Shown: one piece after another, positions 1 through 64,000 of the stretch
Layout: every line of letters starts with the position of its first letter
How positions within the stretch are numbered: position 1 is the stretch's first letter
Translations under genes and position numbers: made by a program
Notes under the pieces: model-generated
Seen by the model: the letters and a program-made list of their open reading frames with translations, nothing else
The model's database searches: none
What the model was told of the DNA's origin: nothing
Assembly: GCF_058153355.1 (NCBI RefSeq)
Contig: NZ_CM177019.1
Strand: one strand, 5' to 3'
Length of the DNA stretch: 64,000 bases

Positions 1-563
1 GTTGCATAAGAGGCAAATGTGGAGTCGAGGATCACTGCACGTATGCCCTCACGATCACCCTGACCAACAACATCAAGAATATTCGCCCCGCCAATACTCT
101 GCCCGAACAGTACCAGTCGTTGTGGGTTTACATCACTGCGATGGCGCACCACATTGATGGCACTTAGCGTATCGTCCAGCAATCCGGCCTGAGACGGTGT
201 GCCTTTTGATTTACCAAACCCGCGATAATCAAACATAAAAACGTTGAAATTACGCTCGGGTAACCAACTGACCAGCGGCCAGTGGGCGGACATATTTCCG
301 GCATTGCCGTGAGCATGAATGATGGTTGCGATGGCGTTGTCAGCGGGGCCTGTCGAAGAAGGGATAAACCAGCCTTGCAGACGAGTACCGTCCTTAGCTG
401 TAAATTCGACGGATTCCGCCGACCAGGGGTCGGGACCGTAAATTTTGTCGTCGGGATAATAGAAGAAGTTGATGGCAACGCGCGGCACTAAATAAACGCA
501 GAAGGCAACAACAAAGAGAATAAACAGAATTTTGAGAACGCGTGTGTTCACTGGCAGTGCCAT
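1..563 (-). CDS. yfhR: alpha/beta-hydrolase family protein YfhR; 3' end lies beyond the window start
   Basis: Manual reverse-strand translation from ATG (complement of 561..563) gives MALPVNTRVLKILFILFVVAFCVYL... with HGNAGN and a GQSIGG nucleophile elbow (GxSxG). No stop before position 1. Position upstream of suhB matches K-12 synteny. Confidence 0.7.
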   Translation of the reverse strand, partial: MALPVNTRVLKILFILFVVAFCVYLVPRVAINFFYYPDDKIYGPDPWSAESVEFTAKDGTRLQGWFIPSSTGPADNAIATIIHAHGNAGNMSAHWPLVSWLPERNFNVFMFDYRGFGKSKGTPSQAGLLDDTLSAINVVRHRSDVNPQRLVLFGQSIGGANILDVVGQGDREGIRAVILDSTFASYA

Positions 564-707
564 AACCTTTCCTTGCGACTTCTTTATCATCCATTAATCG
601 GGGAAAGATGGTGGGAGAGTGACGAAAGAAAGTAAAGCAGAGCGGAAGCATTTCGGAATAGCGCCTGAAAGGCGAGGGCGGGTGAGAGAAATCACCCGCC
701 AGAGAAA

Positions 708-1511
708 TTAACGCTTCAGGGCGTCGCTTAACTCGTCACGCATGTTCGCCAGCATGGCTTTAACAACGCGCGGGTTACCGGCAACGATGTTACCGGTCAG
801 CATGTAGTTATGACCACCGGTGAAGTCGCTGACGATACCGCCCGCTTCACGAACCAGCAGCTCACCTGCGGCGAAATCCCACGGACGCAGACCGATTTCA
901 AAGAAACCGTCAACACGACCTGCGGCAACGTAAGCCAGATCCAGCGCCGCAGAACCAGTACGACGGAAGTCTGCACATTCGTTGAACAGTTTGCCGACGA
1001 TGTTGATGTAAGTGGTAGCGTACTGTTTTGCTTTGAACGGGAAGCCGGTCGCCAGAATAGTACCGTCGAGATCGCGAGCTGTGCTGCCGCGCAGACGGTA
1101 GCCGTTCAGCTGTGCGCCCTGACCGCGAGTCGCGGTGAACAGTTCGTTACGCATAGGATCATAAACCACAGCAACTTCAGTGCGGCCTTTGATACGAACG
1201 GCAATAGATACCGCGAAGTGCGGCAGGCGTTTGATAAAGTTGGTAGTGCCATCCAGTGGATCGATAACCCATTGAACATCCTGATCGGTACCTTCAAGTT
1301 CACCGCTTTCTTCGGTGATGATGGTGTGCTGTGGGTAAGATTTACGAATCGTGTCGATAATCACCGCTTCGGCAGCTTTATCTACGTTGGTCACGAAATC
1401 GTTACTGCCTTTCTGGCTCGCTTCTACAGCGTCCGGGGTTTCATAGTTTTTGGCAATTAAATTACCCGCCTTGCGCGCTGCGCGCACGGCGATGTTCAGC
1501 ATCGGATGCAT
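708..1511 (-). CDS. suhB: inositol monophosphatase / NusA-associated antiterminator factor SuhB
   Basis: 267-aa ORF with IMPase-family motifs (DPLDGT, WDFAAG); expected position next to trmJ. Confidence 0.95.
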   Translation of the reverse strand: MHPMLNIAVRAARKAGNLIAKNYETPDAVEASQKGSNDFVTNVDKAAEAVIIDTIRKSYPQHTIITEESGELEGTDQDVQWVIDPLDGTTNFIKRLPHFAVSIAVRIKGRTEVAVVYDPMRNELFTATRGQGAQLNGYRLRGSTARDLDGTILATGFPFKAKQYATTYINIVGKLFNECADFRRTGSAALDLAYVAAGRVDGFFEIGLRPWDFAAGELLVREAGGIVSDFTGGHNYMLTGNIVAGNPRVVKAMLANMRDELSDALKR

Positions 1512-1629
1512 CGGTCTCTCTCACTGGATGTTAAAGAACGGGAAAACGGCGCAGAGTATAGCAGCGAGATCGGCATCTGTCTTCGTTTTATGATAAGATG
1601 CGTGAATAATCTTTAGATGAAGAAAGACA

Positions 1630-2370
1630 ATGCTGCAAAATATTCGAATTGTGCTGGTGGAGACGTCACACACCGGTAATATGGGTTCTGTTGCCCGTGC
1701 CATGAAAACAATGGGCTTAACCAATCTGTGGCTGGTTAATCCACTAGTGAAACCTGACTCCCAGGCGATTGCTCTGGCAGCAGGGGCCAGCGATGTGATT
1801 GGTAATGCTCACATTGTCGATACACTCGACGAAGCGTTAGCCGGTTGTAGCCTGGTGGTTGGCACCAGTGCACGCTCGCGCACGCTGCCGTGGCCGATGC
1901 TCGACCCGCGCGAATGCGGTTTGAAAAGCGTCGCTGAAGCGGCAAATACGCCGGTGGCACTGGTTTTTGGTCGTGAGCGTGTCGGCTTGACCAATGAAGA
2001 GTTGCAAAAGTGCCATTATCATGTCGCCATTGCCGCTAACCCGGAATACAGTTCGCTTAACCTGGCGATGGCTGTTCAGGTTATTGCCTATGAAGTGCGC
2101 ATGGCCTGGCTGGCGACTCAGGAGAACAGCGAGCAGGTTGAACATGACGAGACGCCGTATCCGCTGGTCGATGATCTGGAACGTTTTTACGGTCATCTTG
2201 AACAAACGCTGCTGGCAACCGGCTTTATCCGTGAAAACCATCCGGGGCAGGTGATGAATAAGCTGCGTCGTCTGTTTACCCGTGCGCGCCCGGAAAGCCA
2301 GGAGTTGAATATCCTGCGCGGGATTCTGGCTTCTATTGAGCAGCAGAATAAAGGTAACAAGGCCGAATAA
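1630..2370 (+). CDS. trmJ: tRNA (cytidine/uridine-2'-O)-methyltransferase TrmJ (SpoU family)
   Basis: 246-aa ORF, SpoU/TrmH-like sequence; divergent from suhB as in K-12. Confidence 0.9.
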
Positions 2371-2377
2371 CCGAGGT

Positions 2378-2450
2378 TGCCTGATACGGCGCTTAACGCG
2401 TCTTGTCAGGCCTACATTGTACTGAACCCCTGGTCGGATAAAGTGTTTAC
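2378..2450. repeat. REP / BIME-like palindromic units
   Basis: gcctgatacggcgcttaacgcgtcttgtcaggcctac followed by a degenerate second unit (cggataaagtgtttacgccgcacccgaca); typical enterobacterial REP shape, located 3' of trmJ. Confidence 0.5.
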
Positions 2451-2524
2451 GCCGCACCCGACAACAGGTACAAACGCCACGATAAAAAAATGGCACTGAA
2501 GGTTAAATACCCGACTAAATCAGT

Positions 2525-2610
2525 CAAGTAAATAGTTGACCAATTTACTCGGGAATGTCAGACTTGACCCTGCTATGCAATACCCCCACTTTTACAATAA
2601 AAAACCCCGG
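2525..2610 (+). promoter_or_regulatory. iscR promoter / IscR autoregulatory operator region
   Basis: Sequence immediately upstream of iscR with TTGACC-type -35 candidates and AT-rich tract (aaatagttgaccaatttactcgggaatgtcagacttgaccc). IscR autorepression of isc is established knowledge; exact site boundaries not verified. Confidence 0.4.
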
Positions 2611-2639
2611 GCAGGGGCGAGTTTGAGGTGAAGTAAGAC

Positions 2640-3128
2640 ATGAGACTGACATCTAAAGGGCGCTATGCCGTGACCGCAATGCTTGACGTTGCGCTCAACT
2701 CTGAAGCGGGCCCGGTACCGTTGGCTGATATTTCCGAACGTCAGGGAATTTCCCTTTCTTATCTGGAACAACTGTTTTCCCGTCTGCGTAAAAATGGTCT
2801 GGTTTCCAGCGTACGCGGACCAGGCGGTGGTTATCTGTTAGGCAAAGATGCCAGCAGCATCGCCGTTGGCGAAGTGATTAGCGCCGTTGATGAATCTGTA
2901 GATGCCACCCGTTGTCAGGGTAAAGGCGGCTGCCAGGGGGGCGATAAATGCCTGACCCACGCGCTTTGGCGTGATTTGAGCGACCGTCTCACCGGTTTTC
3001 TCAACAACATTACTTTAGGCGAACTGGTTAATAACCAGGAAGTGCTGGATGTATCTGGTCGTCAGCATACTCACGACGCGCCACGCACCCGCACACAAGA
3101 CGCGATCGACGTTAAGTTACGCGCTTAA
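2640..3128 (+). CDS. iscR: Fe-S cluster regulator IscR (Rrf2 family)
   Basis: 162-aa [22 protein letters not shown]... with helix-turn-helix N-terminus and Cys cluster ([13 protein letters not shown]). Confidence 0.95.
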
Positions 3129-3149
3129 TTTAACCGTCCTGTTTCGTGT

Positions 3150-3225
3150 TGCATCTGCGTTGACTGCACATACTCACTCCGGTCACTTACTTATGTAAGC
3201 TCCCGGAGATTCGTAAGTTTGTCAA
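3150..3225. repeat. ERIC/IRU-like element fragment in the iscR–iscS spacer
   Basis: gtcacttacttatgtaagctcccggagattc resembles the ERIC core (GTCACTTACTTATGTAAGCTCCTGGGGATTCAC as recalled); the spacer is 240 nt. Confidence 0.4.
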
Positions 3226-3368
3226 CTTGCTGAAACCCGAAACAGTTAGGTTAAAGATAACAAGATATTAGAATCAGGCCGGGGCGTCTCGCGCTCCGTA
3301 AACACGGTCGTACATCCAGCCGGTAGCCTGGTTCCTTGCATTGAGTGATGTACGGAGTTTATAGAGCA

Positions 3369-4583
3369 ATGAAATTACCGATTTATCTCGACTACTCCGC
3401 AACCACGCCGGTGGACCCGCGTGTTGCCGAGAAAATGATGCAGTTTATGACGATGGATGGAACTTTTGGTAACCCGGCCTCCCGTTCTCACCGTTTCGGC
3501 TGGCAGGCTGAAGAAGCGGTAGATATCGCTCGTAATCAGATTGCCGATCTGGTTGGCGCTGATCCGCGAGAAATCGTCTTTACCTCTGGTGCTACCGAAT
3601 CTGACAACCTGGCGATCAAAGGTGCTGCTAACTTTTATCAGAAAAAAGGCAAGCACATCATCACCAGCAAAACCGAACACAAAGCGGTACTGGATACCTG
3701 CCGTCAGCTGGAGCGCGAAGGTTTTGAAGTCACTTACCTGGCACCGCAGCGTAACGGTATTATCGACCTGAAAGAACTCGAAGCAGCGATGCGTGATGAC
3801 ACCATCCTTGTTTCCATCATGCACGTAAATAACGAAATCGGCGTGGTGCAGGATATCGCGGCTATCGGTGAAATGTGCCGTGCTCGTGGCATTATCTATC
3901 ACGTTGATGCAACCCAGAGCGTGGGCAAACTGCCTATCGACCTGAGCCAGTTGAAAGTTGACCTGATGTCTTTCTCCGGTCACAAAATCTACGGCCCGAA
4001 AGGTATCGGTGCGCTGTATGTGCGTCGTAAACCGCGCGTACGTATCGAAGCACAAATGCACGGCGGCGGTCACGAGCGCGGTATGCGTTCCGGTACTCTG
4101 CCTGTTCACCAGATCGTCGGGATGGGCGAAGCCTATCGCATCGCAAAAGAAGAGATGGCGACCGAGATGGAACGCCTGCGCGGCCTGCGTAACCGTCTGT
4201 GGAACGGCATCAAAGATATCGAAGAAGTTTACCTGAACGGTGACCTGGAACACGGTGCGCCGAACATTCTCAACGTCAGCTTTAACTACGTTGAAGGTGA
4301 GTCGCTGATTATGGCGCTGAAAGACCTTGCGGTTTCTTCCGGTTCTGCCTGTACGTCAGCAAGCCTCGAACCGTCCTACGTGCTGCGCGCGCTGGGGCTG
4401 AACGACGAGCTGGCACATAGCTCTATCCGTTTCTCTTTAGGTCGTTTTACTACTGAAGAAGAGATCGACTACACCATCGAGTTAGTTCGTAAATCCATCG
4501 GTCGTCTGCGTGACCTTTCTCCGCTGTGGGAAATGTACAAGCAGGGCGTGGATCTGAACAGCATCGAATGGGCACATCATTAA
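3369..4583 (+). CDS. iscS: cysteine desulfurase IscS
   Basis: ORF track 3345..4583; conserved start [16 protein letters not shown] at 3369 (404 aa); PLP-dependent class V aminotransferase motifs ([12 protein letters not shown]). Confidence 0.95.
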
Positions 4584-4610
4584 TCGGTATCGGAATCAGG
4601 AGAATTTATA

Positions 4611-4997
4611 ATGGCTTACAGCGAAAAAGTTATCGATCATTACGAGAATCCGCGTAACGTGGGTTCCTTCGACAACAACGACGAGAACGTGGGCAGCGGC
4701 ATGGTGGGTGCACCGGCCTGTGGCGACGTGATGAAGTTGCAGATTAAAGTCAACGATGAAGGTATCATTGAAGACGCGCGTTTTAAAACTTACGGCTGCG
4801 GTTCCGCTATCGCTTCCAGCTCCCTGGTCACCGAATGGGTGAAAGGGAAGTCTCTCGACGAAGCACAGGCGATCAAAAACACCGATATTGCTGAAGAACT
4901 TGAACTGCCGCCGGTGAAAATTCACTGTTCTATTCTGGCAGAAGACGCGATCAAAGCCGCCATTGCGGACTATAAAAGCAAACGTGAAGCAAAATAA
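4611..4997 (+). CDS. iscU: Fe-S cluster scaffold IscU
   Basis: 128-aa ORF with the three conserved Cys (GAPACGDV, GCGSAIASS, HCSILAEDA). Confidence 0.95.
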   Translation: MAYSEKVIDHYENPRNVGSFDNNDENVGSGMVGAPACGDVMKLQIKVNDEGIIEDARFKTYGCGSAIASSSLVTEWVKGKSLDEAQAIKNTDIAEELELPPVKIHCSILAEDAIKAAIADYKSKREAK

Positions 4998-5013
4998 GAG
5001 TTGAGGTTTGGTT

Positions 5014-5337
5014 ATGTCGATTACACTGAGCGACAGTGCAGCAGCGCGAGTAAATACCTTTCTGGCTAACCGCGGCAAAGGGTTTGGCCTGCGTCTGGGT
5101 GTGAGAACCTCCGGATGTTCAGGTATGGCTTATGTACTGGAATTTGTTGACGAACCGACGCCGGAAGACATCGTGTTTGAAGACAAAGGCGTGAAAGTCG
5201 TGGTCGATGGCAAAAGCCTGCAATTTCTGGACGGTACGCAACTGGATTTCGTAAAAGAAGGCCTGAACGAAGGGTTTAAATTTACCAACCCGAACGTCAA
5301 AGATGAGTGTGGTTGCGGCGAAAGCTTCCACGTTTGA
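5014..5337 (+). CDS. iscA: Fe-S cluster A-type carrier IscA
   Basis: ATG at 5014 (track ORF begins at TTG 5008); 107 aa ending ...CGCGESFHV with the conserved Cys triad. Confidence 0.95.
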
Positions 5338-5432
5338 TGCGCATACCGATAACCCCACCGTGGTCAGCTGCGCGTGGGGTTTGTTTTACCTGATTCGTCG
5401 TTATTGCGGCGGATCGCAGCCCTGAGAATGTT

Positions 5433-5948
5433 ATGGATTACTTCACCCTCTTTGGCTTGCCTGCCCGTTATCAACTCGATACCCAGGCACTGAGCCTGCG
5501 TTTTCAGGATCTACAACGTCAGTATCATCCTGATAAATTCGCCAGCGGAAGCCAGGCGGAACAACTCGCCGCCGTACAGCAATCTGCAACCATTAACCAG
5601 GCCTGGCAAACGCTGCGTCATCCGTTAATGCGCGCGGAATATTTACTTTCTTTGCACGGTTTTGATCTCGCCAGTGAGCAGCATACTGTGCGCGACACCG
5701 CGTTCCTGATGGAACAGCTGGAGCTGCGCGAAGAACTGGACGAGATCGAACAGGCGAAAGATGAAGCGCGGCTGGAAAGCTTTATCAAACGTGTGAAAAA
5801 GATGTTTGATACCCGCCATCAGTTGATGGTTGAACAGTTAGACAACGAGACGTGGGACGCGGCGGCGGATACCGTGCGTAAGCTGCGTTTTCTCGATAAA
5901 CTGCGAAGCAGTGCCGAACAACTCGAAGAAAAACTGCTCGATTTTTAA
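5433..5948 (+). CDS. hscB: J-domain co-chaperone HscB
   Basis: 171-aa ORF with J-domain HPD motif (QYHPDKF). Confidence 0.95.
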
Positions 5949-5964
5949 TTTCTGGAAGCTAAAC

Positions 5965-7815
5965 ATGGCCTTATTACAAATTAGTGAACCTGGTTTGAGT
6001 GCTGCGCCGCATCAGCGTCGTCTGGCGGCCGGTATTGACCTGGGCACAACCAACTCGCTGGTGGCGACAGTACGCAGCGGTCAGGCCGAAACGTTAGCCG
6101 ACCATGAAGGCCGTCACCTGCTGCCCTCTGTTGTTCACTATCAACAGCAGGGGCATTCGGTGGGTTATGACGCGCGCACTAACGCAGCGCTTGACACCGC
6201 CAACACCATTAGTTCTGTTAAACGCCTGATGGGGCGCTCGCTGGCTGATATCCAGCAACGCTACCCGCATTTGCCTTATCAATTCCAGGCCAGCGAAAAC
6301 GGCTTGCCGATGATTGAAACAGCAGCGGGATTGCTGAATCTGGTGCGCGTTTCTGCGGACATCCTCAAAGCACTGGCGGCGCGGGCAACTGAAGCCCTGG
6401 CAGGCGACTTGGATGGTGTCGTTATCACCGTTCCGGCGTACTTTGACGATGCCCAGCGTCAGGGCACCAAAGACGCGGCGCGTTTGGCTGGGCTGCATGT
6501 TCTGCGCTTGCTTAACGAACCGACCGCTGCGGCTATCGCCTACGGACTGGACTCCGGTCAGGAAGGCGTGATCGCTGTTTATGACCTCGGTGGCGGGACG
6601 TTTGATATTTCCATTCTTCGCTTAAGTCGCGGCGTGTTCGAAGTGCTGGCGACCGGCGGTGATTCCGCGCTCGGCGGCGATGACTTTGACCATCTGTTAG
6701 CAGATTACATTCGCGAACAGGCGGGCATTCCTGACCGTAGCGATAACCGCGTTCAGCGTGAACTGCTGGATGCCGCCATTGCGGCCAAAATCGCGCTGAG
6801 CGATGCGGACTCTGTGACCGTGAATGTTGCGGGCTGGCAGGGTGAAATCAGCCGTGAACAATTCAATGAACTGATCGCGCCATTGGTAAAACGAACCTTA
6901 CTGGCTTGTCGTCGTGCGCTGAAAGACGCGGGCGTAGAAGCTGATGAAGTGCTGGAAGTGGTGATGGTTGGTGGTTCTACCCGCGTGCCGCTGGTGCGTG
7001 AACGGGTGGGTGAATTTTTCGGTCGTCCACCGCTGACTTCCATCGACCCGGATAAAGTCGTCGCTATTGGCGCGGCGATTCAGGCGGATATTCTGGTGGG
7101 TAACAAGCCGGACAGCGAAATGCTGTTGCTTGATGTGATCCCGCTGTCGCTGGGCCTCGAAACCATGGGTGGCCTGGTGGAGAAAGTGATCCCGCGTAAC
7201 ACCACAATTCCGGTGGCGCGCGCCCAGGATTTCACCACCTTTAAAGATGGTCAGACGGCGATGTCTATCCATGTAATGCAGGGCGAGCGTGAACTGGTGC
7301 AGGACTGTCGCTCGCTGGCGCGTTTTGCGCTGCGTGGTATTCCGGCGCTACCGGCTGGCGGCGCGCATATTCGCGTAACGTTTCAGGTCGATGCTGATGG
7401 TCTTTTGAGCGTGACGGCGATGGAGAAATCCACCGGCGTTGAGGCGTCTATTCAGGTTAAACCGTCTTATGGTCTGACCGACAGTGAAATCGCCTCGATG
7501 ATCAAAGACTCAATGAGCTATGCCGAGCAGGACGTAAAAGCCCGTATGCTGGCTGAACAAAAAGTAGAAGCGGCGCGTGTGCTGGAAAGTTTGCACGGCG
7601 CGCTGGCTGCTGATGCCGCGCTGTTAAGCGCCGCAGAACGTCAGGTCATTGACGATGCTGCCGCTCACCTGAGTGAAGTGGCGCAGGGCGATGATGTTGA
7701 CGCCATCGAACAAGCGATTAAAAACGTAGACAAACAAACCCAGGATTTCGCCGCTCGCCGCATGGACCAGTCGGTTCGTCGTGCGCTGAAGGGCCATTCC
7801 GTGGACGAGGTTTAA
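5965..7815 (+). CDS. hscA: Hsp70-type chaperone HscA
   Basis: ATG at 5965 gives 616 aa [11 protein letters not shown]...; Hsp70 signatures ([16 protein letters not shown]). Confidence 0.95.
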
Positions 7816-7816
7816 T

Positions 7817-8152
7817 ATGCCAAAGATTGTTATTTTGCCTCATCAGGATCTCTGTCCTGATGGCGCTGTTCTGGAAGCGAATAGCGGTGAAACCATTCTC
7901 GACGTTGCGCTGCGTAACGGCATCGAGATTGAACACGCCTGTGAAAAATCCTGTGCTTGCACCACCTGCCACTGCATCGTTCGTGAAGGTTTTGATTCGC
8001 TGCCGGAAAGCTCAGAGCAGGAAGACGACATGCTGGACAAAGCCTGGGGGCTGGAGCCGGAAAGCCGTTTAAGCTGCCAGGCGCGCGTTACCGACGAAGA
8101 TTTAGTGGTCGAAATTCCGCGTTACACTATCAACCATGCGCGTGAGCATTAA
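7817..8152 (+). CDS. fdx: [2Fe-2S] ferredoxin Fdx
   Basis: 111-aa ORF with Cys cluster ([12 protein letters not shown] ... C). Confidence 0.95.
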
Positions 8153-8163
8153 CAGAGGTTAGT

Positions 8164-8364
8164 ATGGGACTTAAGTGGACCGATAGCCGCGAAATTGGCG
8201 AAGCACTGTACGATGCATATCCCGATCTTGATCCGAAAACGGTTCGATTCACCGATATGCATCAGTGGATTTGCGATCTGGAAGATTTCGACGACGACCC
8301 GCAGGCGTCCAACGAGAAAATCCTCGAAGCGATTTTATTAGTCTGGCTGGACGAAGCCGAGTGA
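8164..8364 (+). CDS. iscX: Fe-S assembly protein IscX
   Basis: 66-aa acidic ORF at the expected position after fdx. Confidence 0.9.
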
Positions 8365-8369
8365 TTTCC

Positions 8370-8500
8370 GCGTCATGCTTCACGCCGCAGATGCGTTGGC
8401 TGCGCTCGTTCACCCCAGTCACATAGTTATCTATGCTCCTGGGGCTTCACTCACTTGCCGCCTTCCTGCAACGCGAATCATTTAGCGGAAAAATCCTGGG
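8370..8500. repeat. ERIC/IRU element (enterobacterial repetitive intergenic consensus)
   Basis: cgttcaccccagtcacatagttatctatgctcctggggcttcac plus flanking cacgccgcagatgcgttggctgcgctc match the ERIC imperfect palindrome as recalled; lies in the iscX–pepB spacer. Confidence 0.55.
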
Positions 8501-8541
8501 GCTGCCAACTGGCGGCCCTTTTACAAATAAGGATAACTAAA

Positions 8542-9825
8542 ATGACAGAAGCGATGAAGATTACCCACTCGACCCAACCTGCCGACGCGCGCTGGGGAGA
8601 AAAAGCGACTTACAGCATTAATAATGATGGTATTACCCTGCATTTGAACGGGGCAGACGATCTGGGGCTGATCCAGCGTGCGGCGCGCAAGATTGACGGT
8701 CTGGGTATCAAGCATGTTCAGCTAAGCGGTGAAGGCTGGGATGCGGATCGTTGCTGGGCATTCTGGCAAGGTTACAAAGCCCCGAAAGGCACGCGTAAAG
8801 TGGAGTGGCCGGATCTGGACGATGCCCAGCGTCAGGAACTGGATAACCGCCTGATGATCATCGACTGGGTGCGTGACACCATCAACGCACCAGCAGAAGA
8901 ACTGGGGCCATCGCAACTGGCACAGCGTGCTGTTGATCTGATCAGCAACGTCGCAGGCGATCGTGTGACTTACCGGATCACCAAAGGTGAAGATCTTCGT
9001 GATCAAGGTTATATGGGGCTGCACACTGTCGGGCGTGGTTCAGAACGTTCCCCGGTATTGCTGGCGCTGGATTACAACCCAACTGGCGATAAAGAAGCGC
9101 CGGTGTACGCGTGCCTGGTAGGTAAAGGCATCACCTTTGATTCCGGCGGCTACAGCATCAAACAGACCGCGTTTATGGACTCAATGAAGTCTGACATGGG
9201 CGGTGCGGCAACGGTTACCGGGGCGCTGGCATTTGCCATTACGCGCGGTCTGAACAAGCGTGTGAAGCTGTTCCTCTGCTGTGCGGATAACCTGATTAGC
9301 GGCAACGCGTTCAAACTGGGGGATATCATTACCTATCGCAACGGTAAAAAAGTCGAAGTCATGAACACCGATGCGGAAGGGCGTCTGGTTCTGGCAGATG
9401 GCCTGATTGACGCCAGTGCGCAGAAACCGGAACTGATTATCGATGCCGCGACACTCACCGGTGCGGCGAAAACCGCGCTGGGTAATGATTATCACGCGCT
9501 GTTCAGTTTTGACGATGCATTGGCCGGTCGCCTACTGGAGAGTGCCGCCCAGGAGAACGAACCGTTCTGGCGTCTGCCGCTGGCGGAGTTCCACCGTAGC
9601 CAGCTGCCATCTAACTTTGCGGAACTGAACAATACCGGAAGCGCGGCGTATCCGGCGGGTGCAAGTACGGCGGCGGGCTTCCTGTCGCACTTTGTTGAGA
9701 ACTATAAACAAGGTTGGCTGCATATCGACTGTTCGGCGACTTACCGTAAAGCACCGGTTGAACAGTGGTCTGCGGGTGCGACCGGGCTGGGTGTGCGCAC
9801 GATTGCTAATCTGTTAACGGCGTAA
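8542..9825 (+). CDS. pepB: peptidase B (M17 leucyl aminopeptidase family) PepB
   Basis: Conserved start [10 protein letters not shown] at 8542 (427 aa); M17 motif NTDAEGRL present. Confidence 0.9.
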
Positions 9826-9833
9826 ACTAATAT

Positions 9834-9935
<102 letters not shown>

Positions 9936-9967
9936 GTGCCCCGAACGTTGAATGAATTGTGGTTCTT

Positions 9968-10744
9968 ATGTCCGAAACAAAAAACGAACTTGAAGACCTG
10001 CTGGAAAAAGCAGCAACCGAACCGGCGCACCGCCCGGCCTTTTTCCGTACTCTACTGGAATCCACTGTCTGGGTACCAGGTACGGCGGCGCAGGGCGAGG
10101 CAGTGGCTGAAGATAGCGCGCTTGATTTACAGCACTGGGAAAAAGAAGACGGTACTAGCGTCATTCCTTTTTTCACCTCGTTAGAAGCACTGCAACAGGC
10201 GGTCGACGGCGAACAGGCGTTTGTCGTAATGCCCGTTCGCACACTGTTTGAGATGACCCTTGGCGAAACGCTCTTCCTTAATGCCAAATTGCCAACCGGT
10301 AAAGAGTTTATGCCGCGTGAAATCAGTTTGTTGATTGGTGAAGAAGGAAATCCGCTGAGCAGTCAGGAAGTACTGGAAGGCGGTGAATCGCTGATATTAT
10401 CGGAAGTCGCAGAGCCGCCAGCACAAATGATTGATTCACTTACCACCTTATTTAAAACCATTAAGCCGGTGAAGCGTGCTTTTATTTGTTCAATTAAAGA
10501 GAACGAAGAGGCACAGCCTAATTTACTTATTGGCATTGAAGCCGATGGCGATATCGAAGAAATTATTCAGGCGGCGGGAAGTGTAGCGACCGATACATTA
10601 CCTGGTGATGAACCAATAGATATTTGCCAGGTGAAAAAAGGGGAAAAAGGAATTAGCCACTTTATTACCGAACATATTGCGCCATTCTATGAACGTCGCT
10701 GGGGTGGATTCCTGCGTGATTTTAAACAGAATCGAATAATTTAA
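9968..10744 (+). CDS. sseB: SseB (enhanced serine sensitivity protein B)
   Basis: ATG at 9968 gives 258 aa MSETKNELEDLL...; matches remembered SseB N-terminus and K-12 synteny. Confidence 0.8.
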   Translation: MSETKNELEDLLEKAATEPAHRPAFFRTLLESTVWVPGTAAQGEAVAEDSALDLQHWEKEDGTSVIPFFTSLEALQQAVDGEQAFVVMPVRTLFEMTLGETLFLNAKLPTGKEFMPREISLLIGEEGNPLSSQEVLEGGESLILSEVAEPPAQMIDSLTTLFKTIKPVKRAFICSIKENEEAQPNLLIGIEADGDIEEIIQAAGSVATDTLPGDEPIDICQVKKGEKGISHFITEHIAPFYERRWGGFLRDFKQNRII

Positions 10745-10779
10745 AATATGCCGCCCCAAAGGGCGGCATTCGGGCTTAC

Positions 10780-11190
10780 TTGCTGTTCTGAAGGTTGTTA
10801 ACCATCAGTAAATTGTTGCCGGAGGGACTCCGGTTATTATTTACTTCGGAAAACAGCGCACCAGAAACAATAAGTACGATACAGAAGTACCGTATCTTCA
10901 TTGTGCGGTCCATGCGAAGACCGCATCACGACAGCACCACTGGCGATATTGCCGCGATAGCAAGCGCTGAGACGCGCTTGCCCTAACGGTCGCGGAACAT
11001 CCTTTCCTTAAGCCAGCGCCCGCTTGCGAGACGGCGGAAAGGGCCACAGTGGATAATACACTAACAGAACAATAATAACTCTCTTTTGCTTGACAGAAAG
11101 AGAGTTACTGGCGAGTATTGTCTTCGCTGAGACGCGCTTGCATTACTACGGTAATACAACCTGCTGGAAAGGCCGCGAACCAGACCAGCA
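10780..11190. ncRNA. candidate ryfA-family small-RNA locus (strand and ends unresolved)
   Basis: ~490-nt non-coding spacer between sseB and sseA with several strong stem-loops (e.g. 11-bp stem at 11076..11107) and an exact 17-nt repeat (10965..10981 and 11125..11141). In K-12 an sRNA (ryfA) is, to my recollection, annotated between sseA and sseB. Confidence 0.3.
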
Positions 11191-11222
11191 ATAAAAAACC
11201 GCCAAATTCGGCGGTTTTTTAT
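11191..11222. terminator. bidirectional rho-independent terminator
   Basis: aaaaaaccgccaaattcggcggtttttt: GC stem flanked by an A-run and a T-run, immediately 3' of sseA (minus strand). Confidence 0.7.
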
Positions 11223-11236
11223 TGCCTGTAAAAAGC

Positions 11237-12082
11237 TTATTTCTCTGGCTCAACCGGTAAATCGGCCCGTGCGCCCCATTCACTCCATGCGCCGTCGTAT
11301 AGTTTCACGTTTGGCACATCCAGCGTCGCGAGTGCTAACAAAACCACGGCTGCCGTTACACCAGAACCGCAACTGACGATAATTGGTTTGTCGTAGCTGA
11401 CACCGCGACCAAAAAATATCGCATCCAGTTCATCGGTCGTTTTTAGTTCGCCTTCTCGTACTAGTTCTGTTCACGGAACGTTCAACGCGCCGGGAATGTG
11501 CCCGCGACGTAAACCTGGGCGAGGTTCATCAACTTCTGCATTAAAACGTGCAGCCGGGCGGGCATCAATAATTTGCGCCGTATTTTCATGGCTTGCCAAT
11601 AACACATCGGTTACTTTCACCACAGCCTCAGGATTAAACGCAGCGTTAAACTCACCTTCTGGCAGCGCTACTGCACCTTCTTCTAATAGCAGATCATCAC
11701 GCTGCCAGCCTGCAAGTCCACCACCCAGAATCGACACTTTCTCTACACCAAAGGTGCGCAGCATCCACCATGCGCGTGGGGCTGAGAAAAGATTACCTTC
11801 GTCATAGACAATCAGGTGCTTATCCTGGTTAACGCCTAACTCACGCATTGCAACGGCGAACGTTTCCGGGCGCGGCAGCATGTGCGGAAGCGGGGAATTG
11901 TGATCAGAAAGCGTTTCGATATCGAAAAACACTGCGCCGGGAATATGTCCATTCAGATACTCCTGGGCAACGTTACGATCTTCCTGTCCAGGCGGTGCCA
12001 TGCGGGCATCGATAATCTGAATTTCCGGGTCATCAATATGTTCGGCGAGCCAGTCGGCTCCTACAAACCATGTCGTGGACAT
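11237..12082 (-). pseudogene. sseA: 3-mercaptopyruvate sulfurtransferase SseA, interrupted by an in-frame TGA
   Basis: ORF stops at TGA (complement of 11471..11473) after ...HIPGALNVP. The same frame continues without further stops for 77 codons (TELVREGELKTTDELDAIFFGRGVSYDKPIIVSCGSGVTAAVVLLALATLDVPNVKLYDGAWSEWGARADLPVEPEK*), including the rhodanese active-site CGSGVT. Confidence 0.8.
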
Positions 12083-12287
12083 AGGCATCTCCATTTTTGC
12101 CGGGTTAGGCTAAATTGTCGGATGTTTAGTGAAAAGCGACAAGCAAAAGAGGCTGATTTGGCTGTCTGAGCCACAATTCTCACTAAAATTCGGATTCCAT
12201 GGGCGCGATACTGAATTACATAACGTAAATTCTCACGCATAATAATTATTCGACGTTGCTAACGGGCCATTGTGGCAGGGATGAAAA

Positions 12288-15200
12288 ATGAAAAAGTTAC
12301 GCGTAGCCGCCTGCATGCTAATGCTGGCGCTGGCAGGGTGCGACAACAACGATAACGCGCCAACAGCGGTGAAAAAAGATGTACCTTCTGAAGTTACTAA
12401 AGCGGCATCTTCAAAAAATGCGAGTTCAGCAAAACTCTCTGCACCGGAGCGACAAAAACTGGCACAACAGAGTGCCGGTAAGGCGCTGACATTGCTGGAT
12501 CTCTCTGAAGTCCAACTCGATGGCGCAGCCACGCTGGTGCTGACCTTCTCTATCCCTCTCGACCCGGATCAGGATTTCTCGCGCGTTATTCACGTCGTTG
12601 ATAAAAAAAGCGGCAAAGTGGATGGGGCCTGGGAGCTGTCAGATAATCTTAAAGAGCTGCGTTTACGCCACCTCGAGCCGAAACGTGATTTGATCGTTAC
12701 TATTGGCAAGGAGGTCAAGGCACTCAACAACGCAACCTTCAGTAAAGATTACGAAAAAACTATAACTACCCGCGATATCCAGCCCAGCGTCGGTTTTGCC
12801 AGCCGTGGTTCGCTGCTGCCTGGAAAAGTCATTGAAGGGCTGCCGGTAATGGCGCTCAATGTTAACAATGTCGATGTTAACTTCTTCCGTGTTAAGCCAG
12901 AATTTCTGCCAGCATTTATTAGCCAATGGGAATACCGAAATTCGCTGGCGAACTGGCAGTCAGACAAACTGCTGCAAATGGCGGATCTGGTTTATACCGG
13001 ACGTTTTGATCTCAATCCTGCGCGTAACACCCGTGAAAAATTATTGCTGCCGCTGGGTGATATCAAACCGCTTCAGCAGGCGGGTGTGTATCTGGCTGTG
13101 ATGAATCAGGCTGGACGTTACGATTACAGTAATCCCGCGACGCTGTTTACATTAAGTGATATCGGCGTATCGGCCCACCGTTATCACAATCGTCTGGATA
13201 TCTTTACCCAAAGCCTGGAAAACGGCGCGGCCCAGCAAGGAGTTGAAGTCTCATTATTAAATGAGAAAGGGCAGACTCTGACTCAGGCAACCAGTGATGC
13301 CCAGGGGCATGTGCAGCTGGAAAATGATAAAAACGCGGCATTACTGTTGGCGCGTAAAGACGGTCAGACAACGCTACTCGATTTAAAACTTCCGGCGCTG
13401 GACTTAGCAGAATTTAACATTGCTGGCGCGCCAGGCTATAACAAACAGTTTTTCATGTTTGGCCCGCGCGATCTTTATCGCCCGGGTGAAACAGTCATCC
13501 TTAATGGTTTATTGCGTGATGCAGACGGTAAAGCGTTGCCCGATCAACCCATCAAGCTGGACGTAATTAAACCCGACGGGCAGGTACTCAGGAGCGTCGT
13601 TAGTCAGCCGGAGAATGGCCTCTATCACTTTACCTGGCCACTCGATAGTAATGCGGCCACCGGCATGTGGCATATCCGAGCCAACACGGGCGATAACCAG
13701 TATCGGATGTGGGATTTCCACGTCGAAGATTTTATGCCAGAGCGCATGGCGCTGAATCTGACCGGTGAGAAAACCCCGCTAACGCCGAAAGATGAAGTGA
13801 AATTCTCCGTGGTGGGTTACTACCTGTACGGGGCGCCTGCTAATGGTAATACTTTGCAAGGGCAACTTTTCCTGCGCCCACTGCGTGAAGCTGTGTCAGC
13901 CTTACCTGGTTTCGAATTCGGCGATATAGCTGCTGAAAACCTTTCGCGCACGCTGGATGAAGTTCAGTTGACGCTGGATGATAAAGGGCGCGGCGAAGTT
14001 TCTACAGAAAGCCAGTGGAAGGAAACGCATTCCCCATTACAGGTTATTTTCCAGGGCAGTTTGCTGGAGTCTGGCGGTCGCCCGGTGACGCGCCGTGCTG
14101 AGCAGGCTATCTGGCCTGCCGATGCATTGCCGGGGATCCGTCCGCAATTCGCCTCGAAATCGGTTTACGATTATCGCACTGACAGTACGGTAAAACAGCC
14201 CATTGTTGATGAAGGCAGTAACGCCGCTTTTGACATCGTTTATAGCGATGCACAGGGCGTGAAAAAAGCTGTGTCTGGCTTACAAGTGCGCCTGATTCGC
14301 GAACGCCGCGATTACTACTGGAACTGGTCAGAAGATGAAGGCTGGCAGTCACAGTTTGATCAAAAAGATCTGATCGAAAATGAACAAACACTGGATCTTC
14401 AGGCTGATGAAACCGGTAAAGTCAGTTTCCCGGTAGAGTGGGGCGCTTATCGTCTGGAAGTCAAAGCGCCGAATGAAGCGGTCAGTAGTGTGCGTTTCTG
14501 GGCTGGCTATAGCTGGCAGGACAATAGCGACGGTAGCGGTGCTGTGCGACCAGACCGTGTCACGCTGAAACTGGATAAAGCCAGTTATCGCCCTGGTGAT
14601 ACCATTAAGTTGCACATTGCCGCGCCAACGGCGGGTAAAGGCTATGCGATGGTCGAGTCCAGTGAAGGGCCGCTGTGGTGGCAGGAGATTGATGTTCCAG
14701 CACAAGGGCTGGATCTGACGATTCCGGTCGATAAAACCTGGAATCGTCATGATCTTTATTTAAGTACGCTGGTGGTACGTCCTGGCGATAAATCCCGCTC
14801 CGCGACGCCAAAACGCGCAGTTGGCGTGTTGCATTTGCCGCTTGGCGATGAAAACCGTCGTCTCGATCTGGCGCTGGAAACTCCAGCGAAAATACGCCCC
14901 AATCAGCCATTAACCGTGAAAATTAAAGCCAGCAATAAAAATGGTGAGATGCCAAAACAGGTGAATGTGCTGGTGTCTGCGGTTGATAGCGGTGTGTTGA
15001 ATATTACTGATTATGTCACGCCAGATCCGTGGCAGGCATTCTTTGGTCAGAAACGCTATGGCGCAGATATTTACGATATTTACGGTCAGGTCATTGAAGG
15101 TCAGGGGCGTCTGGCAGCTCTGCGTTTTGGTGGCGATGGTGATGAACTGAAACGCGGTGGTAAACCGCCAGTAAATCACGTCAATATTGTTGCGCAACAG

Positions 15201-17249
15201 GCGCTACCGGTAACACTCAACGAACAGGGCGAAGGCACGGTTACATTGCCGATTGGTGATTTTAACGGTGAATTGCGCGTCATGGCACAAGCATGGACAG
15301 CAGATGATTTCGGTAGCAACGAAAGCAAAGTGGTTGTTGCCGCACCGGTGATAGCAGAACTGAACATGCCGCGCTTTATGGCCAGCGGTGACACCTCACG
15401 TCTGACGCTGGATATCACTAATCTTACCGATAAACCGCAAAAACTGAACGTTGCTCTGACCGCCAGTGGCTTGCTTGAACTGGTTAGCGATTCACCCGCA
15501 GCCGTTGAATTAGCGCCGGGCGTGCGAACCACGCTGTTTATCCCGGTGCGAGCATTGCCGGGTTATGGTGATGGTGAAATTCAGGCCACTATCAGCGGGT
15601 TAGCGTTACCGGGTGAAACCGTTGCCGATCAGCATAAGCAGTGGAAAATGGGTGTCCGTCCGGCATTTCCGGCACAAACCGTCAATTACGGTACGGCGTT
15701 GCAGCCTGGTGAGACATGGGCGATTCCAGCTGATGGATTGCAAAACTTCTCGCCTGTTACGCTGGAAGGGCAATTGTTGTTGAGCGGCAAACCACCGTTG
15801 AATATTGCACGTTATATCAAAGAGTTAAAAGCGTATCCGTACGGTTGTCTGGAGCAAACCGCCAGCGGCCTGTTCCCGTCACTTTACACCAACGCAGCCC
15901 AACTGCAGGCGTTGGGAATCAAAGGCGACAGTGATGAGAAGCGCCGTGCGGCAGTCGATATCGGCATTTCTCGTTTACTGCAAATGCAACGTGATAACGG
16001 TGGCTTTGCGCTGTGGGATAAAAACGGTGATGAAGAGTACTGGCTGACGGCTTACGTGATGGATTTCCTGGTCCGCGCAGGTGAGCAGGGTTACAGCGTG
16101 CCGACAGAAGCCATTAACCGGGGGAATGAGCGTCTACTGCGCTATTTACAAGATCCGGGCATGATGTCGATTCCGTATGCGGATAATCTCAAAGCCAGTA
16201 AATTCGCCGTACAGTCTTACGCTGCGCTGGTGCTGGCCCGTCAGCAAAAGGCACCGCTGGGTGCGCTGCGTGAAATCTGGGAGCATCGTGCCGATGCTGC
16301 GTCTGGATTACCGCTGCTGCAACTTGGCGTTGCGCTGAAAACCATGGGCGATGCAACGCGTGGTGAAGAAGCGATTGTGCTGGCGCTGAAAACGCCGCGC
16401 AATAGTGATGAGCGGATATGGCTGGGTGATTACGGTAGTCCACTGCGCGACAACGCATTGATGCTCTCCTTGCTGGAAGAGAACAAATTGCTACCCGATG
16501 AGCAGTACCCTCTGCTGAACACACTTTCGCAGCAGGCGTTCGGTGAACGCTGGTTATCAACTCAGGAAAGTAACGCGCTGTTCCTGGCTGCCCGTACGAT
16601 TCAGGATTTACCGGGCAAATGGCAGGCGCAAACGTCTTTCTCTGCTGAGCTGCTGACAGGTGAGAAAGCGCAAACCAGCAATCTGAATAGCGATCAACTT
16701 GCCACCTTACAGGTGACCAACAGTGGCGATCAGCCGTTATGGCTGCGTGTGGATGCCAGCGGATATCCGCAATCCGCCCCTTTACCGGCGAGCAATGTGC
16801 TGCAAATCGAGCGCCATATTCTTGGCACTGACGGTAAGAGCAAATCGCTGGATTCGTTACGTAGCGGCGATCTGGTACTGGTCTGGTTGCAGGTCAAAGC
16901 CAGTAACAGCGTGCCGGATGCTTTGGTCGTTGATTTACTGCCTGCGGGCCTGGAACTGGAAAACCAGAACCTGGCTAACGGCAGCGCCAGCCTGGAGCAA
17001 AGTGGTAGCGAAGTGCAAAACCTACTCAGTCAAATGCAACAAGCGAACATTAAGCATATTGAGTTTCGTGACGATCGCTTTGTGGCGGCGGTTGCCGTTG
17101 ATGAATATCAACCAGTCACGCTGGTGTATCTGGCGCGGGCGGTAACGCCGGGAACATACAATGTTCCGCAACCAATGGTGGAATCGATGTATGTTCCCCA
17201 CTGGCGGGCGACTGGCGCGGCTGAAGATCTGTTGATTGTCAGACCGTAA
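12288..17249 (+). CDS. yfhM: alpha-2-macroglobulin family lipoprotein YfhM (ECAM)
   Basis: 1653-aa ORF with lipobox (LALAGC) and thioester motif CLEQ (GCLEQTAS); intact. Confidence 0.9.
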   Translation: MKKLRVAACMLMLALAGCDNNDNAPTAVKKDVPSEVTKAASSKNASSAKLSAPERQKLAQQSAGKALTLLDLSEVQLDGAATLVLTFSIPLDPDQDFSRVIHVVDKKSGKVDGAWELSDNLKELRLRHLEPKRDLIVTIGKEVKALNNATFSKDYEKTITTRDIQPSVGFASRGSLLPGKVIEGLPVMALNVNNVDVNFFRVKPEFLPAFISQWEYRNSLANWQSDKLLQMADLVYTGRFDLNPARNTREKLLLPLGDIKPLQQAGVYLAVMNQAGRYDYSNPATLFTLSDIGVSAHRYHNRLDIFTQSLENGAAQQGVEVSLLNEKGQTLTQATSDAQGHVQLENDKNAALLLARKDGQTTLLDLKLPALDLAEFNIAGAPGYNKQFFMFGPRDLYRPGETVILNGLLRDADGKALPDQPIKLDVIKPDGQVLRSVVSQPENGLYHFTWPLDSNAATGMWHIRANTGDNQYRMWDFHVEDFMPERMALNLTGEKTPLTPKDEVKFSVVGYYLYGAPANGNTLQGQLFLRPLREAVSALPGFEFGDIAAENLSRTLDEVQLTLDDKGRGEVSTESQWKETHSPLQVIFQGSLLESGGRPVTRRAEQAIWPADALPGIRPQFASKSVYDYRTDSTVKQPIVDEGSNAAFDIVYSDAQGVKKAVSGLQVRLIRERRDYYWNWSEDEGWQSQFDQKDLIENEQTLDLQADETGKVSFPVEWGAYRLEVKAPNEAVSSVRFWAGYSWQDNSDGSGAVRPDRVTLKLDKASYRPGDTIKLHIAAPTAGKGYAMVESSEGPLWWQEIDVPAQGLDLTIPVDKTWNRHDLYLSTLVVRPGDKSRSATPKRAVGVLHLPLGDENRRLDLALETPAKIRPNQPLTVKIKASNKNGEMPKQVNVLVSAVDSGVLNITDYVTPDPWQAFFGQKRYGADIYDIYGQVIEGQGRLAALRFGGDGDELKRGGKPPVNHVNIVAQQALPVTLNEQGEGTVTLPIGDFNGELRVMAQAWTADDFGSNESKVVVAAPVIAELNMPRFMASGDTSRLTLDITNLTDKPQKLNVALTASGLLELVSDSPAAVELAPGVRTTLFIPVRALPGYGDGEIQATISGLALPGETVADQHKQWKMGVRPAFPAQTVNYGTALQPGETWAIPADGLQNFSPVTLEGQLLLSGKPPLNIARYIKELKAYPYGCLEQTASGLFPSLYTNAAQLQALGIKGDSDEKRRAAVDIGISRLLQMQRDNGGFALWDKNGDEEYWLTAYVMDFLVRAGEQGYSVPTEAINRGNERLLRYLQDPGMMSIPYADNLKASKFAVQSYAALVLARQQKAPLGALREIWEHRADAASGLPLLQLGVALKTMGDATRGEEAIVLALKTPRNSDERIWLGDYGSPLRDNALMLSLLEENKLLPDEQYPLLNTLSQQAFGERWLSTQESNALFLAARTIQDLPGKWQAQTSFSAELLTGEKAQTSNLNSDQLATLQVTNSGDQPLWLRVDASGYPQSAPLPASNVLQIERHILGTDGKSKSLDSLRSGDLVLVWLQVKASNSVPDALVVDLLPAGLELENQNLANGSASLEQSGSEVQNLLSQMQQANIKHIEFRDDRFVAAVAVDEYQPVTLVYLARAVTPGTYNVPQPMVESMYVPHWRATGAAEDLLIVRP

Positions 17250-19551
17250 ATGCCTCGCCTGTTAACCAAACGCGGCTGCTGGATCACGCTGGCAGCTGCG
17301 CCCTTTCTCCTTTTTTTTGCCGCGTGGGGAGCAGATAAACTCTGGCCCCTGCCATTGCATGAAGTCAATCCCGCACGCGTAGTCGTGGCGCAGGATGGTA
17401 CGCCACTCTGGCGTTTCGCCGATGCTGAGGGCATCTGGCGCTATCCGGTAACCATCGAAGATGTCTCTCCGCGTTACCTTGAAGCACTGATCAATTATGA
17501 AGATCGCTGGTTCTGGAAGCATCCGGGGGTGAATCCATTCTCGGTGGCGCGCGCAGCATGGCAAGATCTCACTTCGGGACGGGTTATTTCCGGCGGCAGC
17601 ACACTCACCATGCAGGTTGCTCGTCTGCTTGATCCTCACCCCAAAACTTTTGGCGGCAAAATTCGCCAGCTCTGGCGCGCGTTTCAACTGGAATGGCACT
17701 TGTCTAAACGTGACATTCTGACCTTGTATCTTAATCGCGCTCCGTTTGGTGGTACGTTGCAGGGGATCGGTGCGGCAAGCTGGGCATATCTCGGAAAATC
17801 GCCTGCGAATTTAAGCTATTCCGAGGCGGCAATGTTAGCGGTGTTACCGCAAGCGCCCAGCCGACTGCGTCCGGATCGCTGGCCGGAACGTGCCGAGGCC
17901 GCACGTAATAAAGTGCTCAATCGGATGGCTGCGCAAGGTGTGTGGTCCCGTGAGCAGGTAAAAGAATCTAGTGAAGAGCCCATCTGGTTGGCACCCCGAC
18001 AAATGCCGCAACTGGCACCGCTGTTTTCGCGAATGATGCTCGGTAAAAGTAAAAGCGACAAAATCGTTACTACGCTGGATGCTGGTTTACAGCGTCGTCT
18101 GGAAGAACTGGCGCAAAACTGGAAAGGACGATTGCCACCGCGCAGTTCGTTGGCAATGATCGTTGTTGATCATACTGATATGAGTGTGCGCGGCTGGGTA
18201 GGATCGGGATGATTCCCGCTTTGGGCATGTCGATATGGTCAATGCGATCCGATCGCCGGGATCGGTACTCAAACCGTTTGTTTATGGTCTGGCGCTGGAT
18301 GAAGGCTTGATCCACCCTGCATCGCTGTTGCAAGACGTTCCCCGGCGCACTGGTGATTATCGACCAGGCAACTTTGACAGCGGTTTTCATGGCCCGATCA
18401 GCATGAGTGAGGCGCTGGTGCGCTCGCTGAATTTACCTGCTGTGCAGGTGCTGGAAGCCTATGGACCGAAACGGTTTGCGGCAAAGTTACGCAATGTTGG
18501 ATTGCCGTTATATTTGCCCAACGGTGCTGCACCGAATCTTTCGCTCATTCTCGGCGGCGCAGGTGCAAAACTGGAGGATATGGCTGCAGCGTATACCGCA
18601 TTTGCTCGCCACGGTAAGGCGGGTAAGTTGCGCTTACAGCCGGGGGACCCATTACTTGAGCGACCGTTAATGTCGCCGGGGGCCGCGTGGATTATCCGCC
18701 GAATTATGGCAGATGAAGCGCAGCCGCTTCCGGATGGCGCTTTGCCACGCGTCGTACCACTGGCGTGGAAAACAGGAACCAGTTATGGCTATCGCGATGC
18801 ATGGGCTATTGGCGTTAACGCTCGTTACGTAATTGGGATCTGGACTGGCAGACCGGACGGTACGCCCGTTGTCGGTCAGTTTGGCTTTGCCAGCGCCGTA
18901 CCGCTGTTGAATCAGGTCAATAATATCTTACTGTCGCGCAGTGCGAATCTGCCGGAAGACCCGCGTCCTGATTCTGTAAGCCGTGGCGTTATCTGCTGGC
19001 CGGGTGGGCAATCATTGCCAGAAGGTGACAGTAATTGCCGCCGTCGTCTTGCCACCTGGTTGCTCGAAGGTAGCCAGCCACCAACATTACTTTTACCGGA
19101 GCAGGAAGGAATAAGTGGGATTCGTTTCCCCATCTGGCTTGATGAGCAAGGTAAACGTGTTGCTGCTGATTGTCCTCAGGCTCGACAAGAAATGATTAAT
19201 GTCTGGCCATTACCACTTGAACCCTGGCTACCTGCTGCTGAACGACGAGCAGCGCGCTTACCTGGGGCATCAACAAATTGCCCGCCGTATGGTCGTGATG
19301 CTCAGGTACCTTTACAGTTGATTGGTGTGCGTAATGGCGTAATTATCAAACGTCTGCCAGGAGCTACTGATGCGTCATTACCAGTACAATTAAGCGGAGG
19401 AACAGGCGAACGCTGGTGGTTTCTTAATGGTGAACCGTTAGCTGAACGCGGGCGTAACGTGACTCTGCATTTGACAGAGAAAGGCGATTATCAATTACTG
19501 GTAATGGACGAAATGGGGCAGGTCGCGACGGTGAGATTTGTCATGCAGTAG
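17250..19551 (+). pseudogene. pbpC: penicillin-binding protein 1C (PbpC) split by a frameshift
   Basis: Two adjacent ORFs in different frames: 17250..18212 (transglycosylase GT51 domain, EDRWFWKHPGVNP) and 18235..19551 (transpeptidase, SPGSVLKP SxxK motif). The second frame read upstream gives ...DDSRFGHVDMVN back to a stop at 18199..18201, so the shift lies in 18199..18213. Confidence 0.8.
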
Positions 19552-19699
19552 TCTGTTTTGCCATGCTTTGTTGCTTAAACTCGGTTTATTTTAAAAAAAT
19601 GTTACCTTCATCAATAGTCAACGGCCCTGTTGCTCATTATAATCCGCGCCATCTCGTACGCTGGTACAGACAACAACAGAATAATTTACAGAGGTAAAA

Positions 19700-20131
19700 A
19701 TGGCTATTGAACGTACTTTTTCCATCATCAAACCGAACGCGGTAGCAAAAAACGTCATTGGCAATATCTTTGCGCGCTTTGAAGCTGCAGGGTTCAAAAT
19801 TGTCGGCACCAAAATGCTGCACCTGACCGTTGAACAGGCTCGTGGCTTTTATGCTGAACACGATGGAAAACCGTTCTTTGATGGTCTGGTTGAATTCATG
19901 ACCTCTGGCCCGATCGTGGTTTCCGTGCTGGAGGGTGAAAACGCCGTTCAGCGTCACCGCGATCTGCTGGGCGCGACCAATCCGGCAAACGCACTGGCCG
20001 GTACTCTGCGTGCTGATTACGCTGACAGCCTGACCGAAAATGGTACCCACGGTTCTGATTCCGTCGAATCTGCCGCTCGCGAAATCGCTTATTTCTTCGG
20101 CGAAGGCGAAGTGTGCCCGCGCACCCGTTAA
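19700..20131 (+). CDS. ndk: nucleoside diphosphate kinase
   Basis: 143-aa [18 protein letters not shown]... with catalytic His motif (NGTHGSDS). Confidence 0.95.
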
Positions 20132-20280
20132 TAATTTCGTAAATGCCGCGTGCAAACGTGGCATCCGTGCGCCAGAATTTGTACAATGCAGCGCCCCCGG
20201 ACGAGCAGCCGCTCACCGGGGCGTTTCTTTTTTCAACCCTCCAGGGGCCATAACGTGTAATAACGAGGCCGGAATAGCAT

Positions 20281-21435
20281 ATGTCTGAACAATTAGTCAC
20301 ACCTGAAAACGTCACCACGAAAGATGGAAAAATCAACCTGCTGGATCTCAACCGTCAGCAGATGCGGGAGTTTTTTAAAGATTTAGGTGAAAAACCCTTC
20401 CGCGCCGATCAGGTGATGAAGTGGATGTATCACTATTGCTGCGACAACTTTGATGAGATGACCGACATCAACAAAGTGTTGCGCGGCAAGCTGAAAGAGG
20501 TGGCGGAAATCCGCGCACCGGAAGTGGTTGAAGAACAGCGTTCATCTGACGGCACCATTAAATGGGCGATTGCCGTTGGCGATCAGCGCGTCGAAACGGT
20601 GTATATCCCGGAAGACGACCGCGCCACGCTCTGCGTCTCTTCGCAGGTGGGGTGTGCGCTGGAGTGTAAATTCTGTTCCACCGCCCAGCAGGGCTTTAAC
20701 CGCAACCTGCGGGTATCGGAAATTATCGGCCAGGTGTGGCGTGCGGCGAAAATCGTCGGCGCAGCAAAAGTCACCGGTCAGCGCCCAATCACTAACGTCG
20801 TGATGATGGGTATGGGCGAGCCGCTGCTCAACCTAAACAATGTCGTTCCGGCGATGGAAATCATGTTGGATGACTTTGGTTTTGGTCTGTCTAAACGTCG
20901 CGTGACGCTTTCCACTTCCGGTGTAGTTCCGGCGCTGGATAAACTGGGCGATATGATCGACGTAGCGCTGGCAATTTCCCTGCACGCGCCGAACGACGAA
21001 ATTCGTGACGAAATTGTGCCGATCAACAAAAAGTACAATATCGAAACGTTCCTTGCTGCGGTGCGCCGCTATCTGGAGAAATCTAACGCCAATCAGGGCC
21101 GAGTCACTATTGAATACGTGATGCTTGATCACGTTAACGACGGCACTGAACACGCGCACCAACTGGCGGAGCTGCTGAAAGATACGCCGTGTAAGATCAA
21201 CCTGATCCCGTGGAACCCGTTCCCTGGCGCGCCGTATGGACGCAGCTCAAACAGTCGTATCGACCGTTTCTCTAAAGTGCTGATGAGCTACGGTTTCACC
21301 ACTATTGTGCGTAAAACTCGTGGTGATGATATCGATGCTGCCTGTGGTCAGTTGGCGGGCGATGTTATCGACCGTACGAAACGTACCCTGCGTAAACGAA
21401 TGCAGGGTGAGGCCATCGACATTAAAGCGGTCTGA
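20281..21435 (+). CDS. rlmN: 23S rRNA/tRNA m2A methyltransferase RlmN (radical SAM)
   Basis: 384-aa ORF with radical-SAM Cys motif (CALECKFC). Confidence 0.95.
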
Positions 21436-21443
21436 TAGCCATT

Positions 21444-21482
21444 ACGCCACGGTTACTTTATGTACCGTGGCGTAATCTTTTA
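21444..21482 (+). terminator. rho-independent terminator after rlmN
   Basis: Inverted repeat ttacgccacggt...accgtggcgtaa followed by a T-rich tract. Confidence 0.5.
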
Positions 21483-21719
21483 TGAATGAAGTATTAAGTT
21501 GCAATTGTCTGGTCAATATTAACGGTGCGTTTTTGCTGACTTTAAGGCAGTATGTAACGATGCAACAGTAAGTTAGCCTTAGTGAATGTGGGCTTTGTCA
21601 CGAGCACACAGACGGTCTTATACTGTATGATAACGGTTAACTTAACGGATGTTTCGCGGTGTGGGTGAGCATGATGGTTCACCGGCATCTCAATTCTCAT
21701 TTAAACGTACCTGCAGCGA

Positions 21720-22733
21720 ATGAATACTGAAGCCACGCACGACCAAAATGAAGCACTTACTACCGGCGCTCGCCTGCGTAATGCTCGCGAACAACTAGGA
21801 CTTAGTCAGCAGGCCGTTGCTGAGCGACTTTGCCTGAAGGTTTCCACGGTACGCGACATTGAAGAAGATAAGGCACCTGCCGATCTTGCTTCAACATTCC
21901 TGCGCGGATATATCCGCTCTTATGCGCGTCTGGTACATATTCCAGAAGAAGAACTGCTACCGGGGCTGGAAAAACAGGCTCCACTACGAGCTGCAAAAGT
22001 TGCGCCGATGCAGAGTTTTTCCCTCGGTAAACGCCGCAAAAAACGTGACGGCTGGCTGATGACCTTCACCTGGCTGGTGTTGTTTGTGGTTATTGGCCTG
22101 AGCGGTGCCTGGTGGTGGCAAGACCACAAAGCTCAGCAGGAAGAGATCACTACTATGGCCGATCAATCTTCTGCGGAACTGAGCAGTAATAACGAACAGG
22201 GGCAGAGTGTTCCGTTAGATACGTCGACAACCACAGACCCGACTACGACGTCCACGCCGCCAGCGTCTGTGGATACTACCGCAACTAACACGCAAACACC
22301 TGCCATAACTTCGCCAGCACCAGCTGTTGATTCACAACAGAATGCAGTTGTTTCACCTTCGCAGGCAAATGTTGATACCGCTGCGACCCCGGCACCAACG
22401 GCAACAACAACGCCAGATGGTGCTGCGCCGTTGCCAACCGATCAGGCTGGCGTGACCACGCCGGCGGTTGACCCGAATGCGTTGGTGATGAACTTTACTG
22501 CCGATTGCTGGCTGGAAGTCACTGACGCTACCGGTAAAAAACTGTTTAGCGGTATGCAGCGTAAAGACGGTAATTTGAACTTAACCGGCCAGGCTCCGTA
22601 CAAACTGAAAATTGGTGCGCCAGCCGCAGTACAGATCCAGTATCAAGGGAAACCTGTCGATCTGAGTCGTTTTATCAGAACTAACCAGGTTGCGCGTCTG
22701 ACCCTAAATGCCGAACAATCACCGGCGCAGTAA
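21720..22733 (+). CDS. rodZ: cytoskeleton protein RodZ
   Basis: 337-aa ORF: N-terminal HTH, one TM segment, Pro/Thr-rich linker, C-terminal domain. Confidence 0.9.
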
Positions 22734-22759
22734 CAGACGGGTAACGCGGGAGATTTTTC

Positions 22760-23878
22760 ATGCATAACCAGGCTCCAATTCAACGTAGAAAATCAACACG
22801 TATTTACGTTGGGAATGTGCCGATTGGCGATGGTGCCCCCATCGCCGTACAGTCCATGACCAATACGCGTACGACAGACGTCGAAGCTACGGTCAATCAA
22901 ATTAAGGCGCTGGAACGTGTTGGCGCTGATATCGTCCGTGTCTCCGTACCGACGATGGACGCGGCAGAAGCGTTCAAGCTCATCAAACAACAGGTTAACG
23001 TACCGCTGGTGGCTGATATCCACTTTGACTATCGCATTGCGCTGAAAGTAGCGGAATACGGGGTCGATTGTTTGCGTATTAACCCTGGCAATATCGGTAA
23101 TGAAGAGCGTATTCGCATGGTGGTTGACTGCGCGCGCGATAAAAACATTCCGATCCGTATTGGCGTTAACGCTGGATCGCTGGAAAAAGATCTGCAAGAA
23201 AAGTATGGCGAACCGACGCCGCAGGCGTTGCTGGAATCTGCCATGCGTCATGTTGATCATCTCGATCGCCTGAACTTCGATCAGTTCAAAGTCAGCGTGA
23301 AAGCGTCTGACGTCTTCCTCGCTGTTGAGTCTTATCGTTTGCTGGCAAAACAGATCGATCAACCGCTGCATCTTGGGATCACCGAAGCGGGTGGCGCACG
23401 TAGTGGGGCAGTAAAATCTGCCATTGGTTTAGGCCTGCTGCTGTCTGAAGGCATCGGCGACACGCTGCGCGTATCGCTGGCGGCCGATCCGGTCGAAGAG
23501 ATCAAAGTCGGTTTCGATATTTTGAAATCGCTGCGTATCCGTTCGCGCGGGATCAACTTCATCGCCTGCCCGACCTGTTCGCGTCAGGAGTTTGACGTTA
23601 TCGGTACGGTTAACGCCCTGGAGCAACGCCTGGAAGATATCATCACCCCGATGGACGTTTCGATTATCGGCTGCGTGGTGAATGGACCAGGTGAGGCGCT
23701 GGTTTCTACACTCGGCGTTACCGGCGGCAACAAGAAAAGCGGCCTCTATGAAGATGGCGTGCGCAAAGACCGTCTGGACAACAACGATATGATCGACCAG
23801 CTGGAAGCGCGCATTCGTGCGAAAGCCAGCCAACTGGATGAAGCGCGTCGAATTGACGTTCAGCAGGTTGAAAAATAA
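22760..23878 (+). CDS. ispG: HMBPP synthase IspG (GcpE)
   Basis: 372-aa ORF with Cys motif (CPTCSR) of the [4Fe-4S] enzyme. Confidence 0.95.
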
Positions 23879-23879
23879 T

Positions 23880-23975
23880 AACGTGATGGGAAGCGCTTCG
23901 CTTCCCGTGTATGATTGAACCCGCATGGCTCCCGAAATATTGAGGGGCGCGTTGAGGGTTCATTTTTATATTCAG
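23880..23975 (+). ncRNA. candidate 3'-UTR-derived sRNA (SroE-like) in the ispG–hisS spacer
   Basis: Stem-loop gggaagcgcttcgcttccc directly after the ispG stop. An sRNA from the gcpE–hisS spacer is recalled from K-12; not verifiable from sequence alone. Confidence 0.3.
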
Positions 23976-23988
23976 AAAGAGAATAAAC

Positions 23989-25263
23989 GTGGCAAAAAAC
24001 ATTCAAGCCATTCGCGGCATGAACGATTACCTGCCTGGCGAAACGGCCATCTGGCAGCGCATTGAAGGCACACTGAAAAACGTGCTCGGCAGCTACGGTT
24101 ACAGTGAAATCCGCTTGCCGATTGTAGAGCAGACCCCGCTATTCAAACGTGCGATTGGTGAAGTCACCGACGTGGTTGAAAAAGAGATGTACACCTTTGA
24201 GGATCGCAATGGCGACAGCCTGACCCTGCGCCCTGAAGGGACGGCGGGCTGTGTACGCGCCGGCATCGAGCATGGTCTTCTGTACAATCAGGAACAGCGT
24301 CTGTGGTATATCGGGCCGATGTTCCGTCACGAGCGTCCGCAGAAAGGGCGTTATCGTCAGTTCCACCAGTTGGGCTGCGAAGTTTTCGGTCTACAAGGTC
24401 CTGATATCGACGCTGAACTGATTATGCTCACCGCCCGCTGGTGGCGTGCGCTGGGTATCTCTGAACACGTAACTCTTGAGCTGAACTCTATCGGTTCGCT
24501 GGAAGCACGCGCCAATTATCGCGATGCGCTGGTTGCATTCCTTGAGCAGCATAAAGAAAAACTGGACGAAGACTGCAAACGCCGCATGTACACTAACCCG
24601 TTGCGCGTGCTGGATTCCAAAAATCCGGAAGTGCAGGCCCTTCTCAACGACGCCCCAGCATTAGGTGACTATCTTGACGAGGAATCTCGTGAGCACTTTG
24701 CTGGTCTGTGCAAACTGCTGGAGAGCGCGGGTATCGCTTACACCGTAAACCAGCGTCTGGTGCGTGGTCTGGACTACTATAACCGTACTGTTTTTGAGTG
24801 GGTGACTAACAGCCTCGGTTCCCAGGGCACCGTGTGCGCAGGCGGTCGTTATGACGGTCTGGTGGAACAACTGGGTGGTCGTGCAACACCGGCAGTCGGT
24901 TTCGCGATGGGCCTCGAACGTCTTGTATTGTTAGTTCAGGCCGTTAATCCGGAATTTAAAGCCGATCCTGTTGTCGATATATATCTGGTGGCTTCAGGTG
25001 CTGACACACAATCTGCGGCTATGGCATTAGCAGAGCGTCTGCGTGATGAATTACCGGGCGTGAAACTGATGACCAACCACGGCGGCGGCAACTTTAAGAA
25101 GCAGTTTGCCCGTGCTGATAAATGGGGCGCCCGCGTTGCTGTGGTGCTGGGTGAGTCTGAAGTGGCTAACGGCACAGCAGTAGTGAAGGATTTGCGCTCT
25201 GGTGAGCAAACGGCAGTTGCGCAGGATAGTGTAGCCGCGCATTTGCGCACGTTACTGGGTTAA
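23989..25263 (+). CDS. hisS: histidyl-tRNA synthetase
   Basis: 424-aa ORF (GTG start), class II aaRS motifs. Confidence 0.95.
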
Positions 25264-25280
25264 GGAAGGAGAAGGACAGC

Positions 25281-25901
25281 GTGGAAATTTACGAGAACGA
25301 AAACGACCAGGTTGAAGCGGTTAAACGCTTTTTTGCTGAAAATGGCAAAGCACTGGCTGTTGGGGTGATTTTGGGCGTTGGCGCATTGATTGGCTGGCGC
25401 TACTGGAACAGCCATCAGGTTGATTCTACACGCTCCGCTTCTCTTGCCTATCAAAATGCGGTTACCGCAGTGAGCGAAGGCAAACCGGATAGCATCCCGG
25501 CGGCGGAAAAATTTGCTGCTGAAAATAAAAATACCTATGGTGCGCTGGCTTCTTTGGAACTTGCGCAGCAATTTGTTGACAAAAATGAACTAGAGAAAGC
25601 TGCCACCCAGTTACAACAGGGATTGGCGGACACGAGCGATGAAAATCTCAAAGCCGTGATAAATCTGCGTCTTGCCCGCGTTCAGGTACAGCTCAAGCAG
25701 GCTGATGCCGCGCTGAAAACCCTCGATACCATCAAAGGTGAAGGGTGGGCTGCCATTGTTGCCGACCTGCGTGGCGAAGCATTGCTGAGCAAAGGTGATA
25801 AGCAAGGTGCGCGTAGTGCATGGGAAGCTGGCGTGAAAAGCGATGTTACCCCGGCACTGAGCGAAATGATGCAGATGAAAATTAATAATTTGTCCATCTG
25901 A
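25281..25901 (+). CDS. yfgM: TPR-like membrane protein YfgM
   Basis: 206-aa ORF with N-terminal TM helix; K-12 synteny. Confidence 0.85.
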   Translation: MEIYENENDQVEAVKRFFAENGKALAVGVILGVGALIGWRYWNSHQVDSTRSASLAYQNAVTAVSEGKPDSIPAAEKFAAENKNTYGALASLELAQQFVDKNELEKAATQLQQGLADTSDENLKAVINLRLARVQVQLKQADAALKTLDTIKGEGWAAIVADLRGEALLSKGDKQGARSAWEAGVKSDVTPALSEMMQMKINNLSI

Positions 25902-25911
25902 GAGGGACCCG

Positions 25912-27090
25912 ATGCAATTGCGTAAATTACTGCTGCCAGGACTGCTTTCCGTTACCCTTTTAAGCGGCTGTTCGCTGTTTAACAGCGAAGAAGATGTGGT
26001 AAAGATGTCCCCATTGCCGACCGTTGAAAACCAGTTTACGCCGACCACGGCGTGGAGCACTTCCGTGGGTAGCGGCATTGGCAACTTCTATTCCAATCTT
26101 CATCCGGCACTGGCGGACAACGTTGTCTATGCAGCAGACCGCGCTGGTTTAGTAAAAGCGCTGAATGCGGATGATGGCAAAGAAATCTGGTCTGTCAGTC
26201 TGGCCGAGAAAGATGGCTGGTTCTCTAAAGAGCCTGCATTACTTTCTGGCGGCGTGACCGAGTCTGGCGGACATGTCTACATTGGTAGCGAAAAGGCGCA
26301 GGTTTACGCGCTGAATACCAGCGATGGTACTGTGGCATGGCAAACTAAAGTCGCGGGTGAAGCGCTTTCTCGCCCGGTGGTCAGCGACGGTCTGGTGTTA
26401 ATCCACACCAGTAACGGTCAGTTGCAAGCCCTGAACGAAGCTGACGGCGCTGTCAAATGGACAGTTAACCTCGATATGCCTTCACTCTCTTTGCGTGGCG
26501 AGTCTGCGCCAGCAACGGCTTTTGGTGCGGCCGTCGTGGGTGGCGATAATGGTCGCGTCAGCGCAGTGCTAATGGAACAGGGCCAGATGATTTGGCAGCA
26601 GCGTATTTCCCAGGCGACCGGTTCTACCGAAATTGACCGCCTGAGCGATGTTGACACGACTCCCGTCATTGTTAACGGCGTTGTTTTCGCGCTGGCCTAT
26701 AATGGTAACCTGACGGCGCTTGATCTGCGCAGCGGTCAGATTATGTGGAAGCGCGAACTGGGTTCGGTGAATGATTTCATCGTCGACGGCAACCGCATCT
26801 ATCTGGTCGATCAAAATGACCGGGTGATGGCGTTGACCATTGATGGCGGCGTTACGCTGTGGACACAAAGCGATCTGCTGCATCGCCTGTTGACTTCTCC
26901 GGTGCTGTATAATGGCAACCTGGTGGTAGGTGACAGTGAAGGTTATCTGCACTGGATCAACGTCGAAGATGGTCGTTTCGTTGCCCAGCAAAAAGTTGAT
27001 AGCTCCGGTTTCCAGACTGAACCGGTTGCCGCTGACGGCAAACTGCTGATCCAGGCAAAAGACGGGACTGTGTACTCTATTACACGTTAA
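25912..27090 (+). CDS. bamB: outer-membrane assembly lipoprotein BamB
   Basis: 392-aa ORF with lipobox (LLSGC) and PQQ-like beta-propeller repeats. Confidence 0.95.
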   Translation: MQLRKLLLPGLLSVTLLSGCSLFNSEEDVVKMSPLPTVENQFTPTTAWSTSVGSGIGNFYSNLHPALADNVVYAADRAGLVKALNADDGKEIWSVSLAEKDGWFSKEPALLSGGVTESGGHVYIGSEKAQVYALNTSDGTVAWQTKVAGEALSRPVVSDGLVLIHTSNGQLQALNEADGAVKWTVNLDMPSLSLRGESAPATAFGAAVVGGDNGRVSAVLMEQGQMIWQQRISQATGSTEIDRLSDVDTTPVIVNGVVFALAYNGNLTALDLRSGQIMWKRELGSVNDFIVDGNRIYLVDQNDRVMALTIDGGVTLWTQSDLLHRLLTSPVLYNGNLVVGDSEGYLHWINVEDGRFVAQQKVDSSGFQTEPVAADGKLLIQAKDGTVYSITR

Positions 27091-27107
27091 TCGTCTCTGT
27101 CGTTCAC

Positions 27108-27150
27108 TTTGAAAACGGCTCCTGGACAGGGGCCGTTTTCCTGTTTTTAA
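27108..27150 (+). terminator. rho-independent terminator after bamB
   Basis: aaacggctcctggacaggggccgttttcctgttttt. Confidence 0.5.
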
Positions 27151-27207
27151 CAACGACACGAATATAGCGTGCGTTGTCTGATGATTTATAAAAATGAGGC
27201 TTTAAAC

Positions 27208-28680
27208 ATGGTACCTGTGGTCGCGCTTGTCGGGCGCCCTAACGTAGGAAAATCCACGTTATTTAACCGTCTAACTCGCACCCGAGATGCGCTGGTTGCG
27301 GATTTCCCGGGTCTGACTCGTGACCGTAAGTACGGTCGTGCGGAAATTGAAGGCCGCGAGTTTATTTGTATTGATACCGGCGGGATTGACGGAACAGAAG
27401 ACGGTGTAGAAACCCGCATGGCGGAACAGTCGCTGCTGGCGATTGAAGAAGCGGACGTCGTACTGTTTATGGTGGATGCGCGCGCGGGCCTGATGCCTGC
27501 GGATGAAGCGATTGCTAAACATCTGCGCTCCCGCGAAAAACCGACCTTCCTGGTGGCAAACAAAACCGATGGTCTGGATCCGGATCAGGCCGTTGTTGAT
27601 TTTTATTCGCTCGGTTTAGGTGAAATCTATCCTATCGCCGCGTCTCACGGTCGTGGCGTATTAAGTCTGCTGGAGCACGTGCTGTTGCCGTGGATGGAAG
27701 ATATCGCACCACAAGAAGAAGTGGATGAAGACGCTGAGTACTGGGCGCAATTTGAAGCGGAAGAGAACGGCGAAGAAGAAGAGGAAGACGACTTTGACCC
27801 GCAAAGTCTGCCAATCAAACTGGCGATAGTGGGTCGTCCTAACGTCGGTAAGTCTACACTCACTAACCGTATCCTTGGCGAAGAACGCGTCGTAGTTTAC
27901 GACATGCCGGGCACTACGCGTGACAGTATCTACATTCCAATGGAACGCGATGGGCGTGAGTATGTACTCATTGACACTGCGGGCGTACGTAAACGCGGCA
28001 AAATCACCGATGCGGTAGAGAAATTCTCCGTAATCAAAACATTGCAGGCGATTGAAGATGCCAACGTGGTGATGTTGGTGATTGATGCTCGCGAAGGTAT
28101 TTCCGATCAGGATCTCTCCCTGCTGGGCTTTATTCTCAATAGTGGGCGCTCACTTGTGATTGTAGTGAACAAGTGGGACGGCCTGAGCCAGGAAGTGAAA
28201 GAGCAAGTAAAAGAGACGCTGGACTTCCGTCTGGGCTTTATCGACTTCGCCCGTGTGCATTTTATCTCTGCATTACACGGCAGTGGCGTTGGTAATCTGT
28301 TTGAATCAGTGCGTGAAGCGTATGACAGCTCCACCCGTCGTGTGGGGACATCTATGCTGACGCGTATCATGACCATGGCGGTTGAAGATCACCAGCCGCC
28401 GCTGGTTCGCGGGCGTCGTGTGAAGCTGAAATATGCCCACGCCGGTGGTTACAATCCGCCGATTGTGGTGATTCACGGCAACCAAGTGAAAGACCTGCCT
28501 GATTCGTACAAACGCTACTTGATGAATTACTTCCGCAAGTCTCTGGACGTGATGGGTACGCCGATTCGTATTCAGTTCAAAGAAGGGGAAAACCCATATG
28601 CGAACAAGCGTAACACCCTGACGCCGACCCAGATGCGCAAGCGTAAGCGTTTGATGAAGCATATTAAGAAAAGTAAGTAA
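27208..28680 (+). CDS. der: ribosome-biogenesis GTPase Der (EngA)
   Basis: ATG at 27208 gives 490 aa; two G domains (GRPNVGKST twice) and a basic C-terminus. Confidence 0.95.
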
Positions 28681-28742
28681 TCACTTATCTGGTTTCCCTT
28701 TCCAAACGGAGAGGGAAACTGAACAACAGGCGAGGAGTATTT

Positions 28743-28958
28743 ATGGAACTCAACTGCCCAACCTGCCATAACCCTCTCGAACGCAACGGTGAAACTGCCC
28801 ACTGTGCAACTTGTGCCAAAGATTTCACCATTCAGGCGCTTTGTCCTGACTGCCATCAGCCATTACAGGTGTTAAAAGCTTGTGGTGCAGTAGATTATTT
28901 CTGCCAGCATGGGCACGGTTTAATATCCAAAAAGCGCGTTGAATTTATTGTTGCTTAA
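28743..28958 (+). CDS. yfgJ: zinc-ribbon protein YfgJ
   Basis: 71-aa ORF with CxxC...CxxC pairs. Confidence 0.85.
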   Translation: MELNCPTCHNPLERNGETAHCATCAKDFTIQALCPDCHQPLQVLKACGAVDYFCQHGHGLISKKRVEFIVA

Positions 28959-29149
28959 TATTATTTAAATATATGGTGTAATCATTTGTATTCATAATAT
29001 AAATGATTGCATCCTATTTTATTTGTTGAAACGCAAATGTAAGTGAGCGAAATCACTGTGTTATAAATTTAAGATTATATTTAGTTTTCCTGGCGTGCCT
29101 TTCTGAATAATCTGGAATAGAATATTAGAGCTAATTTTAAGCATTATTA
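28959..29149 (+). promoter_or_regulatory. AT-rich leader / probable promoter region of the accessory insert
   Basis: ~190 bp of AT-rich sequence immediately upstream of the sinH-like gene; no specific promoter elements resolved. Confidence 0.35.
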
Positions 29150-31342
29150 ATGTCACAGGGGATGTGCATGCTGCGATGGAAACGCTGTATTATGCTAACA
29201 TTTATCTCTGGAGCTGCTTTTGCGGCTCCAGAGATAAATGTTGAGCATAAAGAATCGTTACCTGATTTAGGTAGTCAGGCCGCACAACAGGAAGAGCAAA
29301 CTAACAAGGGTAAATCGCTAAAAGAGCGTGGTGCCGATTACGTCATTAACTCTGCCACGCAAGGGTTTGAAAACCTGACACCCGAGGCGCTGGAGTCCCA
29401 GGCCAGAAGCTATCTGCAAAGTCAAATTACCTCTACGACACAATCTTATATTGAGGATACACTCTCCCCCTACGGTAAGGTCCGAACGAATCTTTCTCTT
29501 GGTCAGGGCGGCGATCTGGATGGCAGTTCCATCGATTATTTTGTTCCCTGGTATGATAATCAAACTACTGTTTATTTCAGCCAATTTTCTGCACAACGAA
29601 AAGAAGATCGTACGATCGGGAATATTGGGCTTGGTGTAAGACATAATTTTGATAGATGGTTATTGGGTGGAAATATATTTTATGATTATGATTTTACCCG
29701 TGGGCATCGCCGTTTAGGTTTAGGTGCCGAAGCCTGGACTGATTATTTAAAATTCTCTGGCAACTATTATCATCCGCTTTCTGACTGGAAAGACTCCGAA
29801 GATTTCGATTTTTATGAGGAGCGTCCTGCGCGCGGTTGGGATATTCGCGCCGAAGCCTGGCTACCCGCTTACCCGCAGCTTGGCGGTAAAATCGTTTTCG
29901 AACAGTATTACGGTGATGAAGTCGCGCTTTTTGGCACCGATAATCTGGAGAAAGATCCCTTCGCCGTCACGCTGGGTGTGAAATACCAGCCCGTACCGCT
30001 CATTGCCGTAGGAACGGATTTCAAAGCCGGCACTGGCGATAATACCGATCTTTCTGTTAACGCAACGCTGAACTACCAGTTTGGCGTCCCGCTCAAAGAC
30101 CAGCTTGATCCTGACAAAGTAAGCGCGGCTCACTCGCTCATGGGCAGCCGTCACGACTTTGTTGAACGTAACAACTTTATTGTTCTGGAATACAAAGAGA
30201 AAGATCCCCTCGATGTCACTTTGTGGCTGAAAGCTGATGCGACGAATGAACATCCCGAGTGCGTGATTAAAGATACGCCAGAAGCAGCCATCGGGCTGGA
30301 AAAATGTAAGTGGACCATTAACGCGCTCATTAATCATCATTACAAAATCGTTGCTGCCTCCTGGCAGGCGAAAAACAATGCTGCACGTACGCTGGTGATG
30401 CCGGTTATCAAAGAAAACACCCTTACTGAAGGGAACAACAACCACTGGAATCTGGTACTGCCTGCCTGGCAGTACAGCTCTGATAAAGCCGACCAGGAAA
30501 AACTCAATACCTGGCGGGTACGCCTGGCGCTGGAAGATGAAAAAGGCAATCGGCAGAACTCCGGCGTGGTGGAAATCACCGTTCAGCAGGATCGTAAAAT
30601 TGAGCTCATCGTTAACAACATCGCCAATGTACCGGATGAGAACAATCACAGCCACGAAGCCAGCGCGCAAGCGGATGGTGTAGATGGTGTCGTCATGGAT
30701 CTCGACGTTACCGATAGCTTTGGCGACAACACTGACCGTAACGGTAATGTCTTGCCGCAGGATAATCTCAGCCCGCAGCTGTTTGATGCCAACGATAAAA
30801 AAGTGACGCTGGCGAATAAACCCTGCACCACCGAAGTGCCGTGCGTTTTTATCGCCAAACAAGATAAAGAAAAGGGGACCGTTACGCTCTCCAGTACGTT
30901 GCCCGGCACCTTCCGCTGGAAAGCGAAAGCCGCCCCTTATGATGACAGTAACTATGTTGACGTAACGTTCCTGGGTTCTGACATCGGCGGGCTGAATGCT
31001 TTTATCTACCGCGTTGGTGCAGCTAAGCCCGTCAATCTTATCGGCAACAAAGAACCGTTGCCTCTCAATAGCCGCTATCGCTTTGTGCTGTGGCGCGACG
31101 CTAACAAAGACGGCGTGTTCCAGCTTTCTGAGAAGCTCACTGACGACGAGATGAAACAGTATGACTATCAGTGGGAATTCACGGGGAATAGCGTAAATGG
31201 CAATACCGGCGCGCAAACCAATACCACGAACGTCGATATAGAGATCCCGGCAACCAACAAGGAAGCGGCAGCAAAATTTAATGCTCAGGTAACCGATGGC
31301 GTGCAGGGATACGGTTTGCAGGTCAATTACAGCAAGAAATAG
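29150..31342 (+). CDS. sinH: intimin/invasin-family inverse autotransporter (SinH-like)
   Basis: 730-aa ORF. Residues ~150–340 match the intimin/invasin beta-barrel translocator (…ERPARGWDIRAEAWLPAYPQLGGKIVFEQYYGDEVALFG…GVKYQPVPLIAVGTDFKAGTGDNTDLSVNATLNYQFG…SRHDFVERNNFIVLEYKEKD, compare intimin …LIYEQYYGDNVALF…SRYDLVQRNNNIILEYKK). Signal peptide present; first in-frame start may be downstream of 29150. Confidence 0.8.
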   Translation: MSQGMCMLRWKRCIMLTFISGAAFAAPEINVEHKESLPDLGSQAAQQEEQTNKGKSLKERGADYVINSATQGFENLTPEALESQARSYLQSQITSTTQSYIEDTLSPYGKVRTNLSLGQGGDLDGSSIDYFVPWYDNQTTVYFSQFSAQRKEDRTIGNIGLGVRHNFDRWLLGGNIFYDYDFTRGHRRLGLGAEAWTDYLKFSGNYYHPLSDWKDSEDFDFYEERPARGWDIRAEAWLPAYPQLGGKIVFEQYYGDEVALFGTDNLEKDPFAVTLGVKYQPVPLIAVGTDFKAGTGDNTDLSVNATLNYQFGVPLKDQLDPDKVSAAHSLMGSRHDFVERNNFIVLEYKEKDPLDVTLWLKADATNEHPECVIKDTPEAAIGLEKCKWTINALINHHYKIVAASWQAKNNAARTLVMPVIKENTLTEGNNNHWNLVLPAWQYSSDKADQEKLNTWRVRLALEDEKGNRQNSGVVEITVQQDRKIELIVNNIANVPDENNHSHEASAQADGVDGVVMDLDVTDSFGDNTDRNGNVLPQDNLSPQLFDANDKKVTLANKPCTTEVPCVFIAKQDKEKGTVTLSSTLPGTFRWKAKAAPYDDSNYVDVTFLGSDIGGLNAFIYRVGAAKPVNLIGNKEPLPLNSRYRFVLWRDANKDGVFQLSEKLTDDEMKQYDYQWEFTGNSVNGNTGAQTNTTNVDIEIPATNKEAAAKFNAQVTDGVQGYGLQVNYSKK

Positions 31343-31391
31343 GGTCGGCGCCATGGCTGATCGGGCCACCGCTGAATATTAATCAAGGAGA

Positions 31392-32390
31392 GTGTTTATG
31401 AAACCTGATATGAAACGTGGCCTGACAAAAGTCGCGCTCGCGTTGATGCTGGCTGGATACTGTGCCGTACCAGCCGCTATGGCGGAAGATGCCGCCTGGG
31501 TCGCCAGTGGAGCGACCGCTGAATTCGAAGGGACTATACCCTGGCTCTATCGCGAAGGGGGGAATGCCACGATTAACTCGGAAGATGCGGATCACATTAA
31601 AGTGACGTCTGATGGTAAAGGGACCCGTCCTCCAGGTAGCGAGACGGATAAACGCCTTTACTCAGGGGATACCATCACGCTGGGTTGGGATATCGGCGAT
31701 ACCGAAGGGGATATTGATGATGGTCCCGCAGGCATTGATGCGAAAACGACGGCCACTATCAAATGGTACAGCTACAGCAATAATGCGGGTGGCGATAAAA
31801 CTGAGCTGACCGCAGCGGCAGGCAAGACGAGTTATAAACTCACTGATGACGATCGTGGGCGTTATATCGGTGTTGAAATCCAGCCCATCACCCAGACCGG
31901 TAATCCCTTCGAGGGAACGTCGCTGACTCTGCTGGATATTTCAACGGCCAGCGGTGGCGGCAGCGATACGGACAATGTCGATCCCGGCCCGGTTGTGAAC
32001 CAGAATCTGAAAGTTGCCATCTTCGAGAAAGGCACCACTACCAACCTTATCGGTGGTAACACGGCCATTGCGCTTAATAAAACATATGTGGCCAAACTGT
32101 ACTCGGATGAAAACCAGAACGATAAATACGACGCAGGTACGGATATGGACGTTACCGCTAACTATGACTTTGCATGGGTCTTTAACGGTAACAGTAAACA
32201 ACTCCGTGCTGCAGGCGGTATTGCTAATGCCAGCTTCGATAACAATGACATTGTTATCCCGCAAACTAACGAAGAAGCAAGAACCAGCCTTAACGGTAGT
32301 GACCGTAATGGTAAGAGTGGTCTTGCGATCCCAGCAAACGGCGACGGCGTTCAGGGCTATACGCTGTCAATTATTTACAAACACCACTAA
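31392..32390 (+). CDS. sinI: secreted protein paralogous to the SinH C-terminal domain (SinI-like)
   Basis: 332-aa ORF with signal peptide (KVALALMLAGYCAVPAAMA). C-terminus shares clear motifs with the SinH C-terminus: YDFAWVFNGNS / YDYQWEFTGNS, IVIPQTNEEAR / IEIPATNKEAA, DGVQGYTLSIIY / DGVQGYGLQVNY. Confidence 0.6.
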   Translation: MFMKPDMKRGLTKVALALMLAGYCAVPAAMAEDAAWVASGATAEFEGTIPWLYREGGNATINSEDADHIKVTSDGKGTRPPGSETDKRLYSGDTITLGWDIGDTEGDIDDGPAGIDAKTTATIKWYSYSNNAGGDKTELTAAAGKTSYKLTDDDRGRYIGVEIQPITQTGNPFEGTSLTLLDISTASGGGSDTDNVDPGPVVNQNLKVAIFEKGTTTNLIGGNTAIALNKTYVAKLYSDENQNDKYDAGTDMDVTANYDFAWVFNGNSKQLRAAGGIANASFDNNDIVIPQTNEEARTSLNGSDRNGKSGLAIPANGDGVQGYTLSIIYKHH

Positions 32391-32499
32391 TGCGCACGAC
32401 TGCATTCCCGTAGGGGAATGCTGTTTTCCGCCTGTTTTGCTTAGCGACGCGTTAAGCAAAACAGGTTGATGTTTTGTTTATCATGTTGGAGTTTTCTAC

Positions 32500-35400
32500 A
32501 TGTCGGTATGTCTGAAACCAGGGAAAATCATTATGCTTCTGGGCATGTTGGCAGCGTTTATGCTGTCTGACTTTGCACGAGCAGGGGTGGAATGGCAGAC
32601 ATATCCTGATTCTACAGGCGAGTTTAACGGAACCGTTCCTTTTGCCGACAGCGCCAGCGTACCCGTCTATCAGGGCAGTGTTCAGCTTAATCCTGGCGAA
32701 TCTCATGATGTCGGGTTTTCTGCTAAACCGAATGAATTTAGCGTTGACGATGACGCCGCTAACCTGATTGTTGCTAATCCTCAGGACAATGAAGGCGACC
32801 AGTTTTCCACACCACCTGCGCTGCGCTGGGAAAATCAAACACCCCCTACCGTCAGCCTGGTGTGGGCCGATGCCGCCACGCCCGATGTACCCCTTAACCC
32901 ACAACCCATTGCTAACCGTAGCTTTTGTGCTCAGGGGCTCGCCGGACGCTCGCTGGTGGCCTGGCCGCAGATTGATGCGCAGCAAACCCTCCCACTGCTC
33001 TACCTGTTGACCTCGACCGGCTATCCCTATGCGGGGACGGTGGCGCTGGTGGACCAGAAAGTGACCCTGAACATCGCGCCCGCGCAGGGCGATTTAATCT
33101 CGGTGAGCGCCAGCGGTTATAACGAAACGATCGCGGCGGCAAAAACCACCGTTGGCGACACCATCACGCTCACCGTCACCACTAAAGATTGTCAGGGCAA
33201 CGTCGCGGGTAATATTCCGTTTATTATCAAACGTAAAGATGCTGAAAATCGCCAGGGGGCAGTGAATAATAGTGCGCCAGTGGTACTGGATAGCACCGAG
33301 TTAACGACGACGGCTACCGAATACCATGGCACCTCTGATGCCAACGGCACGGCCACCATCACGGTGAGCCAACCGAACGGCCCTGGCGTCAAAACGCCAC
33401 TGGTGGTCAGCATTTCCGGCATTGCGCAAACCAGCGAAACCGCGGTGATTTTTACGGTGCTCACCAGCCCGGACGCGGCGCAGGCTACGATGTGGGGCCA
33501 TATGGCGGAAACGGTAGAAGCGCACGGTTACACCTTCAGTCGACCAAAGCTGGCGGCAGAAGTCAGCAATGAAAGCGCCACGGTCGTCGATCACAACGAA
33601 ACCTGGTCCACCTTCACCTGGAGCGGCGCAGATAACCACTGCACCGTGCTGCCCGGCATGCGCCACTTCGGCGCGCTGGCGACCGTTATCCCCACATCGG
33701 TGCAGACAGTCCTTGGCTGGCCGATGCAGGGGGATTATTACTGGTCATCGCTGGCGGGCACCACCGGGCAGCACCATGCGGCGGATGTCTCTAACCGTGG
33801 TGAAACGCAAAAGCCGGATAGCACCCCGTTTCTTGTAAGCTGCGTGGATAAACCCGCGCCTGATGTCGAGCCGAAAATCGTCCTTACGCCCGAAAACTAT
33901 GATGATACGGCACAGGCGATGAAATCGCAGGTGGGCGAAGACGCCACGATGCGTCTGACGATCACCGACAATAAAAATAACGATCAACCACTGGCGTATT
34001 ACTACTTCTCGCTGCATCTGGATGACGGCGTTAACCGCAAAAATCAAACCGATTCCGCCTGGGAAGCCCATCCGGTGCAGATTACTGGTGGTTCGAATTT
34101 GCAACAGGTTGATGCTCACACCTATGAAGGCATGACCGATGTCAACGGTCAGGCTTCGCTAACCCTGAGTCAGCCCGACGGCGCAGGCGTGAAAACCCAT
34201 ATCACGGCGAAAATGCGCAGCAATTTTACGGCTACAGATGCCAAAGACGTGATTTTTACTGTGATCACCAGCCCGGACAGCGACAAGGCGCGGATGTGGG
34301 GCCATATGCGCGGCATTGTTGTATCTGGCAGTCTGTTCAAACGCCCAGTGCTGGCGGATGAAACTGAGCATGAACTGGGATCGGTGCGGGAAAATAACGA
34401 AGACTGGGCGCTGTTCGATCAAGACACCAGTATGCAGGCTGAATGCGGCGTCGGCCATACGCCAAGTCAGAGTGGGCTGGAAAGCCTTTTTTCAGCCCAT
34501 CCCGGTAACGCGATTGGCACTGAGTATGGCTGGCCCACCGCACAACAGAACTACCTAAGCGCGGTGGAGCAAGCCACGCATTCATCGGTGAATTTGGCGA
34601 ACGGAAACGTCGACAGCTACCCCGGCTTTAAGCGAAATTACCTCTCCTGTTCGGGCAATGAGATGGTCGCGAAGGTTGAAGTGAGCACCGATCACGATGT
34701 CACCCCTGGCAGCAAAGCGCAGGCCAAAGTGGGAGACACCGTCGTGATGACCGTGCGTACGGTTAACGCGCTCAATAATACCCCCGTTCCCTTTACTGCC
34801 TTCACCATCACTAAAGGCATGGGGTATAACCGAGCGGGGCTGGTGAGCGGGTTTGATGACCCGAGCAGCGGCGCAATCTCGATGAATGGCACGCAATACG
34901 GCACATCGCAGCCGTCGATGGTTTATACGGGTACGACAGATGCACAAGGCGTGGCAACGGTCGAAATAGAGCAACCACAAGGCGTCGGGCTAAGAACGGC
35001 GCTGAGCGTAACGCCGGTAAATTCCTACCTGCCGAATACCGTTAATTACAGCGTTATTTTCACCACCCCAACCAGCCCGGACGTTATTGGCGCGCAGATG
35101 TGGGGCCATATGGATGAAACGATTACTGTTGATTCATTAACCTTTACCCGGCCTAAGCTGGCAGCAGAAATCGCCAGTCCGGATGGCACACTAACGGAAA
35201 AAAACGAAGTCTGGGCGCGCGTTAGCCAGGCCAGTACGGCCATTACCAGTAAAGGCGGTTGCGGAGCCAATATGCTGCCGCGTCGCTCACAGCTCAGTGC
35301 GCTCTATGACGCTAATAACGGCAATGCGGTGCAAACCACACACGGCTGGCCGACGCAGCGTCAGCCCTACTGGAGCAGTTCCCCCGCGGATGTAACGCCG

Positions 35401-38400
35401 CACTATTACACCATTGCCCTGGATAACGGCGCACAGGCTATCGGCGGCGATACGCCGGTTTACGTCAGTTGCCTGACGACGGCGAACAAACCTGCCAGCA
35501 GCATTACGCTGGATGTGGTTGATAACGCACAGTGGGCTGCCGGAAATAACGCGGCGAAGCTGAAAAAAGGCGAAACGCTACGGGTTAAGGTAACGGTAAA
35601 AGATGCGCAGGGTAATCCGCTCACGGATATGCCATTTAAACTGAGTCGCGGAGACGGTTATACCCGCACGGGCGAAAAACATATTGCCGGTAGTGGCGAT
35701 GCGCTGGTGGCACCGGTGGTGATTAACAGTGGGCTGGCGGATGAAACGACGTTGAACGACACCGCGGGATTTTATACTGCCATGACCGGTAGCGACGGCA
35801 GCAAAATCCTCAATATTACCCGCCCGGATACTCACGGCACCAAAACGGCGCTGACGGCGACGTTGTATTCCGATGCAACAAAAAAAGACAGCCTGGATAC
35901 GATCTTTACTGTGGTCACCAGCCCGGATAGTAGCAAAGCGAAAATGTGGGGGCATATGCCGGAAACGGTGACGGCTGCGGACGGTACGGTATTTAAACGC
36001 CCGCTGTTGTTGAAGGAACTGGCCTATCAGACTGGGCGAACATCGACGTCTGAAGACAATGAAAACTGGGCGTTGTTTAACATTAATTATGCGAGTTCTT
36101 CCACGACGTATAGTGGCTGTGGAACCAACTATATTCCGACTCAAGCCGGTCTGACGTCACTGTTTGCTAATAATGCGGGCAACACCATGAAAACCGTGCA
36201 GGGCTGGCCGGTGGCAACACGCTATTTGTCCAACACGTCCGACAACGGCAGCATGGAGCAGCGTAACTACAAGGCGGTAGATCTCAGCAATGGCACGAGT
36301 GCGGCAGTGTCATCAACGGCGCTGCAACTGCTGACCTGCCAGACCACGCCGGTAACCACGGTGGGCCAAATTCTGCTGGAAGCGGCAGATCCGGCGACGC
36401 TGGATACCACCTATAACGTGGTAAAAGCGAAAAAAGGCGAAGAATCCGTGGTGCGCGTCACCACCAAAGATACGCAAGGCAACCTGGTGGGCAATACGGC
36501 ATTTATCCTGACGCGTGCCAACAGCGTGAGTCGGGCTAACGCATCAGCAACCGCGAGCGTGGGCGCGCTGACGGTGACGGATGCTTGGGGAAATACGCGA
36601 AATAATTTCCAGTCGACGAGTGAAACGATTTACGGCGTGACTGGTGCAGACGGGTCAACGACATTTACCCTGAAACAGGATAACAGTACCGGGTTAAGAA
36701 CCGATCTCACGGCAAAACTGGATACGTCCAGCAGCGTCAAGGCGACGCTACCGGTGGTCTTTACTGTCGTGACCAGCCCGGATTCGCCAAAAGCGAATTT
36801 TTGGGGACATATGGCCGAAACGGTGATGGCCTCCGACGGTACAATCTATAAACGACCACTGTTGTTGAAAGAGCTGAGTAACACCAGTGGTCGAAATTCT
36901 ACGGCTGAAAACGGTGAAGATTGGGCAAGATTCACCTGGACTCAGTCGGCTGACACCAGCATGAATGGGTGTGGTACAGATTATATGCCGACGCTGGATG
37001 GACTGAAGTCTTTGTATGACGCCAATAGCGGTAATGTGATGAGTACGGTGCAGGGATGGCCGGTAAAAACGACCTATCTCACCAATACCCCGAGTGATAC
37101 GCAAACAGGGAGCCGTTACTACAATGTGGTGCAACTGAATACTGGTGCAGTCTCACAAATCTCGACGAACACAGTCGTGCTACAAACCTGCCGCACAACG
37201 CCGTTGACGGCTGCTAGCCAGATTACGCTGGAGGCCTCAGACCCCGCGCAATTTGTCAGCATTGACAGTACGCTTAGCGCGATCAAAGTGCAGAAAGGCG
37301 ATAGCGTGTCGATCCGCATTTCGACTAAAGATGCACAGGGGAATTTAGTCGGCAATACGCCGTTTGCCCTGAAACACGCTAACCCGGTCAATCGCCAAAA
37401 TGTGGCGTCAACATCGCAGAAAGTGTCGGTCACGACTGCGTCGGGTACGACGGTGGATACCACTGCATCGACCATTCTGTATGGCGTGACCGGGCCAGAC
37501 GGAACCACCACGATGACACTCCGACAGGATGCGTCTACTGGACTCAAAACCGACTTTTATGCTCTGTTGAACGATACCGGCGTGTCGTCGAACACCTTGC
37601 CAGTGATCTTCACCGTCGTCACCAGCCCGGATACACCGCTGGCGGCCAACTGGGGGCATATGGCAGAAACCTTTACCAGCAGCAAGGGAGTCACCTTCAA
37701 ACGGCCTTTCCTCAAAGCTGAACTTTCTGGTGGTACGGCGGTAACGACCAATAATGAAGTCTGGTCGCGCCTGACAGCAACGGAGAAAACGGATGCCAGC
37801 AAGGCTGGGTGTGATGAGAGTTATCAACCGCTGATGACTGACATGCAGGGGTTGTATGCGGATTACCCTAACAACCAGTTGGGCACGGTGCTCGGCTTGC
37901 CGACTTCCGCCGGGTATATGTGGGCCTACGACATGATGACGGTTTCTGGCAGCAGCTGGAGCAACCAGGCATATTCGCTCGTTAATGGTCAGACAGTTCA
38001 GGCATCGTCCAGTTATACGGCGGTAGTGATGTGCCTGGTGGAACCGCATACCGTTCCGGCGATGATAGAGATCACTTCAACAGCACAGGATGCGGCAAAA
38101 ACGGTCAGCAATGGTGGTCGACCGAGCGCCGTAGCGAAGAAAGGTGAGACGATTCCGCTGACGGTGACCGTACGTGATAGCACCGGGAATCCGGTACCCT
38201 ACGCCGACTTTACCCTCACGCGTGGAACGACGCTGGATCGCTCGAAAGCAACCGTTAACTCGAGTGCGGACGATCTTACCGTGAAGTCATTGATACCCGC
38301 GAACAGTGACGCTGGGCTGACGGCAAATGGGGCAAAAGTGCTCAGAACAACGGGCAGTGATGGCACAGCCACCTTTGAAGTGAGCCAGAATGCCACGACA

Positions 38401-40590
38401 GGACTGGCGACCCCCATAACCGTCACGCTGGCGCGTGATGTAACCAAAACCGCCACGCTGGATGTTATCTACACGGTGATAACCAGCCCGGACTCACCGA
38501 GCGCGAAATTCTGGGGGCACATGCCGGACACCTTTACCAGTTCGGCAGGCGTCACCTTCAGACGACCGCTGCTGAAAGCCGAAGCGACTTCAGGGTCATC
38601 GATTAGCACTAACGGCAATGGTGAAGTGTGGTCGTATATGAGCAACGTTCAAAATTTAACATCGACAGATTGTCCGCTGGAGAATCAACCGCGCAGTAAT
38701 GAATTGTTGGATTTGTATAATGATCATCCCAACGGCGCGATAATGACTGACCTGGGGCTGCCGATATATGCAGGCAAGTGGTGGGCTTATGATATGGTCA
38801 TGCCGGATTTATATACGTGGCAGTATCAGACGGTCAGCCTGAGCGCAGGAGATATCGCGAAGAGCTCGGCAAGCAACGCGCTGATGCTTTGCCTGACGAA
38901 GCCGCATCCGGCAGGCGTCAGCGTAATGTTGACGTCATCCGCAATGGATAACGCCAGAACCCTCAGTAATGGCGGGCGACCCAGCGCGTCAGTGAAAAAA
39001 GGTAACCCACTGCCAATTGTGGTGACGGTCAAAGATCGTGATGGCAACCCGCTGGCGGGAGAGGCCGTGACGCTCAGGCGTGGTTCAGCGATGAGTCGTT
39101 CAGGAGCAGGAGTGGGCACGCCGGCAAATGCAATGACGTTGACAGAATTGACACCTGTGTCGGCGGAGTTTTCTCTGGCCGCACACGATACGCAATGGCA
39201 AGGTTTCACCGGCAGTGATGGTACGGCCACTTTCAATGTTGAACAGCCTGAGACCATCGGCCTGGCCATTTCGTTCACCGCTATACTGGCGCGAGATGTA
39301 GCAACTACCAGCGTCCTTGATGCGATCTTTACCGTCGTTACCAGCCCGGATTCCGCAATGGCGACCTACTGGGGCCATATGCCGGATACGGTAACGGCGG
39401 AAAACGGCGTGGTCTTTGAACGGCCTAAATTGTTGAAAGAGCTGCCGTCGAGCGCCGGAGTCAGTCAGGTGACGGATAACAATGAAGTGTGGCCGTTGTT
39501 TAAGGCAACGCAAAGGGAAGATAGCAGCCTCAGTCCTTGTGAAGCGGCACGTCGGCCATTGAGCGATGATTTATTATCGCTCTACGCGCGCTATCCGGGG
39601 AACACGCTGACGACTCAAATCGGCTGGTCTACGAAGTATGCATGGTGGGCACTGGATAACAAGCAGGGGAATGCCCTGGTTGTCAGTCTGAATAATGGTT
39701 TTGAGTCGTCGACGGCGAGTACGGGGTATCAGGGATGTCTGGTCAATCCCCGCGCGACCGTCTCCAGCGTCACGCTGACATCGACGGCGCTGGATGCCAC
39801 TACGCAGGCAGCGAAGGTAAAAAAAGGTGAAGCCGTGCCCCTCGTTGTTACCGTAAAAGACAACGCCGGGAAGCCGGTACCGAATGTCGCTTTCACCTTA
39901 AAACGTGGTGATGCCATGCCACGTAACAGCGGGGCGACGTTGTACGGTGATGTTGCGGCGATGGATGATATGACGGTACAACCTGCCAGCGGGACGGTGG
40001 TAACGCTGGCTGACAGTGGGAATACGGTCGACGGAGTGACTGGGGCGGACGGTACGGCAAGTTTTACCGTTCGTCAGGATAATACGCCAGGATATAAAAC
40101 GCCGTTGACGGTGACGCTGACGGATAACGCCACAATAACGGCGATGCTGGATACGATTTTCACCGTCGTTACCAGTCCAAATGTACCCACAGCCCATTTT
40201 TGGGGACATATGTCGGATACCACTGTGGTAAACGGTAAAACGCTACATCGTCCACAGTTGGAATCAGAACTGCCATCGGCAGCCATCATGGTGGCAACAC
40301 CGAACGTCAATAATGAGACGTGGGCACTGGCGCATACTGTTGACTCGCAAAAATGGGATATTTCGCAGCAGTGCGGCCTCCTTGATTTTGCACCGAATTA
40401 TGCGGATTTAGAGGCTCTGCACACTAACTTCAGTACTCTCGGATGGCCGTCAATGCCTAATACCCCCTATCTATCTAAAGACAGAGAGCGGTCAGGTAAG
40501 TATTACTGCGGTATGATTGAAGAGACAGGTTCTCAATCTTGCAGTATTGAGCCTACCAGCACGCCGGGATTTGCTACTTGTGTCAGGTAA
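32500..40590 (+). CDS. ratA: giant repetitive surface protein, RatA-like (2696 aa)
   Basis: Single uninterrupted ORF with N-terminal signal-like hydrophobic segment ([17 protein letters not shown]) and nine tandem modules each carrying the motif [IV]FTV[VI]TSPD-x6-WGHM…RP.L…E.W…GCG…GWP…C. Confidence 0.75.
33000..40300 (+). repeat. nine tandem ~840-bp coding modules inside ratA
   Basis: TSPD-WGHM motif DNA (accagcccgga...tggggncatatg) recurs at about 33465, 34267, 35065, 35915, 36773, 37623, 38483, 39343 and 40173, period ~800–860 nt; the copies are diverged, not identical. Confidence 0.7.
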
Positions 40591-40599
40591 AAAAAACAG

Positions 40600-40630
40600 A
40601 GCCAGCACGACGATGCTGGCGCGTTTTATC
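40600..40630. terminator. hairpin between convergent ratA and xseA
   Basis: gccagcacgacgatgctggcg followed by ttttat, in the 44-bp gap between the two stop codons. Confidence 0.5.
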
Positions 40631-40634
40631 TGAT

Positions 40635-42041
<1,407 letters not shown>

Positions 42042-42090
42042 TTATTCAGTCGATAGTAACCCGCCCTCCGGGGATAGCAAGCATTTTTTG

Positions 42091-42135
42091 CAAAAAGGGG
42101 TAGATGCAATCGGTTACGCTCTGTATAATGCCGCG
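42091..42135 (+). promoter_or_regulatory. guaB promoter (-10 TATAAT at 42124..42129)
   Basis: Perfect TATAAT hexamer ~45 nt upstream of the guaB ATG, with an A/T-rich upstream tract; -35 not confidently assigned. Confidence 0.45.
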
Positions 42136-42172
42136 GCAATATTTATTAACCACTCTGGTCGAGATATTGCCC

Positions 42173-43639
42173 ATGCTACGTATCGCTAAAGAAGCTCTGA
42201 CGTTTGACGACGTTCTCCTCGTTCCTGCACATTCTACCGTTCTGCCGAATACCGCTGACCTCAGCACCCAGCTGACGAAAACTATTCGTCTGAATATCCC
42301 TATGCTCTCCGCAGCAATGGATACCGTAACGGAAGCGCGCCTGGCTATCGCCCTGGCTCAGGAAGGCGGTATCGGCTTTATCCACAAAAACATGTCCATT
42401 GAACGCCAGGCTGAAGAAGTTCGCCGCGTGAAAAAACACGAATCTGGCGTGGTAACCGATCCGCAGACTGTTCTGCCAACCACGACGCTGCGCGAAGTGA
42501 AAGAGCTGACCGAGCGTAACGGTTTTGCAGGCTATCCGGTTGTGACCGAAGAAAACGAACTGGTCGGCATTATCACCGGTCGTGACGTGCGTTTTGTTAC
42601 CGATCTGAACCAGCCGGTTAGCGTTTACATGACGCCGAAAGAGCGTCTGGTAACCGTGCGTGAAGGCGAAGCCCGTGAAGTGGTGCTGGCAAAAATGCAC
42701 GAAAAACGCGTTGAAAAAGCGCTGGTGGTTGATGATGAATTCCACCTGATCGGCATGATCACTGTGAAGGACTTCCAGAAAGCGGAACGTAAACCGAACG
42801 CCTGTAAAGACGAACAAGGCCGTCTGCGTGTAGGTGCAGCGGTTGGCGCAGGTGCGGGTAACGAAGAGCGTGTTGATGCGCTGGTTGCCGCAGGCGTTGA
42901 CGTTCTGCTGATCGACTCCTCTCACGGTCACTCTGAAGGCGTTCTGCAGCGTATCCGTGAAACTCGCGCTAAATATCCTGACCTGCAAATCATCGGCGGC
43001 AACGTGGCAACAGCTGCAGGTGCCCGCGCGCTGGCAGAAGCCGGTTGCAGTGCCGTTAAAGTGGGTATCGGCCCAGGTTCTATTTGTACTACCCGCATTG
43101 TTACTGGCGTCGGTGTACCGCAGATCACTGCCGTTGCTGACGCAGTAGAAGCCCTGGAAGGCACCGGGATTCCGGTTATCGCTGACGGTGGTATTCGTTT
43201 CTCTGGCGATATCGCCAAAGCTATCGCTGCTGGTGCAAGCGCGGTGATGGTAGGTTCCATGCTGGCGGGTACTGAAGAATCCCCAGGTGAAATCGAGCTC
43301 TACCAGGGCCGTTCTTACAAGTCTTACCGTGGGATGGGCTCTCTGGGCGCGATGTCCAAAGGTTCTTCTGACCGTTACTTCCAGAGCGACAACGCTGCCG
43401 ACAAACTGGTGCCGGAAGGTATCGAAGGCCGTGTAGCCTACAAAGGTCGTCTGAAAGAGATCATTCACCAGCAGATGGGCGGCCTGCGCTCCTGTATGGG
43501 CCTGACCGGCTGTGGTACTATCGACGAACTGCGTACTAAAGCGGAGTTTGTACGTATCAGCGGTGCGGGCATTCAGGAAAGCCACGTTCACGACGTGACC
43601 ATTACTAAAGAGTCCCCGAACTACCGTCTGGGCTCCTGA
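42173..43639 (+). CDS. guaB: IMP dehydrogenase
   Basis: ATG at 42173 gives 488 aa [21 protein letters not shown]...; CBS pair and catalytic loop [11 protein letters not shown]. Confidence 0.95.
42378..42386 (+). promoter_or_regulatory. consensus DnaA box (TTATCCACA) inside the 5' part of guaB
   Basis: Exact 9-mer TTATCCACA ~200 bp downstream of the guaB start. Confidence 0.35.
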
Positions 43640-43707
43640 TTCTCTTCGCCCGACTTCATGTCGGGCGATTTATATTATCTGTTTCACTTGCCTCGGAATA
43701 AGCGTCA

Positions 43708-45285
43708 ATGACGGAAAACATTCATAAGCATCGCATCCTCATTCTGGACTTCGGTTCTCAGTACACCCAACTGGTTGCGCGCCGCGTGCGTGAACTGGGT
43801 GTTTACTGCGAACTGTGGGCGTGGGATGTGACAGAAGCACAAATTCGTGACTTCAATCCAAGCGGCATTATTCTTTCCGGCGGCCCGGAAAGCACCACCG
43901 AAGAAAACAGCCCGCGTGCGCCGCAGTATGTCTTTGAAGCAGGCGTACCGGTATTCGGCGTTTGCTATGGTATGCAGACCATGGCAATGCAGTTGGGTGG
44001 TCATGTTGAAGCCTCTAACGAACGTGAATTTGGCTATGCGCAGGTTGAAGTCGTAAACGACAGCGCCCTGGTTCGCGGTATCGAAGATGCTCTGACAGCA
44101 GACGGTAAACCTCTGCTCGATGTCTGGATGAGCCACGGCGATAAAGTTACCGCTATCCCGTCCGACTTCATCACCGTAGCCAGCACCGAAAGCTGCCCGT
44201 TCGCCATCATGGCAAATGAAGAAAAACGCTTCTATGGCGTACAGTTCCACCCGGAAGTGACTCACACCCGCCAGGGGATGCGCATGCTGGAGCGTTTTGT
44301 GCGTGATATCTGCCAGTGTGAAGCCCTGTGGACGCCAGCGAAAATTATCGACGATGCAGTAGCCCGTATCCGCGAGCAGGTAGGCGACGATAAAGTGATC
44401 CTCGGCCTCTCTGGTGGCGTGGATTCCTCCGTGACTGCAATGCTGCTGCACCGCGCAATCGGCAAAAACCTGACTTGCGTATTCGTCGACAACGGCCTGC
44501 TGCGTCTCAACGAAGCAGAGCAGGTTCTGGATATGTTTGGCGATCACTTTGGTCTGAACATTGTTCACGTTCCGGCAGAAGATCGCTTCTTGTCAGCGCT
44601 GGCTGGTGAAAACGATCCGGAAGCAAAACGTAAAATCATTGGTCGCGTTTTCGTTGAAGTATTCGATGAAGAAGCGCTGAAACTGGAAGATGTGAAGTGG
44701 CTGGCGCAGGGTACTATCTACCCTGATGTTATCGAATCTGCCGCGTCTGCAACCGGTAAAGCGCACGTCATCAAATCTCACCACAACGTGGGCGGCCTAC
44801 CGAAAGAGATGAAGATGGGCCTGGTTGAACCGCTGAAAGAGCTGTTCAAAGACGAAGTGCGTAAAATTGGTCTGGAGCTGGGCCTGCCGTACGACATGCT
44901 GTACCGTCACCCGTTCCCGGGACCAGGGCTTGGCGTTCGTGTGCTGGGCGAAGTGAAGAAAGAGTACTGCGACCTGCTGCGCCGTGCTGATGCCATCTTC
45001 ATTGAAGAACTGCGTAAAGCGGACCTGTACGACAAAGTTAGCCAGGCGTTTACCGTGTTCCTGCCGGTACGTTCTGTTGGCGTAATGGGCGATGGTCGTA
45101 AATACGACTGGGTTGTGTCTCTGCGTGCCGTCGAAACCATCGACTTTATGACCGCACACTGGGCGCATCTGCCGTACGATTTCCTTGGTCGCGTTTCCAA
45201 CCGCATTATCAATGAAGTGAACGGTATTTCCCGCGTGGTGTATGACATCAGCGGCAAGCCACCGGCGACTATTGAGTGGGAATGA
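43708..45285 (+). CDS. guaA: GMP synthase (glutamine-hydrolysing)
   Basis: 525-aa ORF with GATase-1 domain (GVCYGMQ) and ATP-PPase SGGVDSS motif. Confidence 0.95.
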
Positions 45286-45310
45286 TTTGATCCCTGCACT
45301 ATGAATTAGC

Positions 45311-45341
45311 AAAACCCTCTGTTACTACAGAGGGTTTTTTA
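45311..45341 (+). terminator. rho-independent terminator after guaA
   Basis: aaaccctctgttactacagagggtttttt. Confidence 0.65.
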
Positions 45342-45378
45342 TACTCACGAATCATAGGATTGAAGTTACTGACATCGC

Positions 45379-45918
45379 TTAGTTAAACCAGCTGTCCGAT
45401 TTGTTCTCTTCTGCTTTGCCCACGCTTTTCATCAGATCGCGACCGCCTTCAGTCATATTCCTGTTTGCGTCAGCTTCAGATTGCACCACATCGGTTTGCG
45501 CAGCTTTGTGCTTCAGTTCCTGATCGATAAATTCGTTTTCTCGCTTAACGCGGGCTTCTTCTTTCGCCAGCGCCAGTTTTTGTTTCTGAATCTCTAAGCT
45601 GCGTAGCTCATCTTCATAACTTTGATCGCGTTTCTTGTCCGCAGTGGCTTCGGCGTCCAGTTTATCCTGACGAGCTTTCTTATTCGCCGCTGCCGTTGCC
45701 GCTCTTTTATTAGCCGCGGCCTGGGCGTTTGCGCGACGTTGCTTCTCTTGCTGGATTTCCCTGTTGCGCTCCGCGACCCATTCGTCATGCTGCCTTTGCT
45801 CTTCATTTTTACCTTGCTGTTCCGCTTCTGCGACAGCAGAGAGTTGATCCTGCAATGATGAGGCGATAGCCGGATAGCTTAAGGAGGCTAAGATGGCGCA
45901 AAGAAAAACTTTCTTCAT
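45379..45918 (-). CDS. yfgI: periplasmic coiled-coil protein YfgI
   Basis: 179-aa ORF with signal peptide and highly charged K/E/Q/A-rich sequence; K-12 synteny. Confidence 0.8.
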   Translation of the reverse strand: MKKVFLCAILASLSYPAIASSLQDQLSAVAEAEQQGKNEEQRQHDEWVAERNREIQQEKQRRANAQAAANKRAATAAANKKARQDKLDAEATADKKRDQSYEDELRSLEIQKQKLALAKEEARVKRENEFIDQELKHKAAQTDVVQSEADANRNMTEGGRDLMKSVGKAEENKSDSWFN

Positions 45919-45933
45919 GACTCCTCCTGATTA

Positions 45934-46452
45934 TTAGCTCTTTTCAGGACATTTGGTATTTGGCTGAATACGCGTTTCGTTATACGTCGTGGTAATAACA
46001 ACGGCTAAACCTGTCGTAAACTGGCACTCTTTACCCACCTGGGTGGAGGTATACACTTTGGTGCCTTCCTTATACGTTAGAGAAACACCTTCCACTAAGG
46101 TTTTATCATTCACCATAGAACCTGCTGCCGCGCCAACAGCTCCGCCGCCAACTGCACCTGCCGTCGTTCCGGAATTGCTGCCAGACCCCACGTTGTGGCC
46201 GATAACACCGCCAGCGACTGCACCAATAAGCGCGCCGAAGGCTTGTGCGTTTCGTTTATTTTGGGAGTTGTCTACGGCAACTTTTGCGGGAAGAATGGAA
46301 ATAATATTAACGGTTTTAGTTTCTTGTTTGGTATTCAGTTGATCGGTTTGATAAACATCGGCGGCATGATCATCAGCATTTGACTGGCATCCTGCCAGAG
46401 TGAATGACGCTAACATTGCCACAGGTAGAAGACATTTTTTAAATTTCATCAC
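45934..46452 (-). CDS. yfgH: glycine-zipper outer-membrane lipoprotein YfgH
   Basis: 172-aa ORF with lipobox (LAGC) and Gly-rich GxxxG tract. Confidence 0.8.
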   Translation of the reverse strand: MMKFKKCLLPVAMLASFTLAGCQSNADDHAADVYQTDQLNTKQETKTVNIISILPAKVAVDNSQNKRNAQAFGALIGAVAGGVIGHNVGSGSNSGTTAGAVGGGAVGAAAGSMVNDKTLVEGVSLTYKEGTKVYTSTQVGKECQFTTGLAVVITTTYNETRIQPNTKCPEKS

Positions 46453-46762
46453 TATTCCTTGTTATACACATTACGAAAAATAAGACATTTAAGATCATCA
46501 AAAGAGGAAAGTAAATGTATTGCGTATAAAGGAATAGATTAAATTTATTAAAATTCATGTGGAAAATAATTTATAAAAATACATCATTAAAACATATGTA
46601 TTAATTTTATATTTATTTCGCAGCCAAACAGGATAAACATCAGTCAGGACAAAGACGTAAAATTTAAGATGAAAGAATATCTGCCGCTTTGATAATCCCA
46701 AAGAGCAAAAGCATCCGACAGCGAGGTGCCGTTATGTTCTGTGAAAGTGGAGAAGGTAACCG

Positions 46763-46954
46763 CTAACGTTGTACCGGTGATTCGACGGAGAGTGTGGATT
46801 GCTGAGCTTCTTTTTTGCTCTGATGGTGCTGCCATGCACCGACGGACGAGTAGATAAAACGGCCAAAGAAGAAGATAAAGCTGATGAGCAGTACGATACG
46901 GGTCATGCGACTGTTAAATCGGTGTCGTTTTCGCATACTGGTTGCCTGACTCAC
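46763..46954 (-). CDS. yfgG: small membrane protein YfgG
   Basis: 63-aa ORF with one hydrophobic helix (IVLLISFIFFFGRFIY); expected position between yfgH and pdeF. Confidence 0.65.
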   Translation of the reverse strand: MSQATSMRKRHRFNSRMTRIVLLISFIFFFGRFIYSSVGAWQHHQSKKEAQQSTLSVESPVQR

Positions 46955-47164
46955 AAAAGGTTCCTTGAAGTATGTCCCACGCCGTGGACGGTACTTACAT
47001 TAAGGCACAACAGGACAAAATGGTCAATTCTTCGTTATGTAAAAAAGCGTCAGTGGATACATATTTTAATGTTATGGAAGTTAATTTAATTATTTACAAT
47101 GATGATGTAATAATGATGAATTAACATGATAAACGTAATAATTCATTAATCAGGGGTATTTTGT

Positions 47165-47178
47165 TTGATATATATCAA
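47165..47178. promoter_or_regulatory. perfect FNR/CRP-class palindrome TTGAT-atat-ATCAA upstream of pdeF
   Basis: Exact TTGATatatATCAA ~130 bp upstream of the pdeF start, within an AT-rich divergent yfgG/pdeF regulatory region. Confidence 0.55.
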
Positions 47179-47305
47179 TTGGAACTTTCATATGACACTT
47201 AGAATCAATGCTCTCTATAGTGATGAATAATCATCATTCGAAGTCAGGTGGGATGCCTGTCTGAATACACCTCCTTCAGGATGTGGGGGATTCTGCTGAG
47301 CATCT

Positions 47306-49549
47306 ATGAAACTGAATGCAACCTATATAAAAATACGTGATAAATGGTGGGGGCTTCCGCTGTTCCTGCCTTCTTTAATCTTGCCCATTTTCGCCCATAT
47401 TAATACTTTCGCGCATATTTCTTCCGGTGAGGTTTTTCTCTTTTACCTGCCTTTGGCACTGATGATCAGCATGATGATGTTTTTCAGCTGGGCGGCATTG
47501 CCAGGGATCGCCTTAGGGATTTTTGTCCGCAAATATTCAGAGCTGGGTTTTTACGAAACGCTCTCATTAACAGCTAATTTTATTATCATTATCATTCTCT
47601 GTTGGGGCGGTTACAGGGTCTTTACTCCCCGGCGTAACAACGTTTCACATGGTGATACCCGTTTAATTTCCCAGCGTATATTCTGGCAGATTGTGTTTCC
47701 TGCAACGCTGTTTCTGATACTTTTCCAGTTTGCCGCATTTGTAGGGTTACTGGCGAGTAGAGAAAATCTGGTCGGCGTCATGCCTTTTAACCTCGGGACC
47801 TTAATCAATTATCAGGCCTTACTGGTGGGCAATCTGATTGGTGTTCCGCTGTGCTACTTCATCATTCGGGTGGTGCGAAATCCGTTTTATTTACGCAGCT
47901 ATTATTCGCAATTAAAACAGCAAGTTGATGTGAAAGTCACCAAAAAAGAGTTCGCGCTCTGGCTACTGGCATTAGGTGCGTTGTTGTTGCTGTTATGCAT
48001 GCCGTTAAATGAAAAAAGCACGATTTTCAGCACCAATTATACCTTGTCATTATTGCTACCCCTGATGATGTGGGGAGCCATGCGCTATGGTTATAAGTTG
48101 ATTTCGCTGCTCTGGGCGGTCGTGCTGATGATCAGCATCCACAGCTATCAAAATTACATTCCCATTTATCCTGGCTATACCACGCAACTGACCATAACCT
48201 CCTCCAGTTATCTGGTATTCTCTTTTATTGTCAATTATATGGCTGTACTGGCAACCCGTCAGCGAGCGGTAGTCAGACGCATTCAGCGGCTTGCGTATGT
48301 GGACCCGGTGGTTCATCTGCCAAATGTTCGCGCCCTGAATCGCGCGTTGCGTGATGCCCCCTGGTCTGCGCTTTGTTATTTACGCATCCCCGGCATGGAA
48401 ATGCTGGTTAAGAACTATGGCATCATGCTACGGATTCAATACAAGCAAAAACTTTCTCACTGGCTGTCACCATTGCTGGAACCGGGTGAAGATGTTTATC
48501 AGCTTTCGGGTAACGATCTCGCGCTGCGACTGAATACAGAATCGCACCAGGAGCGCATTACCGCACTGGATAGCCATCTCAAGCAATTTCGTTTCTTTTG
48601 GGATGGAATGCCGATGCAACCGCAGATTGGCGTCAGTTACTGCTATGTACGCTCGCCGGTGAATCATATCTACCTGCTGCTGGGAGAGCTAAATACGGTT
48701 GCTGAACTCTCCATCGTGACCAACGCTCCAGAAAATATGCAGCGCCGCGGGGCTATGTATTTACAACGTGAATTGAAAGATAAAGTCGCGATGATGAATC
48801 GGCTACAGCAGGCATTGGAGCATAACCATTTTTTCCTGATGGCCCAGCCGATTACCGGTATGCGTGGTGATGTCTACCATGAAATTCTTCTGCGCATGAA
48901 AGGTGATAATGATGAACTGATCAGCCCCGACAGCTTCTTGCCGGTCGCGCACGAATTTGGTTTATCGTCGAGTATCGACATGTGGGTCATTGAGCATACG
49001 CTGCAATTTATGGCTGAAAACAGAGCGAAGATGCCCGCTCACCGTTTTGCGATTAATCTGTCGCCAACCTCGGTATGTCAGGCTCGTTTTCCCGTTGAAG
49101 TCAGTCAGCTGCTGGCTAAATATCAAATTGAAGCGTGGCAACTTATTTTTGAAGTCACCGAAAGTAATGCTCTGACCAATGTTAAGCAGGCGCAGATCAC
49201 CTTGCAGCATCTTCAGGAATTAGGCTGCCAGATTGCGATTGATGATTTCGGAACCGGCTACGCCAGCTATGCACGGCTTAAAAATGTGAATGCCGATCTG
49301 CTTAAAATTGACGGCAGTTTTATCCGCAATATTGTGTCAAATAGTCTGGATTATCAGATAGTGGCGTCGATTTGCCACCTGGCGCGAATGAAGAAAATGC
49401 TGGTAGTGGCAGAGTACGTTGAAAACGAAGAGATCCGCGAGGCGGTGCTCTCTTTGGGGATCGATTATATGCAGGGTTATCTTATTGGTAAGCCGCAACC
49501 GTTAATTGATACGCTGAATGAAATCGAACCCATTCGCGAAAGTGCCTGA
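47306..49549 (+). CDS. pdeF: c-di-GMP phosphodiesterase PdeF (YfgF): MASE1, degenerate GGDEF, EAL
   Basis: 747-aa ORF with multiple N-terminal TM helices and a C-terminal EAL-domain region. Confidence 0.9.
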   Translation: MKLNATYIKIRDKWWGLPLFLPSLILPIFAHINTFAHISSGEVFLFYLPLALMISMMMFFSWAALPGIALGIFVRKYSELGFYETLSLTANFIIIIILCWGGYRVFTPRRNNVSHGDTRLISQRIFWQIVFPATLFLILFQFAAFVGLLASRENLVGVMPFNLGTLINYQALLVGNLIGVPLCYFIIRVVRNPFYLRSYYSQLKQQVDVKVTKKEFALWLLALGALLLLLCMPLNEKSTIFSTNYTLSLLLPLMMWGAMRYGYKLISLLWAVVLMISIHSYQNYIPIYPGYTTQLTITSSSYLVFSFIVNYMAVLATRQRAVVRRIQRLAYVDPVVHLPNVRALNRALRDAPWSALCYLRIPGMEMLVKNYGIMLRIQYKQKLSHWLSPLLEPGEDVYQLSGNDLALRLNTESHQERITALDSHLKQFRFFWDGMPMQPQIGVSYCYVRSPVNHIYLLLGELNTVAELSIVTNAPENMQRRGAMYLQRELKDKVAMMNRLQQALEHNHFFLMAQPITGMRGDVYHEILLRMKGDNDELISPDSFLPVAHEFGLSSSIDMWVIEHTLQFMAENRAKMPAHRFAINLSPTSVCQARFPVEVSQLLAKYQIEAWQLIFEVTESNALTNVKQAQITLQHLQELGCQIAIDDFGTGYASYARLKNVNADLLKIDGSFIRNIVSNSLDYQIVASICHLARMKKMLVVAEYVENEEIREAVLSLGIDYMQGYLIGKPQPLIDTLNEIEPIRESA

Positions 49550-49555
49550 ATAATG

Positions 49556-49582
49556 CGGGCCGACATTTCTTGTCGGCCCGCA
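49556..49582. terminator. bidirectional hairpin terminator between pdeF and ppx
   Basis: gcgggccgacatttcttgtcggcccgc. Confidence 0.6.
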
Positions 49583-49587
49583 AAGCA

Positions 49588-53200
<3,613 letters not shown>

Positions 53201-53370
53201 TACCACTTTTACTCCGTTTTATTCACGGGACACTGCCTGGATATTATGGCGAGCAATATTGGCAGATGTCCAACTATGCCAGAAAAGGGGGAAAAAAACT
53301 GCTGGAGCTTGCGATTTACAGGTGAATTGAAAAACGCCAGCGGCAGAGCTGGCGCTTTAACTACGGGGCA

Positions 53371-54008
53371 TTACTCGTCGGCAGCGTAGCCCTGCGGCGG
53401 CAGACGTTGACCATCCAGCCACGCGGCGTTTTCGTGCATTTTCAGACGACCATCGGCAAACCAGCTAATCACCAGTGGATAAATAGCGTGTTCCTGGGTT
53501 TGCACGCGGGCGGTGATGTCATCCTCCGTATCACCAGCAAATACCGGGACTTTCGCCTGTAAAATAACCGGGCCACCGTCCAGTTCATCGGTGACGAAAT
53601 GCACCGATGTACCGTGCTCTTCATCGCCATTTTCCAGCGCCTGACGATGGGTGTGTAATCCGGGATATTTCGGCAGCAGAGAAGGGTGAATATTCAGCAA
53701 ACGCCCGGCATAGTGGGAGACAAACGCCGGGCTGAGAATGCGCATAAAACCAGCCAGCACGACCACATCGGGTGCGTACATGTCGATTTCATGAATCAAC
53801 TCCCGGTCATAGGCTTCACGACTGTCAAACGCGCTGGCGATGAGCGTATGCGTTGCAATACCCGCCTGGCGGGCGCGTTCAAGGCCGAACGCGTCGGCCT
53901 TATTGCTGAAAACTGCCCGTAGGGTGCCTTTAATTTTGTTGGCTTTGCAGGCGTCAATTATTGCCTGCAAATTACTTCCGTTGCCGGAAATAAGCACCAC
54001 AATATTCA

Positions 54009-54009
<1 letters not shown>
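53371..54009 (-). CDS. purN: phosphoribosylglycinamide formyltransferase
   Basis: 212-aa ORF MNIVVLISGNGSNLQAII...; start overlaps the purM stop. Confidence 0.95.
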
Positions 54010-55064
<1,055 letters not shown>

Positions 55065-55100
55065 TTACTTGCGGTAGAAAAATAAAAATTCGGCGCAATT

Positions 55101-55116
55101 CTAACAGGGAAAGCAA
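55101..55116. promoter_or_regulatory. PurR operator (pur box) of purMN
   Basis: AAGCAAACGTTTGCGA, 14/16 match to the PurR palindrome ACGCAAACGTTTGCGT, 55 bp upstream of purM. Confidence 0.6.
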
Positions 55117-55371
55117 ACGTTTGCGAGACTGCTTTACACAACCTTTTTGCACTTCATTTTCCCAAGCGCGCGGCGAAAGAATAGCTGCACCGTGGCAAAG
55201 GAGAGTTTTTGGATGGAATAATATTCTTTCATAACCACATGAATATAAAGTAACTTTATCTAAAACCGTTATCATTTTGACTAAAGTCAACGAAAATAAT
55301 ATTGCCGCCTTGAAGAAAGGAGGTATAATCCGTCGATTTTTTTTGTGGCTGCCCCTCAAAGGAGAAAGAGT

Positions 55372-55998
55372 ATGAAGATCGTGGAAGTCAAACACCCACT
55401 CGTCAAACACAAGCTGGGACTGATGCGTGAGCAAGATATCAGCACCAAGCGCTTTCGCGAACTCGCTTCCGAAGTGGGTAGCCTGCTGACTTACGAAGCG
55501 ACCGCCGACCTCGAAACGGAAAAAGTAACTATCGAAGGCTGGAACGGCCCGGTAGAAATCGACCAGATCAAAGGTAAGAAAATTACCGTGGTGCCAATTT
55601 TACGTGCCGGTCTGGGGATGATGGACGGTGTGCTGGAAAACGTTCCGAGCGCGCGCATCAGCGTCGTCGGTATGTACCGTAATGAAGAAACGCTGGAGCC
55701 GGTACCGTACTTCCAGAAACTGGTTTCTAACATCGATGAGCGTATGGCGCTGATCGTTGACCCAATGCTGGCAACCGGTGGTTCCGTTATCGCGACCATC
55801 GACCTGCTGAAAAAAGCGGGCTGCAGCAGCATCAAAGTTCTGGTGCTGGTAGCTGCGCCAGAAGGTATCGCAGCGCTGGAAAAAGCGCACCCGGACGTCG
55901 AACTGTATACTGCATCGATTGACCAGGGACTGAACGAGCACGGATACATTATTCCGGGCCTCGGCGATGCCGGTGACAAAATCTTTGGTACGAAATAA
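55372..55998 (+). CDS. upp: uracil phosphoribosyltransferase
   Basis: ATG at 55372 gives 208 aa [19 protein letters not shown]... Confidence 0.95.
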
Positions 55999-56013
55999 AG
56001 AATAAAAATTATT

Positions 56014-56043
56014 AAAGCCGACTTTAAGAGTCGGCTTTTTTTT
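56014..56043 (+). terminator. hairpin terminator/attenuator between upp and uraA
   Basis: aaagccgactttaagagtcggcttttttttt. Confidence 0.6.
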
Positions 56044-56083
56044 GAGTAAAGCGCCTATAACACATAATACAGAGGAATATACT

Positions 56084-57373
56084 ATGACGCGCCGTGCTAT
56101 CGGGGTGAGTGAAAGACCGCCACTTTTACAAACAATCCCGCTTAGTTTGCAACATTTGTTCGCCATGTTTGGTGCAACCGTCCTGGTGCCCGTCTTATTT
56201 CATATTAACCCGGCGACTGTACTGTTATTCAATGGTATCGGGACGCTGCTGTATCTCTTCATCTGTAAAGGGAAAATCCCGGCTTATCTTGGTTCCAGCT
56301 TTGCCTTTATTTCACCGGTATTGTTACTGTTGCCGTTAGGGTATGAAGTCGCGCTGGGCGGCTTTATTATGTGCGGCGTGCTGTTCTGCCTGGTTTCTTT
56401 TATCGTGAAGAAAGCGGGGACCGGCTGGCTGGACGTGCTGTTTCCACCTGCGGCAATGGGCGCAATCGTTGCCGTCATCGGTCTGGAGTTGGCGGGCGTA
56501 GCTGCCGGTATGGCAGGTTTACTCCCGGCTGAAGGGCAAACGCCAGACTCCAAAACCATCATCATCTCCATTACCACGCTGGCAGTCACGGTTTTAGGTT
56601 CCGTGCTGTTTCGTGGTTTCCTGGCAATTATCCCGATTTTAATTGGCGTGCTGGTGGGCTACGCGCTCTCTTTCGCAATGGGAATTGTCGATACCACGCC
56701 GATTATTAACGCCCACTGGTTTGCGCTGCCAACTCTCTATACGCCGCGCTTCGAGTGGTTTGCCATTCTGACTATTCTGCCAGCGGCGTTAGTGGTTATT
56801 GCCGAACACGTAGGGCACCTGGTAGTAACGGCTAATATCGTCAAAAAAGATCTGCTGCGCGATCCAGGTCTGCACCGTTCGATGTTTGCTAACGGCTTGT
56901 CGACCGTGATCTCCGGCTTCTTTGGCTCTACGCCAAACACCACCTACGGGGAAAACATTGGCGTGATGGCGATCACCCGTGTTTACAGTACCTGGGTTAT
57001 CGGCGGGGCGGCGATTTTCGCTATCCTGCTTTCCTGCGTCGGTAAACTGGCTGCAGCTATCCAGATGATCCCATTGCCGGTGATGGGCGGCGTTTCGCTG
57101 CTGCTTTATGGTGTTATCGGTGCTTCCGGTATTCGTGTTTTGATCGAATCGAAAGTGGATTACAACAAAGCACAGAACCTGATCCTGACTTCTGTCATTT
57201 TGATCATCGGTGTCAGTGGCGCGAAGGTAAACATCGGCGCGGCGGAGCTGAAAGGTATGGCGCTGGCGACCATCGTCGGTATCGGCTTAAGTTTGATCTT
57301 CAAACTGATTAGTGTGCTGCGCCCTGAAGAAGTGGTGCTGGACGCAGAAGACGCGGATATAACAGACAAATAA
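56084..57373 (+). CDS. uraA: uracil:H+ symporter (NCS2 family)
   Basis: ATG at 56084 gives 429 aa [19 protein letters not shown]...; polytopic membrane protein. Confidence 0.95.
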
Positions 57374-57422
57374 TGTACCGACCGGGCAGTGCTGCTGCCC
57401 GGTTCAAACATCATGGGATTCT

Positions 57423-58169
57423 GTGGTAAACTTCTCGCGATTTTGTGAAATCCTGGTTGAGGTATCTCTGAACACACCGGCACAGCTCTCTTTGCCACTT
57501 TATCTTCCTGACGACGAAACCTTTGCAAGTTTCTGGCCGGGGGATAACTCCTCTTTACTGGCCGCGCTGCAAAACGTGCTGCGTCAGGAACATAGCGGTT
57601 ACATTTATCTCTGGGCACGCGAAGGCGCGGGGCGCAGTCATCTGCTGCACGCGGCTTGCGCGGAATTGTCGCAGCGTGGCGATGCGGTGGGCTATGTCCC
57701 GCTGGATAAACGCACCTGGTTTGTTCCGGAAGTGCTCGACGGTATGGAGCATTTGTCGCTGGTCTGTATCGACAACATTGAGTGTATTGCAGGCGATGAG
57801 TTGTGGGAGATGGCGATTTTCGATCTCTACAATCGAATTCTGGAATCGGGTAAAACACGGTTGTTAATCACCGGCGATCGTCCACCGCGGCAGTTGAATC
57901 TGGGATTACCGGATCTCGCGTCGCGACTCGACTGGGGGCAGATCTACAAATTGCAGCCTCTTTCTGATGAAGATAAGTTGCAGGCGCTACAGTTACGCGC
58001 GCGTTTGCGTGGTTTTGAACTGCCGGAAGATGTGGGGCGTTTCTTGCTGAAGCGGCTCGACAGAGAGATGCGCACGTTATTTATGACGTTGGATCAGTTG
58101 GATCGTGCGTCGATTACCGCGCAACGTAAGCTGACCATTCCGTTTGTGAAAGAAATTCTGAAACTGTAG
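57423..58169 (+). CDS. hda: DnaA-inactivating AAA+ protein Hda
   Basis: ORF track 248 aa with AAA+ box and position after uraA; the true start may be an internal non-ATG codon, so the 5' end is uncertain. Confidence 0.8.
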
Positions 58170-58204
58170 ACAAGACGTTTATCGTCGGATGCGCGCCCAT
58201 TGTA

Positions 58205-58250
58205 TTCGTAGGCCGGATAAGACGCGGCAAGCGTCGTATCCGGCAACGTG
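58205..58250. repeat. REP palindromic unit
   Basis: gtaggccggataagacgcggcaagcgtcgtatccggcaac between hda and yfgD. Confidence 0.5.
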
Positions 58251-58274
58251 ACTTAACTCGCGAAAAGGCGCATA

Positions 58275-58634
58275 TTAACCCACGATTTCCAGCACCTGCT
58301 CCGGTGGACGACCAATTCGCGCTTTGCCATTGGCGACCACAATCGGGCGCTCCATTAGCTTCGGATTATCCACCATTGCCTGAATCAGCGCCTCTTCGCT
58401 AAGCGAACTGTCAGCCAGGTTCAGTTCTTTATAAAGATCCTCTTTCTGGCGCATCAATTCACGAGCGCTATTCATTCCCAGCATTTTCAGCAAATCGCGC
58501 AGCGTTGCCGCATCGGCGGGTGTCTCAAGGTAGAGCACCACTTCTGGCTCCACGCCGTTTTCTTTCAGCAGGTTCAGCGTTTCCCGGCTCTTTGAACAGC
58601 GTGGGTTATGGTAGATTTTTACCTGTTTGGTCAT
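58275..58634 (-). CDS. yfgD: ArsC/Spx-family thioredoxin-fold protein YfgD
   Basis: 119-aa ORF MTKQVKIYHNPRCSKSRETL... (CxxS motif). Confidence 0.85.
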   Translation of the reverse strand: MTKQVKIYHNPRCSKSRETLNLLKENGVEPEVVLYLETPADAATLRDLLKMLGMNSARELMRQKEDLYKELNLADSSLSEEALIQAMVDNPKLMERPIVVANGKARIGRPPEQVLEIVG

Positions 58635-58654
58635 TGTTCTTCCTTTAATGCGAA

Positions 58655-60118
58655 TTACATCTTGGTATAAGGCTTAAAGCGTTCCTGCAGCTGGCGCAAC
58701 TGGTCGATGCGCGCATCGTAACGCGCTTGTTGCAGGCTGCCTAATTTCACCTGAGAACTGGCGCTACTCAACAAGGAAATGGCCTGATCGAGTCGCCCGG
58801 CGAGCGCATAACCTTCTGCTCGCGCTGCCAGTTCCTGATCGCGGTTATTTAGCGCGGCCTCCGCCTGTGCCAGTAAATCCCAGCCATTGCTGTCATCTTT
58901 ATTATTAAAAGTGTAGCGATTCAGAATATTGGCCGCTTCCTGTGGTTGCCCCCCTTGCAGATAAGCGTTCGCCAGGTTGAGCTGCAACACCGGATTGGTG
59001 CGCAAATCGCGGGCATTTTTCAGGCGATTGATAGCGTCATTGGCTTTGTTTTGCCCAAGATCGATATCGGTAGCCAGATCGAGATACCATGCGTTGCCAG
59101 GTTCTGCCGCCAGTAACGGTTGCAGCGTTTTACGCGCTTCGTCGTATTTATTGGCTTCCATCGCCTGTAAAGCACGACCATATTGCGCCGCTCGTTGCTG
59201 ACGAACGTTTCCTTTCGCCCATTCATCCAGCAAATCACTGGTGAGCTGATTACGTCCGGAATTATACATCCCCAGTGTGCGCGCTTTCGCCAGATAGAAA
59301 TCCTCCGACGACTGCACCACCATCGGGCGCATCTGATTAGCACGGTTACGGGCATCCGCCAGACGGCTTTCCGGCAACGGGTGAGTCAATAAAATTTCCG
59401 GCGGACGCGAGGAGTAACGCGCCTGATCGAGTAATTTTTCGAGGAAGGTTGGCATCGCCTGCGGATCGAATCCTGAGCGTTGCAGCACCTGAATACCAAT
59501 GCGGTCCGCTTCCTGTTCATTTTGCTGGGTGAAGCTGATCATCCCCTGGCGCGTTCCCGCCAGTGTACCGGTCAGCGCCGCCATCCCCGCTTGCGGACTG
59601 GCCATCGCCAGTAAAATAGAACCTAACGCGCCGACCCAGGTAAGCGGTGCGCTGCGCTGTTGATCTTCCATCGCTCGCGCCAGGTGACGTTGGGTGACGT
59701 GGGAGATTTCGTGCGCCATAACTGAAGCCAGTTGACTTTCGTTATCGGAATAACGGAACAGGGCAGAGTGCAGCACCACGTTGCCGCCAAAGAAAGCAAA
59801 GGCGTTAATTTCGTCGTTATTGATCAAAAAGAAATGGAACGGCGTCTTAACCGAATTGGCATGCGAAACCAGACGCATCCCCAGCGAATTAATGTACTGC
59901 GTTAACAACGGGTCATTAATTAACGGCGCACTGCCGCGTAATTGGCGGACATAATAGTCGCCCATCTGCATTTCCTGACCAATGGAAAGCGTGCTTCCTG
60001 CGGAGGTTCCCATATCCGGCAAGGTGTCTGCGCTATCGGCAAACGCCGGGGCTACCTGACCGATAGTCATAGCAGCAATGAGGGTAGCAACCAGGTTTTT
60101 TTTCAACTGCCTGAACAT
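58655..60118 (-). CDS. bepA: periplasmic M48 metalloprotease / chaperone BepA (YfgC)
   Basis: 487-aa ORF with signal peptide, HEISH (HExxH) zinc motif and C-terminal TPR region. Confidence 0.9.
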
Positions 60119-60330
60119 AACCTCTGTCCTGTGTTTCTGGAGATAGTCATTTGACCGATACTGTGAAATATCGTTCCCACCGCGCCGCCTTTGAGTGTAA
60201 CGGCGAAGATTAGCCCACTCAAATGACTTTTCAGTTTCCTGAATTCGTCATAAAAAGCGAAGTCTTTTTTGTGACATTTCGATACAATTGCGGATCGCAA
60301 TCCCGCTCTTGAGGTTCAGGGAAGGTCTTT

Positions 60331-61392
60331 ATGCTCGAAATGTTGATGCAATGGTATCGCCGCCGTTTTAGCGACCCGGAAGCGATTGCCTTGCTGGTTA
60401 TTTTAGTTGCCGGATTTGGCATTATCTTTTTCTTTAGCGGCCTACTCGCACCGTTGCTGGTGGCGATTGTGCTGGCCTATTTACTGGAATGGCCAACCGT
60501 GCGCCTACAATCAATAGGCTGCTCCCGACGTTGGGCGACATCGATTGTATTGGTCGTTTTCGTCGGTATTTTGCTGCTGATGGCGTTCGTGGTAATGCCT
60601 ATCGCCTGGCAACAGGGCATCTACTTAATCCGTGATATGCCGGGGATGCTCAATAAGCTCTCTGATTTTGCCGCCACGTTGCCGCGCCGCTATCCGGCGT
60701 TAATGGATGCGGGGATTATTGATGCAATGGCCGAAAATATGCGCAGCCGGATGCTCACCATGGGCGATTCGGTGGTGAAAATTTCCCTCGCCTCGCTGGT
60801 CGGTTTGCTGACCATTGCCGTCTATCTGGTGCTGGTGCCATTGATGGTCTTCTTCCTGCTGAAAGACAAAGAGCAAATGTTGAACGCCGTTCGTCGGGTG
60901 CTGCCGCGTAACCGTGGACTGGCAGGACAGGTGTGGAAGGAGATGAATCAACAAATCACCAACTATATCCGCGGCAAAGTGCTGGAGATGATCGTGGTGG
61001 GGATTGCCACCTGGCTGGGATTCTTACTCTTCGGGCTGAACTATTCGCTGCTGCTGGCGGTGCTGGTCGGCTTCTCGGTACTTATTCCGTACATTGGTGC
61101 ATTTGTGGTGACCATTCCGGTGGTTGGCGTGGCGCTATTCCAGTTTGGTGCTGGCACGGAATTCTGGAGCTGCTTCGCGGTGTATCTGATCATTCAGGCG
61201 CTGGACGGCAACCTGTTAGTACCTGTGTTGTTCTCCGAAGCGGTTAACCTGCATCCGCTGGTCATTATTTTATCAGTAGTGATCTTCGGTGGTTTGTGGG
61301 GATTCTGGGGCGTATTCTTCGCCATTCCATTGGCGACGCTGATCAAAGCCGTGATTCACGCCTGGCCCGATGGGCAAATCGCGCAAGAATAA
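60331..61392 (+). CDS. perM: AI-2E/PerM-family permease (YfgO)
   Basis: 353-aa multi-TM ORF; K-12 synteny. Confidence 0.85.
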   Translation: MLEMLMQWYRRRFSDPEAIALLVILVAGFGIIFFFSGLLAPLLVAIVLAYLLEWPTVRLQSIGCSRRWATSIVLVVFVGILLLMAFVVMPIAWQQGIYLIRDMPGMLNKLSDFAATLPRRYPALMDAGIIDAMAENMRSRMLTMGDSVVKISLASLVGLLTIAVYLVLVPLMVFFLLKDKEQMLNAVRRVLPRNRGLAGQVWKEMNQQITNYIRGKVLEMIVVGIATWLGFLLFGLNYSLLLAVLVGFSVLIPYIGAFVVTIPVVGVALFQFGAGTEFWSCFAVYLIIQALDGNLLVPVLFSEAVNLHPLVIILSVVIFGGLWGFWGVFFAIPLATLIKAVIHAWPDGQIAQE

Positions 61393-61428
61393 TCTTCAGC
61401 CCGACGAACTGTTTCGCCGGGCTGATTT

Positions 61429-62277
61429 TTAGGGTTCCTGACGTAAATAAATAGCCCGATAACAAATACTCACCAGCACTGCACCGCCGATAATATTACC
61501 CAGCATCACCGGGAGCAGATTGGCGGTAATAAAATGGCTGACCGTCAGTGCCGGAAAATTGTCTGCGCTACTGTGCGCCAGTTGCCAGAAGGAGGTAGGG
61601 GCGAAATGGCGAATGGCAATGGCGAACGGAATCACAAACAAATTGGCGATACAGTGCTCAAAGCCACTGGCGACAAACAGGGTGATGGGCAAAATCATGG
61701 CGACGATTTTGTCGCATAATGAACGTCCGCAATAACTCATCCACAGCGCCAGACAAACCATCAGATTGCACATAATGCCGAGGCTGACTGATTCAGTAAA
61801 TGTATGATGCATTTTGCCCTCGGCGCAGTGTAAAACCGCGACTCCCCACATCGCGTTTTCACTCATCACCAGCCCGGAAAACCAGATTAACAAACTGAAA
61901 CAGGCAATACCTGCCAGATTACCGCAGGCCACCAGAAGTGCATTAATCAGCCATGTTCGCAAGCTAATAACGCCCCGACTTTTTGCCATCACCGTCATTA
62001 CCGACGAGGTGAACAGGCTGGTGCCGCAAACCGCCAGCAAAATAAAGCCGAGTGTAAAGCAAAGGCCACCCACCAGATGGGTTAATGCCTGTGAAGACGG
62101 GGCATCGGCGATAACGGTAAGGTAAAAAGTAAATCCGATCGCCATAAACACGCCTGCGGACATCGCCATTAAAAAGACCGACACTTTGCTGCGGACAATT
62201 TTATGGGCGGCAATCCGTTCAGCGATTGCCGCTTTTCTGGCGCTCAACTGCAAGTCGAAAGAGAGTTTGTTTCTCAT
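61429..62277 (-). CDS. focB: formate channel FocB (FNT family)
   Basis: 282-aa multi-TM ORF adjacent to hyfR. Confidence 0.85.
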   Translation of the reverse strand: MRNKLSFDLQLSARKAAIAERIAAHKIVRSKVSVFLMAMSAGVFMAIGFTFYLTVIADAPSSQALTHLVGGLCFTLGFILLAVCGTSLFTSSVMTVMAKSRGVISLRTWLINALLVACGNLAGIACFSLLIWFSGLVMSENAMWGVAVLHCAEGKMHHTFTESVSLGIMCNLMVCLALWMSYCGRSLCDKIVAMILPITLFVASGFEHCIANLFVIPFAIAIRHFAPTSFWQLAHSSADNFPALTVSHFITANLLPVMLGNIIGGAVLVSICYRAIYLRQEP

Positions 62278-62298
62278 GCATACTCCTGCAAAAACAGA

Positions 62299-64000
62299 TT
62301 ACAACACCTCGCGAACCGAGATCCCCAGCCGCTGCATTCGTGATAGCAGCGTGGTGCGCTTCATCCCTAATCGCGTCGCCGCGCCACGGGGCCCGGCAAC
62401 AATGCCATTGGTTTCTCGCAATACCTGAACAATGCGCTGACGTTCTTCTTCGTCATTCTCTGGCGTCGTCGGGTGCAGTAACTGCGCCATTGAACTGCGA
62501 AGCGCCGAATTTTCATTTAACGTCGGCAGTAAACGGCTTTGTCGGACATTAAGATGTAAATTCAGACTGTTACCGCGAGTCAGCAGTACCGCTCGCTCAA
62601 TCACGTTTTCCAGCTCGCGCACGTTGCCCGGCCAGTCCCACGACATCAACTGGCGTAGCGCTTCTGTTGGAATGGCATCAATTGTGCGATTCATATGGCG
62701 AGCCATTTTTTGTGTAAAATGTTTTGCTAAAAGAGGGATATCTTCCGGACGGTCGCGTAGCGGCGGCAATTCCAGTGGAAAGACATTCAGGCGATAAAAG
62801 AGATCGCTGCGAAACTGGCGATCTTCTACCATTTGCCACAAATCACGGTTGGTGGCGGCAATGACTCTGACATTCACCGGGATCGTTCTACTCCCACCGA
62901 GACGCTCAATTTCCCGCTCCTGTAATACGCGTAGCAGTTTGGGCTGAAGTTCTAACGGTAGATCGCCAATTTCATCGAGAAATAACGTGCCGCCATCGGC
63001 AATTTCAAAACGACCACGATGAGTGTTAATCGCGCCAGTAAATGCCCCTTTGTCGTGACCGAATAACTCACTTTCCAGAAGACTGGCGGGGATAGCGGCG
63101 CAGTTGATTTTGACCAGCGGCTTGTCGCGTCGCGGGCTCAGTTGATGGATCGCCCTGGCGATCACCTCTTTGCCGGTTCCGGTTTCACCACAAATCAACA
63201 CCGTACTGTCGCTCTTCGCCACAATATCTACCTGCTGGAGTAAATCTTCCATTGCCTGGCTTTGGTAGATAATGTCACCGACGCCCAGATTCGAAAGGAG
63301 CTGCTCGCTAAGCTGGTGATTTTCTTGCTGTAAGCTTTCCTGCAAATCGGTCATGCTACGCCAGGCATCGGCATTGCCAACGGCAATAGCGATGCGATCG
63401 GCAATATGTTGTAGTAGCTGGCAGTTTTCCTCACTAAAGAGAGTGGGAGAGGTATGCGCCAGCAACAATGCACCCGGTGTATGGTTGCCAAAGGTGAGCG
63501 GTATAAGGAGCGCAGATTCGCAGCCGTTAGATGCAAGTAAGTGTAATAACGGGTCGCGTTGCCAGAGAAACAGATCGTCTGCACGGTGCGTCAAGGTCGG
63601 TTGTCGGGTTTGTAGCGTTTGTGTCAGCAATACACTTTCGCCAGGCATACAGCGTGGCAGACACGCACAATGTGAGGCAGAAAGATCGCTGCACCACAGG
63701 CTGAACTTCTCGTTCTTTCGATGATCGCCCAGTACCATACTGACTGAAGCCAGACCGAAAAAATGATGGATCTCACGAGCGACGTCAGCGATCAGATCGT
63801 CGAGATCAAGATGTGACAACACTGCATTGGTGATATCCACCAGTACCCGATGATGATCGCGATCTTTCTCCAGCAAACGCAGCGCCACCTGCTGTTCTTC
63901 ATCATTGAGCCATGATTGCAGAACCGGAGTGATTATGTGTGCCAGCCAGTTAAACAGTGTGCAATCCTGGGGAGTAAAACGACTGCCGTGGGTGCGAATA
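62299..64000 (-). CDS. hyfR: sigma-54-dependent transcriptional activator HyfR; 5' end beyond the window
   Basis: Reading frame is open to the window end (manual translation beyond the track start at 63888 shows no stop); sigma-54 AAA+ motifs (GETGTGKE, GAFTGA) and C-terminal HTH. Confidence 0.85.
   Translation of the reverse strand, partial: IRTHGSRFTPQDCTLFNWLAHIITPVLQSWLNDEEQQVALRLLEKDRDHHRVLVDITNAVLSHLDLDDLIADVAREIHHFFGLASVSMVLGDHRKNEKFSLWCSDLSASHCACLPRCMPGESVLLTQTLQTRQPTLTHRADDLFLWQRDPLLHLLASNGCESALLIPLTFGNHTPGALLLAHTSPTLFSEENCQLLQHIADRIAIAVGNADAWRSMTDLQESLQQENHQLSEQLLSNLGVGDIIYQSQAMEDLLQQVDIVAKSDSTVLICGETGTGKEVIARAIHQLSPRRDKPLVKINCAAIPASLLESELFGHDKGAFTGAINTHRGRFEIADGGTLFLDEIGDLPLELQPKLLRVLQEREIERLGGSRTIPVNVRVIAATNRDLWQMVEDRQFRSDLFYRLNVFPLELPPLRDRPEDIPLLAKHFTQKMARHMNRTIDAIPTEALRQLMSWDWPGNVRELENVIERAVLLTRGNSLNLHLNVRQSRLLPTLNENSALRSSMAQLLHPTTPENDEEERQRIVQVLRETNGIVAGPRGAATRLGMKRTTLLSRMQRLGISVREVL

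Follow-up and report, generated by a model that had tools for sequence, protein, structure and literature searches.

The sinH-sinI-ratA Operon Between yfgJ and xseA as a Probable Long-Standing Resident of a Fixed Chromosomal Slot in Escherichia coli and Its Relatives

One of the closest known relatives of the locus analysed here is the CS54 island of Salmonella, which, in the account of Kingsley et al. 2003 as cited in PMC4943183, places shdA-ratB-ratA-sinI/sivI-sinH/sivH between xseA and yfgJ/der. The E. coli system is known as ila or iatB (Goh et al. 2019, PMC6714894; Shea et al. 2022, as represented by its citation in PMC12525524). E. coli IatB and Salmonella SinH share 74% identity, and iatB (= sinH) occupies a conserved position in 35% of genomes (Goh et al. 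2019, PMC6714894). By phylogroup, sinH was reported in 98% of B2, in all of F and G (100% each), and in 67% of D, whereas commensals of A and B1 lack it (PMC9937491); the region has also been listed as genomic region "GR17 xseA..yfgJ", an ila cluster derived from CS54 (PMC12928451). Another likeness is to the zirTSU-type operons (Heinz et al. 2016, PMC4943183), in which an inverse autotransporter is likewise followed by a barrel-less partner resembling its passenger domain, and the same authors have put forward the hypothesis that SinH exports SinI and Rat proteins.

The window, by which we mean the whole 64,000-nucleotide stretch of DNA that was analysed, carries the same three genes and flanks as E. 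coli ila/iatB. The ∼11.7 kb segment at 28959-40634 lies between yfgJ, 3' of der, and the convergent xseA, and it is the already known sinH-sinI-rat operon (sinH-sinI-ratA, "ila"/iatB, CS54-like), the three-gene counterpart of Salmonella CS54. The first gene, sinH (iatB; 29168..31342, + strand), encodes an intimin-like inverse autotransporter that matches the NF033423 equivalog over its full length (1478 bits vs a cut-off of 999). The second, sinI (31392..32390, + strand), encodes a SinI-family autotransporter-associated protein that has no beta-barrel (NF040711, 377 bits vs a cut-off of 165), and the third (32500..40590, + strand) encodes a ratA-like giant repeat adhesin of 2,696 aa, of the Rat type with DUF823/DUF824 (BIg21/InvE_AD) repeats, built of 8 tandem modules of ∼804-861 nt (NF011844, 5386 bits vs a cut-off of 3870). 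All three calls are NCBIfam equivalog or subfamily matches above curated cut-offs, and RefSeq uses the names SinH, SinI family, and adhesion domain-containing protein in near-identical regions. In profile searches, SinI residues 213-331 match the SinH model and SinH residues 618-721 match the SinI model. The remainder of the segment is 411 bp of noncoding DNA, divided into stretches of 209, 49, 109, and 44 bp.

The largest of these stretches is the left border. The last gene of the left core flank, yfgJ (28743..28958, + strand), encodes a zinc-ribbon protein, is present as an allele linked to the operon that is 68.5% identical in nucleotide sequence to K-12 yfgJ, and ends with a TAA stop at 28956-28958; the longest sinH open reading frame begins at 29150. 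The earlier note on this DNA had described the intervening ∼190 bp as AT-rich, and this is borne out: the 191 bp at 28959-29149, directly 5' of sinH, are 75% AT (25.1% GC vs 51.8% for the whole window), a GC content reached or undercut by just 0.25% of all 191-bp windows. The true sinH start is likely ATG 29168 rather than 29150, because it is the RefSeq start of a 99%-identical gene, follows a conserved Shine-Dalgarno sequence, and lets the NCBIfam SinH model align from residue 1. With this start the leader (28959..29167, + strand) comprises 209 bp at 27.8% GC, and both properties are kept among Escherichia alleles (∼205-211 bp, 24-30% GC).

Within the leader, an AT-rich hairpin followed by a T-run (28975..29013, + strand; −20.9 kcal/mol, z = −5.2) scores as terminator-like and is a candidate terminator of the der-yfgJ transcript. 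Further downstream, alignment picks out a 17-bp element, TTTAAGATTATATTTAG (29068..29084, + strand), that may be a regulator-binding site 5' of the sinH promoter; its consensus, TTTA[A/G]GAAT.TATTTAG, is common to Escherichia, Salmonella, Citrobacter, and Superficieibacter according to the alignment and the Salmonella leader. A −10-like hexamer, TAGAAT (29118..29123, + strand), follows 44 nt 5' of the ATG and is replaced by TATAAT or TACAAT in other alleles. It has no good −35 partner, and scanning the leader for the σ70 consensus gave, at threshold, nothing on the + strand and one site on the − strand, which is fewer than in shuffled sequences; the call of a candidate activator-dependent promoter therefore rests on cross-genus conservation only, which extends to leader length, AT-richness, the 17-bp element, and the −10-like box. 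An Rfam scan of 28600-29400 gave sub-threshold, hairpin-driven matches only (best 22.6 bits vs a gathering score of 80), all of which, including STnc400 (19.9 bits vs a gathering score of 80), were set aside as chance matches.

From its sequence, the leader at 28959-29167 is a candidate for the H-NS-silenced promoter that the earlier note had suggested. The high-affinity H-NS nucleation motif, which Lang and colleagues reportedly defined in 2007 as tCGATAAATT, has no match with ≤2 mismatches within 28959-29167, and the nearest such match is at 28942-28951, inside yfgJ; the lack of a match does not decide the question, since generic AT-rich DNA is bound by H-NS too. The orthologous iatB promoter of E. 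coli SMS-3-5 is silent in the laboratory, and LeuO overexpression yields ∼15-fold more transcript with SinH/IatB protein still undetectable (PMC6714894). We infer from these observations that the left border serves as the operon's own intergenic control region, in which the der-yfgJ terminator hairpin would be followed by the conserved upstream element and then by the −10 box of a weak activator-dependent promoter, probably silenced by nucleoid proteins and opened by LeuO.

At the right border, the ratA-like stop codon (40588-40590) and the xseA stop codon (40635-40637) are separated by a 44-bp gap (40591..40634) between the two convergent genes. As anticipated in the earlier note, the gap contains a hairpin shared with xseA: a GC-rich stem, GCCAGCA...TGCTGGC, at 40601..40620, flanked by an A-run and a T-run and terminator-like in score on both strands. 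The stem has 7-8 bp, of which 5 are GC pairs; the + strand has a weak tail, GCGTTTTATC, and the − strand a strong one, TCTGTTTTTT, with folding z scores of −2.4 and −3.4, respectively. The hairpin is thus placed such that it could serve the ratA-like gene and xseA alike. No ratB or shdA lies between the ratA-like gene and xseA; the presence of one rat-type open reading frame only identifies this as the three-gene Escherichia version.

The same slot is occupied in E. coli, E. albertii, E. whittamii, other Escherichia, Salmonella, Citrobacter, Pseudocitrobacter, and Superficieibacter. Among GTDB species representatives, the order der-yfgJ-sinH-sinI-rat-xseA-guaB was found in 16 of the 20 SinI-bearing loci, from Escherichia, Pseudocitrobacter, Citrobacter, Superficieibacter, and one further member of the Enterobacteriaceae. 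The E. albertii type-strain contig reads yfgJ-sinH-sinI-rat before it ends, and a Salmonella enterica contig shows the left part, der-yfgJ-sinH-sinI-ratA-ratB, so that slot and gene order der-yfgJ-sinH-sinI-ratA are those of the window. The Salmonella leader is AT-rich like that of the window (35% GC over 363 bp) and has the same TTTAGGAATATATTTAG element. Unlike the window with its single 2,696-aa RatA-like gene, CS54 has the additional ratB seen on the contig and presumably also carries shdA; its SinI is 40-44% identical to that of the window. Comparison of the yfgJ-xseA junction across Escherichia and Salmonella, which the earlier note had proposed as a check and which here takes in the further genera, returns the same gene order, with K-12 empty and its stop codons overlapping. 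The slot holds a protealysin-emfourin pair in Enterobacter mori and Klebsiella aerogenes and nothing in Atlantibacter hermannii, and the operon must therefore have entered it at some earlier point. SinI homologues off the yfgJ/xseA slot occur in Leminorella and Citrobacter sp. R56.

Within E. coli, sinH-sinI is carried by 1,687 of 5,426 complete genomes (31%, in agreement with the published 35%) and falls into at least four allele classes with ∼99, 91.5, 80-90, and 78% identity to the window, with SinI at 46-97% amino acid identity. The window allele is rare, with sinH-sinI at least 95% identical in only 18 of these genomes. The K-12 junction, in which yfgJ and xseA overlap by 4 bp with overlapping stop codons (TTAA), is shared by 3,668 of the 5,426 (68%), and 3,666 of them are at least 95% identical to K-12. 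We note that HS-02, at first taken for a divergent empty junction (87.5% identity), turned out to be the ordinary K-12-type junction in an assembly full of frameshifts. The term "insert" used in the earlier note is accordingly a misnomer, the empty state being one homogeneous haplotype in 68% of complete E. coli genomes; that the K-12 lineage is without the locus is correct. Relative to every sampled occupied haplotype, the empty one is only 64-74% identical in yfgJ and 70-84% in the 3' half of xseA, and the empty state is therefore no simple recent deletion of any sampled allele. No donor of this haplotype came to light when one was sought, the closest non-coli YfgJ being only ∼70-75% identical. 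The K-12-type empty haplotype appears to be single and old, with everything between the two stop codons gone, and it could have arisen either by an old in situ deletion or through replacement by a foreign empty allele; loss in K-12 is the polarity that we favour.

The divergence of the flanks is organised in a block. Identity between the window and K-12 is 97-98% outside approximately 27500..42000 and 68-93% in der 3', yfgJ, and xseA inside it; stepwise, it drops to 92% in der 3' and 68% in yfgJ, stands at 80-90% in xseA, and recovers at guaB. The block linked to the operon begins near mid-der (∼27.5 kb) and ends around the xseA/guaB boundary (∼42.0 kb), such that raised divergence reaches ∼1.4 kb into der/yfgJ and over all of xseA (exonuclease VII large subunit; 40635..42011, − strand), a divergent allele that is 80% identical to K-12 in its 3' half and 90% in its 5' half. 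A first search with ∼89% identity in der/xseA had raised the possibility that the window comes from a non-coli Escherichia, which was rejected when the wider flanks proved 96.7-98.9% identical to E. coli; the ∼89% figure is local to the haplotype block. A recombinant patch at 40000..41000, comprising the ratA 3' end, the gap, and the xseA 3' end, is only 77-79% identical to the EC42405 and R32 alleles, though the rest is 99% identical to them. Its matches, at 97-98% identity, are loci with an XseA labelled E. fergusonii, and none of the complete E. coli genomes has it.

Exchange also reaches across genera. In Pseudocitrobacter vendiensis, the flanks are 78-85% identical to E. coli, whereas sinH from ∼nt 450, sinI, and ratA agree with those of E. 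coli EC42405 at 96-99% and xseA at 93%; in comparison with its congeners, identity in these genes reaches only 69-87%, and the left crossover lies within sinH. Alleles have thus moved recently by homologous recombination, even between genera, and therefore the locus may be old while the particular allele of the window need not be. Because the crossovers lie in conserved flanks, the edges are clean, as the earlier note had said of the borders; the gene edges are not, however, the evolutionary breakpoints, with divergence running from mid-der to xseA/guaB.

The anatomy and synteny of the locus, its native composition and its frequencies in the population, and the divergent flanks and recombinant mosaics, all obtained here, lead us to a best explanation that we consider probable: the sinH-sinI-ratA operon is a long-standing resident of the yfgJ|xseA slot, its borders are a regulatory leader and a terminator, and its alleles and its absence are spread by homologous recombination. 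The operon would reside in the slot flanked by yfgJ and xseA, two convergent core genes, in that part of the Enterobacteriaceae to which Escherichia, Salmonella, and Citrobacter belong, and presence, absence, and allelic variants would spread via crossovers in der, in the sinH beta-barrel region, and in xseA/guaB, with no site-specific recombination. Spread by homologous recombination would be the reason why no tRNA, integrase, IS, or direct-repeat scars are found. The identity of only 40-45% between SinI allele types, also within Escherichia, could point to cassette replacement rather than vertical descent and so counts against this explanation, as do the distant flanks of the empty haplotype and the other contents of the slot deeper in the family.

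Three other accounts have to be weighed against long-term residence. That the segment is a recent mobile genomic island whose integrase and attachment repeats were lost or missed is suggested by its variable presence in E. coli, by the virulence-associated adhesins that it encodes, and by the words "pathogenicity island" in the title of Shea et al. 2022 as it is cited in PMC12525524. The sequence speaks otherwise, and the absence of a tRNA, an integrase, an IS fragment, and a direct repeat noted earlier for this DNA holds up: ARAGORN finds 0 tRNA/tmRNA genes in the whole 64 kb, there are no integrase, transposase, or IS remnants, the three open reading frames of the segment being all SinH/SinI/RatA-like, and the RefSeq annotation of a near-identical locus shows core genes only around it. 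The longest matches between the two borders (7 nt direct, 8 nt inverted) are not beyond chance, as 64% of 300 shuffles reach 7 nt and 23% reach 8 nt. Profiling of GC and codon usage leaves the segment indistinguishable from the core genome, with a GC content of 52.8% vs 51.8% for the window, a GC3 of 0.52-0.60 vs a core mean of 0.56 ± 0.05, and codon-usage distances of 0.08-0.13 vs 0.115 ± 0.025; its 3 Chi sites have the same orientation as all 9 core Chi sites. The position is the same in at least five genera, and only 411 bp are noncoding, of which the 209-bp leader aligns with orthologous leaders. Classical pathogenicity islands are tRNA-linked, as in the LEE at selC and the PAIs of UPEC 536. 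Our locus resembles them as a strain-variable block with virulence-associated adhesins; it differs from them in every structural hallmark, lacking an integrase, a target tRNA, direct repeats at its flanks, and a deviant G+C. We regard a recent mobile island as effectively refuted, with a residual probability close to nil, and the view of the earlier note that this is not a recent mobile-element insertion is supported by the missing mobility scars, the native composition, and the shared slot.

The other two accounts concern older events. An old horizontal acquisition into the slot of the Escherichia/Salmonella/Citrobacter ancestor, with scars since lost and host composition gained, would fit the other cargo of the slot (protealysin-emfourin in E. 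mori and K. aerogenes, nothing in Atlantibacter), the off-slot SinI homologues of Leminorella and Citrobacter sp. R56, and a review in which ila is termed "horizontally acquired" (PMC12525524). A vehicle has left no trace, however, the composition is fully native, and vertical inheritance from a common ancestor would account equally well for an identical position in at least five genera; we consider this account rather unlikely, and it concerns a deeper origin that is compatible with the best explanation. Less likely still, and in our judgment improbable, is that the empty state is ancestral within E. coli and that B2, D, F, G, and the window strain gained the operon by introgression from other Escherichia or neighbouring genera. 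The E. coli alleles are very divergent (78-99% in nucleotides; SinI 46-97% in amino acids) with some closer to other species, the 27.5-42 kb block departs much further from other E. coli than the sequence around it does, and intergeneric import is demonstrated in P. vendiensis. Against this, every other sampled Escherichia species is occupied, and the empty state is homogeneous (at least 95% identical in 3,666 genomes), as expected of a derived state. In the established E. coli phylogeny, B2, F, G, and D are early-branching. These are the phylogroups reported as occupied (PMC9937491). Where the earlier note left the choice between an old, tidied acquisition and an ancestral locus deleted in K-12, the evidence therefore favours an ancestral locus missing from the K-12 lineage, loss being the more plausible direction.

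The consequences of long-term residence are modest in impact. SinH is under development as an antigen for vaccines against ExPEC, and the usual label for the locus is "horizontally acquired pathogenicity island"; structurally, it bears no mark of a mobile island. Antigenic diversity is to be expected, given at least four E. coli allele classes and SinI identities of 40-97%, and epidemiological readings of presence and absence should allow for recombination. Composition- or integrase-based island finders will miss variable virulence loci of this kind.

Two further readings, which we put forward jointly and tentatively, as a pair that is possible though not favoured, are an ancient cross-species presence/absence and multi-allele polymorphism at yfgJ|xseA and a post-transcriptional brake on sinH formed by a hairpin at 29197-29242. 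Selection on surface adhesins may maintain the polymorphism, with homologous recombination reshuffling it even from Escherichia to Pseudocitrobacter, in which case the K-12 empty allele is one old haplotype rather than a lineage-specific deletion. The O-antigen rfb-gnd "bastions of polymorphism" are hypervariable surface-antigen loci whose alleles are exchanged through homologous recombination and take their flanks along. Like them, our locus has deeply divergent alleles at a fixed chromosomal position, diverged adjacent core genes (der 3', yfgJ, xseA), and cross-species exchange without mobility genes; unlike them, it counts complete absence among its "alleles" and carries a type Ve secretion/adhesin operon instead of polysaccharide biosynthesis.

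As to the second reading, the signal-peptide coding region of sinH contains a conserved 21-bp hairpin: a near-perfect 21-bp inverted repeat with a 4-nt loop (29197..29242, + strand), a candidate conserved mRNA structure. It may act on sinH translation or as an RNase III target, and such a brake would account for the LeuO-induced transcript without detectable SinH/IatB (PMC6714894). Together with the leader element, the hairpin offers a concrete handle on the laboratory silence of the operon. RNAalifold predicts no consensus structure for 22 diverse sinH 5' ends, and the hairpin is therefore not family-wide: MOD1, C. youngae, and C. gillenii lack it, Pseudocitrobacter, Citrobacter MGH106, and Superficieibacter have a shorter form, and Escherichia-type alleles have a strong one.

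The segment between yfgJ and xseA (window 28959-40634) encodes SinH, an inverse autotransporter (NCBIfam 1478 bits against a cut-off of 999), a SinI-family partner (377 against 165 bits) and a RatA-like protein (5386 against 3870 bits), and near-identical E. coli regions in RefSeq carry the same annotation. The neighbors in these RefSeq regions are all core genes: pbpC, ndk, rlmN, rodZ, ispG, hisS, yfgM, bamB, der and yfgJ, then xseA and guaB. The operon locus itself is already known from the literature: Goh et al. (2019, PMC6714894) published it as iatB plus a downstream gene, and zirTSU is a structural relative (Heinz et al. 2016, PMC4943183). New here, as minor details, are the recombination mosaics and the sinH hairpin described below. 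The GC and codon-usage profiling proposed in the earlier note shows that the segment matches the core. Its GC content is 52.8% versus 52.2% and 49.9% in the flanks, the GC3 values of its three genes are 0.52, 0.52, and 0.60 versus a core mean of 0.56 ± 0.05, and in codon usage they lie 0.088, 0.132, and 0.080 from the pooled core, whose own spread is 0.115 ± 0.025. The three Chi octamers in the segment share the orientation of all nine in the flanks. The composition is native. We note that the RatA-like gene is composed of eight tandem modules (33430-40178), each about 804-861 nt, and that signs of operon decay are seen in some E. coli: ratA is frameshifted in isolate 538 (L003 5497-13577), sinH is truncated in strain E69 (L022 8792-10309), and an ISKpn26-family IS lies within the locus in strain FY10 (hit H10).

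The borders are as the earlier note had drawn them, with about 190 bp of AT-rich DNA on the left, a 44-bp gap with a hairpin common to convergent xseA on the right, and no tRNA, mobility genes, or direct repeats. On the + strand, the TAA stop of yfgJ (28743-28958) occupies 28956-28958, and 191 bp separate it from the longest sinH ORF, which begins at 29150. The GC content of these 191 bp is 25.1% versus a window mean of 51.8%, which places them in the lowest 0.25% of all 191-bp windows; comparable tracts occur only at 46.4-47.3 kb. Translation of sinH most likely begins at 29168 (ATG), because the RefSeq start of a 99%-identical gene is located there, the alignment to the NCBIfam SinH model begins at residue 1, and an AGGG(G/A)A Shine-Dalgarno and the ATG are aligned and conserved across genera. 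With this start, the leader is 209 bp long. On the right, the ratA-like stop at 40590 and the convergent xseA stop at 40635 are separated by 44 bp containing GCCAGCA-N6-TGCTGGC, with an A-run and a T-run either side. This candidate terminator has a terminator-like score on both the + and - strands, with folding z-scores of -2.4 and -3.4 for the two strands relative to shuffles. ARAGORN detects neither tRNA nor tmRNA genes in the entire 64 kb, and the repeats within the segment are modules inside the giant adhesin gene. The longest matches between the two borders are 7 nt (direct) and 8 nt (inverted), within expectation from 300 shuffles, 64% of which reach 7 nt and 23% of which reach 8 nt.

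Searching the GTDB species representatives with a SinI alignment gave 20 loci, 16 of which have the order der-yfgJ-sinH-sinI-rat-xseA-guaB, complete or up to contig ends. These include E. whittamii, three other Escherichia records, three Pseudocitrobacter, several Citrobacter, Superficieibacter, and one further Enterobacteriaceae; only in Leminorella and Citrobacter sp. R56, among the 20, do the genes lie away from the slot. The E. albertii type-strain contig reads yfgJ-sinH-sinI-rat up to its end, a Salmonella enterica contig reads rodZ-ispG-hisS-yfgM-bamB-der-yfgJ-sinH-sinI-ratA-ratB, and the slot is also occupied in loci with XseA labelled E. fergusonii. The junction comparison that had been suggested finds the operon at the same position in Escherichia, Salmonella, and Citrobacter. 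In Enterobacter mori (L030 6001-7589) and Klebsiella aerogenes (L031 6001-7576), the slot contains a protealysin-type M4 peptidase and emfourin, and the yfgJ and emfourin stops overlap by 4 bp (TTAA), as do those of yfgJ and xseA in K-12. In Atlantibacter hermannii (L032 6001-7603), the slot is empty. Cargo recurs at the yfgJ|xseA slot with no accompanying mobility genes. Parsimony favors an operon that was in the slot before the Escherichia/Salmonella/Citrobacter split and has stayed there, with the empty state in E. coli being derived. The shared slot across genera, the native composition, and the lack of mobility marks bear out the proposal of an old or ancestral locus without a K-12 copy rather than a recent mobile element. 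Extra DNA of about 2-5 kb is present between der and yfgJ in five loci from Citrobacter, Superficieibacter, and one further Enterobacteriaceae (L010, L011, L013, L015, L017), and in Enterobacter mori the DNA at this position (L030 3313-5950) encodes an MFS/PTR2 transporter and a GFO_IDH-type oxidoreductase. This makes the der-yfgJ junction a second variable point beside the locus. Directly beside guaA, one E. fergusonii-labelled genome carries a phage-type integrase and prophage genes (L035 5284-6534). Mobile DNA does integrate near the locus, though not at yfgJ|xseA itself.

Within E. coli, sinH-sinI is present (at least 80% of length covered) in 1,687 of 5,426 complete genomes (31%), in four or more allele classes by identity to the window: 18 genomes at ~99% identity, 743 at ~91.5%, 183 at 80-90%, and the remaining carriers at ~78%. 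A contiguous K-12-type yfgJ|xseA junction is found in 3,668 of the 5,426 (68%), and because all but two of these are at least 95% identical to that of K-12, the empty junctions represent one haplotype. In K-12 and other empty strains, yfgJ and xseA overlap by 4 bp, the TTAA palindrome supplying both stop codons with no intergenic DNA. The published phylogroup occurrence is 98% in B2, 100% in F, 100% in G, and 67% in D, and the same study gives the locus as absent from phylogroup A and B1 commensals (PMC9937491). Identity between the window and K-12 is 97-98% in the flanks (e.g., bamB and the start of guaB), 92% in the 3′ half of der from about 27.5 kb, 68.5% in yfgJ, 80% in the 3′ half of xseA, and 90% in its 5′ half, and is back up at about 42.0 kb. 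Other occupied E. coli show the same divergence from K-12 (yfgJ 64-67%, xseA 3′ half 78-82%), which places presence or absence within a deep-coalescing haplotype block of about 14.5 kb; the gene-edge borders are not the evolutionary breakpoints. The K-12 haplotype does not derive by recent deletion from any of the occupied alleles sampled, because its flanks are too divergent from all of them (yfgJ 64-74%, xseA 3′ half 70-84%). The empty state is instead an old species-wide haplotype, which may have arisen by ancient deletion in place or by replacement. E. coli has two types of yfgJ, the empty-site (K-12, L027) and island-linked alleles sharing only 64-68% nucleotide and about 68% amino acid identity, with nearly all differences in the N-terminal half and a conserved C-terminal half; no relative of K-12 YfgJ above about 75% identity was found outside E. 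coli. Identity to K-12 is also lowered in the pbpC region (16500-19500), to 79-93% versus 97-99% in adjacent genes.

The window locus has a mosaic structure: over most of the island, its identity to E. coli EC42405 and R32_14_1F is 99-100%, but at 40.0-41.0 kb (ratA 3′ end, 44-bp gap, and xseA 3′ end) it drops to 77-79%. This patch has no match above 81% in the 5,426 complete E. coli genomes and is 97-98% identical to two loci with XseA labelled E. fergusonii (L034, L035), whose hairpin gap is the same apart from one missing A and a single substitution. Exchange also crosses genera. In Pseudocitrobacter vendiensis, compared with P. faecalis and one Pseudocitrobacter MAG as congeners, bamB and der are 92-94% identical to the congeners and 78-85% to E. 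coli, whereas sinH (from about nt 450), sinI, and ratA are 69-83% identical to the congeners and 96-99% to EC42405, and xseA is 85-87% and 93% identical, respectively. On the left, the crossover falls within the barrel-coding part of sinH rather than at the AT-rich leader, which is still Pseudocitrobacter-type. The recombinant stretch (L004 8570-20972) corresponds to window 29600-42000; from about nt 450 of sinH to ratA it shares 96-99% identity with the window as well as with EC42405, and xseA is 93-94% identical. A separate recombination patch in the RatA-like gene (36000-37500) is 74-77% identical to the P. vendiensis and E. fergusonii-labelled loci versus 95-99% either side. Exchange via conserved flanks or conserved internal segments would need no integrase and would leave no scars, and homologous recombination in conserved sequence is the simplest explanation for the clean borders. 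Among alleles, the right gap ranges from 2 to 150 bp, with an overlap in one truncated allele; some gaps contain REP-like palindromes, and the window stem resembles the outer stem of a longer palindromic gap in E. coli E1005 and E686.

Both the length (205-211 bp) and GC content (24-30%) of the leader are conserved among Escherichia alleles. Just 3′ of yfgJ, an AT-rich hairpin with a T-run after it (28975-29013, + strand) is terminator-like (-20.9 kcal/mol, z = -5.2) and is a candidate der-yfgJ terminator. Leader alignment reveals a 17-bp AT-rich element, TTTAAGATTATATTTAG (29068-29084, + strand), recognizable as TTTA[A/G]GAAT.TATTTAG in Escherichia, Citrobacter MGH106, Superficieibacter, and Salmonella. 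A -10-like TAGAAT without a good -35 (29118-29123, + strand) reads TATAAT or TACAAT in other alleles, and the TA.AAT box is conserved from Escherichia to Salmonella, Citrobacter, and Superficieibacter. Judged by sequence, the 17-bp element is a candidate regulator site and the box a candidate promoter. A generic sigma-70 scan of the leader returned no + strand sites, which is compatible with, but no proof of, an activator-dependent promoter, and the H-NS high-affinity motif was not found in the leader. Indirectly in favor of H-NS as a candidate silencer, the orthologous promoter in E. coli SMS-3-5 is silent in laboratory conditions, each of 12 up-mutants drove leuO, and the transcript rose about 15-fold when LeuO was overexpressed (Goh et al. 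2019, PMC6714894). LeuO is known to antagonize H-NS (Shimada et al. 2011, as cited in PMC6714894). A second tract, more AT-rich still (down to 19% GC), lies at 46378-47276, upstream of a 747-aa ORF (47306-49549) that falls within a stretch annotated pdeF in matching E. coli records.

At 30-75 nt into sinH, the signal-peptide coding region contains a near-perfect inverted repeat of 21 bp around a 4-nt loop (29197-29242), which folds at -55.2 kcal/mol (z = -7.0, 131-nt context). The LeuO-induced transcript is reported to yield no detectable protein (Goh et al., PMC6714894), and the hairpin may act post-transcriptionally as a translational or RNase III brake, which we offer as a testable idea rather than a conclusion. 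Compensatory changes maintain the stem in other Escherichia alleles (GGAGC/GCUCC to GGUGC/GCACC) and in E. albertii (ACAUUUAU/AUAAAUGU to ACGCUUAU/AUAAGCGU). In the allele comparison, the hairpin is missing from the MOD1, C. youngae, and C. gillenii sinH types, and RNAalifold found no family-wide consensus structure. At the corresponding position, Pseudocitrobacter, Citrobacter MGH106, and Superficieibacter carry a stem that is shorter and differs in sequence. Over 22 sequences, with the structure derived from one of them, 73% of cells pair versus 33-47% with the partner slid, and the covariation score is 0.30 versus 0.09-0.13, a value as high being reached in 0 of 500 shuffles.

Follow-up and report, generated by a model that had tools for sequence, protein, structure and literature searches.

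The sinH-sinI locus: an inverse autotransporter and a candidate partner protein that share a C-terminal domain

Organization of the locus

The window was a stretch of 64,000 nucleotides of contig NZ_CM177019.1 (NCBI RefSeq assembly GCF_058153355.1). The features of its sinH-sinI region are listed in Table 1.

Table 1. Features of the sinH-sinI region (positions in the window).
Feature	Coordinates	Strand	Description
sinH	29150..31342	+	intimin-like inverse autotransporter; ORF of 730 aa from ATG at 29150
SinH distal domain D3	30965..31339	+	residues ~606-730; domain duplicated in SinI
sinI	31398..32390	+	SinI family autotransporter-associated protein, 330 aa
Predicted Sec signal peptide of SinI	31398..31484	+	MKPDMKRGLTKVALALMLAGYCAVPAAMA, predicted cleavage before ED; read from sequence
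SinI N-terminal Ig-like "partner" module	31485..31949	+	motifs T-A-E-F-E-G-T-I-P-W and G-D-T-E-G-D-I-D
SinI C-terminal domain, paralogue of SinH D3	31983..32387	+	alignments, profiles; secondary-structure order as in D3
Two tandem terminator-like hairpins	32402..32466	+	32402-32421 and 32430-32466, T-rich tail after each; terminator scan
ratA-like giant adhesin	32500..40590	+	2696 aa; NCBIfam RatA-like 5386 bits

SinH was identified using the NCBIfam equivalog model inverse_SinH (NF033423), against which it scored 1478 bits (curated cutoff 999), and the RefSeq annotation of matches H1-H10 agreed. In the style of RefSeq the protein probably starts at M7 (29168). Residues 69-342 matched the Pfam IAT_beta barrel (E=5e-106), and a sequence search of the PDB aligned this barrel with those of invasin (4e1t) and intimin (4e1s). 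The same search matched the barrel only. With these barrel matches and a C-terminal passenger made of Ig-like domains, SinH is an inverse autotransporter (type Ve). As with the receptor-binding tips of intimin and invasin, D3 is the membrane-distal domain of the passenger; it has been described as "Ig-like domain 3 / receptor-binding domain" and used as the vaccine antigen SinH-3 (Xing et al. 2023).

The gene sinI lies 55 nt downstream of the inverse-autotransporter gene sinH, and its product scored 377 bits against NCBIfam partner_SinI (NF040711; cutoff 165; residues 8-329). The mechanical ORF begins two codons earlier, at a GTG (31392), and had been read from there as a protein of 332 aa; the start is most likely the ATG at 31398, giving 330 aa as in RefSeq homologues (319-330 aa). 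AGGAG is found 7 nt upstream of this ATG. The signal peptide was called from sequence features: the n-region is basic, a hydrophobic core follows, and A-M-A precedes the predicted cleavage site. A canonical lipobox was absent from it, and its Cys is not invariant across the family. Neither Pfam (nothing significant) nor the PDB sequence search (no match) placed SinI. The sequence-only reading of SinI, as a barrel-less, signal-peptide-bearing product of the gene directly downstream of sinH, was strongly supported; its signal-peptide-like N-terminus is followed by two predicted Ig-like domains. Internal duplication within SinI was hinted at weakly by Smith-Waterman alignment (6 of 1000 shuffles reached the score) and was rejected at an hhalign probability of 0.1%.

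The terminator scan gave no terminator-like site in the sinH-sinI gap, while the hairpin region after sinI folded at -44.6 kcal/mol (z=-5.2). Co-transcription of sinH and sinI is stated in a review (PMC12525524). The locus is the same as that of SinH/SinI (SivH/SivI) of the Salmonella CS54 island and of E. coli IatB/EcSMS35_2660, with the order der-sinH-sinI-ratA(-ratB)-xseA. The pair in the window passes both NCBIfam models and has no essential difference from either.

Paralogy of the SinH and SinI C-terminal domains

The sequence-only reading had proposed that the C-terminal ends of the two proteins are paralogous, on the strength of three motif pairs. All three (YDYQWEFTGNS/YDFAWVFNGNS, IEIPATNKEAA/IVIPQTNEEAR and DGVQGYGLQVNY/DGVQGYTLSIIY) were found and are collinear. 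In BLASTP, SinH 628-727 and SinI 217-329 aligned across 115 columns with 33% identity (E=2e-10). By Smith-Waterman, SinH scored 129 against SinI; 2000 shuffles of the C-terminal segments gave 32.1±5.8 with a maximum of 66, so that none reached the observed score, nor did any of 500 shuffles when the full proteins were compared. The NCBIfam models crossed over as well, SinH 624-727 matching the last 104 positions of partner_SinI (E=5e-23) and SinI 213-331 matching positions 623-729 of inverse_SinH (E=4e-11). The SinI copy retains the best-conserved motifs of SinH D3 (NL[IL]G, W, IPxTNxEA and DGVQG[YF]), and AlphaFold2 models of each protein gave the same order of secondary structure in both C-terminal domains. 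Paralogy is thus strongly supported by the BLASTP alignment, the shuffled controls proposed beforehand and the profile cross-matches. The shared unit, put earlier at about 90 residues, was larger: a whole domain of ~110-125 residues (SinH ~607-730, SinI ~198-332).

Homology between the two proteins is confined to D3, the last domain of SinH. Similarity beyond it was rejected, because comparison of SinH D1-D2 with the SinI N-terminal module gave an hhalign probability of 0.2%. No third D3-like copy emerged when the six-frame ORFs of the whole window were searched by HMM; the matches were SinH and SinI only.

Conservation and divergence of the pair

An inverse autotransporter next to one or two SinI-like genes was found in E. 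coli, Salmonella (L007), Citrobacter (L008), Leminorella (L004), Budvicia (L003) and three metagenomic loci (L001, L005, L009). A SinI-like gene without a neighboring inverse autotransporter was seen at L002 and possibly at L006, a contig of 5.4 kb. Both copies of D3 are kept across at least six genera. The tip of each inverse autotransporter resembles its own downstream partner, at 48% identity in L001 (E=3e-30) and 36-45% in the other loci.

In the identity matrix orthologues were closer than paralogues, and dN/dS was low everywhere (0.03-0.18); together these values indicate that the duplication is old and kept under purifying selection. Recent gene conversion between the copies was rejected on the same identities, with L001 as a possible exception (48% identity between its H and I copies, but only 27-34% between its H tip and those of other loci). 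Positive selection was likewise rejected, dN/dS being low and the divergent E. coli alleles old or imported (dS saturated). Pairwise identities of D3 and of the SinI C-terminal domain correlated (r=0.92), a value that is confounded by phylogeny and linkage and was not counted as evidence.

Divergence rose in the order barrel, D1-D2, D3, SinI, which fits surface parts that are exposed and evolve fast. Between genera SinI was 34-49% identical, against 73-80% for the barrel, making it the fastest-diverging part of the locus. Deeply divergent sinI alleles occur within E. coli, where D3, sinI and ratA co-diverge as a single allelic block; co-divergence of D3 and sinI could stem from physical linkage alone. 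The allele in the window is uncommon, being present in 18 of 5426 complete E. coli genomes at ≥95% identity.

The N-terminal module of SinI

The N-terminal motif T-x-x-I-x-G-T-x-P … DTEGD of SinI is also present in RatA and RatB. By motif scan and hhalign, the mature N-terminus of the RatA-like protein (about nt 32581-32860) carries the motifs of the SinI module, including DNEGDQF. What SinI, RatA, RatB and the other SinH-linked partners all have in common is this module and not the D3-like domain, so that docking or recognition is more likely to run through it, with the D3 copy as payload. The N-terminal part of SinI is a separate module, one that also starts RatA and RatB as well as further proteins whose genes follow those of SinH-like transporters. 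A database search with a profile of the module returned mostly SinI fragments. SinI 83-216 scored 26 bits against the ZirU family (NF040485; cutoff 100; E=8e-6), which points to a distant likeness and not to family membership.

Discussion

Similarity of SinH and SinI was already reported by Kingsley 2003, according to the account in Heinz 2016 (PMC4943183), and NCBI curates a model named "SinI family autotransporter-associated protein". The paralogy itself is thus nothing new, nor is the idea of SinI as a partner. What the present comparisons add is the narrowing of the similarity to D3, the N-terminal module common to RatA/RatB, and the D3-sinI-ratA allelic block in E. coli.

Among the closest known systems is ZirT/ZirS/ZirU of Salmonella, in which an inverse-autotransporter-type barrel protein is likewise followed by barrel-less proteins bearing signal peptides. 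Zir partners are described as sharing sequence with the passenger domains of their translocator (Prehna 2012, as related in Heinz 2016, PMC4943183), and SinH D3 and the SinI C-terminal domain do so here. The ZirU family matches the SinI N-terminal module weakly, yet SinI falls below its cutoff. Secretion of ZirS depends on ZirT, and a like dependence of SinI on SinH is a proposal. Classical two-partner secretion (type Vb, TpsA/TpsB, e.g. FHA/FhaC) is similar in concept, with separate genes for transporter and cargo and a conserved N-terminal cargo element as a possible address; here, however, the transporter is an IAT_beta barrel instead of Omp85/POTRA, and the candidate address of SinI is an Ig-like module instead of a TPS domain. 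SinI does not have the marks of a TpsA protein, a TPS domain being absent by Pfam and NPNGI/NPNL absent from its sequence.

We favor, with a probability of roughly 0.45, an inverse-autotransporter/partner pair of the ZirT-ZirS/ZirU type, in which SinI would be a Sec-exported, SinH-dependent accessory with a second copy of the tip. SinI would pass the inner membrane via Sec, be recognized by SinH through the N-terminal module and arrive, dependent on SinH, on or off the cell surface. Its D3-like domain would there present the second tip copy, which may bind whatever host or matrix ligand SinH binds, thereby adding avidity or serving as a soluble tip, or alternatively may pair with SinH D3. The earlier suggestion, in which SinI either rivals SinH for its ligand or docks onto it, is plausible and resembles hypotheses in the literature (Heinz 2016, PMC4943183; Goh 2019, PMC6714894). 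The partner pair is supported by the paralogy and its restriction to D3, the conserved adjacency, the match of each tip to its own partner, the age of the duplication and the selection on it, the rise in divergence from barrel to SinI, the allelic block in E. coli, the N-terminal module shared with Rat proteins and weakly with ZirU, and the terminator layout with the reported co-transcription. The ZirT-dependent secretion of ZirS provides a precedent (PMC2270342), and Heinz 2016 (PMC4943183) extends a ZirT/ZirS-like translocator-partner model to SinH/SinI. Against it, biofilm formation mediated by E. coli SinH (IatB) does not need the downstream protein (Goh 2019, PMC6714894), so SinI is dispensable for display of SinH, and structural work, as cited in Heinz 2016 (PMC4943183), argues that an occupied inverse-autotransporter barrel cannot pass another protein. 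The orphan SinI-like genes, linkage as a source of the D3/sinI co-divergence and a ZirU family match far below cutoff count against it too.

SinI may instead be a secreted soluble decoy or modulator that leaves the cell and, through its D3-like domain, vies with SinH on the surface for a shared putative ligand, tuning or switching off adhesion as the "antivirulence" ZirTS is thought to do. The retention of the most conserved D3 motifs would fit a shared binding function, SinI shows the fast evolution of an exposed protein, and ZirS is a released exoprotein within an antivirulence modulator (PMC2270342). This explanation is unlikely: the conserved motifs could be structural, and a module in common with Rat adhesins of anchored type suggests attachment over release. 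Improbable also, and ranked below the decoy, is a periplasmic Ig-fold chaperone or assembly factor that holds the unfolded passenger of SinH (or RatA) by contacts of like domains and stays in the periplasm. Ig-fold periplasmic chaperones are a known class (Heinz 2016, PMC4943183), and SinI, with its predicted signal peptide and no barrel or anchor, is co-transcribed with sinH (terminator scan; PMC12525524); but SinH/IatB works without the downstream gene (PMC6714894), and the fastest divergence in the locus with deeply divergent E. coli alleles would be unusual for a housekeeping chaperone.

A last reading, in which partial tandem duplication of the sinH 3' end left behind a copy devoid of function, or in which the match is due to chance or composition, is effectively refuted by the shuffles, the orthologue-paralogue identities and the dN/dS values. 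The two copies do lie side by side and point the same way, which is what tandem duplication produces, but none of the 2000 shuffles reached the score, the profile match has E=5e-23, both copies persist in at least six genera with dN/dS of 0.07-0.18, and SinI has an intact predicted signal peptide and a second domain that is well folded in the model.

A more speculative extension of the partner pair, doubtful at present, is that the N-terminal module (G-WQ…T-x-x-[IV]-x-G-T-x-P … D-T-E-G-D) is an address read by SinH, doing for a type Ve two-partner pathway what the TPS domain does in classical two-partner secretion, and that the variable tip D3 and the partners (SinI, RatA) are swapped between strains as a matched cassette. 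If so, the tip and its free copy would act together on the cell surface.

SinH domain 3 is the antigen of a vaccine under development against extraintestinal pathogenic E. coli, in a paper that names it the receptor-binding domain and makes no mention of SinI (PMC9937491). SinI is a second protein of the same operon with a 33-45% identical copy of that domain. The copy raises the questions of whether antibodies to SinH-3 cross-react with SinI, whether ligand or antibody is titrated away by SinI, and whether the adhesive unit is an assembly of SinH and SinI, perhaps with RatA. SinH and SinI also offer a widespread pair for asking whether inverse autotransporters serve separate proteins as transporter or platform.

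Locus and gene content

The DNA is an Escherichia coli chromosomal locus (best strain match EC42405, 98.7% identity over 3.35 kb), with the gene order bamB, der, sinH, sinI and a ratA-like gene. SinH, an inverse autotransporter with a barrel and passenger domains D1, D2 and a distal D3, was scored above threshold by the NCBIfam SinH model (1478 bits; cutoff 999), and its residues 69-342 were matched to the Pfam IAT_beta barrel. SinI was also above threshold with the NCBIfam partner_SinI model (377 bits; cutoff 165), and a Pfam search returned no significant domain in it; a two-Ig-domain architecture behind a signal-peptide-like N-terminus was predicted. The signal peptide is unusually well conserved in the family, L-A-L-x-x-A-G-Y being invariant (alignment A2) and followed by a nearly invariant Cys that does not form a canonical lipobox.

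In a set of 5426 complete E. coli genomes, the sinH-sinI region (27169-32500) turned up in 1749 only, and an identity of at least 95% was reached in just 18. The der gene was also only about 90-97% identical to that of two compared E. coli strains (L011 and L014); an atypical lineage of Escherichia is a possible source of the window. The minus-strand ORF that spans most of sinH is probably no gene but a shadow of the coding strand.

Positions of features in the window
Feature	Position	Remark
sinH	29150-31342	RefSeq: intimin-like inverse autotransporter SinH
sinI	31392/31398-32390	RefSeq: SinI family autotransporter-associated protein
ratA-like gene	32500-40590	2696 aa; RefSeq: adhesion domain-containing protein
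SinI signal peptide	31398-31484	
N-module motifs, SinI	31485-31720	also in L001, L003, L004, L005, L007, L008, L009
N-module motifs, RatA-like	32581-32860	
Hairpins with T-rich tails	32402-32421, 32430-32466	two, strong; between sinI and ratA
Antisense ORF	29861-31369, minus strand	502 aa

Homology of the C-terminal domains

The sequence-only reading had held that the last ~90 residues of SinH and SinI are paralogous. All three motif pairs on which it rested were found, collinear in the two proteins, and the paralogy was borne out by BLASTP, shuffled controls and profile cross-matches. BLASTP paired SinH 628-727 with SinI 217-329 (33% identity, E=2e-10). None of 2000 shuffles of the SinI segment (32.1±5.8, maximum 66) came up to the Smith-Waterman score of the real pair, 129. 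With the two NCBIfam profiles, which were curated independently, SinH 624-727 matched the last 104 positions of partner_SinI (E=5e-23) and SinI 213-331 matched positions 623-729 of inverse_SinH (E=4e-11). The homology is thus confirmed and statistically solid, while the proposed length was somewhat too short: an HMM of the domain, trained on the two families jointly, delimited SinH 607-730 and SinI 196-330 (330-aa numbering), so that what the proteins share is an entire domain, some 110-125 residues long.

AlphaFold2 models of SinH D3 (pLDDT 86.9) and mature SinI (pLDDT 89.3, pTM 0.78), compared along the sequence alignment, agreed in the succession of their elements: four strands come first, then a helix over TN-x-EA, and last a strand over GYxLxVxY. 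The similarity is confined to the last domain of SinH; when SinH D1-D2 and the N-terminal module of SinI were compared profile to profile, the probability was 0.2%, and profile comparison found no relationship between the two halves of SinI.

Distribution and age of the pair

Only two copies of the domain occur within the 64-kb window, and its profile retrieved only 78 matches at E≤0.001 from 1.84 billion representative proteins. Those examined were SinH-like transporters and SinI-like proteins of about 300-390 aa, the domain being last in both; partial matches were to SpaA-type prealbumin-like repeats in long surface proteins. One SinH-like passenger, P0142, differs from its relatives by systematic replacement of T, P, A, S, R and H by I, M, V, F, L, C and Y, and has the look of a product of read damage, conversion or mis-decoding, not of a natural variant. 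SinI-like genes without an adjoining inverse autotransporter were seen in L002 (8001-9074), a single 357-aa gene beside ribosomal-protein operons in a 2.6-Mb genome, and as three tandem copies of about 380-390 aa on the short contig L006 (57-4928). The name of the SinI-like protein P0149 gives Candidatus Hamiltonella defensa as its source.

Between der and xseA, Salmonella (L007), Citrobacter (L008) and an enterobacterium (L009) carry an inverse autotransporter gene with one or two SinI-like genes behind it; outside that context the same order is seen in Leminorella (L004), Budvicia (L003) and the metagenomic contigs L001 and L005. In every such locus the last domain of the transporter matches that of its own downstream partner, at 36-45% identity in sinH loci and 48% (E=3e-30) in L001. 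Orthologues cluster in the identity matrix (E. coli and Leminorella, transporter tips 58%, partner tips 50%; Budvicia and L005, triplets paired one-to-one at 46-54%), so the duplication is older than these lineages and is not kept up by ongoing gene conversion. Divergence grows outward along the system: between-genus identity was 73-80% for the barrel, 64-79% for D1-D2, 57-66% for D3 and 34-49% for SinI.

A shared N-terminal module

The proteins encoded behind SinH-like transporters all have an element in common where the mature chain begins. In sinH-type loci the mature SinI and Rat chains start with (G)-WQ and continue with T-x-x-[IVF]-x-G-T-x-P; about 45 residues further on come D-T-E-G-D-[ILV]-[DF] and a Trp. 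The part T-x-x-[IVF]-x-G-x-x-P, which the window's six-frame ORFs contain at a rate of 2×10⁻⁴ per residue, was present in 19 of 25 partner proteins (9-12 of 16 SinI-like and other small partners) and in none of nine transporters. Carriers include the E. coli RatA-like protein ([11 protein letters not shown] … DNEGDQF) and Salmonella RatA and RatB; the invasin-domain proteins that follow SinH-like transporters share the motif too. Of the six partners in which this pattern was not matched strictly, three (L002, L006) have near variants such as NVIRGDAP. The SinI module was aligned with six Rat N-termini by hhalign (probability 81%, E=1.2e-5, 74 columns), and the NCBIfam ZirU model matched the same region weakly (E=8e-6, well under cutoff). 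Since Heinz 2016 (PMC4943183) called the Rat N-terminus highly divergent, this link may be unreported so far.

The motifs suggest that tasks are split within the partner proteins: the N-module would serve as a common address, or docking and recognition domain, and the C-terminal payload would vary, SinI bringing a SinH tip copy, Rat proteins BIg21/InvE_AD repeats and other partners invasin-like domains.

Allelic block and transcription signals

The region ~30770-34500 was compared with L011 (strain 317), L012 and L013. Nucleotide identity to L011 was about 85-97% over the barrel and D1 and on through the greater part of D2, and 61-79% from about nt 30770, at the border of D2 and D3, across D3 and sinI as far as ratA and into it. 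In the divergent part dN/dS is low and synonymous sites are saturated, and the megablast alignment of many genomes ends at query position 2051; D3, SinI and RatA therefore move together as a single old block of alleles, a pattern that fits functional matching and plain linkage as well.

No terminator-like site was found in the 55-nt sinH-sinI gap. The combined fold of the tandem hairpins after sinI is -44.6 kcal/mol (z=-5.2). The layout fits a published statement that sinH and sinI are co-transcribed (PMC12525524) and suggests that these two genes form one transcription unit and that ratA expression is regulated or separate.

Possible roles of SinI

The sequence-only reading, that SinI either competes with SinH for a ligand or docks onto it, appears reasonable. 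Our preferred account, given a probability of roughly 0.45, is that Sec would export SinI, SinH would recognise it by its N-module, and its display or release would depend on SinH, as that of ZirS depends on ZirT in Salmonella (PMC2270342); its D3-like domain would then add a further copy of the adhesin tip. Given the N-module, N-terminal docking is more likely than docking by the duplicated domain. SinI as a released competitor or decoy is an unlikely alternative that would use the same tip copy.

A role as a periplasmic Ig-fold chaperone is slightly less likely still: SinI diverges rapidly, and SinH works without it, biofilm being formed by E. coli IatB (=SinH) in the absence of the downstream gene (Goh 2019, PMC6714894). 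dN/dS was 0.03-0.18 across all segments, which indicates purifying selection on both copies; that SinI is a functionless remnant of duplication is most improbable.

The paralogy is already recorded, and its interpretation already proposed, in the literature and the NCBI curated families. Heinz 2016 (PMC4943183) cited Kingsley 2003 for the similarity between SinH and SinI and proposed SinH, like ZirT, as translocator of co-encoded proteins including Rat-like proteins; Goh 2019 drew the same analogy for IatB and EcSMS35_2660 (=SinI), and the NCBI family name for SinI carries it too. Xing 2023 (PMC9937491) designated Ig-like domain 3 of SinH (residues 602-724) the 'receptor binding domain' and used it as a vaccine antigen; SinI is absent from that paper. 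No experimental test of SinI function was found in the literature searched. The value for follow-up lies in the N-terminal module shared by the partner proteins and in the D3-sinI-ratA cassette.

Follow-up and report, generated by a model that had tools for sequence, protein, structure and literature searches.

The RatA-like protein of an Escherichia coli sinH–sinI–ratA cassette is an array of nine alternating BIg21 and InvE_AD domains

Intimin and invasin each carry a single terminal adhesion domain (intimin D3, 1F02; invasin D5, 1CWV) on the passenger of an inverse autotransporter (IAT). InvE of Yersinia pseudotuberculosis (5N40), another inverse autotransporter, also ends in just one adhesion domain and brings its own β-barrel. 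Elsewhere, this InvE-type adhesion domain forms the very C-terminus of long proteins (~1000-2000 aa), of which the IAT InvE is the type case. A different arrangement is seen in Salmonella ZirT/ZirS/ZirU, in which the genes downstream of an IAT gene code for Ig-rich proteins that have a signal peptide and no barrel. SinH, SinI and the Rat proteins have been likened to this system, and that Rat-like proteins are IAT substrates is a published hypothesis (PMC4943183, PMC6714894). Salmonella RatA and RatB and the E. coli RatA-like proteins (NF011844, NF011843, NF011842) belong to the same family, with DUF823/DUF824 repeats and a sinH–sinI–rat locus beside xseA. The Salmonella counterpart island has been linked to intestinal persistence (PMC2658671), and work on SinH as a vaccine antigen is under way (PMC9937491).

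Here, we analyzed a 64,000-nucleotide stretch of DNA (the window; contig NZ_CM177019.1 of assembly GCF_058153355.1), in which one open reading frame codes for 2696 amino acids plus a stop. Its product matches the NCBIfam equivalog NF011844, "RatA-like protein", with a score of 5386 bits, above the curated cutoff of 3870, and from end to end (aa 3-2695 onto profile positions 1-2682 of 2683), and an identical sequence is already deposited at NCBI as 'RatA-like protein [Escherichia coli]'. The name RatA-like, proposed in an earlier note on this DNA, is thus confirmed. The gene belongs to a sinH–sinI–ratA cassette placed between der and xseA, with the identical order in E. coli EC42405, 536 and ST131:

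29150..31342, plus strand: sinH, which opens the cassette and encodes an intimin-like inverse autotransporter, the putative exporter or anchor (NF033423)
31392..32390, plus strand: sinI, SinI-family autotransporter-associated protein (NF040711)
32402..32466, plus strand: two hairpins (32402-32421 and 32430-32466) in the sinI–ratA spacer, a U-rich tract after each (terminator-like scan)
32500..40590, plus strand: coding sequence of the RatA-like protein (open reading frame; NF011844; identical NCBI protein)
40601..40620, no strand assigned: bidirectional terminator-like hairpin between the ratA-like gene and the convergent xseA
40635..42011, minus strand: xseA, convergent with the ratA-like gene

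SinH scores 1478 bits against NF033423 (cutoff 999) and SinI 377 bits against NF040711 (cutoff 165). The last ~100 amino acids of SinI resemble the C-terminus of SinH, and SinI has a weak match to ZirU_fam (E = 8.4e-6, below cutoff). The cassette is present in 1741 of 5426 complete E. coli genomes, about a third, including the ExPEC lineages ST131, 536 and IAI39.

Following a predicted signal peptide and an N-terminal domain, Pfam places nine BIg21 domains (PF05688, formerly DUF823) in strict alternation with nine InvE_AD domains (PF05689, formerly DUF824), the complete copies all at E of 1e-17 or better:

32500..32583, plus strand: predicted Sec signal peptide, aa 1-28 (…DFARA/G; read from the sequence)
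32584..33072, plus strand: N-terminal domain, aa 29-191 (~160 aa), no Pfam match
33073..33843, plus strand: module 1, BIg21 aa 192-321 and InvE_AD aa 322-448 (Pfam; alignment)
33844..34650, plus strand: module 2, BIg21 aa 449-589 and InvE_AD aa 590-717 (Pfam; alignment)
34651..35472, plus strand: module 3, BIg21 aa 718-857 and InvE_AD aa 858-991 (Pfam; alignment)
35473..36339, plus strand: module 4, the modelled one, BIg21 aa 992-1139 and InvE_AD aa 1140-1280
36340..37191, plus strand: module 5, BIg21 aa 1281-1424 and InvE_AD aa 1425-1564 (Pfam)
37192..38034, plus strand: module 6, BIg21 aa 1565-1707 and InvE_AD aa 1708-1845 (Pfam)
38035..38892, plus strand: module 7, BIg21 aa 1846-1994 and InvE_AD aa 1995-2131 (Pfam)
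38893..39738, plus strand: module 8, BIg21 aa 2132-2280 and InvE_AD aa 2281-2413 (Pfam)
39739..40587, plus strand: module 9, BIg21 aa 2414-2557 and tip InvE_AD aa 2558-2696, with four cysteines and hypervariable between alleles

Independently of Pfam, a search for TSP[DN]-x6-WGHM finds nine copies of the motif (at aa 322, 590, 858, 1140, 1425, 1708, 1995, 2281 and 2558), spaced by 268–287 amino acids. Together, the two counts bear out the nine tandem two-domain modules of ~280 amino acids described in the earlier note, and every string quoted there from the protein is present. Its list of invariant positions, by contrast, goes too far. In an alignment of the nine copies, the truly invariant positions are T-S-P, an A at +7, WGHM, R-P-x-L, an E, E-x-W, one P, one L, one G and the terminal cysteine; the D of TSPD is an N in copy 9, 'GCG' is restricted to copies 3–5, and 'SLY', 'GN' and 'GWP' hold in most copies but not in all. 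Any two copies share 27–53% identity in the adhesion domain and 20–52% in the Ig domain. Such repetition lies far outside what chance would give, yet it is old. This architecture is already annotated by Pfam and NCBIfam and was therefore known before, and the fold of the prototype is also public, so that our analysis adds little as discovery; a literature search by the Pfam names found no study dedicated to the BIg21/InvE_AD domains.

Compared to the nine modules of the window protein, a Salmonella RatA-like representative (1845 aa) has six, the E. albertii Rat-like protein seven, and Salmonella RatB would have about eight, as judged from a 2435-position model. Because diverged tandem repeats can recombine and collapse in short-read assemblies, the earlier note had asked whether the nine copies are an artefact, or an unstable repeat whose true number differs. 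Apart from this general expectation for tandem coding repeats, the one observation in its favor is that Rat-like proteins from different species, or paralogues, carry between 2 and 9 modules. Within the gene, however, DNA identity between modules is 45–55% and the longest exact word common to any two modules is at most 17 nt, so neither homologous recombination nor assembly collapse is supported. TRF reported no module-length array in the ratA-like gene (only a 21-nt row of period 10), as the repeats are too diverged, and the copies that a repeat search returned were all no longer than 119 nt, with 60-84% identity to their reference copy. Comparison among strains also revealed no change: all four E. 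coli alleles have nine modules despite per-domain identity down to 46%, among them the proteins of the complete genomes EC42405, 536 and ST131 (2694, 2683 and 2693 aa), and the end-to-end match to the NCBIfam equivalog agrees. What E. coli does show by way of deletion is a frameshift and a large sinH–ratA fusion, with no loss of a whole module. We thus consider an artefactual or unstable copy number extremely improbable, and short-read assemblies of the ratA-like gene trustworthy. Across species, modules 1-4 and the tip keep positional orthology and the central modules vary in number, which suggests an ancient array whose length would shift only between species, by gain or loss of central modules.

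The fold of the repeating unit is well supported by comparison with InvE. The conserved-domain profile matches InvE (5N40) with E = 2.5e-30. AlphaFold2 modelling gave pLDDT values of 96.6 and 94.7, a Foldseek search with the model matches the same structure with E = 1.7e-20 and a TM of 0.76, and the adhesion domain alone matches InvE (15.8), the C-terminal domain of Lcl (8.9), intimin 1F02 (7.2) and invasin 1CWV (6.9), as well as many animal C-type-lectin-like domains (CTLDs). In the model, a strand at residues 138-151 spans the junction of the two domains; the last β-strand of each BIg21 would thus continue straight into the C-type-lectin-like InvE_AD. Profile, model and structure search support a module composed of an Ig-like domain and a C-type-lectin-like domain akin to the tips of intimin and invasin, as the earlier note had inferred. 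The kinship with intimin D3 and invasin D5 is visible in the fold: identity to them is 12-17%, with no detectable sequence homology. Each adhesion domain contains exactly two cysteines, one central and one at the end, except for copy 9, which has four. Both are at least 90% conserved over 73-78 homologues and are presumably disulfide-linked.

The canonical sugar- and Ca2+-binding motifs (EPN/QPD, WND and WIGL) are absent from all nine adhesion domains. Hence 'lectin' here denotes the fold only, and the earlier description as lectin-like stands in this structural sense but not as a sign of sugar binding. In the animal receptors with several CTLDs (mannose receptor, DEC-205 and PLA2R), these domains follow one another with no Ig domains in between, and Ca2+/sugar sites persist in some of them; their kinship with the RatA-like protein is limited to the fold. 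We also compared Legionella Lcl/DUF1566 and the 'CLec2' proteins diversified by diversity-generating retroelements (DGRs): no DGR is evident in the neighborhood of the ratA-like gene, whose variation, unlike that of the DGR proteins, is allelic or recombinational. A multivalent ligand-binding rod is a plausible prediction from the array. The N- and C-termini of a CTLD are normally adjacent, so that, instead of a straight rod, the array may form a zig-zag or 'beads on a stalk'.

The ninth adhesion domain forms a distinct subclass, with four cysteines and the signature VNGKTLHRP…WA.AHT.D..WD…QCG…GFATC, and in most Rat-like proteins it is conserved at the final module position. Between otherwise near-identical alleles, the tip is 61% identical, compared to 93-100% elsewhere in the protein. 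Across 5426 complete E. coli genomes, nothing matches the tip allele of the window above 70.5% at the nucleotide level. Import from a sequenced relative found no backing: the best protein matches reach only 72%, 68% and 60%, two of the three being short fragments, and therefore point to no donor.

These properties invite the reading that the tip alone binds a ligand, monovalently, with the eight internal lectin-fold domains acting as spacers that stiffen and lengthen the protein. A single terminal copy suffices in InvE-like proteins, and the divergence of the tip mirrors intimin, whose subtypes are defined by the C-terminal domain. However, the internal domains keep the same conserved core together with a stretch from 'GWP' to the last cysteine that is variable and rich in indels, and adhesion domains 5–8 differ more than any other part when distant E. 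coli alleles are compared (46-61% identity), which would be odd for pure spacers. Moreover, simple Ig repeats, which serve other inverse autotransporters as spacers, would come at lower cost. We therefore judge a tip-only function unlikely. An InvE-type fold in every module, a variable tip and a stable array allow a rational choice of constructs for binding and structural studies, and the same three facts guide the reading of RatA-like allele diversity.

How the protein reaches its place of action is less directly visible. Unlike InvE, which brings its own β-barrel, the RatA-like protein combines nine in-line adhesion domains with no match to IAT_beta (PF11924) in a Pfam search across its whole length; by family search, the IAT barrel sits in the neighboring SinH, a separate polypeptide. 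Its signal peptide, a hydrophobic core followed by A-x-A, predicts Sec export of a protein of ~280 kDa. Old annotations of ratB as a 'putative lipoprotein' had suggested a lipoprotein; we rejected this for the RatA-like protein, as its sequence reads without a lipobox.

The N-terminal domain displays 39 invariant columns among 11 Rat-like proteins. At its start (aa 31-48) it bears the motif W-x(5-8)-[ST][TGA]-x-[IF]-x-GT-x-P, found by a multi-locus comparison in five Rat-like and seven SinI-like proteins. Aligning the Rat-like and SinI-like N-termini by hhalign yielded P = 1.1e-4 over 23 columns with a probability of only 56%. By BLASTP, the RatA N-terminus gave a non-significant 11-residue match to SinI (E = 0.11) and no match to SinH. 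A short N-terminal motif common to the RatA-like protein and SinI thus has modest support from the multi-locus and profile–profile alignments.

The best explanation of these data, which we hold to be somewhat favored as a whole, is that the window protein is the E. coli orthologue of the Rat proteins of the Salmonella CS54 island and a Sec-exported multi-domain surface adhesin acting with SinH and SinI. Architecture, homology and fold make up its observed part. The protein would consist of four parts (signal peptide, conserved ~160-aa N-terminal domain, eight 'stalk' modules and a specialized ninth 'tip' module), forming an elongated adhesin that is exposed at the cell surface or released from it. 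By analogy to ZirT, which serves ZirS and ZirU in this way, SinH may export or anchor it, with the N-terminal motif as a candidate recognition element. The lectin-fold domains, and chiefly the hypervariable tip, would contact a ligand through their variable loop region; this ligand would probably be a host protein or glycan, bound in a non-canonical, Ca2+-independent manner. The ratA-like gene lies directly downstream of an IAT locus, and its product has a predicted signal peptide and no barrel, the combination that characterizes ZirS/ZirU-type substrates. ZirS and ZirU are small, whereas the RatA-like protein is giant and contains lectin-fold domains, and we know of no ZirT-type export of a protein of such size or with such domains. 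Besides the lack of sugar and Ca2+ motifs, the shortness of the shared N-terminal motif and the hairpins ahead of ratA, further observations count against the best explanation: Kingsley et al. 2003 reportedly found no colonization phenotype for a Salmonella ratA mutant, in contrast to ratB, shdA and sivH mutants, and IatB/SinH makes biofilm without the downstream genes (PMC6714894).

Export by another route, or a role in the periplasm or envelope, would reduce the linkage to sinH to co-regulation or shared origin. The lumen of an IAT barrel is blocked by its own linker, a known problem for the ZirT model (PMC4943183), and a 12-stranded barrel would hardly admit nine to ten folded domains stapled by disulfides. 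Furthermore, on one contig sinH is interrupted by an insertion sequence, yet the sinI-like and Rat-like genes are intact, and the terminator-like hairpins between sinI and ratA mean that co-expression of the two genes is not guaranteed. Against this reading, the order IAT, SinI-like, Rat-like is strictly kept across genera and chromosomal contexts (E. coli, an Atlantibacter-like and a Citrobacter-like locus), E. coli Rb-50 carries the whole cassette in duplicate, and both putative substrates have the N-terminal motif in common. The adhesion domain elsewhere also occupies the C-terminus of long proteins, and in the type case, InvE, it is part of a surface-exposed IAT passenger. On balance, a SinH-independent protein appears doubtful.

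Extending the SinH-dependent explanation, we tentatively propose, at less than even confidence, a dedicated three-part system. In this model, SinH, as a short tip-less IAT, would recognize the common N-terminal motif of its two partners, export or dock them and display the ~280-kDa array of nine lectin folds in trans; the tip would diversify under host or immune selection, and a conserved double-hairpin attenuator would set how much RatA is made. The two-hairpin stretch has a minimum free energy of -44.6 kcal/mol (z = -5.0) and matches no Rfam family; the hairpins are conserved across genera, with compensatory changes in 9 of 31 pairs.

The plus-strand interval 32500–40590 is a single uninterrupted ORF encoding a RatA-like protein of 2696 amino acids. 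A TSP[DN]-x6-WGHM signature occurs nine times along it at a spacing of 268–287 amino acids, and Pfam assigns, with high significance, nine BIg21 domains (PF05688, formerly DUF823) that alternate strictly with nine InvE_AD 'Adhesion domains' (AD; PF05689, formerly DUF824). The alternation and the nine signatures confirm an earlier note's reading of the protein as nine two-domain modules. In our alignments, the ADs share 27–53% pairwise identity and the β-rich segments between them 20–52%. The residues that the note had listed as invariant were drawn too generously: GCG, SLY, GN and GWP are majority features, and the aspartate of TSPD is replaced by an asparagine in copy 9. Each AD apart from the ninth, which contains four, has just two cysteines: one in its center and the other right at its end.

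The NCBIfam model NF011844 ('RatA-like protein') matches end to end (5386 bits versus a cutoff of 3870), the Salmonella RatA and RatB models score lower, and NCBI already holds the identical sequence as 'RatA-like protein [Escherichia coli]'. Because the gene, the family, both repeat domains and the prototype domain fold are all in public resources, the protein counts as already known, and the note as a correct rediscovery from raw sequence. The gene and the elements discussed here are arranged as follows:

29150–31342, sinH, an intimin-like inverse autotransporter (IAT), upstream of ratA-like
31392–32390, sinI, upstream of ratA-like; the shared motif lies at SinI residues ~33–51, directly after the signal peptide
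32391–32499, sinI–ratA spacer with hairpins at 32402–32421 and 32430–32466, each followed by a U-rich tract
32590–32643, shared motif in the RatA-like protein (residues 31–48), directly after the signal peptide
40171–40587, tip AD, the ninth and last (residues 2558–2696)
downstream of ratA-like, xseA (convergent) and guaB

The order der, Zn-ribbon gene, sinH, sinI, ratA-like, xseA is kept in annotated E. coli genomes, and 1741 of 5426 complete E. coli genomes carry the ratA-like gene. Around the Zn-ribbon gene and the beginning of sinH (28001–30000), G+C falls to 0.456 versus 0.52–0.56 in the flanks, and AT skew across the ratA-like gene is strongly positive (0.08–0.15). Such a composition fits the insertion, between der and xseA, of an island that arose separately. 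Nearby, guaB (42104–43639) is 90–95% identical to 2826 of 5425 complete E. coli genomes; since identity of at least 99% is reached with only 11 of the 5425, in this region the strain belongs to, or has undergone recombination with, an uncommon E. coli lineage.

Searched as a profile, the nine AD copies matched one solved structure, that of the Y. pseudotuberculosis adhesin InvE (5N40, E = 2.5e-30). A further alignment, of Ig+AD modules, comprised 78 sequences, namely the protein's own copies and homologues from a search of 1.84 billion proteins. Because the Ig domain dominated the other matches, we modeled the ninth AD by itself (pLDDT 94.7). Profile match and model bear out the lectin-like fold that the note had proposed: the conserved domain is a C-type-lectin-like domain (CTLD) of the intimin/invasin/InvE kind. 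This fold does not imply lectin activity, since none of the nine ADs contains the sugar-binding C-type lectin motifs EPN/QPD, WND or WIGL; Sadana and colleagues reportedly reached the same conclusion for InvE in 2017. Carriers of the AD form only 307 clusters at 50% identity among 1.84 billion representative proteins, with either a single AD at the extreme C-terminus of long, InvE-like proteins (about 1000–2000 amino acids) or multiple copies in Rat-like proteins. Because the termini of a CTLD are usually adjacent, the chain of modules may run in a zig-zag instead of extending as a straight rod.

Tandem modules could be prone to recombination that changes their number, or to collapse during assembly, as the note had cautioned. 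Nucleotide identity between modules is 45–55%, the longest exact word common to any two is 17 nt, and Tandem Repeats Finder detected no module-length array, only a 21-nt row of period 10. Copies returned by the repeat finder matched the reference copy at only 60–84% identity and extended over at most 119 nt, mostly around the TSPD…WGHM codons. RecA-dependent recombination and assembler k-mers need more similarity than this to be confused, which argues against both concerns. Nor does module number change within the E. coli alleles compared: EC42405, ST131 and 536 (2694, 2693 and 2683 amino acids) have nine modules each, even with single domains down to 46% identical to the window's. Among the alleles examined, disruption took the form of a frameshift or of a large deletion between sinH and ratA, and not of module loss. 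The locus decays in some strains: in E. coli WL297 a deletion has fused sinH with the final ~490 nt of ratA-like, and in the probiotic E. coli A0 34/86 the ratA-like gene is frameshifted. Across species the number does vary, through differences in the central modules, with modules 1–4 and the type of tip retained:

E. albertii, 7 modules
Salmonella RatA-like representative, 6 modules
Citrobacter-like, 7 modules
Atlantibacter-like, 5 modules
small paralogues, 2–3 modules

Only the tip sets the window's protein sharply apart from alleles that otherwise match it at 93–100% identity. Its identity to three other E. coli alleles is only 61%, whereas the rest of the protein is 93–100% identical to EC42405. 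The C-terminal tip is the leading candidate for the primary binding site: it makes up a conserved subclass with two additional cysteines, diverges among alleles, reaches at most 70.5% nucleotide identity in any complete E. coli genome and has a best protein match anywhere of 72%. The same divergence suggests that the tip has recombined or is rapidly diversifying, as in the subtypes of intimin.

In all loci compared, Rat-like and SinI-like proteins have in common, at their mature N-termini, the motif W-x(5–8)-[ST][TGA]-x-[IF]-x-GT-x-P (five Rat-like and seven SinI-like proteins from several loci), and a D-[TN]-E-G-D stretch follows ~60 residues later in both RatA-like and SinI-like proteins. 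Profile–profile comparison (hhalign) gave P = 1.1e-4 over 23 columns at a probability of 56%, a suggestive relation; SinH may recognize both kinds of protein by this motif. Between sinI and ratA, the spacer folds with an MFE of -44.6 kcal/mol (z = -5.0) into two strong, terminator-like hairpins. They are kept among E. coli alleles and also at two loci at the level of other genera, and 9 of 31 pairs show compensatory changes. The hairpins, which have no match in Rfam, could act as a terminator or attenuator limiting read-through into ratA. We know of no earlier description of the shared motif, of the conserved double hairpin or of the array's positional logic (conserved base, variable center, hypervariable tip), all of them modest leads rather than surprises.

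Every retrieved locus contains a short IAT gene, a SinI-like gene and then directly a Rat-like gene, including a Citrobacter-like locus, an Atlantibacter-like locus with other chromosomal surroundings, the second cassette of E. coli Rb-50 and a contig with an apparently IS-cut sinH. Export of downstream proteins by the IAT has been proposed by analogy with ZirT/ZirS/ZirU, to which SinH–SinI–Rat is likened (Heinz et al. PMC4943183; Goh et al. PMC6714894). In the picture that we somewhat favor, the RatA-like protein would leave the cytoplasm via Sec, associate with SinH as an elongated surface protein and present its lectin-fold domains at the surface. Our confidence in the SinH-dependent export step, drawn by analogy, is lower than in this overall picture. 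Caveats are that SinH/IatB supports biofilm formation without its neighboring genes (PMC6714894) and that the terminator-like hairpins stand between sinI and ratA.

Some E. coli carry a second cassette, whereas the window has one only. In E. coli Rb-50 (AP025682.1, 4740–10355 of the retrieved locus), it stands in tandem upstream of the usual sinH–sinI–ratA, between der and the Zn-ribbon gene, and encodes an IAT of 731, a SinI-like protein of 311 and a two-module Rat-like protein of 784 amino acids. On a metagenomic contig, a C-terminal transposase fragment precedes the C-terminus of SinH (72 amino acids; positions 1–402), reflecting either an IS-interrupted sinH or an assembly break at the IS; the sinI-like gene and a nine-module Rat-like gene are intact there.

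Follow-up and report, generated by a model that had tools for sequence, protein, structure and literature searches.

The guaB locus and its DnaA box

The window, i.e. the whole 64 kb stretch of DNA analysed here, carries guaB, encoding IMP dehydrogenase, and an exact DnaA box within its coding region. The guaB annotation is shared by all matching E. coli genomes. The features on which the analysis is based are the following, with coordinates in the window unless stated otherwise.

42173..43639, plus strand: guaB (IMP dehydrogenase), 488 amino acids plus stop, translated from the ATG at 42173
42378..42386, plus strand: DnaA box TTATCCACA, exact consensus, R1/R4 type, single box, flanks t...a
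42377..42388, plus strand: guaB codons 69-72, TTT ATC CAC AAA, translated as F-I-H-K
42124..42129, plus strand: TATAAT, the likely -10 hexamer of PguaB, placed from the sequence and from the description of PguaB in the literature
42120..42128, minus strand: weak DnaA-box-like 9-mer TTATACAGA, one mismatch to TTATNCACA, overlapping the -10 hexamer
NC_000913.3 2633857-2633865, complement: the guaB box of K-12, coordinates computed

The box is located on the sense (non-template) strand of guaB, and its first base is nucleotide 206 of the coding sequence, which bears out a previous sequence-only reading that had placed an exact box about 200 bp into the gene. It consists of codons 69-72 less one T at the 5' end and two A's at the 3' end, i.e. 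TT-ATC-CAC-A, and the encoded F-I-H-K belongs to the invariant G-F-I-H-K-N-M motif of IMP dehydrogenase. With all nine bases of TTATCCACA present, the site is of the high-affinity R1/R4 type. No other exact copy is found in the window, and the count shows no excess over chance, as dinucleotide shuffles yield 0.51 exact copies per window (at least one copy in 37 of 100 shuffles) and the 32 exact boxes published for MG1655 correspond to about 0.44 per 64 kb. The relaxed consensus TTATNCACA occurs twice, compared to 2.16 expected. The second of these matches, TTATACACA at 46462-46470 on the plus strand, is intergenic, between yfgH and yfgG, and occupies positions 10-18 bp 5' of the start codon of yfgH (45934-46452, minus strand). 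Its sequence and context are the same in K-12 and in strain R32_14_1F.

Two further open reading frames overlap the gene. An in-frame ATG at 42104, 69 nucleotides 5' of the true guaB start, leads mechanical ORF callers to a 511-residue product; this ATG falls within the promoter, 3' of the likely -35 and 5' of the -10 element (42104-42172, plus strand). On the opposite strand, a 471-residue antisense frame (42176-43591, minus strand) covers nearly all of guaB, with one stop codon in that frame, and is most likely a 'shadow' ORF arising from guaB codon bias rather than a gene.

This part of the window corresponds to the Escherichia xseA-guaBA locus and is matched by 5425 of 5426 complete E. coli genomes. 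At the DNA level, guaB of the window is 94.7% identical to that of K-12, 93.5% to that of the E. albertii type strain and 99.2% to that of 'E. coli' R32_14_1F. Over the locus, the identity with the E. albertii type strain drops to 91.4%, yet GuaB matches the E. albertii protein at every residue (100%). E. albertii, suggested by the identical protein, was rejected as the source because of these DNA values. Across the 2.1 kb from 41600 to 43700, at least 99% identity is reached in 11 of 5425 'E. coli' genomes, and 4122 fall between 90 and 95%. By sequence, the window belongs to a divergent, unusual Escherichia lineage.

We note three features of the surroundings. An island at 29150-40590 (plus strand) separates yfgJ and xseA and encodes SinH (an intimin-like inverse autotransporter of 730 residues), a SinI-family protein (332 residues) and a 2696-residue adhesion-domain protein; it is absent from K-12, where yfgJ directly abuts xseA. 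Downstream of the guaB box come purMN (53371-55061, minus strand), at a distance of about 11 kb, and, about 15 kb away, hda (57468-58169, plus strand), whose product inactivates DnaA-ATP. The placement of hda and purMN reflects a normal K-12-like gene order, and no link to the guaB box was seen.

The promoter region and a weak upstream box

A consensus promoter scan did not call PguaB because its -35 element is poor, and the placement of the promoter therefore rests on sequence identity to K-12, with one base different from MG1655 across the region in the alignment, and on the literature. Transcription would start about 7 nucleotides 3' of the -10 hexamer, at about 42136-42137, which would place the intragenic box roughly at +242 to +250, i.e. 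about +245.

A DnaA site overlapping the guaB core promoter was described by Husnain & Thomas 2008, and TTATACAGA is probably that site. The corresponding sequence TCTGTATAA is found in 46 of 80 species, a conservation that is confounded with the -10 element and with an overlapping PurR site. By the criterion that identifies TTATACAGA, the window holds 45 one-mismatch 9-mers, and hence the match alone says little. An exact TTATNCACA occurs within 110 nucleotides 5' of the guaB start codon in 5 of the 80 species, Escherichia not being among them, and TTATCTTTTTCACA-like sequences are present in the guaB 5' UTRs of some Serratia and Yersinia.

The box is the known K-12 element

Alignment with MG1655 reveals the same 9-mer, in the same codons and at the same position (nucleotide 206). 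Compared with the DnaA site mapped at gua in K-12, as the sequence-only reading had suggested, the box of the window is orthologous and identical base for base. The intragenic guaB box is thereby already known, with a published record that goes back to 1992. DnaA-dependent repression of the gua operon is credited by later papers to Tesfa-Selase & Drabble 1992 (Mol Gen Genet), and specific in vitro binding of DnaA to the guaB box is reported in the title of Tesfa-Selase & Drabble 1996 (Eur J Biochem). The element studied by these authors is the same as the one described here, the host lineage being the sole difference. The guaB box goes unmentioned in a TraDIS essential-genome paper.

Among E. 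coli genomes the box is nearly fixed, with at least 5410 of 5425 (at least 99.7%) carrying it intact. The surrounding 31-mer is exact in 5028 genomes; another 382 differ from it by AAT in place of AAC five bases 3' of the box, and the box is kept in all five of these variant genomes that were sampled. Such near-fixation is expected at within-species divergence and is no sign of selection.

DnaA occupancy in vivo and the missing partner box

Binding of DnaA in growing cells has been mapped by ChIP-seq in MG1655 using SPA-tagged DnaA (PMC11317965, 2024). The study identified 16 bound regions, none of them within guaB, and it names the gene explicitly, as one whose single, perfect consensus box is unbound and which probably lies outside the DnaA regulon. 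DnaA occupancy of the guaB box is consequently absent in these data, obtained in LB only, which is the very observation that the sequence-only reading had named as speaking against its proposal. The cells were unsynchronised, grown at 37 C to mid-log phase (OD600 0.65) and contained C-terminally tagged DnaA; being a single condition, the experiment would miss weak, transient or condition-specific binding.

In the same data, 13 of the 32 exact TTATCCACA sites of MG1655 are bound, a second box is found 2-3 bp away in 15 of the 16 bound regions, and guaB is not among the 2427 best double-box matches. In the window, no partner box is present 2 or 3 bp from the guaB box in the same orientation on either side, since the four 9-mers at these spacings differ from TTATNCACA at 7, 7, 7 and 4 positions; the guaB site is thus not a double box. 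The double boxes at purH, nrdA and nrdD (PMC11317965) resemble guaB in that an exact TTATCCACA is associated with a nucleotide or purine synthesis gene. However, they are situated in promoter regions, have the second box 2-3 bp upstream and display 14- to 124-fold ChIP enrichment, none of which applies to guaB. At the level of the proteome, a 2025 study in which the DnaA-ATP level or DnaA titration was perturbed, with datA/DARS mutants (PMC12371093), found most of the DnaA regulon unchanged.

Coding constraint and evolution of the box

We analysed a guaB codon alignment of 80 species, comprising Enterobacterales and a few Pasteurellaceae. The FIHKNM peptide is invariant in 80 of 80 species while its codons vary, and whether the box exists therefore depends on three synonymous positions alone. 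Each of their eight possible combinations is represented, with TTATCCACA in 25 species, TTATTCACA in 16, TTATTCATA in 11, TTATCCATA in 10 and the four TTC forms in 18 altogether. Given F-I-H-K and the codon usage of guaB in the window (TTT 5/9, ATC 22/32, CAC 9/10), the probability of the box is 0.34, higher than for any other encoding of the peptide.

Neither slower evolution nor covariation of the three synonymous positions was found among the 80 species, and in these respects the box does not behave as a selected element. The positions vary independently, with 22.7 boxes expected from the marginals against 25 observed (Fisher p 0.42-0.82). On a neighbour-joining tree of the 80 species built without the box codons, Fitch counting gives 13, 21 and 20 changes at the three box codons, i.e. 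54 in sum, with 47.7 as the mean over comparable triplets (P(sim <= obs) = 0.79); at comparable sites the medians are 16 for two-fold pyrimidine-ending codons and 18 for Ile codons. The exact box has been gained or lost at least 18 times on this tree. Retention of the complete set of window codons is likewise ordinary: for random comparable triples of invariant-residue codons, the number of species that keep all of them averages 19.5 (5-95% range 5-39), and it is 25 or higher for 31.5% of such triples. A simple neutral-retention null predicts 18.8 species against the 25 observed (P = 0.06), a marginal excess that vanishes under the empirical column-based null.

Considered individually, the ATC frequency of 0.57 and the CAC frequency of 0.64 at the box columns are mid-distribution among columns, whereas TTT reaches 0.78 at the box column against 0.37 gene-wide in guaB. 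Of the nine guaB Phe columns with conservation of 95% or more, five are TTT-rich, so the box Phe column is no outlier. Across the 80 species, the TTT share in guaB depends strongly on the base that follows (0.65 if it is G, 0.43 if A, 0.08 if C and 0.06 if T).

Cys in guaB has a similar next-base tendency, with TGT at 0.78 before A, and individual guaB Phe columns remain TTT-rich or TTC-rich across the order. Two further null models were considered and set aside. A naive null based on the guaB codon usage of each species predicts 8.5 boxes against 25, an apparent threefold excess that stems from TTT only and was rejected as evidence of selection. A context-aware null (2.9 boxes expected) is unreliable, since outside the box column His precedes A only 4 times and Phe precedes A 61 times.

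Discussion

Based on the sequence comparisons and the published functional data, we propose that the guaB box is probably an incidental match to the consensus, brought about by coding constraint and with little or no regulatory role. As guaB must encode the invariant F-I-H-K, and as TTT-ATC-CAC-AAA is the gene's most probable encoding of these residues, the box would emerge from the coding sequence itself and would not be retained as a regulatory site. Being a lone box without a partner at 2-3 bp, it would bind DnaA in vitro and not be stably occupied in growing cells, and its effect on guaBA transcription under ordinary conditions would be little or none. For this proposal the sequence, the orthology with K-12, the coding constraint and the absence of selection at the free positions were computed here, the in vitro binding and the missing ChIP signal are taken from the literature, and from there we infer the absence of a regulatory function. 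Counting against it are the reported repression of gua (1992) and the reported in vitro binding (1996). The sequence-only reading was right that DnaA regulation of gua has been reported, and this very box is named there, yet its description of the box as a plausible site for such regulation is weaker than it sounds, given that there is no ChIP signal, no adjacent box, ordinary synonymous evolution and a regulon that is mostly unchanged.

The original proposal, in which DnaA bound at about +245 halts or slows elongating RNA polymerase, or acts together with the weak box at the -10 element, so that high DnaA(-ATP) lowers guaBA expression and couples guanine nucleotide supply to replication initiation, is in our estimate unlikely, and it keeps its weight mainly because ChIP was performed in one condition and the older genetics is known via citations. 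The literature lists gua as negatively regulated by DnaA, the 1996 title adds specific binding to this box, and DnaA roadblocks do exist at asnC/mioC and probably at datA. The asnC-mioC roadblock (Schaefer & Messer 1988, 1989) is the closest precedent: as in guaB, a box of the form TT(A/T)TCCACA is found on the sense strand of a transcribed region, and the guaB box is located in the transcription unit 3' of its promoter, in the orientation relative to transcription of the natural, active asnC boxes. According to the title of Schaefer & Messer 1989 the transcription block is orientation-dependent, and since asnC and guaB share the orientation, it is no bar to a roadblock. However, the asnC-mioC site comprises two boxes 3 bp apart on the asnC sense strand, TTAATCCCA-tac-TTTTCCACA, is intergenic and is bound in ChIP-seq (coverage 25), whereas the guaB box is single, intragenic and unbound, and like the asnC/mioC site 15 of the 16 regions bound in vivo have double boxes. 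A one-mismatch box overlapping the -10 about 250 bp upstream, the near-fixation in E. coli (at least 99.7%) and the binding of DnaA in vivo at other nucleotide-synthesis genes (purH, nrdA and nrdD) are in line with regulation. Against it, the three free positions lack purifying selection across the 80 species, the box has been lost repeatedly in close relatives (Enterobacter, Kosakonia, Leclercia and Phytobacter), no intrinsic-terminator-like feature is present near the box, and most of the regulon does not respond to DnaA perturbation.

Alternatively, the box may serve passive titration without local regulation: the chromosome has about 300 boxes, each holding DnaA for short times, and this one would add to the buffering of the free pool. 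Such a role accords with a consensus high-affinity 9-mer and with the experimental support for chromosomal DnaA titration (PMC12371093), and it requires no conservation of single sites, which fits the repeated gain and loss. We nevertheless consider it quite improbable for this site, as ChIP-seq detects no occupancy (PMC11317965), guaB is remote from oriC, near which boxes are enriched, and the share of one site would be negligible and indistinguishable from an incidental match. A role at the RNA level, in which UUAUCCACA in the guaB mRNA acts as an 'rDnaA box' through which DnaA influences transcription or translation, on the model suggested for the his leader, is the least credible of these accounts and would come as a great surprise. 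The position on the sense strand does place the motif in the guaB mRNA, and one paper proposes DnaA binding to RNA boxes in hisL. The authors of that paper, however, saw no in vitro binding and call their evidence inconclusive; moreover, local RNA folding at the guaB box is nothing unusual (z = 0.45), an Rfam scan around the box matched no family, and the site is inside a translated ORF with synonymous sites that are not conserved. It is also very improbable that the box is a conditional regulator missed by the LB-only ChIP-seq, acting either as an Escherichia/Citrobacter-specific roadblock in slow growth, under purine limitation or in a narrow cell-cycle window, or as an RNA-level 'rDnaA box'. 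Of these conditional versions, only the one acting on RNA would be new, the roadblock being the proposal of 1996.

In conclusion, an incidental origin of the box through coding constraint is the interpretation that we favour. As a discovery the site carries small weight, and what is added here is the evolutionary test, which agrees with the 2024 ChIP-seq (PMC11317965) and supports dropping guaB from the DnaA regulon. The case illustrates that a perfect transcription-factor consensus within a gene can be the likeliest way to encode a conserved peptide (P = 0.34 for the guaB box), and that an intragenic consensus should be read as regulatory only together with evidence of occupancy or conservation.

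Follow-up and report, generated by a model that had tools for sequence, protein, structure and literature searches.

The FNR box of the pdeF (yfgF) promoter in Escherichia coli and its conservation across enterobacterial genera

The divergent intergenic region between yfgG and pdeF (yfgF) contains a palindrome that resembles the binding site of the oxygen-responsive regulator FNR, which raises the question of whether this site is what makes the expression of a c-di-GMP phosphodiesterase respond to anaerobiosis. The DNA analyzed here is a single stretch of 64,000 nucleotides, hereafter the window. An initial annotation of the window, made from the letters, had called the palindrome a perfect FNR box and had tied it to the anaerobic expression of pdeF. 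We conclude with high confidence that pdeF is transcribed from a class II FNR-activated sigma-70 promoter whose operator is this palindrome. The feature is the already published yfgF/pdeF class II FNR promoter, and the first reading is thus correct but not new; beyond the anaerobic expression of the gene, the binding site itself was already characterized. What follows sets out the anatomy of the promoter, its conservation, the published evidence for binding and output, and a conserved leader between the promoter and the pdeF start codon.

The FNR box and the pdeF promoter

The window derives from E. coli and runs opposite to the orientation of K-12, in whose annotation the gene is pdeF (b2503), with yfgG divergent upstream and ppx convergent downstream. 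At the locus, 378 of 381 aligned bases are identical to MG1655, and both the box and the -10 hexamer are unchanged. The three single-nucleotide differences, at positions 46983, 47156, and 47183, lie outside functional elements, the last of them falling in the spacer between the box and the -10 hexamer. The palindrome TTGATATATATCAA is composed of TTGAT (47165-47169), ATAT (47170-47173), and ATCAA (47174-47178), and it matches the FNR consensus TTGAT-N4-ATCAA at 10 of 10 specified positions, with letters and half-sites exactly as first annotated. Its distance to pdeF, given there as about 130 bp, was measured as 134.5 bp from the box centre to the ATG at 47306, which opens the sole long plus-strand open reading frame (ORF) downstream of the box. 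The AT-rich setting with short repeats was also borne out. The G+C content is 34.8% across the intergenic region (46955-47305), 24.3% in the 173 bp 5' of the start site, and 51.8% in the window, and the repeats comprise AATGATGATGTAATAATGATGAATT at 47098-47122, with two AATGATGA-type direct repeats. The coordinates of all features are collected in Table 1.

Table 1. Features of the yfgG-pdeF locus, in window coordinates
Feature	Position	Strand	Remarks
yfgG	46763..46954	-	63 aa, DUF2633; divergent from pdeF
AT-rich repeats	47098..47148	.	AATGATGA direct repeats and 13-nt inverted repeat 47111-47123 / 47136-47148
FNR box TTGATATATATCAA	47165..47178	.	perfect inverted repeat, centre 47171.5; identical in K-12 MG1655
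-35 position AATTGG	47177..47182	+	0/6 match to TTGACA; 17-nt spacer from -10 assumed
-10 hexamer TAGAAT	47200..47205	+	begins 21 nt after box; same -10 named in PMC3718329
Predicted transcription start	47213	+	from geometry and the published -41.5; 8 nt after hexamer
pdeF 5' leader	47213..47305	+	about 93 nt, from predicted start to ATG
5' stem-loop of pdeF leader	47219-47238	+	folds
Conserved leader block CAGGTGGGATGCCTG	47245-47259	+	hairpin CAGG/CCTG, GGA 47251-47253 in loop
Second leader hairpin CCTCC/GGGGG	47270-47289	+	GGA 47279-47281 in loop
Conserved block GCATCT	47300-47305	+	adjoins pdeF ATG
pdeF (yfgF) CDS	47306..49549	+	747 aa, MASE1 and EAL by Pfam; regulated gene

The box overlaps the -35 position, and the promoter is left without a usable -35 element. 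Class II promoters that depend on an activator typically lack a -35, and -41.5 is the class II position for activators of the CRP/FNR family. A transcription start at 47213 places the box centre at -41.5, and a start at 47212 would place it at -40.5; we infer the former. The sequence features of a class II FNR promoter, namely the consensus repeat, the 21-nt spacing, the absent -35, and conserved half-sites, were all found here. The promoter with TAGAAT was not called by a consensus promoter scan of the sequence. That scan instead proposed a promoter with ATGACA-18-TATAGT (47192-47221), which we rejected as the main promoter, as its -10 is not conserved outside Escherichia and as the FNR box would then be centred near -56.5, a position typical of neither promoter class.

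These features match what has been published. The E. coli yfgF promoter is described as class II and FNR-dependent, with an FNR box TTGAT--ATCAA at -41.5 and a -10 element TAGAAT (Lacey, Partridge & Green 2010, Microbiology 156:2873, as relayed by Lacey et al. 2013, PMC3718329). The K-12 promoter is the same locus as that in the window, with the same FNR box, 21-nt spacer length, -10 TAGAAT, and leader, and differs by the three substitutions given above. Among other class II FNR promoters, yfiD has the near-identical box TTGATTTAAATCAA (Myers 2013 Table S6, PMC3688515), and with promoters of this kind pdeF shares the consensus repeat, its position relative to the -10, and the lack of a -35.

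The proposed course of activation is as follows. In the absence of oxygen, FNR keeps its [4Fe-4S] cluster, dimerizes, and binds TTGAT-N4-ATCAA; sited where the -35 would be, it would recruit and activate RNA polymerase through contacts that we predict from the position of the box. Polymerase would use the -10 TAGAAT, and transcription from near 47213 would yield the 93-nt leader and then pdeF. Oxygen destroys the FNR cluster and so turns the pdeF promoter off.

The AT-rich repeats lie 65-115 bp upstream of the predicted pdeF transcription start, and the arms of their 13-nt inverted repeat read TAATGATGAATTA and TAATAATTCATTA. By alignment, they are kept solely within Escherichia, and a related copy of the repeat forms the 5' stem-loop of the pdeF leader (47217-47237). 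A Fur box in the AATGATGA repeats was considered and rejected: the best match to GATAATGATAATCATTATC was 12/19, a score equalled in 62% of shuffles of the region.

Elsewhere in the window, the strain differs from K-12 in, for instance, an island and a broken pbpC. The island (29150-40590) comprises about 11.7 kb between der and xseA that is not in K-12, and encodes a 730-aa inverse autotransporter (IAT_beta), a 332-aa ORF unmatched in Pfam, and a 2696-aa protein that contains nine BIg21 / InvE_AD repeats; a similar island may be SinH-SinI-RatA (CS54-type), which occurs in Salmonella and pathogenic E. coli. pbpC (17250-19551) is broken into two ORFs of 320 and 438 aa by an 11-bp deletion relative to K-12 (TTGATCTCAAC is absent after about 18207). 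Because this deletion shifts the frame, pbpC is probably a pseudogene in this strain.

Conservation of the promoter across enterobacterial genera

To follow the promoter beyond the window, pdeF orthologues were collected by protein similarity from one genome per species, which gave 14 loci where the orthologue was full-length and the DNA upstream of it long enough. These loci come from Escherichia species, Enterobacter asburiae, Phytobacter, Kluyvera, and one further enterobacterium, and the PdeF proteins from outside Escherichia are 57-63% identical to the query. An FNR box with zero or one mismatch is present at all 14 loci, centred 124-144 bp before the ATG. Within the alignment of these loci, TTGA, TCAA, and TA-AAT are invariant and the interval from the box to the -10 is gap-free, with DNA upstream of the box unalignable between genera.

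A larger set was obtained from metagenomes, from which 74 loci were retrieved using a DNA pattern taken from the leader and not from the promoter; 73 of them lie upstream of pdeF-like ORFs. Retrieval by the leader pattern does not bias the box, and many of the metagenome loci are closely related to each other. One metagenome locus (L131), which had matched the pattern by chance, was excluded. Together with Escherichia, Enterobacter, Phytobacter, and Kluyvera, the metagenomes gave 71 distinct upstream regions. A box with at most one mismatch and with its TTGA/TCAA half-sites kept was found in 70 of these 71 regions and was perfect in 15, the common variants being TTGAC and GTCAA. A TAnnAT hexamer lies exactly 21 nt 3' of the box in every one of the 71. 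The N4 spacer drifts (ATAT, TTAA, TTAG, TTAT, CTCA, GTGC, GTAT, and others), and the upstream flank varies too. Conserved half-sites at a fixed distance from the -10 form the pattern that a functional class II operator would be expected to leave in an alignment.

The published yfgF promoter of Salmonella Enteritidis (PMC3718329) keeps the FNR box at -41.5 and the -10, as in the other genera here, and differs in the letters of both elements, with a box TTGAC--ATCAA and a -10 TACAAT where the window has TTGAT--ATCAA and TAGAAT. Of 5426 complete E. coli genomes, 5403 carry the 60-bp core promoter at ≥95% identity. One E. coli strain, L73 (NZ_CP033378.1; L154, 1226-2008), carries an IS1 element between the FNR box and the pdeF -10, flanked by a 9-bp target duplication, GGTACTTTC. 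This insertion should represent a natural variant in which pdeF is uncoupled from FNR.

New in the present work is that at least four enterobacterial genera share one fixed architecture from the box to the -10. The link between FNR and PdeF is therefore ancestral and no peculiarity of K-12.

FNR occupancy and the target of the box

Binding in vivo and dependence on FNR are documented in the literature. The RegulonDB curation paper lists FNR as an activator of yfgF under anaerobiosis, and the PdeF protein is undetectable in aerobic cultures and induced anaerobically (Sarenko et al. 2017). Three ChIP-seq peak finders, as well as ChIP-chip, give an FNR peak at yfgF/yfgG that was not in an earlier FNR ChIP-chip study (Myers 2013 Table S5, PMC3688515). 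The predicted site under the ChIP-seq peak is TTGATATATATCAA, with a PatSer score of 16.08 and no overlapping enrichment of Fis, H-NS, or IHF (Myers 2013 Table S6, PMC3688515). The initial annotation had pointed to FNR ChIP-seq data as one check of the site, and the peak is there with TTGATATATATCAA beneath it. Its larger claim, that the FNR box underlies the anaerobic expression of pdeF, is upheld by the published FNR-dependent yfgF promoter, the ChIP peak, the promoter geometry, and the conservation across genera.

The other check that it named, dependence of expression on fnr, gave a divided answer. Published dependence, as relayed by papers that cite the original work, speaks for it; yfgF mRNA that did not change in glucose minimal medium speaks against it. 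In anaerobic glucose minimal medium, the yfgF/yfgG peak was classed as lacking an FNR-dependent change in expression (Myers 2013 Table S9, PMC3688515). Since the site is bound without fnr-dependent yfgF mRNA in this medium, occupancy alone does not set output under all conditions. Loss of both H-NS and StpA raised the height of the FNR peak from 0.35 to 1.68 (Myers 2013 Table S7, PMC3688515), and anaerobic induction of yfgF was seen only in this hns stpA double mutant, with a +O2/-O2 ratio of 0.23 (Myers 2013 Table S11, PMC3688515). In the proposed mechanism, H-NS and StpA would accordingly damp pdeF output, and the conserved leader may do so as well. Unlike strong class II promoters, pdeF combines occupancy with no fnr-dependent mRNA in glucose minimal medium, and its output is unmasked by loss of H-NS/StpA. 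FNR binding appears to be necessary, but not sufficient, for pdeF output.

The box stands between two divergent genes, and it could be supposed that it mainly serves yfgG, or both directions. We regard this as unlikely. Of the two divergent genes, Myers et al. estimate yfgF to be the target, with one known start site credited to Lacey 2010 (Myers 2013 Table S9, PMC3688515), and yfgG is not among their fnr-dependent operons (Table S8). In favor of yfgG is its roughly 2.2-fold higher level under anaerobic conditions in wild-type K-12 (Table S12 gives 0.45, and values >1 for aerobic genes such as acnB), in an experiment where yfgF was not called differentially expressed. The yfgG start codon, however, is 217.5 bp away from the box centre, the promoter scan shows no promoter-like site on the yfgG strand, and the constraint seen across genera is on the distance to the pdeF -10. 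Probably, then, yfgG is not the target of the FNR box.

The palindrome had also been said to fit the spacing of the CRP family, which would open the reading that it is a CRP or dual CRP/FNR site and that pdeF answers to carbon source. CRP and FNR sites share a TGA-N6-TCA core and its spacing, and any FNR box fits CRP-family spacing; the remark is true, if trivially so. The position that distinguishes CRP sites from FNR sites is the G of GTGA. The box does contain the TGA-N6-TCA core, but its half-sites read TTTGA / TCAAT, with T in place of the required G, and the surrounding 22-mer matches the CRP consensus AAATGTGATCTAGATCACATTT at only 12 of 22 positions. The signature of a CRP-dependent promoter, TGTGA-N6-TCACA with the discriminating G in each half-site, is accordingly not found. 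Orthologues conserve TTGA/TCAA and never GTGA/TCAC, and no CRP regulation is given for yfgF, whose entry reads 'Other known regulators: Unknown' (Myers 2013 Table S9). A role for CRP at this site is, in our judgment, very improbable.

That the palindrome is a chance product of AT-rich intergenic DNA, which favors TTGAT/ATCAA-like words and which would give the box no regulatory role, can be dismissed almost entirely: perfect matches to TTGATNNNNATCAA number 2 in the 64-kb window against 0.06 expected (dinucleotide-preserving shuffles, n=100, of which 0/100 attained 2), the expectation for the 351-bp intergenic region is about 3 × 10⁻⁴, the half-sites and the fixed 21-nt distance to the -10 are kept across genera whose PdeF proteins share only 55-64% identity, and FNR occupancy by ChIP is published, so that conservation and ChIP together refute this reading even though the window's other perfect match looks accidental.

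That other match, TTGATGAATATCAA at 17098-17111, lies within the coding region of yfhM and precedes the pbpC start by 152 bp. K-12 reads TTGATGAATACCAA at this place, and the match is made perfect by a single strain-specific base. It does not appear in the tables of Myers 2013, and most likely it arose by chance. Two further 14-mers in the window lie under FNR ChIP-seq peaks in Myers et al. 2013, namely TTGATCTCGCTCAC (42012-42025) in the guaB/xseA intergenic region and TTGACTTTAGTCAA (55277-55290) at upp/purM, and both belong to the class without an fnr-dependent change in expression (Myers 2013, PMC3688515). For TTGATATATATCAA, the reading as the operator of the FNR-activated pdeF promoter stands.

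The pdeF leader

Between the promoter and the ATG, the pdeF leader is conserved at least as strongly as the operator. Among the 14 loci gathered by protein similarity, two segments do not vary across four genera: CAGGT-K-GGATGCCTG (47245-47259) and GCATCTATG (47300-47308). The invariant blocks CAGGTKGGATGCCTG and GCATCTATG are in part each other's complement. At the metagenome loci both blocks were imposed by the search pattern, and their conservation there carries no weight. The leader corresponds to K-12 2628939-2629031, and of 5426 E. coli genomes, 5407 carry it once. We found no description of the pdeF leader in the literature. Rfam covariance models gave no match to 47213-47308 even at an E-value of 10, and no family matched the intergenic region; three hits with E-values >1 were set aside as noise. 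No purine-rich Shine-Dalgarno-like run precedes the pdeF ATG.

The folds predicted for the leader offer two alternatives. When an alignment of 70 leader sequences was submitted to RNAalifold, only the invariant CAGGU/GCCUG hairpin was returned, with no covariation, as its sequence does not vary. The segment GGAUGC (47251-47256) can instead pair with GCAUCU (47300-47305), which abuts the AUG, and the single-sequence folds of most species prefer this GGAUGC/GCAUCU helix. At the second hairpin, a stem presenting GGA in its loop is possible in all 53 distinct leaders, through 21 different stems, with a mean energy of -5.3 kcal/mol vs -0.09 kcal/mol for shuffles. In a structure-blind alignment, 81% of the cells of the second hairpin are paired, and the whole structure reaches 26-51% in slid controls; 2 of its 5 pairs change on both sides, so the covariation is modest. 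Taken in full, the leader folds with no unusual stability (z = -0.32).

Two other roles for parts of the leader were considered and rejected. The conserved block contains a mini-ORF, ATGCCTGTCTGA (47253-47264), which reads ATG CCT GTC TGA and encodes Met-Pro-Val-stop. Its first three codons are conserved, but the position of the stop, the length, and the frame differ between genera, which does not fit a leader peptide, and the region is probably conserved at the level of RNA. The second hairpin was likewise weighed as a terminator; in Phytobacter and Enterobacter a run of U residues comes after the hairpin, but E. coli and Kluyvera have none there, and the terminator reading was dropped as a general explanation.

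It is possible, though we would stop short of calling it probable, that the pdeF leader is an undescribed, genus-spanning post-transcriptional switch, either as a candidate target of CsrA or as a structure that hides translation initiation. In such a switch, the long-range GGAUGC/GCAUCU helix would hide the pdeF initiation region, and an RNA-binding protein such as CsrA, or temperature, would select between the local GGA hairpin and the long-range helix. Two GGA motifs sit in predicted hairpin loops 28 nt apart, within the range of 10-63 nt that we asked for in a CsrA-type leader. For the repressing mode of CsrA we looked for a GGA within 15 nt of the ATG and found none; the invariant sequence there is GCATCTATG.

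The cultures used for CsrA CLIP-seq in E. coli were reportedly aerobic, and pdeF would not have been expressed in them, so that a missing yfgF entry would say little. Across 13 supplements of the E. coli CsrA CLIP-seq paper, there is no entry for yfgF, pdeF, or b2503. Among c-di-GMP genes, dgcT/ycdT and cdgI are given as repressed by CsrA (PMC5635695, from Jonas et al. 2008). Like the CsrA-controlled leaders of such genes, the pdeF leader has two GGA motifs in loops and precedes a gene for a c-di-GMP enzyme; it differs from them in that no GGA overlaps a Shine-Dalgarno sequence, and it is at most a candidate member of that group.

For E. coli, the link between FNR and pdeF dates from a 2010 publication, with genome-wide confirmation in 2013, and our analysis adds nothing new to it there. 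If the leader is a switch, it would explain FNR occupancy without PdeF output, as well as the reported dependence of expression on growth phase and temperature, and it offers a concrete candidate for the second layer of control that is implied by published data in which the promoter is bound and its output unchanged. The site itself links oxygen sensing to c-di-GMP turnover via an FNR-activated phosphodiesterase, PdeF, which favors motility and changes both the cell surface and the response to oxidative stress as enterobacteria turn anaerobic.

Follow-up and report, generated by a model that had tools for sequence, protein, structure and literature searches.

The window, by which we mean the whole 64-kb stretch of DNA that was analysed, carries purM and purN on its minus strand and the divergent gene upp on its plus strand. 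The purM-upp intergenic region of 325 bp is shared by the two divergent operons and contains a 16-bp pur box close to the purM promoter. The features of this promoter and of the operon are the following.

55111 to 55126, minus strand: PurR operator (pur box) TCGCAAACGTTTGCTT; an exact match, identical to the published ChIP-chip motif and to the PurR site deleted in a titration study
55113 to 55124, no strand: 12-bp perfect palindrome GCAAACGTTTGC with a central CpG, the symmetric core for PurR dimer contact
55110 to 55104, minus strand: spacer TCCCTGT, 7 nt from the box to the -10 hexamer, read from the sequence
55098 to 55106, minus strand: extended -10 element TGTTAGAAT, with TG at 55106 to 55105 and the hexamer TAGAAT at 55103 to 55098
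55091 (within about 2 nt on either side), minus strand: predicted purM transcription start, a G lying 7 nt past the -10 hexamer, placed by promoter geometry
55047 to 55090, minus strand: purM 5' leader, about 44-45 nt by alignment to MG1655, with one extra T in the run at 55084 to 55088 compared with K-12
54009 to 55046, minus strand: purM coding sequence, first gene of the operon, GTG start at 55046, 345 aa, phosphoribosylformylglycinamidine cyclo-ligase (open reading frame list and RefSeq annotation of matching E. coli records)
53371 to 54009, minus strand: purN coding sequence, second gene of the operon, 212 aa (open reading frame list)
55372 onwards, plus strand: upp, divergent from purM

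The start of purN and the stop of purM overlap by 1 nt, as they do in the MG1655 annotation. The purR gene is located outside the 64-kb window, and any E. coli would be expected to carry it.

Exact searching, together with a direct reading of positions 54700 to 55600, found a single occurrence of AAGCAAACGTTTGCGA in the window, at 55111..55126 on the plus strand. Because purM is on the minus strand, the operator in gene orientation is the reverse complement of this string, and the pur box read in the direction of purM is TCGCAAACGTTTGCTT. An earlier note, made from the sequence, had proposed this string as the PurR operator upstream of purMN and had placed it at 55101..55116, an offset of 10 bases towards lower coordinates; of the box itself, the stated positions take in no more than the first 6 bases, the remainder being the 7-nt spacer and 3 bases of the -10 hexamer of purM. 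The same note called the site a near-perfect pur box, and this is accurate. The 16-bp imperfect palindrome, with its central CpG, agrees with the consensus ACGNAAACGTTTGCNT (PMC3159470) at 13 of the 14 specified positions, and the sole mismatch is a T for A at position 1. It had also located the box over the purM promoter region, and this holds too: a spacer of 7 nt separates the box from the conserved extended -10 element downstream, which leaves the -35 region covered by the box. What the central CpG and the minor-groove hinge helices do is known from structural work on PurR bound to DNA (Schumacher et al. 1994, as cited in PMC10912719).

Relative to the transcription start predicted at about 55091, the box would span approximately -35 to -20, with its centre at -27.5. 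The centre of the box is at 55118.5, and subtracting 27.5 gives 55091, in agreement with the "28 nucleotides upstream" given in PMC3266220. The distance from the box to the purM GTG is 65 nt here and 64 nt in MG1655, the difference being due to the extra T in the leader. A sigma-70 scan of the minus strand called no purM promoter; it missed the purM -10 element because this lacks a good -35 hexamer, as expected for an extended -10 promoter. The absence of a promoter was therefore rejected as a reading of the scan, the promoter being of the extended -10 type with a poor -35 and conserved across species. Neither the name purM nor the predicted start coordinates occur in the text of the Cappable-seq supplements, which is possibly partial, and this was not counted against the start.

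The K-12 purMN operator

The primary operator and footprint paper for the K-12 purMN site is reportedly that of He et al. 1990, with Meng et al. 1990 also credited. In the K-12 ChIP-chip study of Cho et al. 2011 (Table 1, PMC3159470), the purM-purN motif at 2,619,140-2,619,155 (U00096.2) is TCGCAAACGTTTGCTT, within a bound region of 2,618,847-2,619,484. According to the same study, adenine raised the in vivo occupancy of this region, with a log2 enrichment of 2.08 in its presence versus 0.98 in its absence (PMC3159470). Liu et al. 2011 (PMC3266220) give the PurR site in the upp-purMN intergenic region as CGCAAACGTTTGCTT; when they deleted AAACGTTTGCTT from a high-copy clone, the protective effect of the plasmid became weaker, and the authors attributed this effect to titration of PurR. 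In a review (PMC10912719), purMN serves as the E. coli case of RNA polymerase being blocked by PurR, with hypoxanthine and guanine named as the corepressors. PurR sites are generally found between the -35 and -10 elements, where they act on initiation, and the geometry predicted for the purMN box is in line with this.

The reverse complement of the string in the window is the purM-purN motif of PMC3159470, and the alignment with MG1655 shows the two sites to be orthologous. The purMN box, being both identical in sequence and orthologous, corresponds to the site that PurR was experimentally found to bind in K-12. Thus, the check suggested by the earlier note, a comparison with the curated or published purMN site, gave the same sequence in the same place rather than a site elsewhere. 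We put at about 97% the probability that purMN has this site as its one PurR operator. The purMN pur box is real and is already known, published biology. Its value here is that of a calibration point: a textbook operator, with the right gene and the right repressor, had been recognised from raw sequence, with coordinates off by 10.

Pur-like sites and the divergent upp-uraA operon

Pur-like sites were scored with a leave-one-out weight matrix made from the 27 other PurR motifs in Table 1 of Cho et al. 2011 (PMC3159470), the purMN motif being excluded. The purMN box scores 17.24 bits in this matrix, in which the known sites range from 12.1 to 24.9. Five sites in the window reach at least 15.5 bits versus 0.64 expected, and none of 400 random windows reached five, although two of the five are in the training set. 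The window also contains the ChIP-chip motifs of guaB-guaA (GCGTAACCGATTGCAT, 42104..42119) and of yfgO/yfgC, now yfgO/bepA (CCGGAAGCGATTGCCT, 60376..60391), both identical to K-12 and both in the matrix training set.

Two sites of no known function, at 31287 in an adhesin gene and at 56460 in uraA, score slightly above the purMN box. The first (31287..31302, 17.5 bits) is at the 3' end of an autotransporter gene and is probably due to chance. A segment of about 12 kb (28682..40731), found between der and yfgJ and absent from K-12 MG1655, has genes for an inverse autotransporter of 730 aa (IAT_beta), a protein of 332 aa and an adhesin of 2,696 aa that carries BIg21 and InvE_AD repeats. We take this segment to resemble the SinH/SinI/RatA island. 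The possibility that the site at 31287 marks purine-related accessory genes was rejected, the Pfam assignments being those of an inverse autotransporter/adhesin island.

The second site, ACGGCAACGATTGCGC, lies inside uraA at 56460..56475 on the minus strand and scores 17.8 bits. MG1655, Citrobacter and Enterobacter have the same sequence there; in Superficieibacter, Photorhabdus and Providencia it was lost through synonymous changes, although the peptide GAIVAV is kept. No PurR ChIP peak is listed at this position (PMC3159470). With no listed peak and with synonymous decay outside close relatives, the site was rejected as a second operator. It is probably without function and shows how motif scanning can give false positives.

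The upp promoter occupies 55302..55345 and is identical to that of K-12, with TTGCCG, 16 nt, TATAAT and then GATTTTTTTTG at 55335..55345. This last element is presumably the T-run for UTP-sensitive start-site selection and reiterative transcription at upp.

An arrangement in which the purMN operator also controls the divergent upp-uraA operon, acting in both directions, could be imagined from the position of the box within the shared 325-bp region and from the pur-like site inside uraA. In addition, PurR represses several pyrimidine genes, for example codBA, pyrD and carAB (PMC3159470). We nevertheless consider such bidirectional action very unlikely: the box is centred some 200 bp upstream of the upp -10 element (55324..55329), and the uraA site is not conserved past close relatives. 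Moreover, looping between PurR sites is not expected, because PurR is a dimer without the tetramerisation domain of LacI. The ChIP peak was assigned to purM-purN only, with none listed at uraA (PMC3159470). It is likewise hardly probable that the operator and the uraA site (56460..56475) impose purine control on the upp-uraA salvage operon, or that the diverged spacer at 55153..55210 alters the integration of PurR and FNR inputs; the support found for either consists of motif co-occurrence and nothing further.

Chance expectation and conservation of the operator

In shuffles of the window, the exact 16-mer AAGCAAACGTTTGCGA is expected 0.00 times and is observed once. The 12-bp palindrome GCAAACGTTTGC is also observed once in the window versus 0.04 expected, and the idealised consensus ACGCAAACGTTTGCGT, with up to two mismatches, once versus 0.02 expected. 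The weight matrix is less discriminating. Under a first-order Markov, dinucleotide-aware null, the two strands of 64 kb are expected to yield 0.21 sites scoring at least as high as the purMN box, and one or more turn up in 19% of random windows. With this expectation, the motif score alone is not significant at the scale of the window, and it was rejected as proof in its own right. Nor does motif strength discriminate within the window, since the two probably non-functional sites described above score slightly higher. These figures are what favours the rival reading, in which the palindrome is neutral or there by chance and regulates nothing in this strain. The same Markov null gives a probability of about 0.001 for such a site inside the 325-bp purM-upp region. 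For motif-based scans there is a caution in this result, as two sites of this window score as high as the real operator without any sign of function.

Conservation within E. coli speaks against a chance origin. In the alignment with MG1655, the extra T is the sole difference across the box, the 7-nt spacer, the -10 element and the leader. Over the 42 bp around the box, 5,400 of 5,424 complete E. coli genomes match the window at 100% identity, so that the site is invariant in them inside an otherwise diverged spacer; one 42-bp variant that was examined has a base change 11 nt upstream of the box and leaves the box intact. The 501-bp purM-upp region, by comparison, is at least 99% identical in only 12 of the 5,424 genomes, and the intergenic region of this strain is about 4% diverged from most E. 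coli genomes. As the window is 94.6-96.5% identical to MG1655, and as so few genomes match it across purM-upp, its source is an uncommon, deeply branching lineage of E. coli. The closest record seen to the window was NZ_CP169399.1.

The substitutions that separate the purM-upp spacer from that of K-12 all lie in 55153..55297, where there are about 22 in 145 bp, 16 of them in the 58 bp of 55153..55210. This density is far above the window-wide divergence of about 4-5%, while the adjacent 55047..55152 differs by the extra T only. The segment 55153..55297 may be unconstrained spacer or a recombination patch between the divergent promoters. Positions 55277..55290 are identical in K-12.

For the comparison across species, representative genomes were scanned with a degenerate pattern for the sequence coding for YKDAGVDI in the N-terminus of PurM, an anchor that is blind to the upstream DNA. 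The 118 purM loci that had enough DNA upstream of them form an unbiased sample. A box of at least 15.5 bits was found at 90-109 nt from the anchor in 11 of the 118 upstream regions, the distance in the window itself being 104. All 11 loci belong to Enterobacterales, Vibrio or Pasteurellaceae (E. albertii, Citrobacter, Enterobacter, Superficieibacter, Photorhabdus, Providencia, two Vibrio and three Pasteurellaceae). The other 107 regions have no strong box, scoring at most 9.2 bits; they include those of Pseudomonas, Acinetobacter, Shewanella, beta-, delta-, epsilon- and alpha-proteobacteria, Firmicutes and archaea. Near the box-bearing lineages, the exceptions without a box are the symbiont Candidatus Enterovibrio escacola (locus L084) and an Orbaceae genome (locus L067).

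In the 12-species promoter alignment the core CGCAAACGTTTGC is invariant between flanks that defy alignment, and outside the coding sequence only one further block, CTGnTAnAAT, is conserved. Judged from this alignment, the pattern is a clean phylogenetic footprint of the operator and the extended -10 element. Across the range from Escherichia through Vibrio to Haemophilus, the core is unchanged and keeps a fixed distance to purM, while the look-alike inside uraA, by contrast, decays through synonymous changes. Position and cross-species conservation, and not the motif score, are what decisively separate function from chance here. Taken with the identity of the site to the one experimentally bound in K-12, they leave a chance or neutral palindrome with a probability close to negligible.

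Two lineages show variations around the conserved blocks. In both Vibrio loci (L043 and L075) the box is 18 nt from the -10 element instead of 7; as the 11 extra nucleotides correspond to about one helical turn, the operator is shifted upstream yet keeps to the same DNA face. The Pasteurellaceae loci L034, L066 and L097 have an inverted repeat, GACCGCACTTT followed at a distance by AAAGTGCGGTC, and then a T-run, just upstream of the pur box. This repeat resembles two DNA uptake signal sequences that together would make up the terminator of the gene upstream.

LacI-family operators share a palindromic layout and a central CG, and RbsR is said to cross-recognise the purHD promoter, but that the main in vivo binder of the purMN box is another LacI/GalR-family paralogue with a similar half-site, and not PurR, is extremely improbable given the match to the PurR consensus at all but one of the specified positions, the use of tagged PurR in the ChIP experiments and the rise of its occupancy with adenine (PMC3159470), and the attribution of the protective effect in the titration study to PurR (PMC3266220).

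Control of purMN and comparison with other PurR systems

With the site read as the PurR operator of purMN, the following control is proposed. When hypoxanthine or guanine is abundant, a dimer of PurR, a member of the LacI/GalR family, would bind the 16-bp palindrome TCGCAAACGTTTGCTT. Lying at about -35 to -20 of the predicted start, over the extended -10 promoter TGTTAGAAT, the bound repressor would be expected to block RNA polymerase by virtue of this position. Exclusion of the polymerase would in turn repress transcription of both purM and purN. When purines are scarce, PurR would leave the operator and purMN would be expressed. Steric exclusion is the probable mode of action at this promoter, and we infer that the same control is valid in this diverged strain.

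The K-12 purMN operator is orthologous to the one described here and has the same 16-bp sequence, spacer, -10 element and orientation to purM. The window differs from it by the roughly 22 substitutions further upstream and by the extra leader T, none of which touches the operator. The operators of purF, purL, purHD, purEK, purC and purT belong to the same palindrome family, ACGNAAACGTTTGCNT, and are placed between or over the -35 and -10 elements; as for purMN, initiation at these genes is repressed by PurR with hypoxanthine or guanine. Compared with the other promoter-overlapping pur operators, the purMN box begins with T at position 1 and ends in TT (positions 15-16), and in the leave-one-out matrix it reaches 17.2 bits versus 22-25 bits for purT, purF, purL and purHD.

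The downstream operators of purB and purR share the repressor and the motif family with purMN. However, they are found downstream of the start, in or near the coding sequence, where they act as a roadblock to elongation, whereas the purMN site is upstream and would block initiation. Finally, the PurR-PurBox systems of Bacillus subtilis and Lactococcus apply the same purine-responsive logic to pur genes, including a purMN example in L. lactis (PMC10912719). Their PurR is nevertheless a non-homologous regulator of a different family, with PRPP and (p)ppGpp as effectors and with a PurBox of different motif and architecture (PMC10912719).
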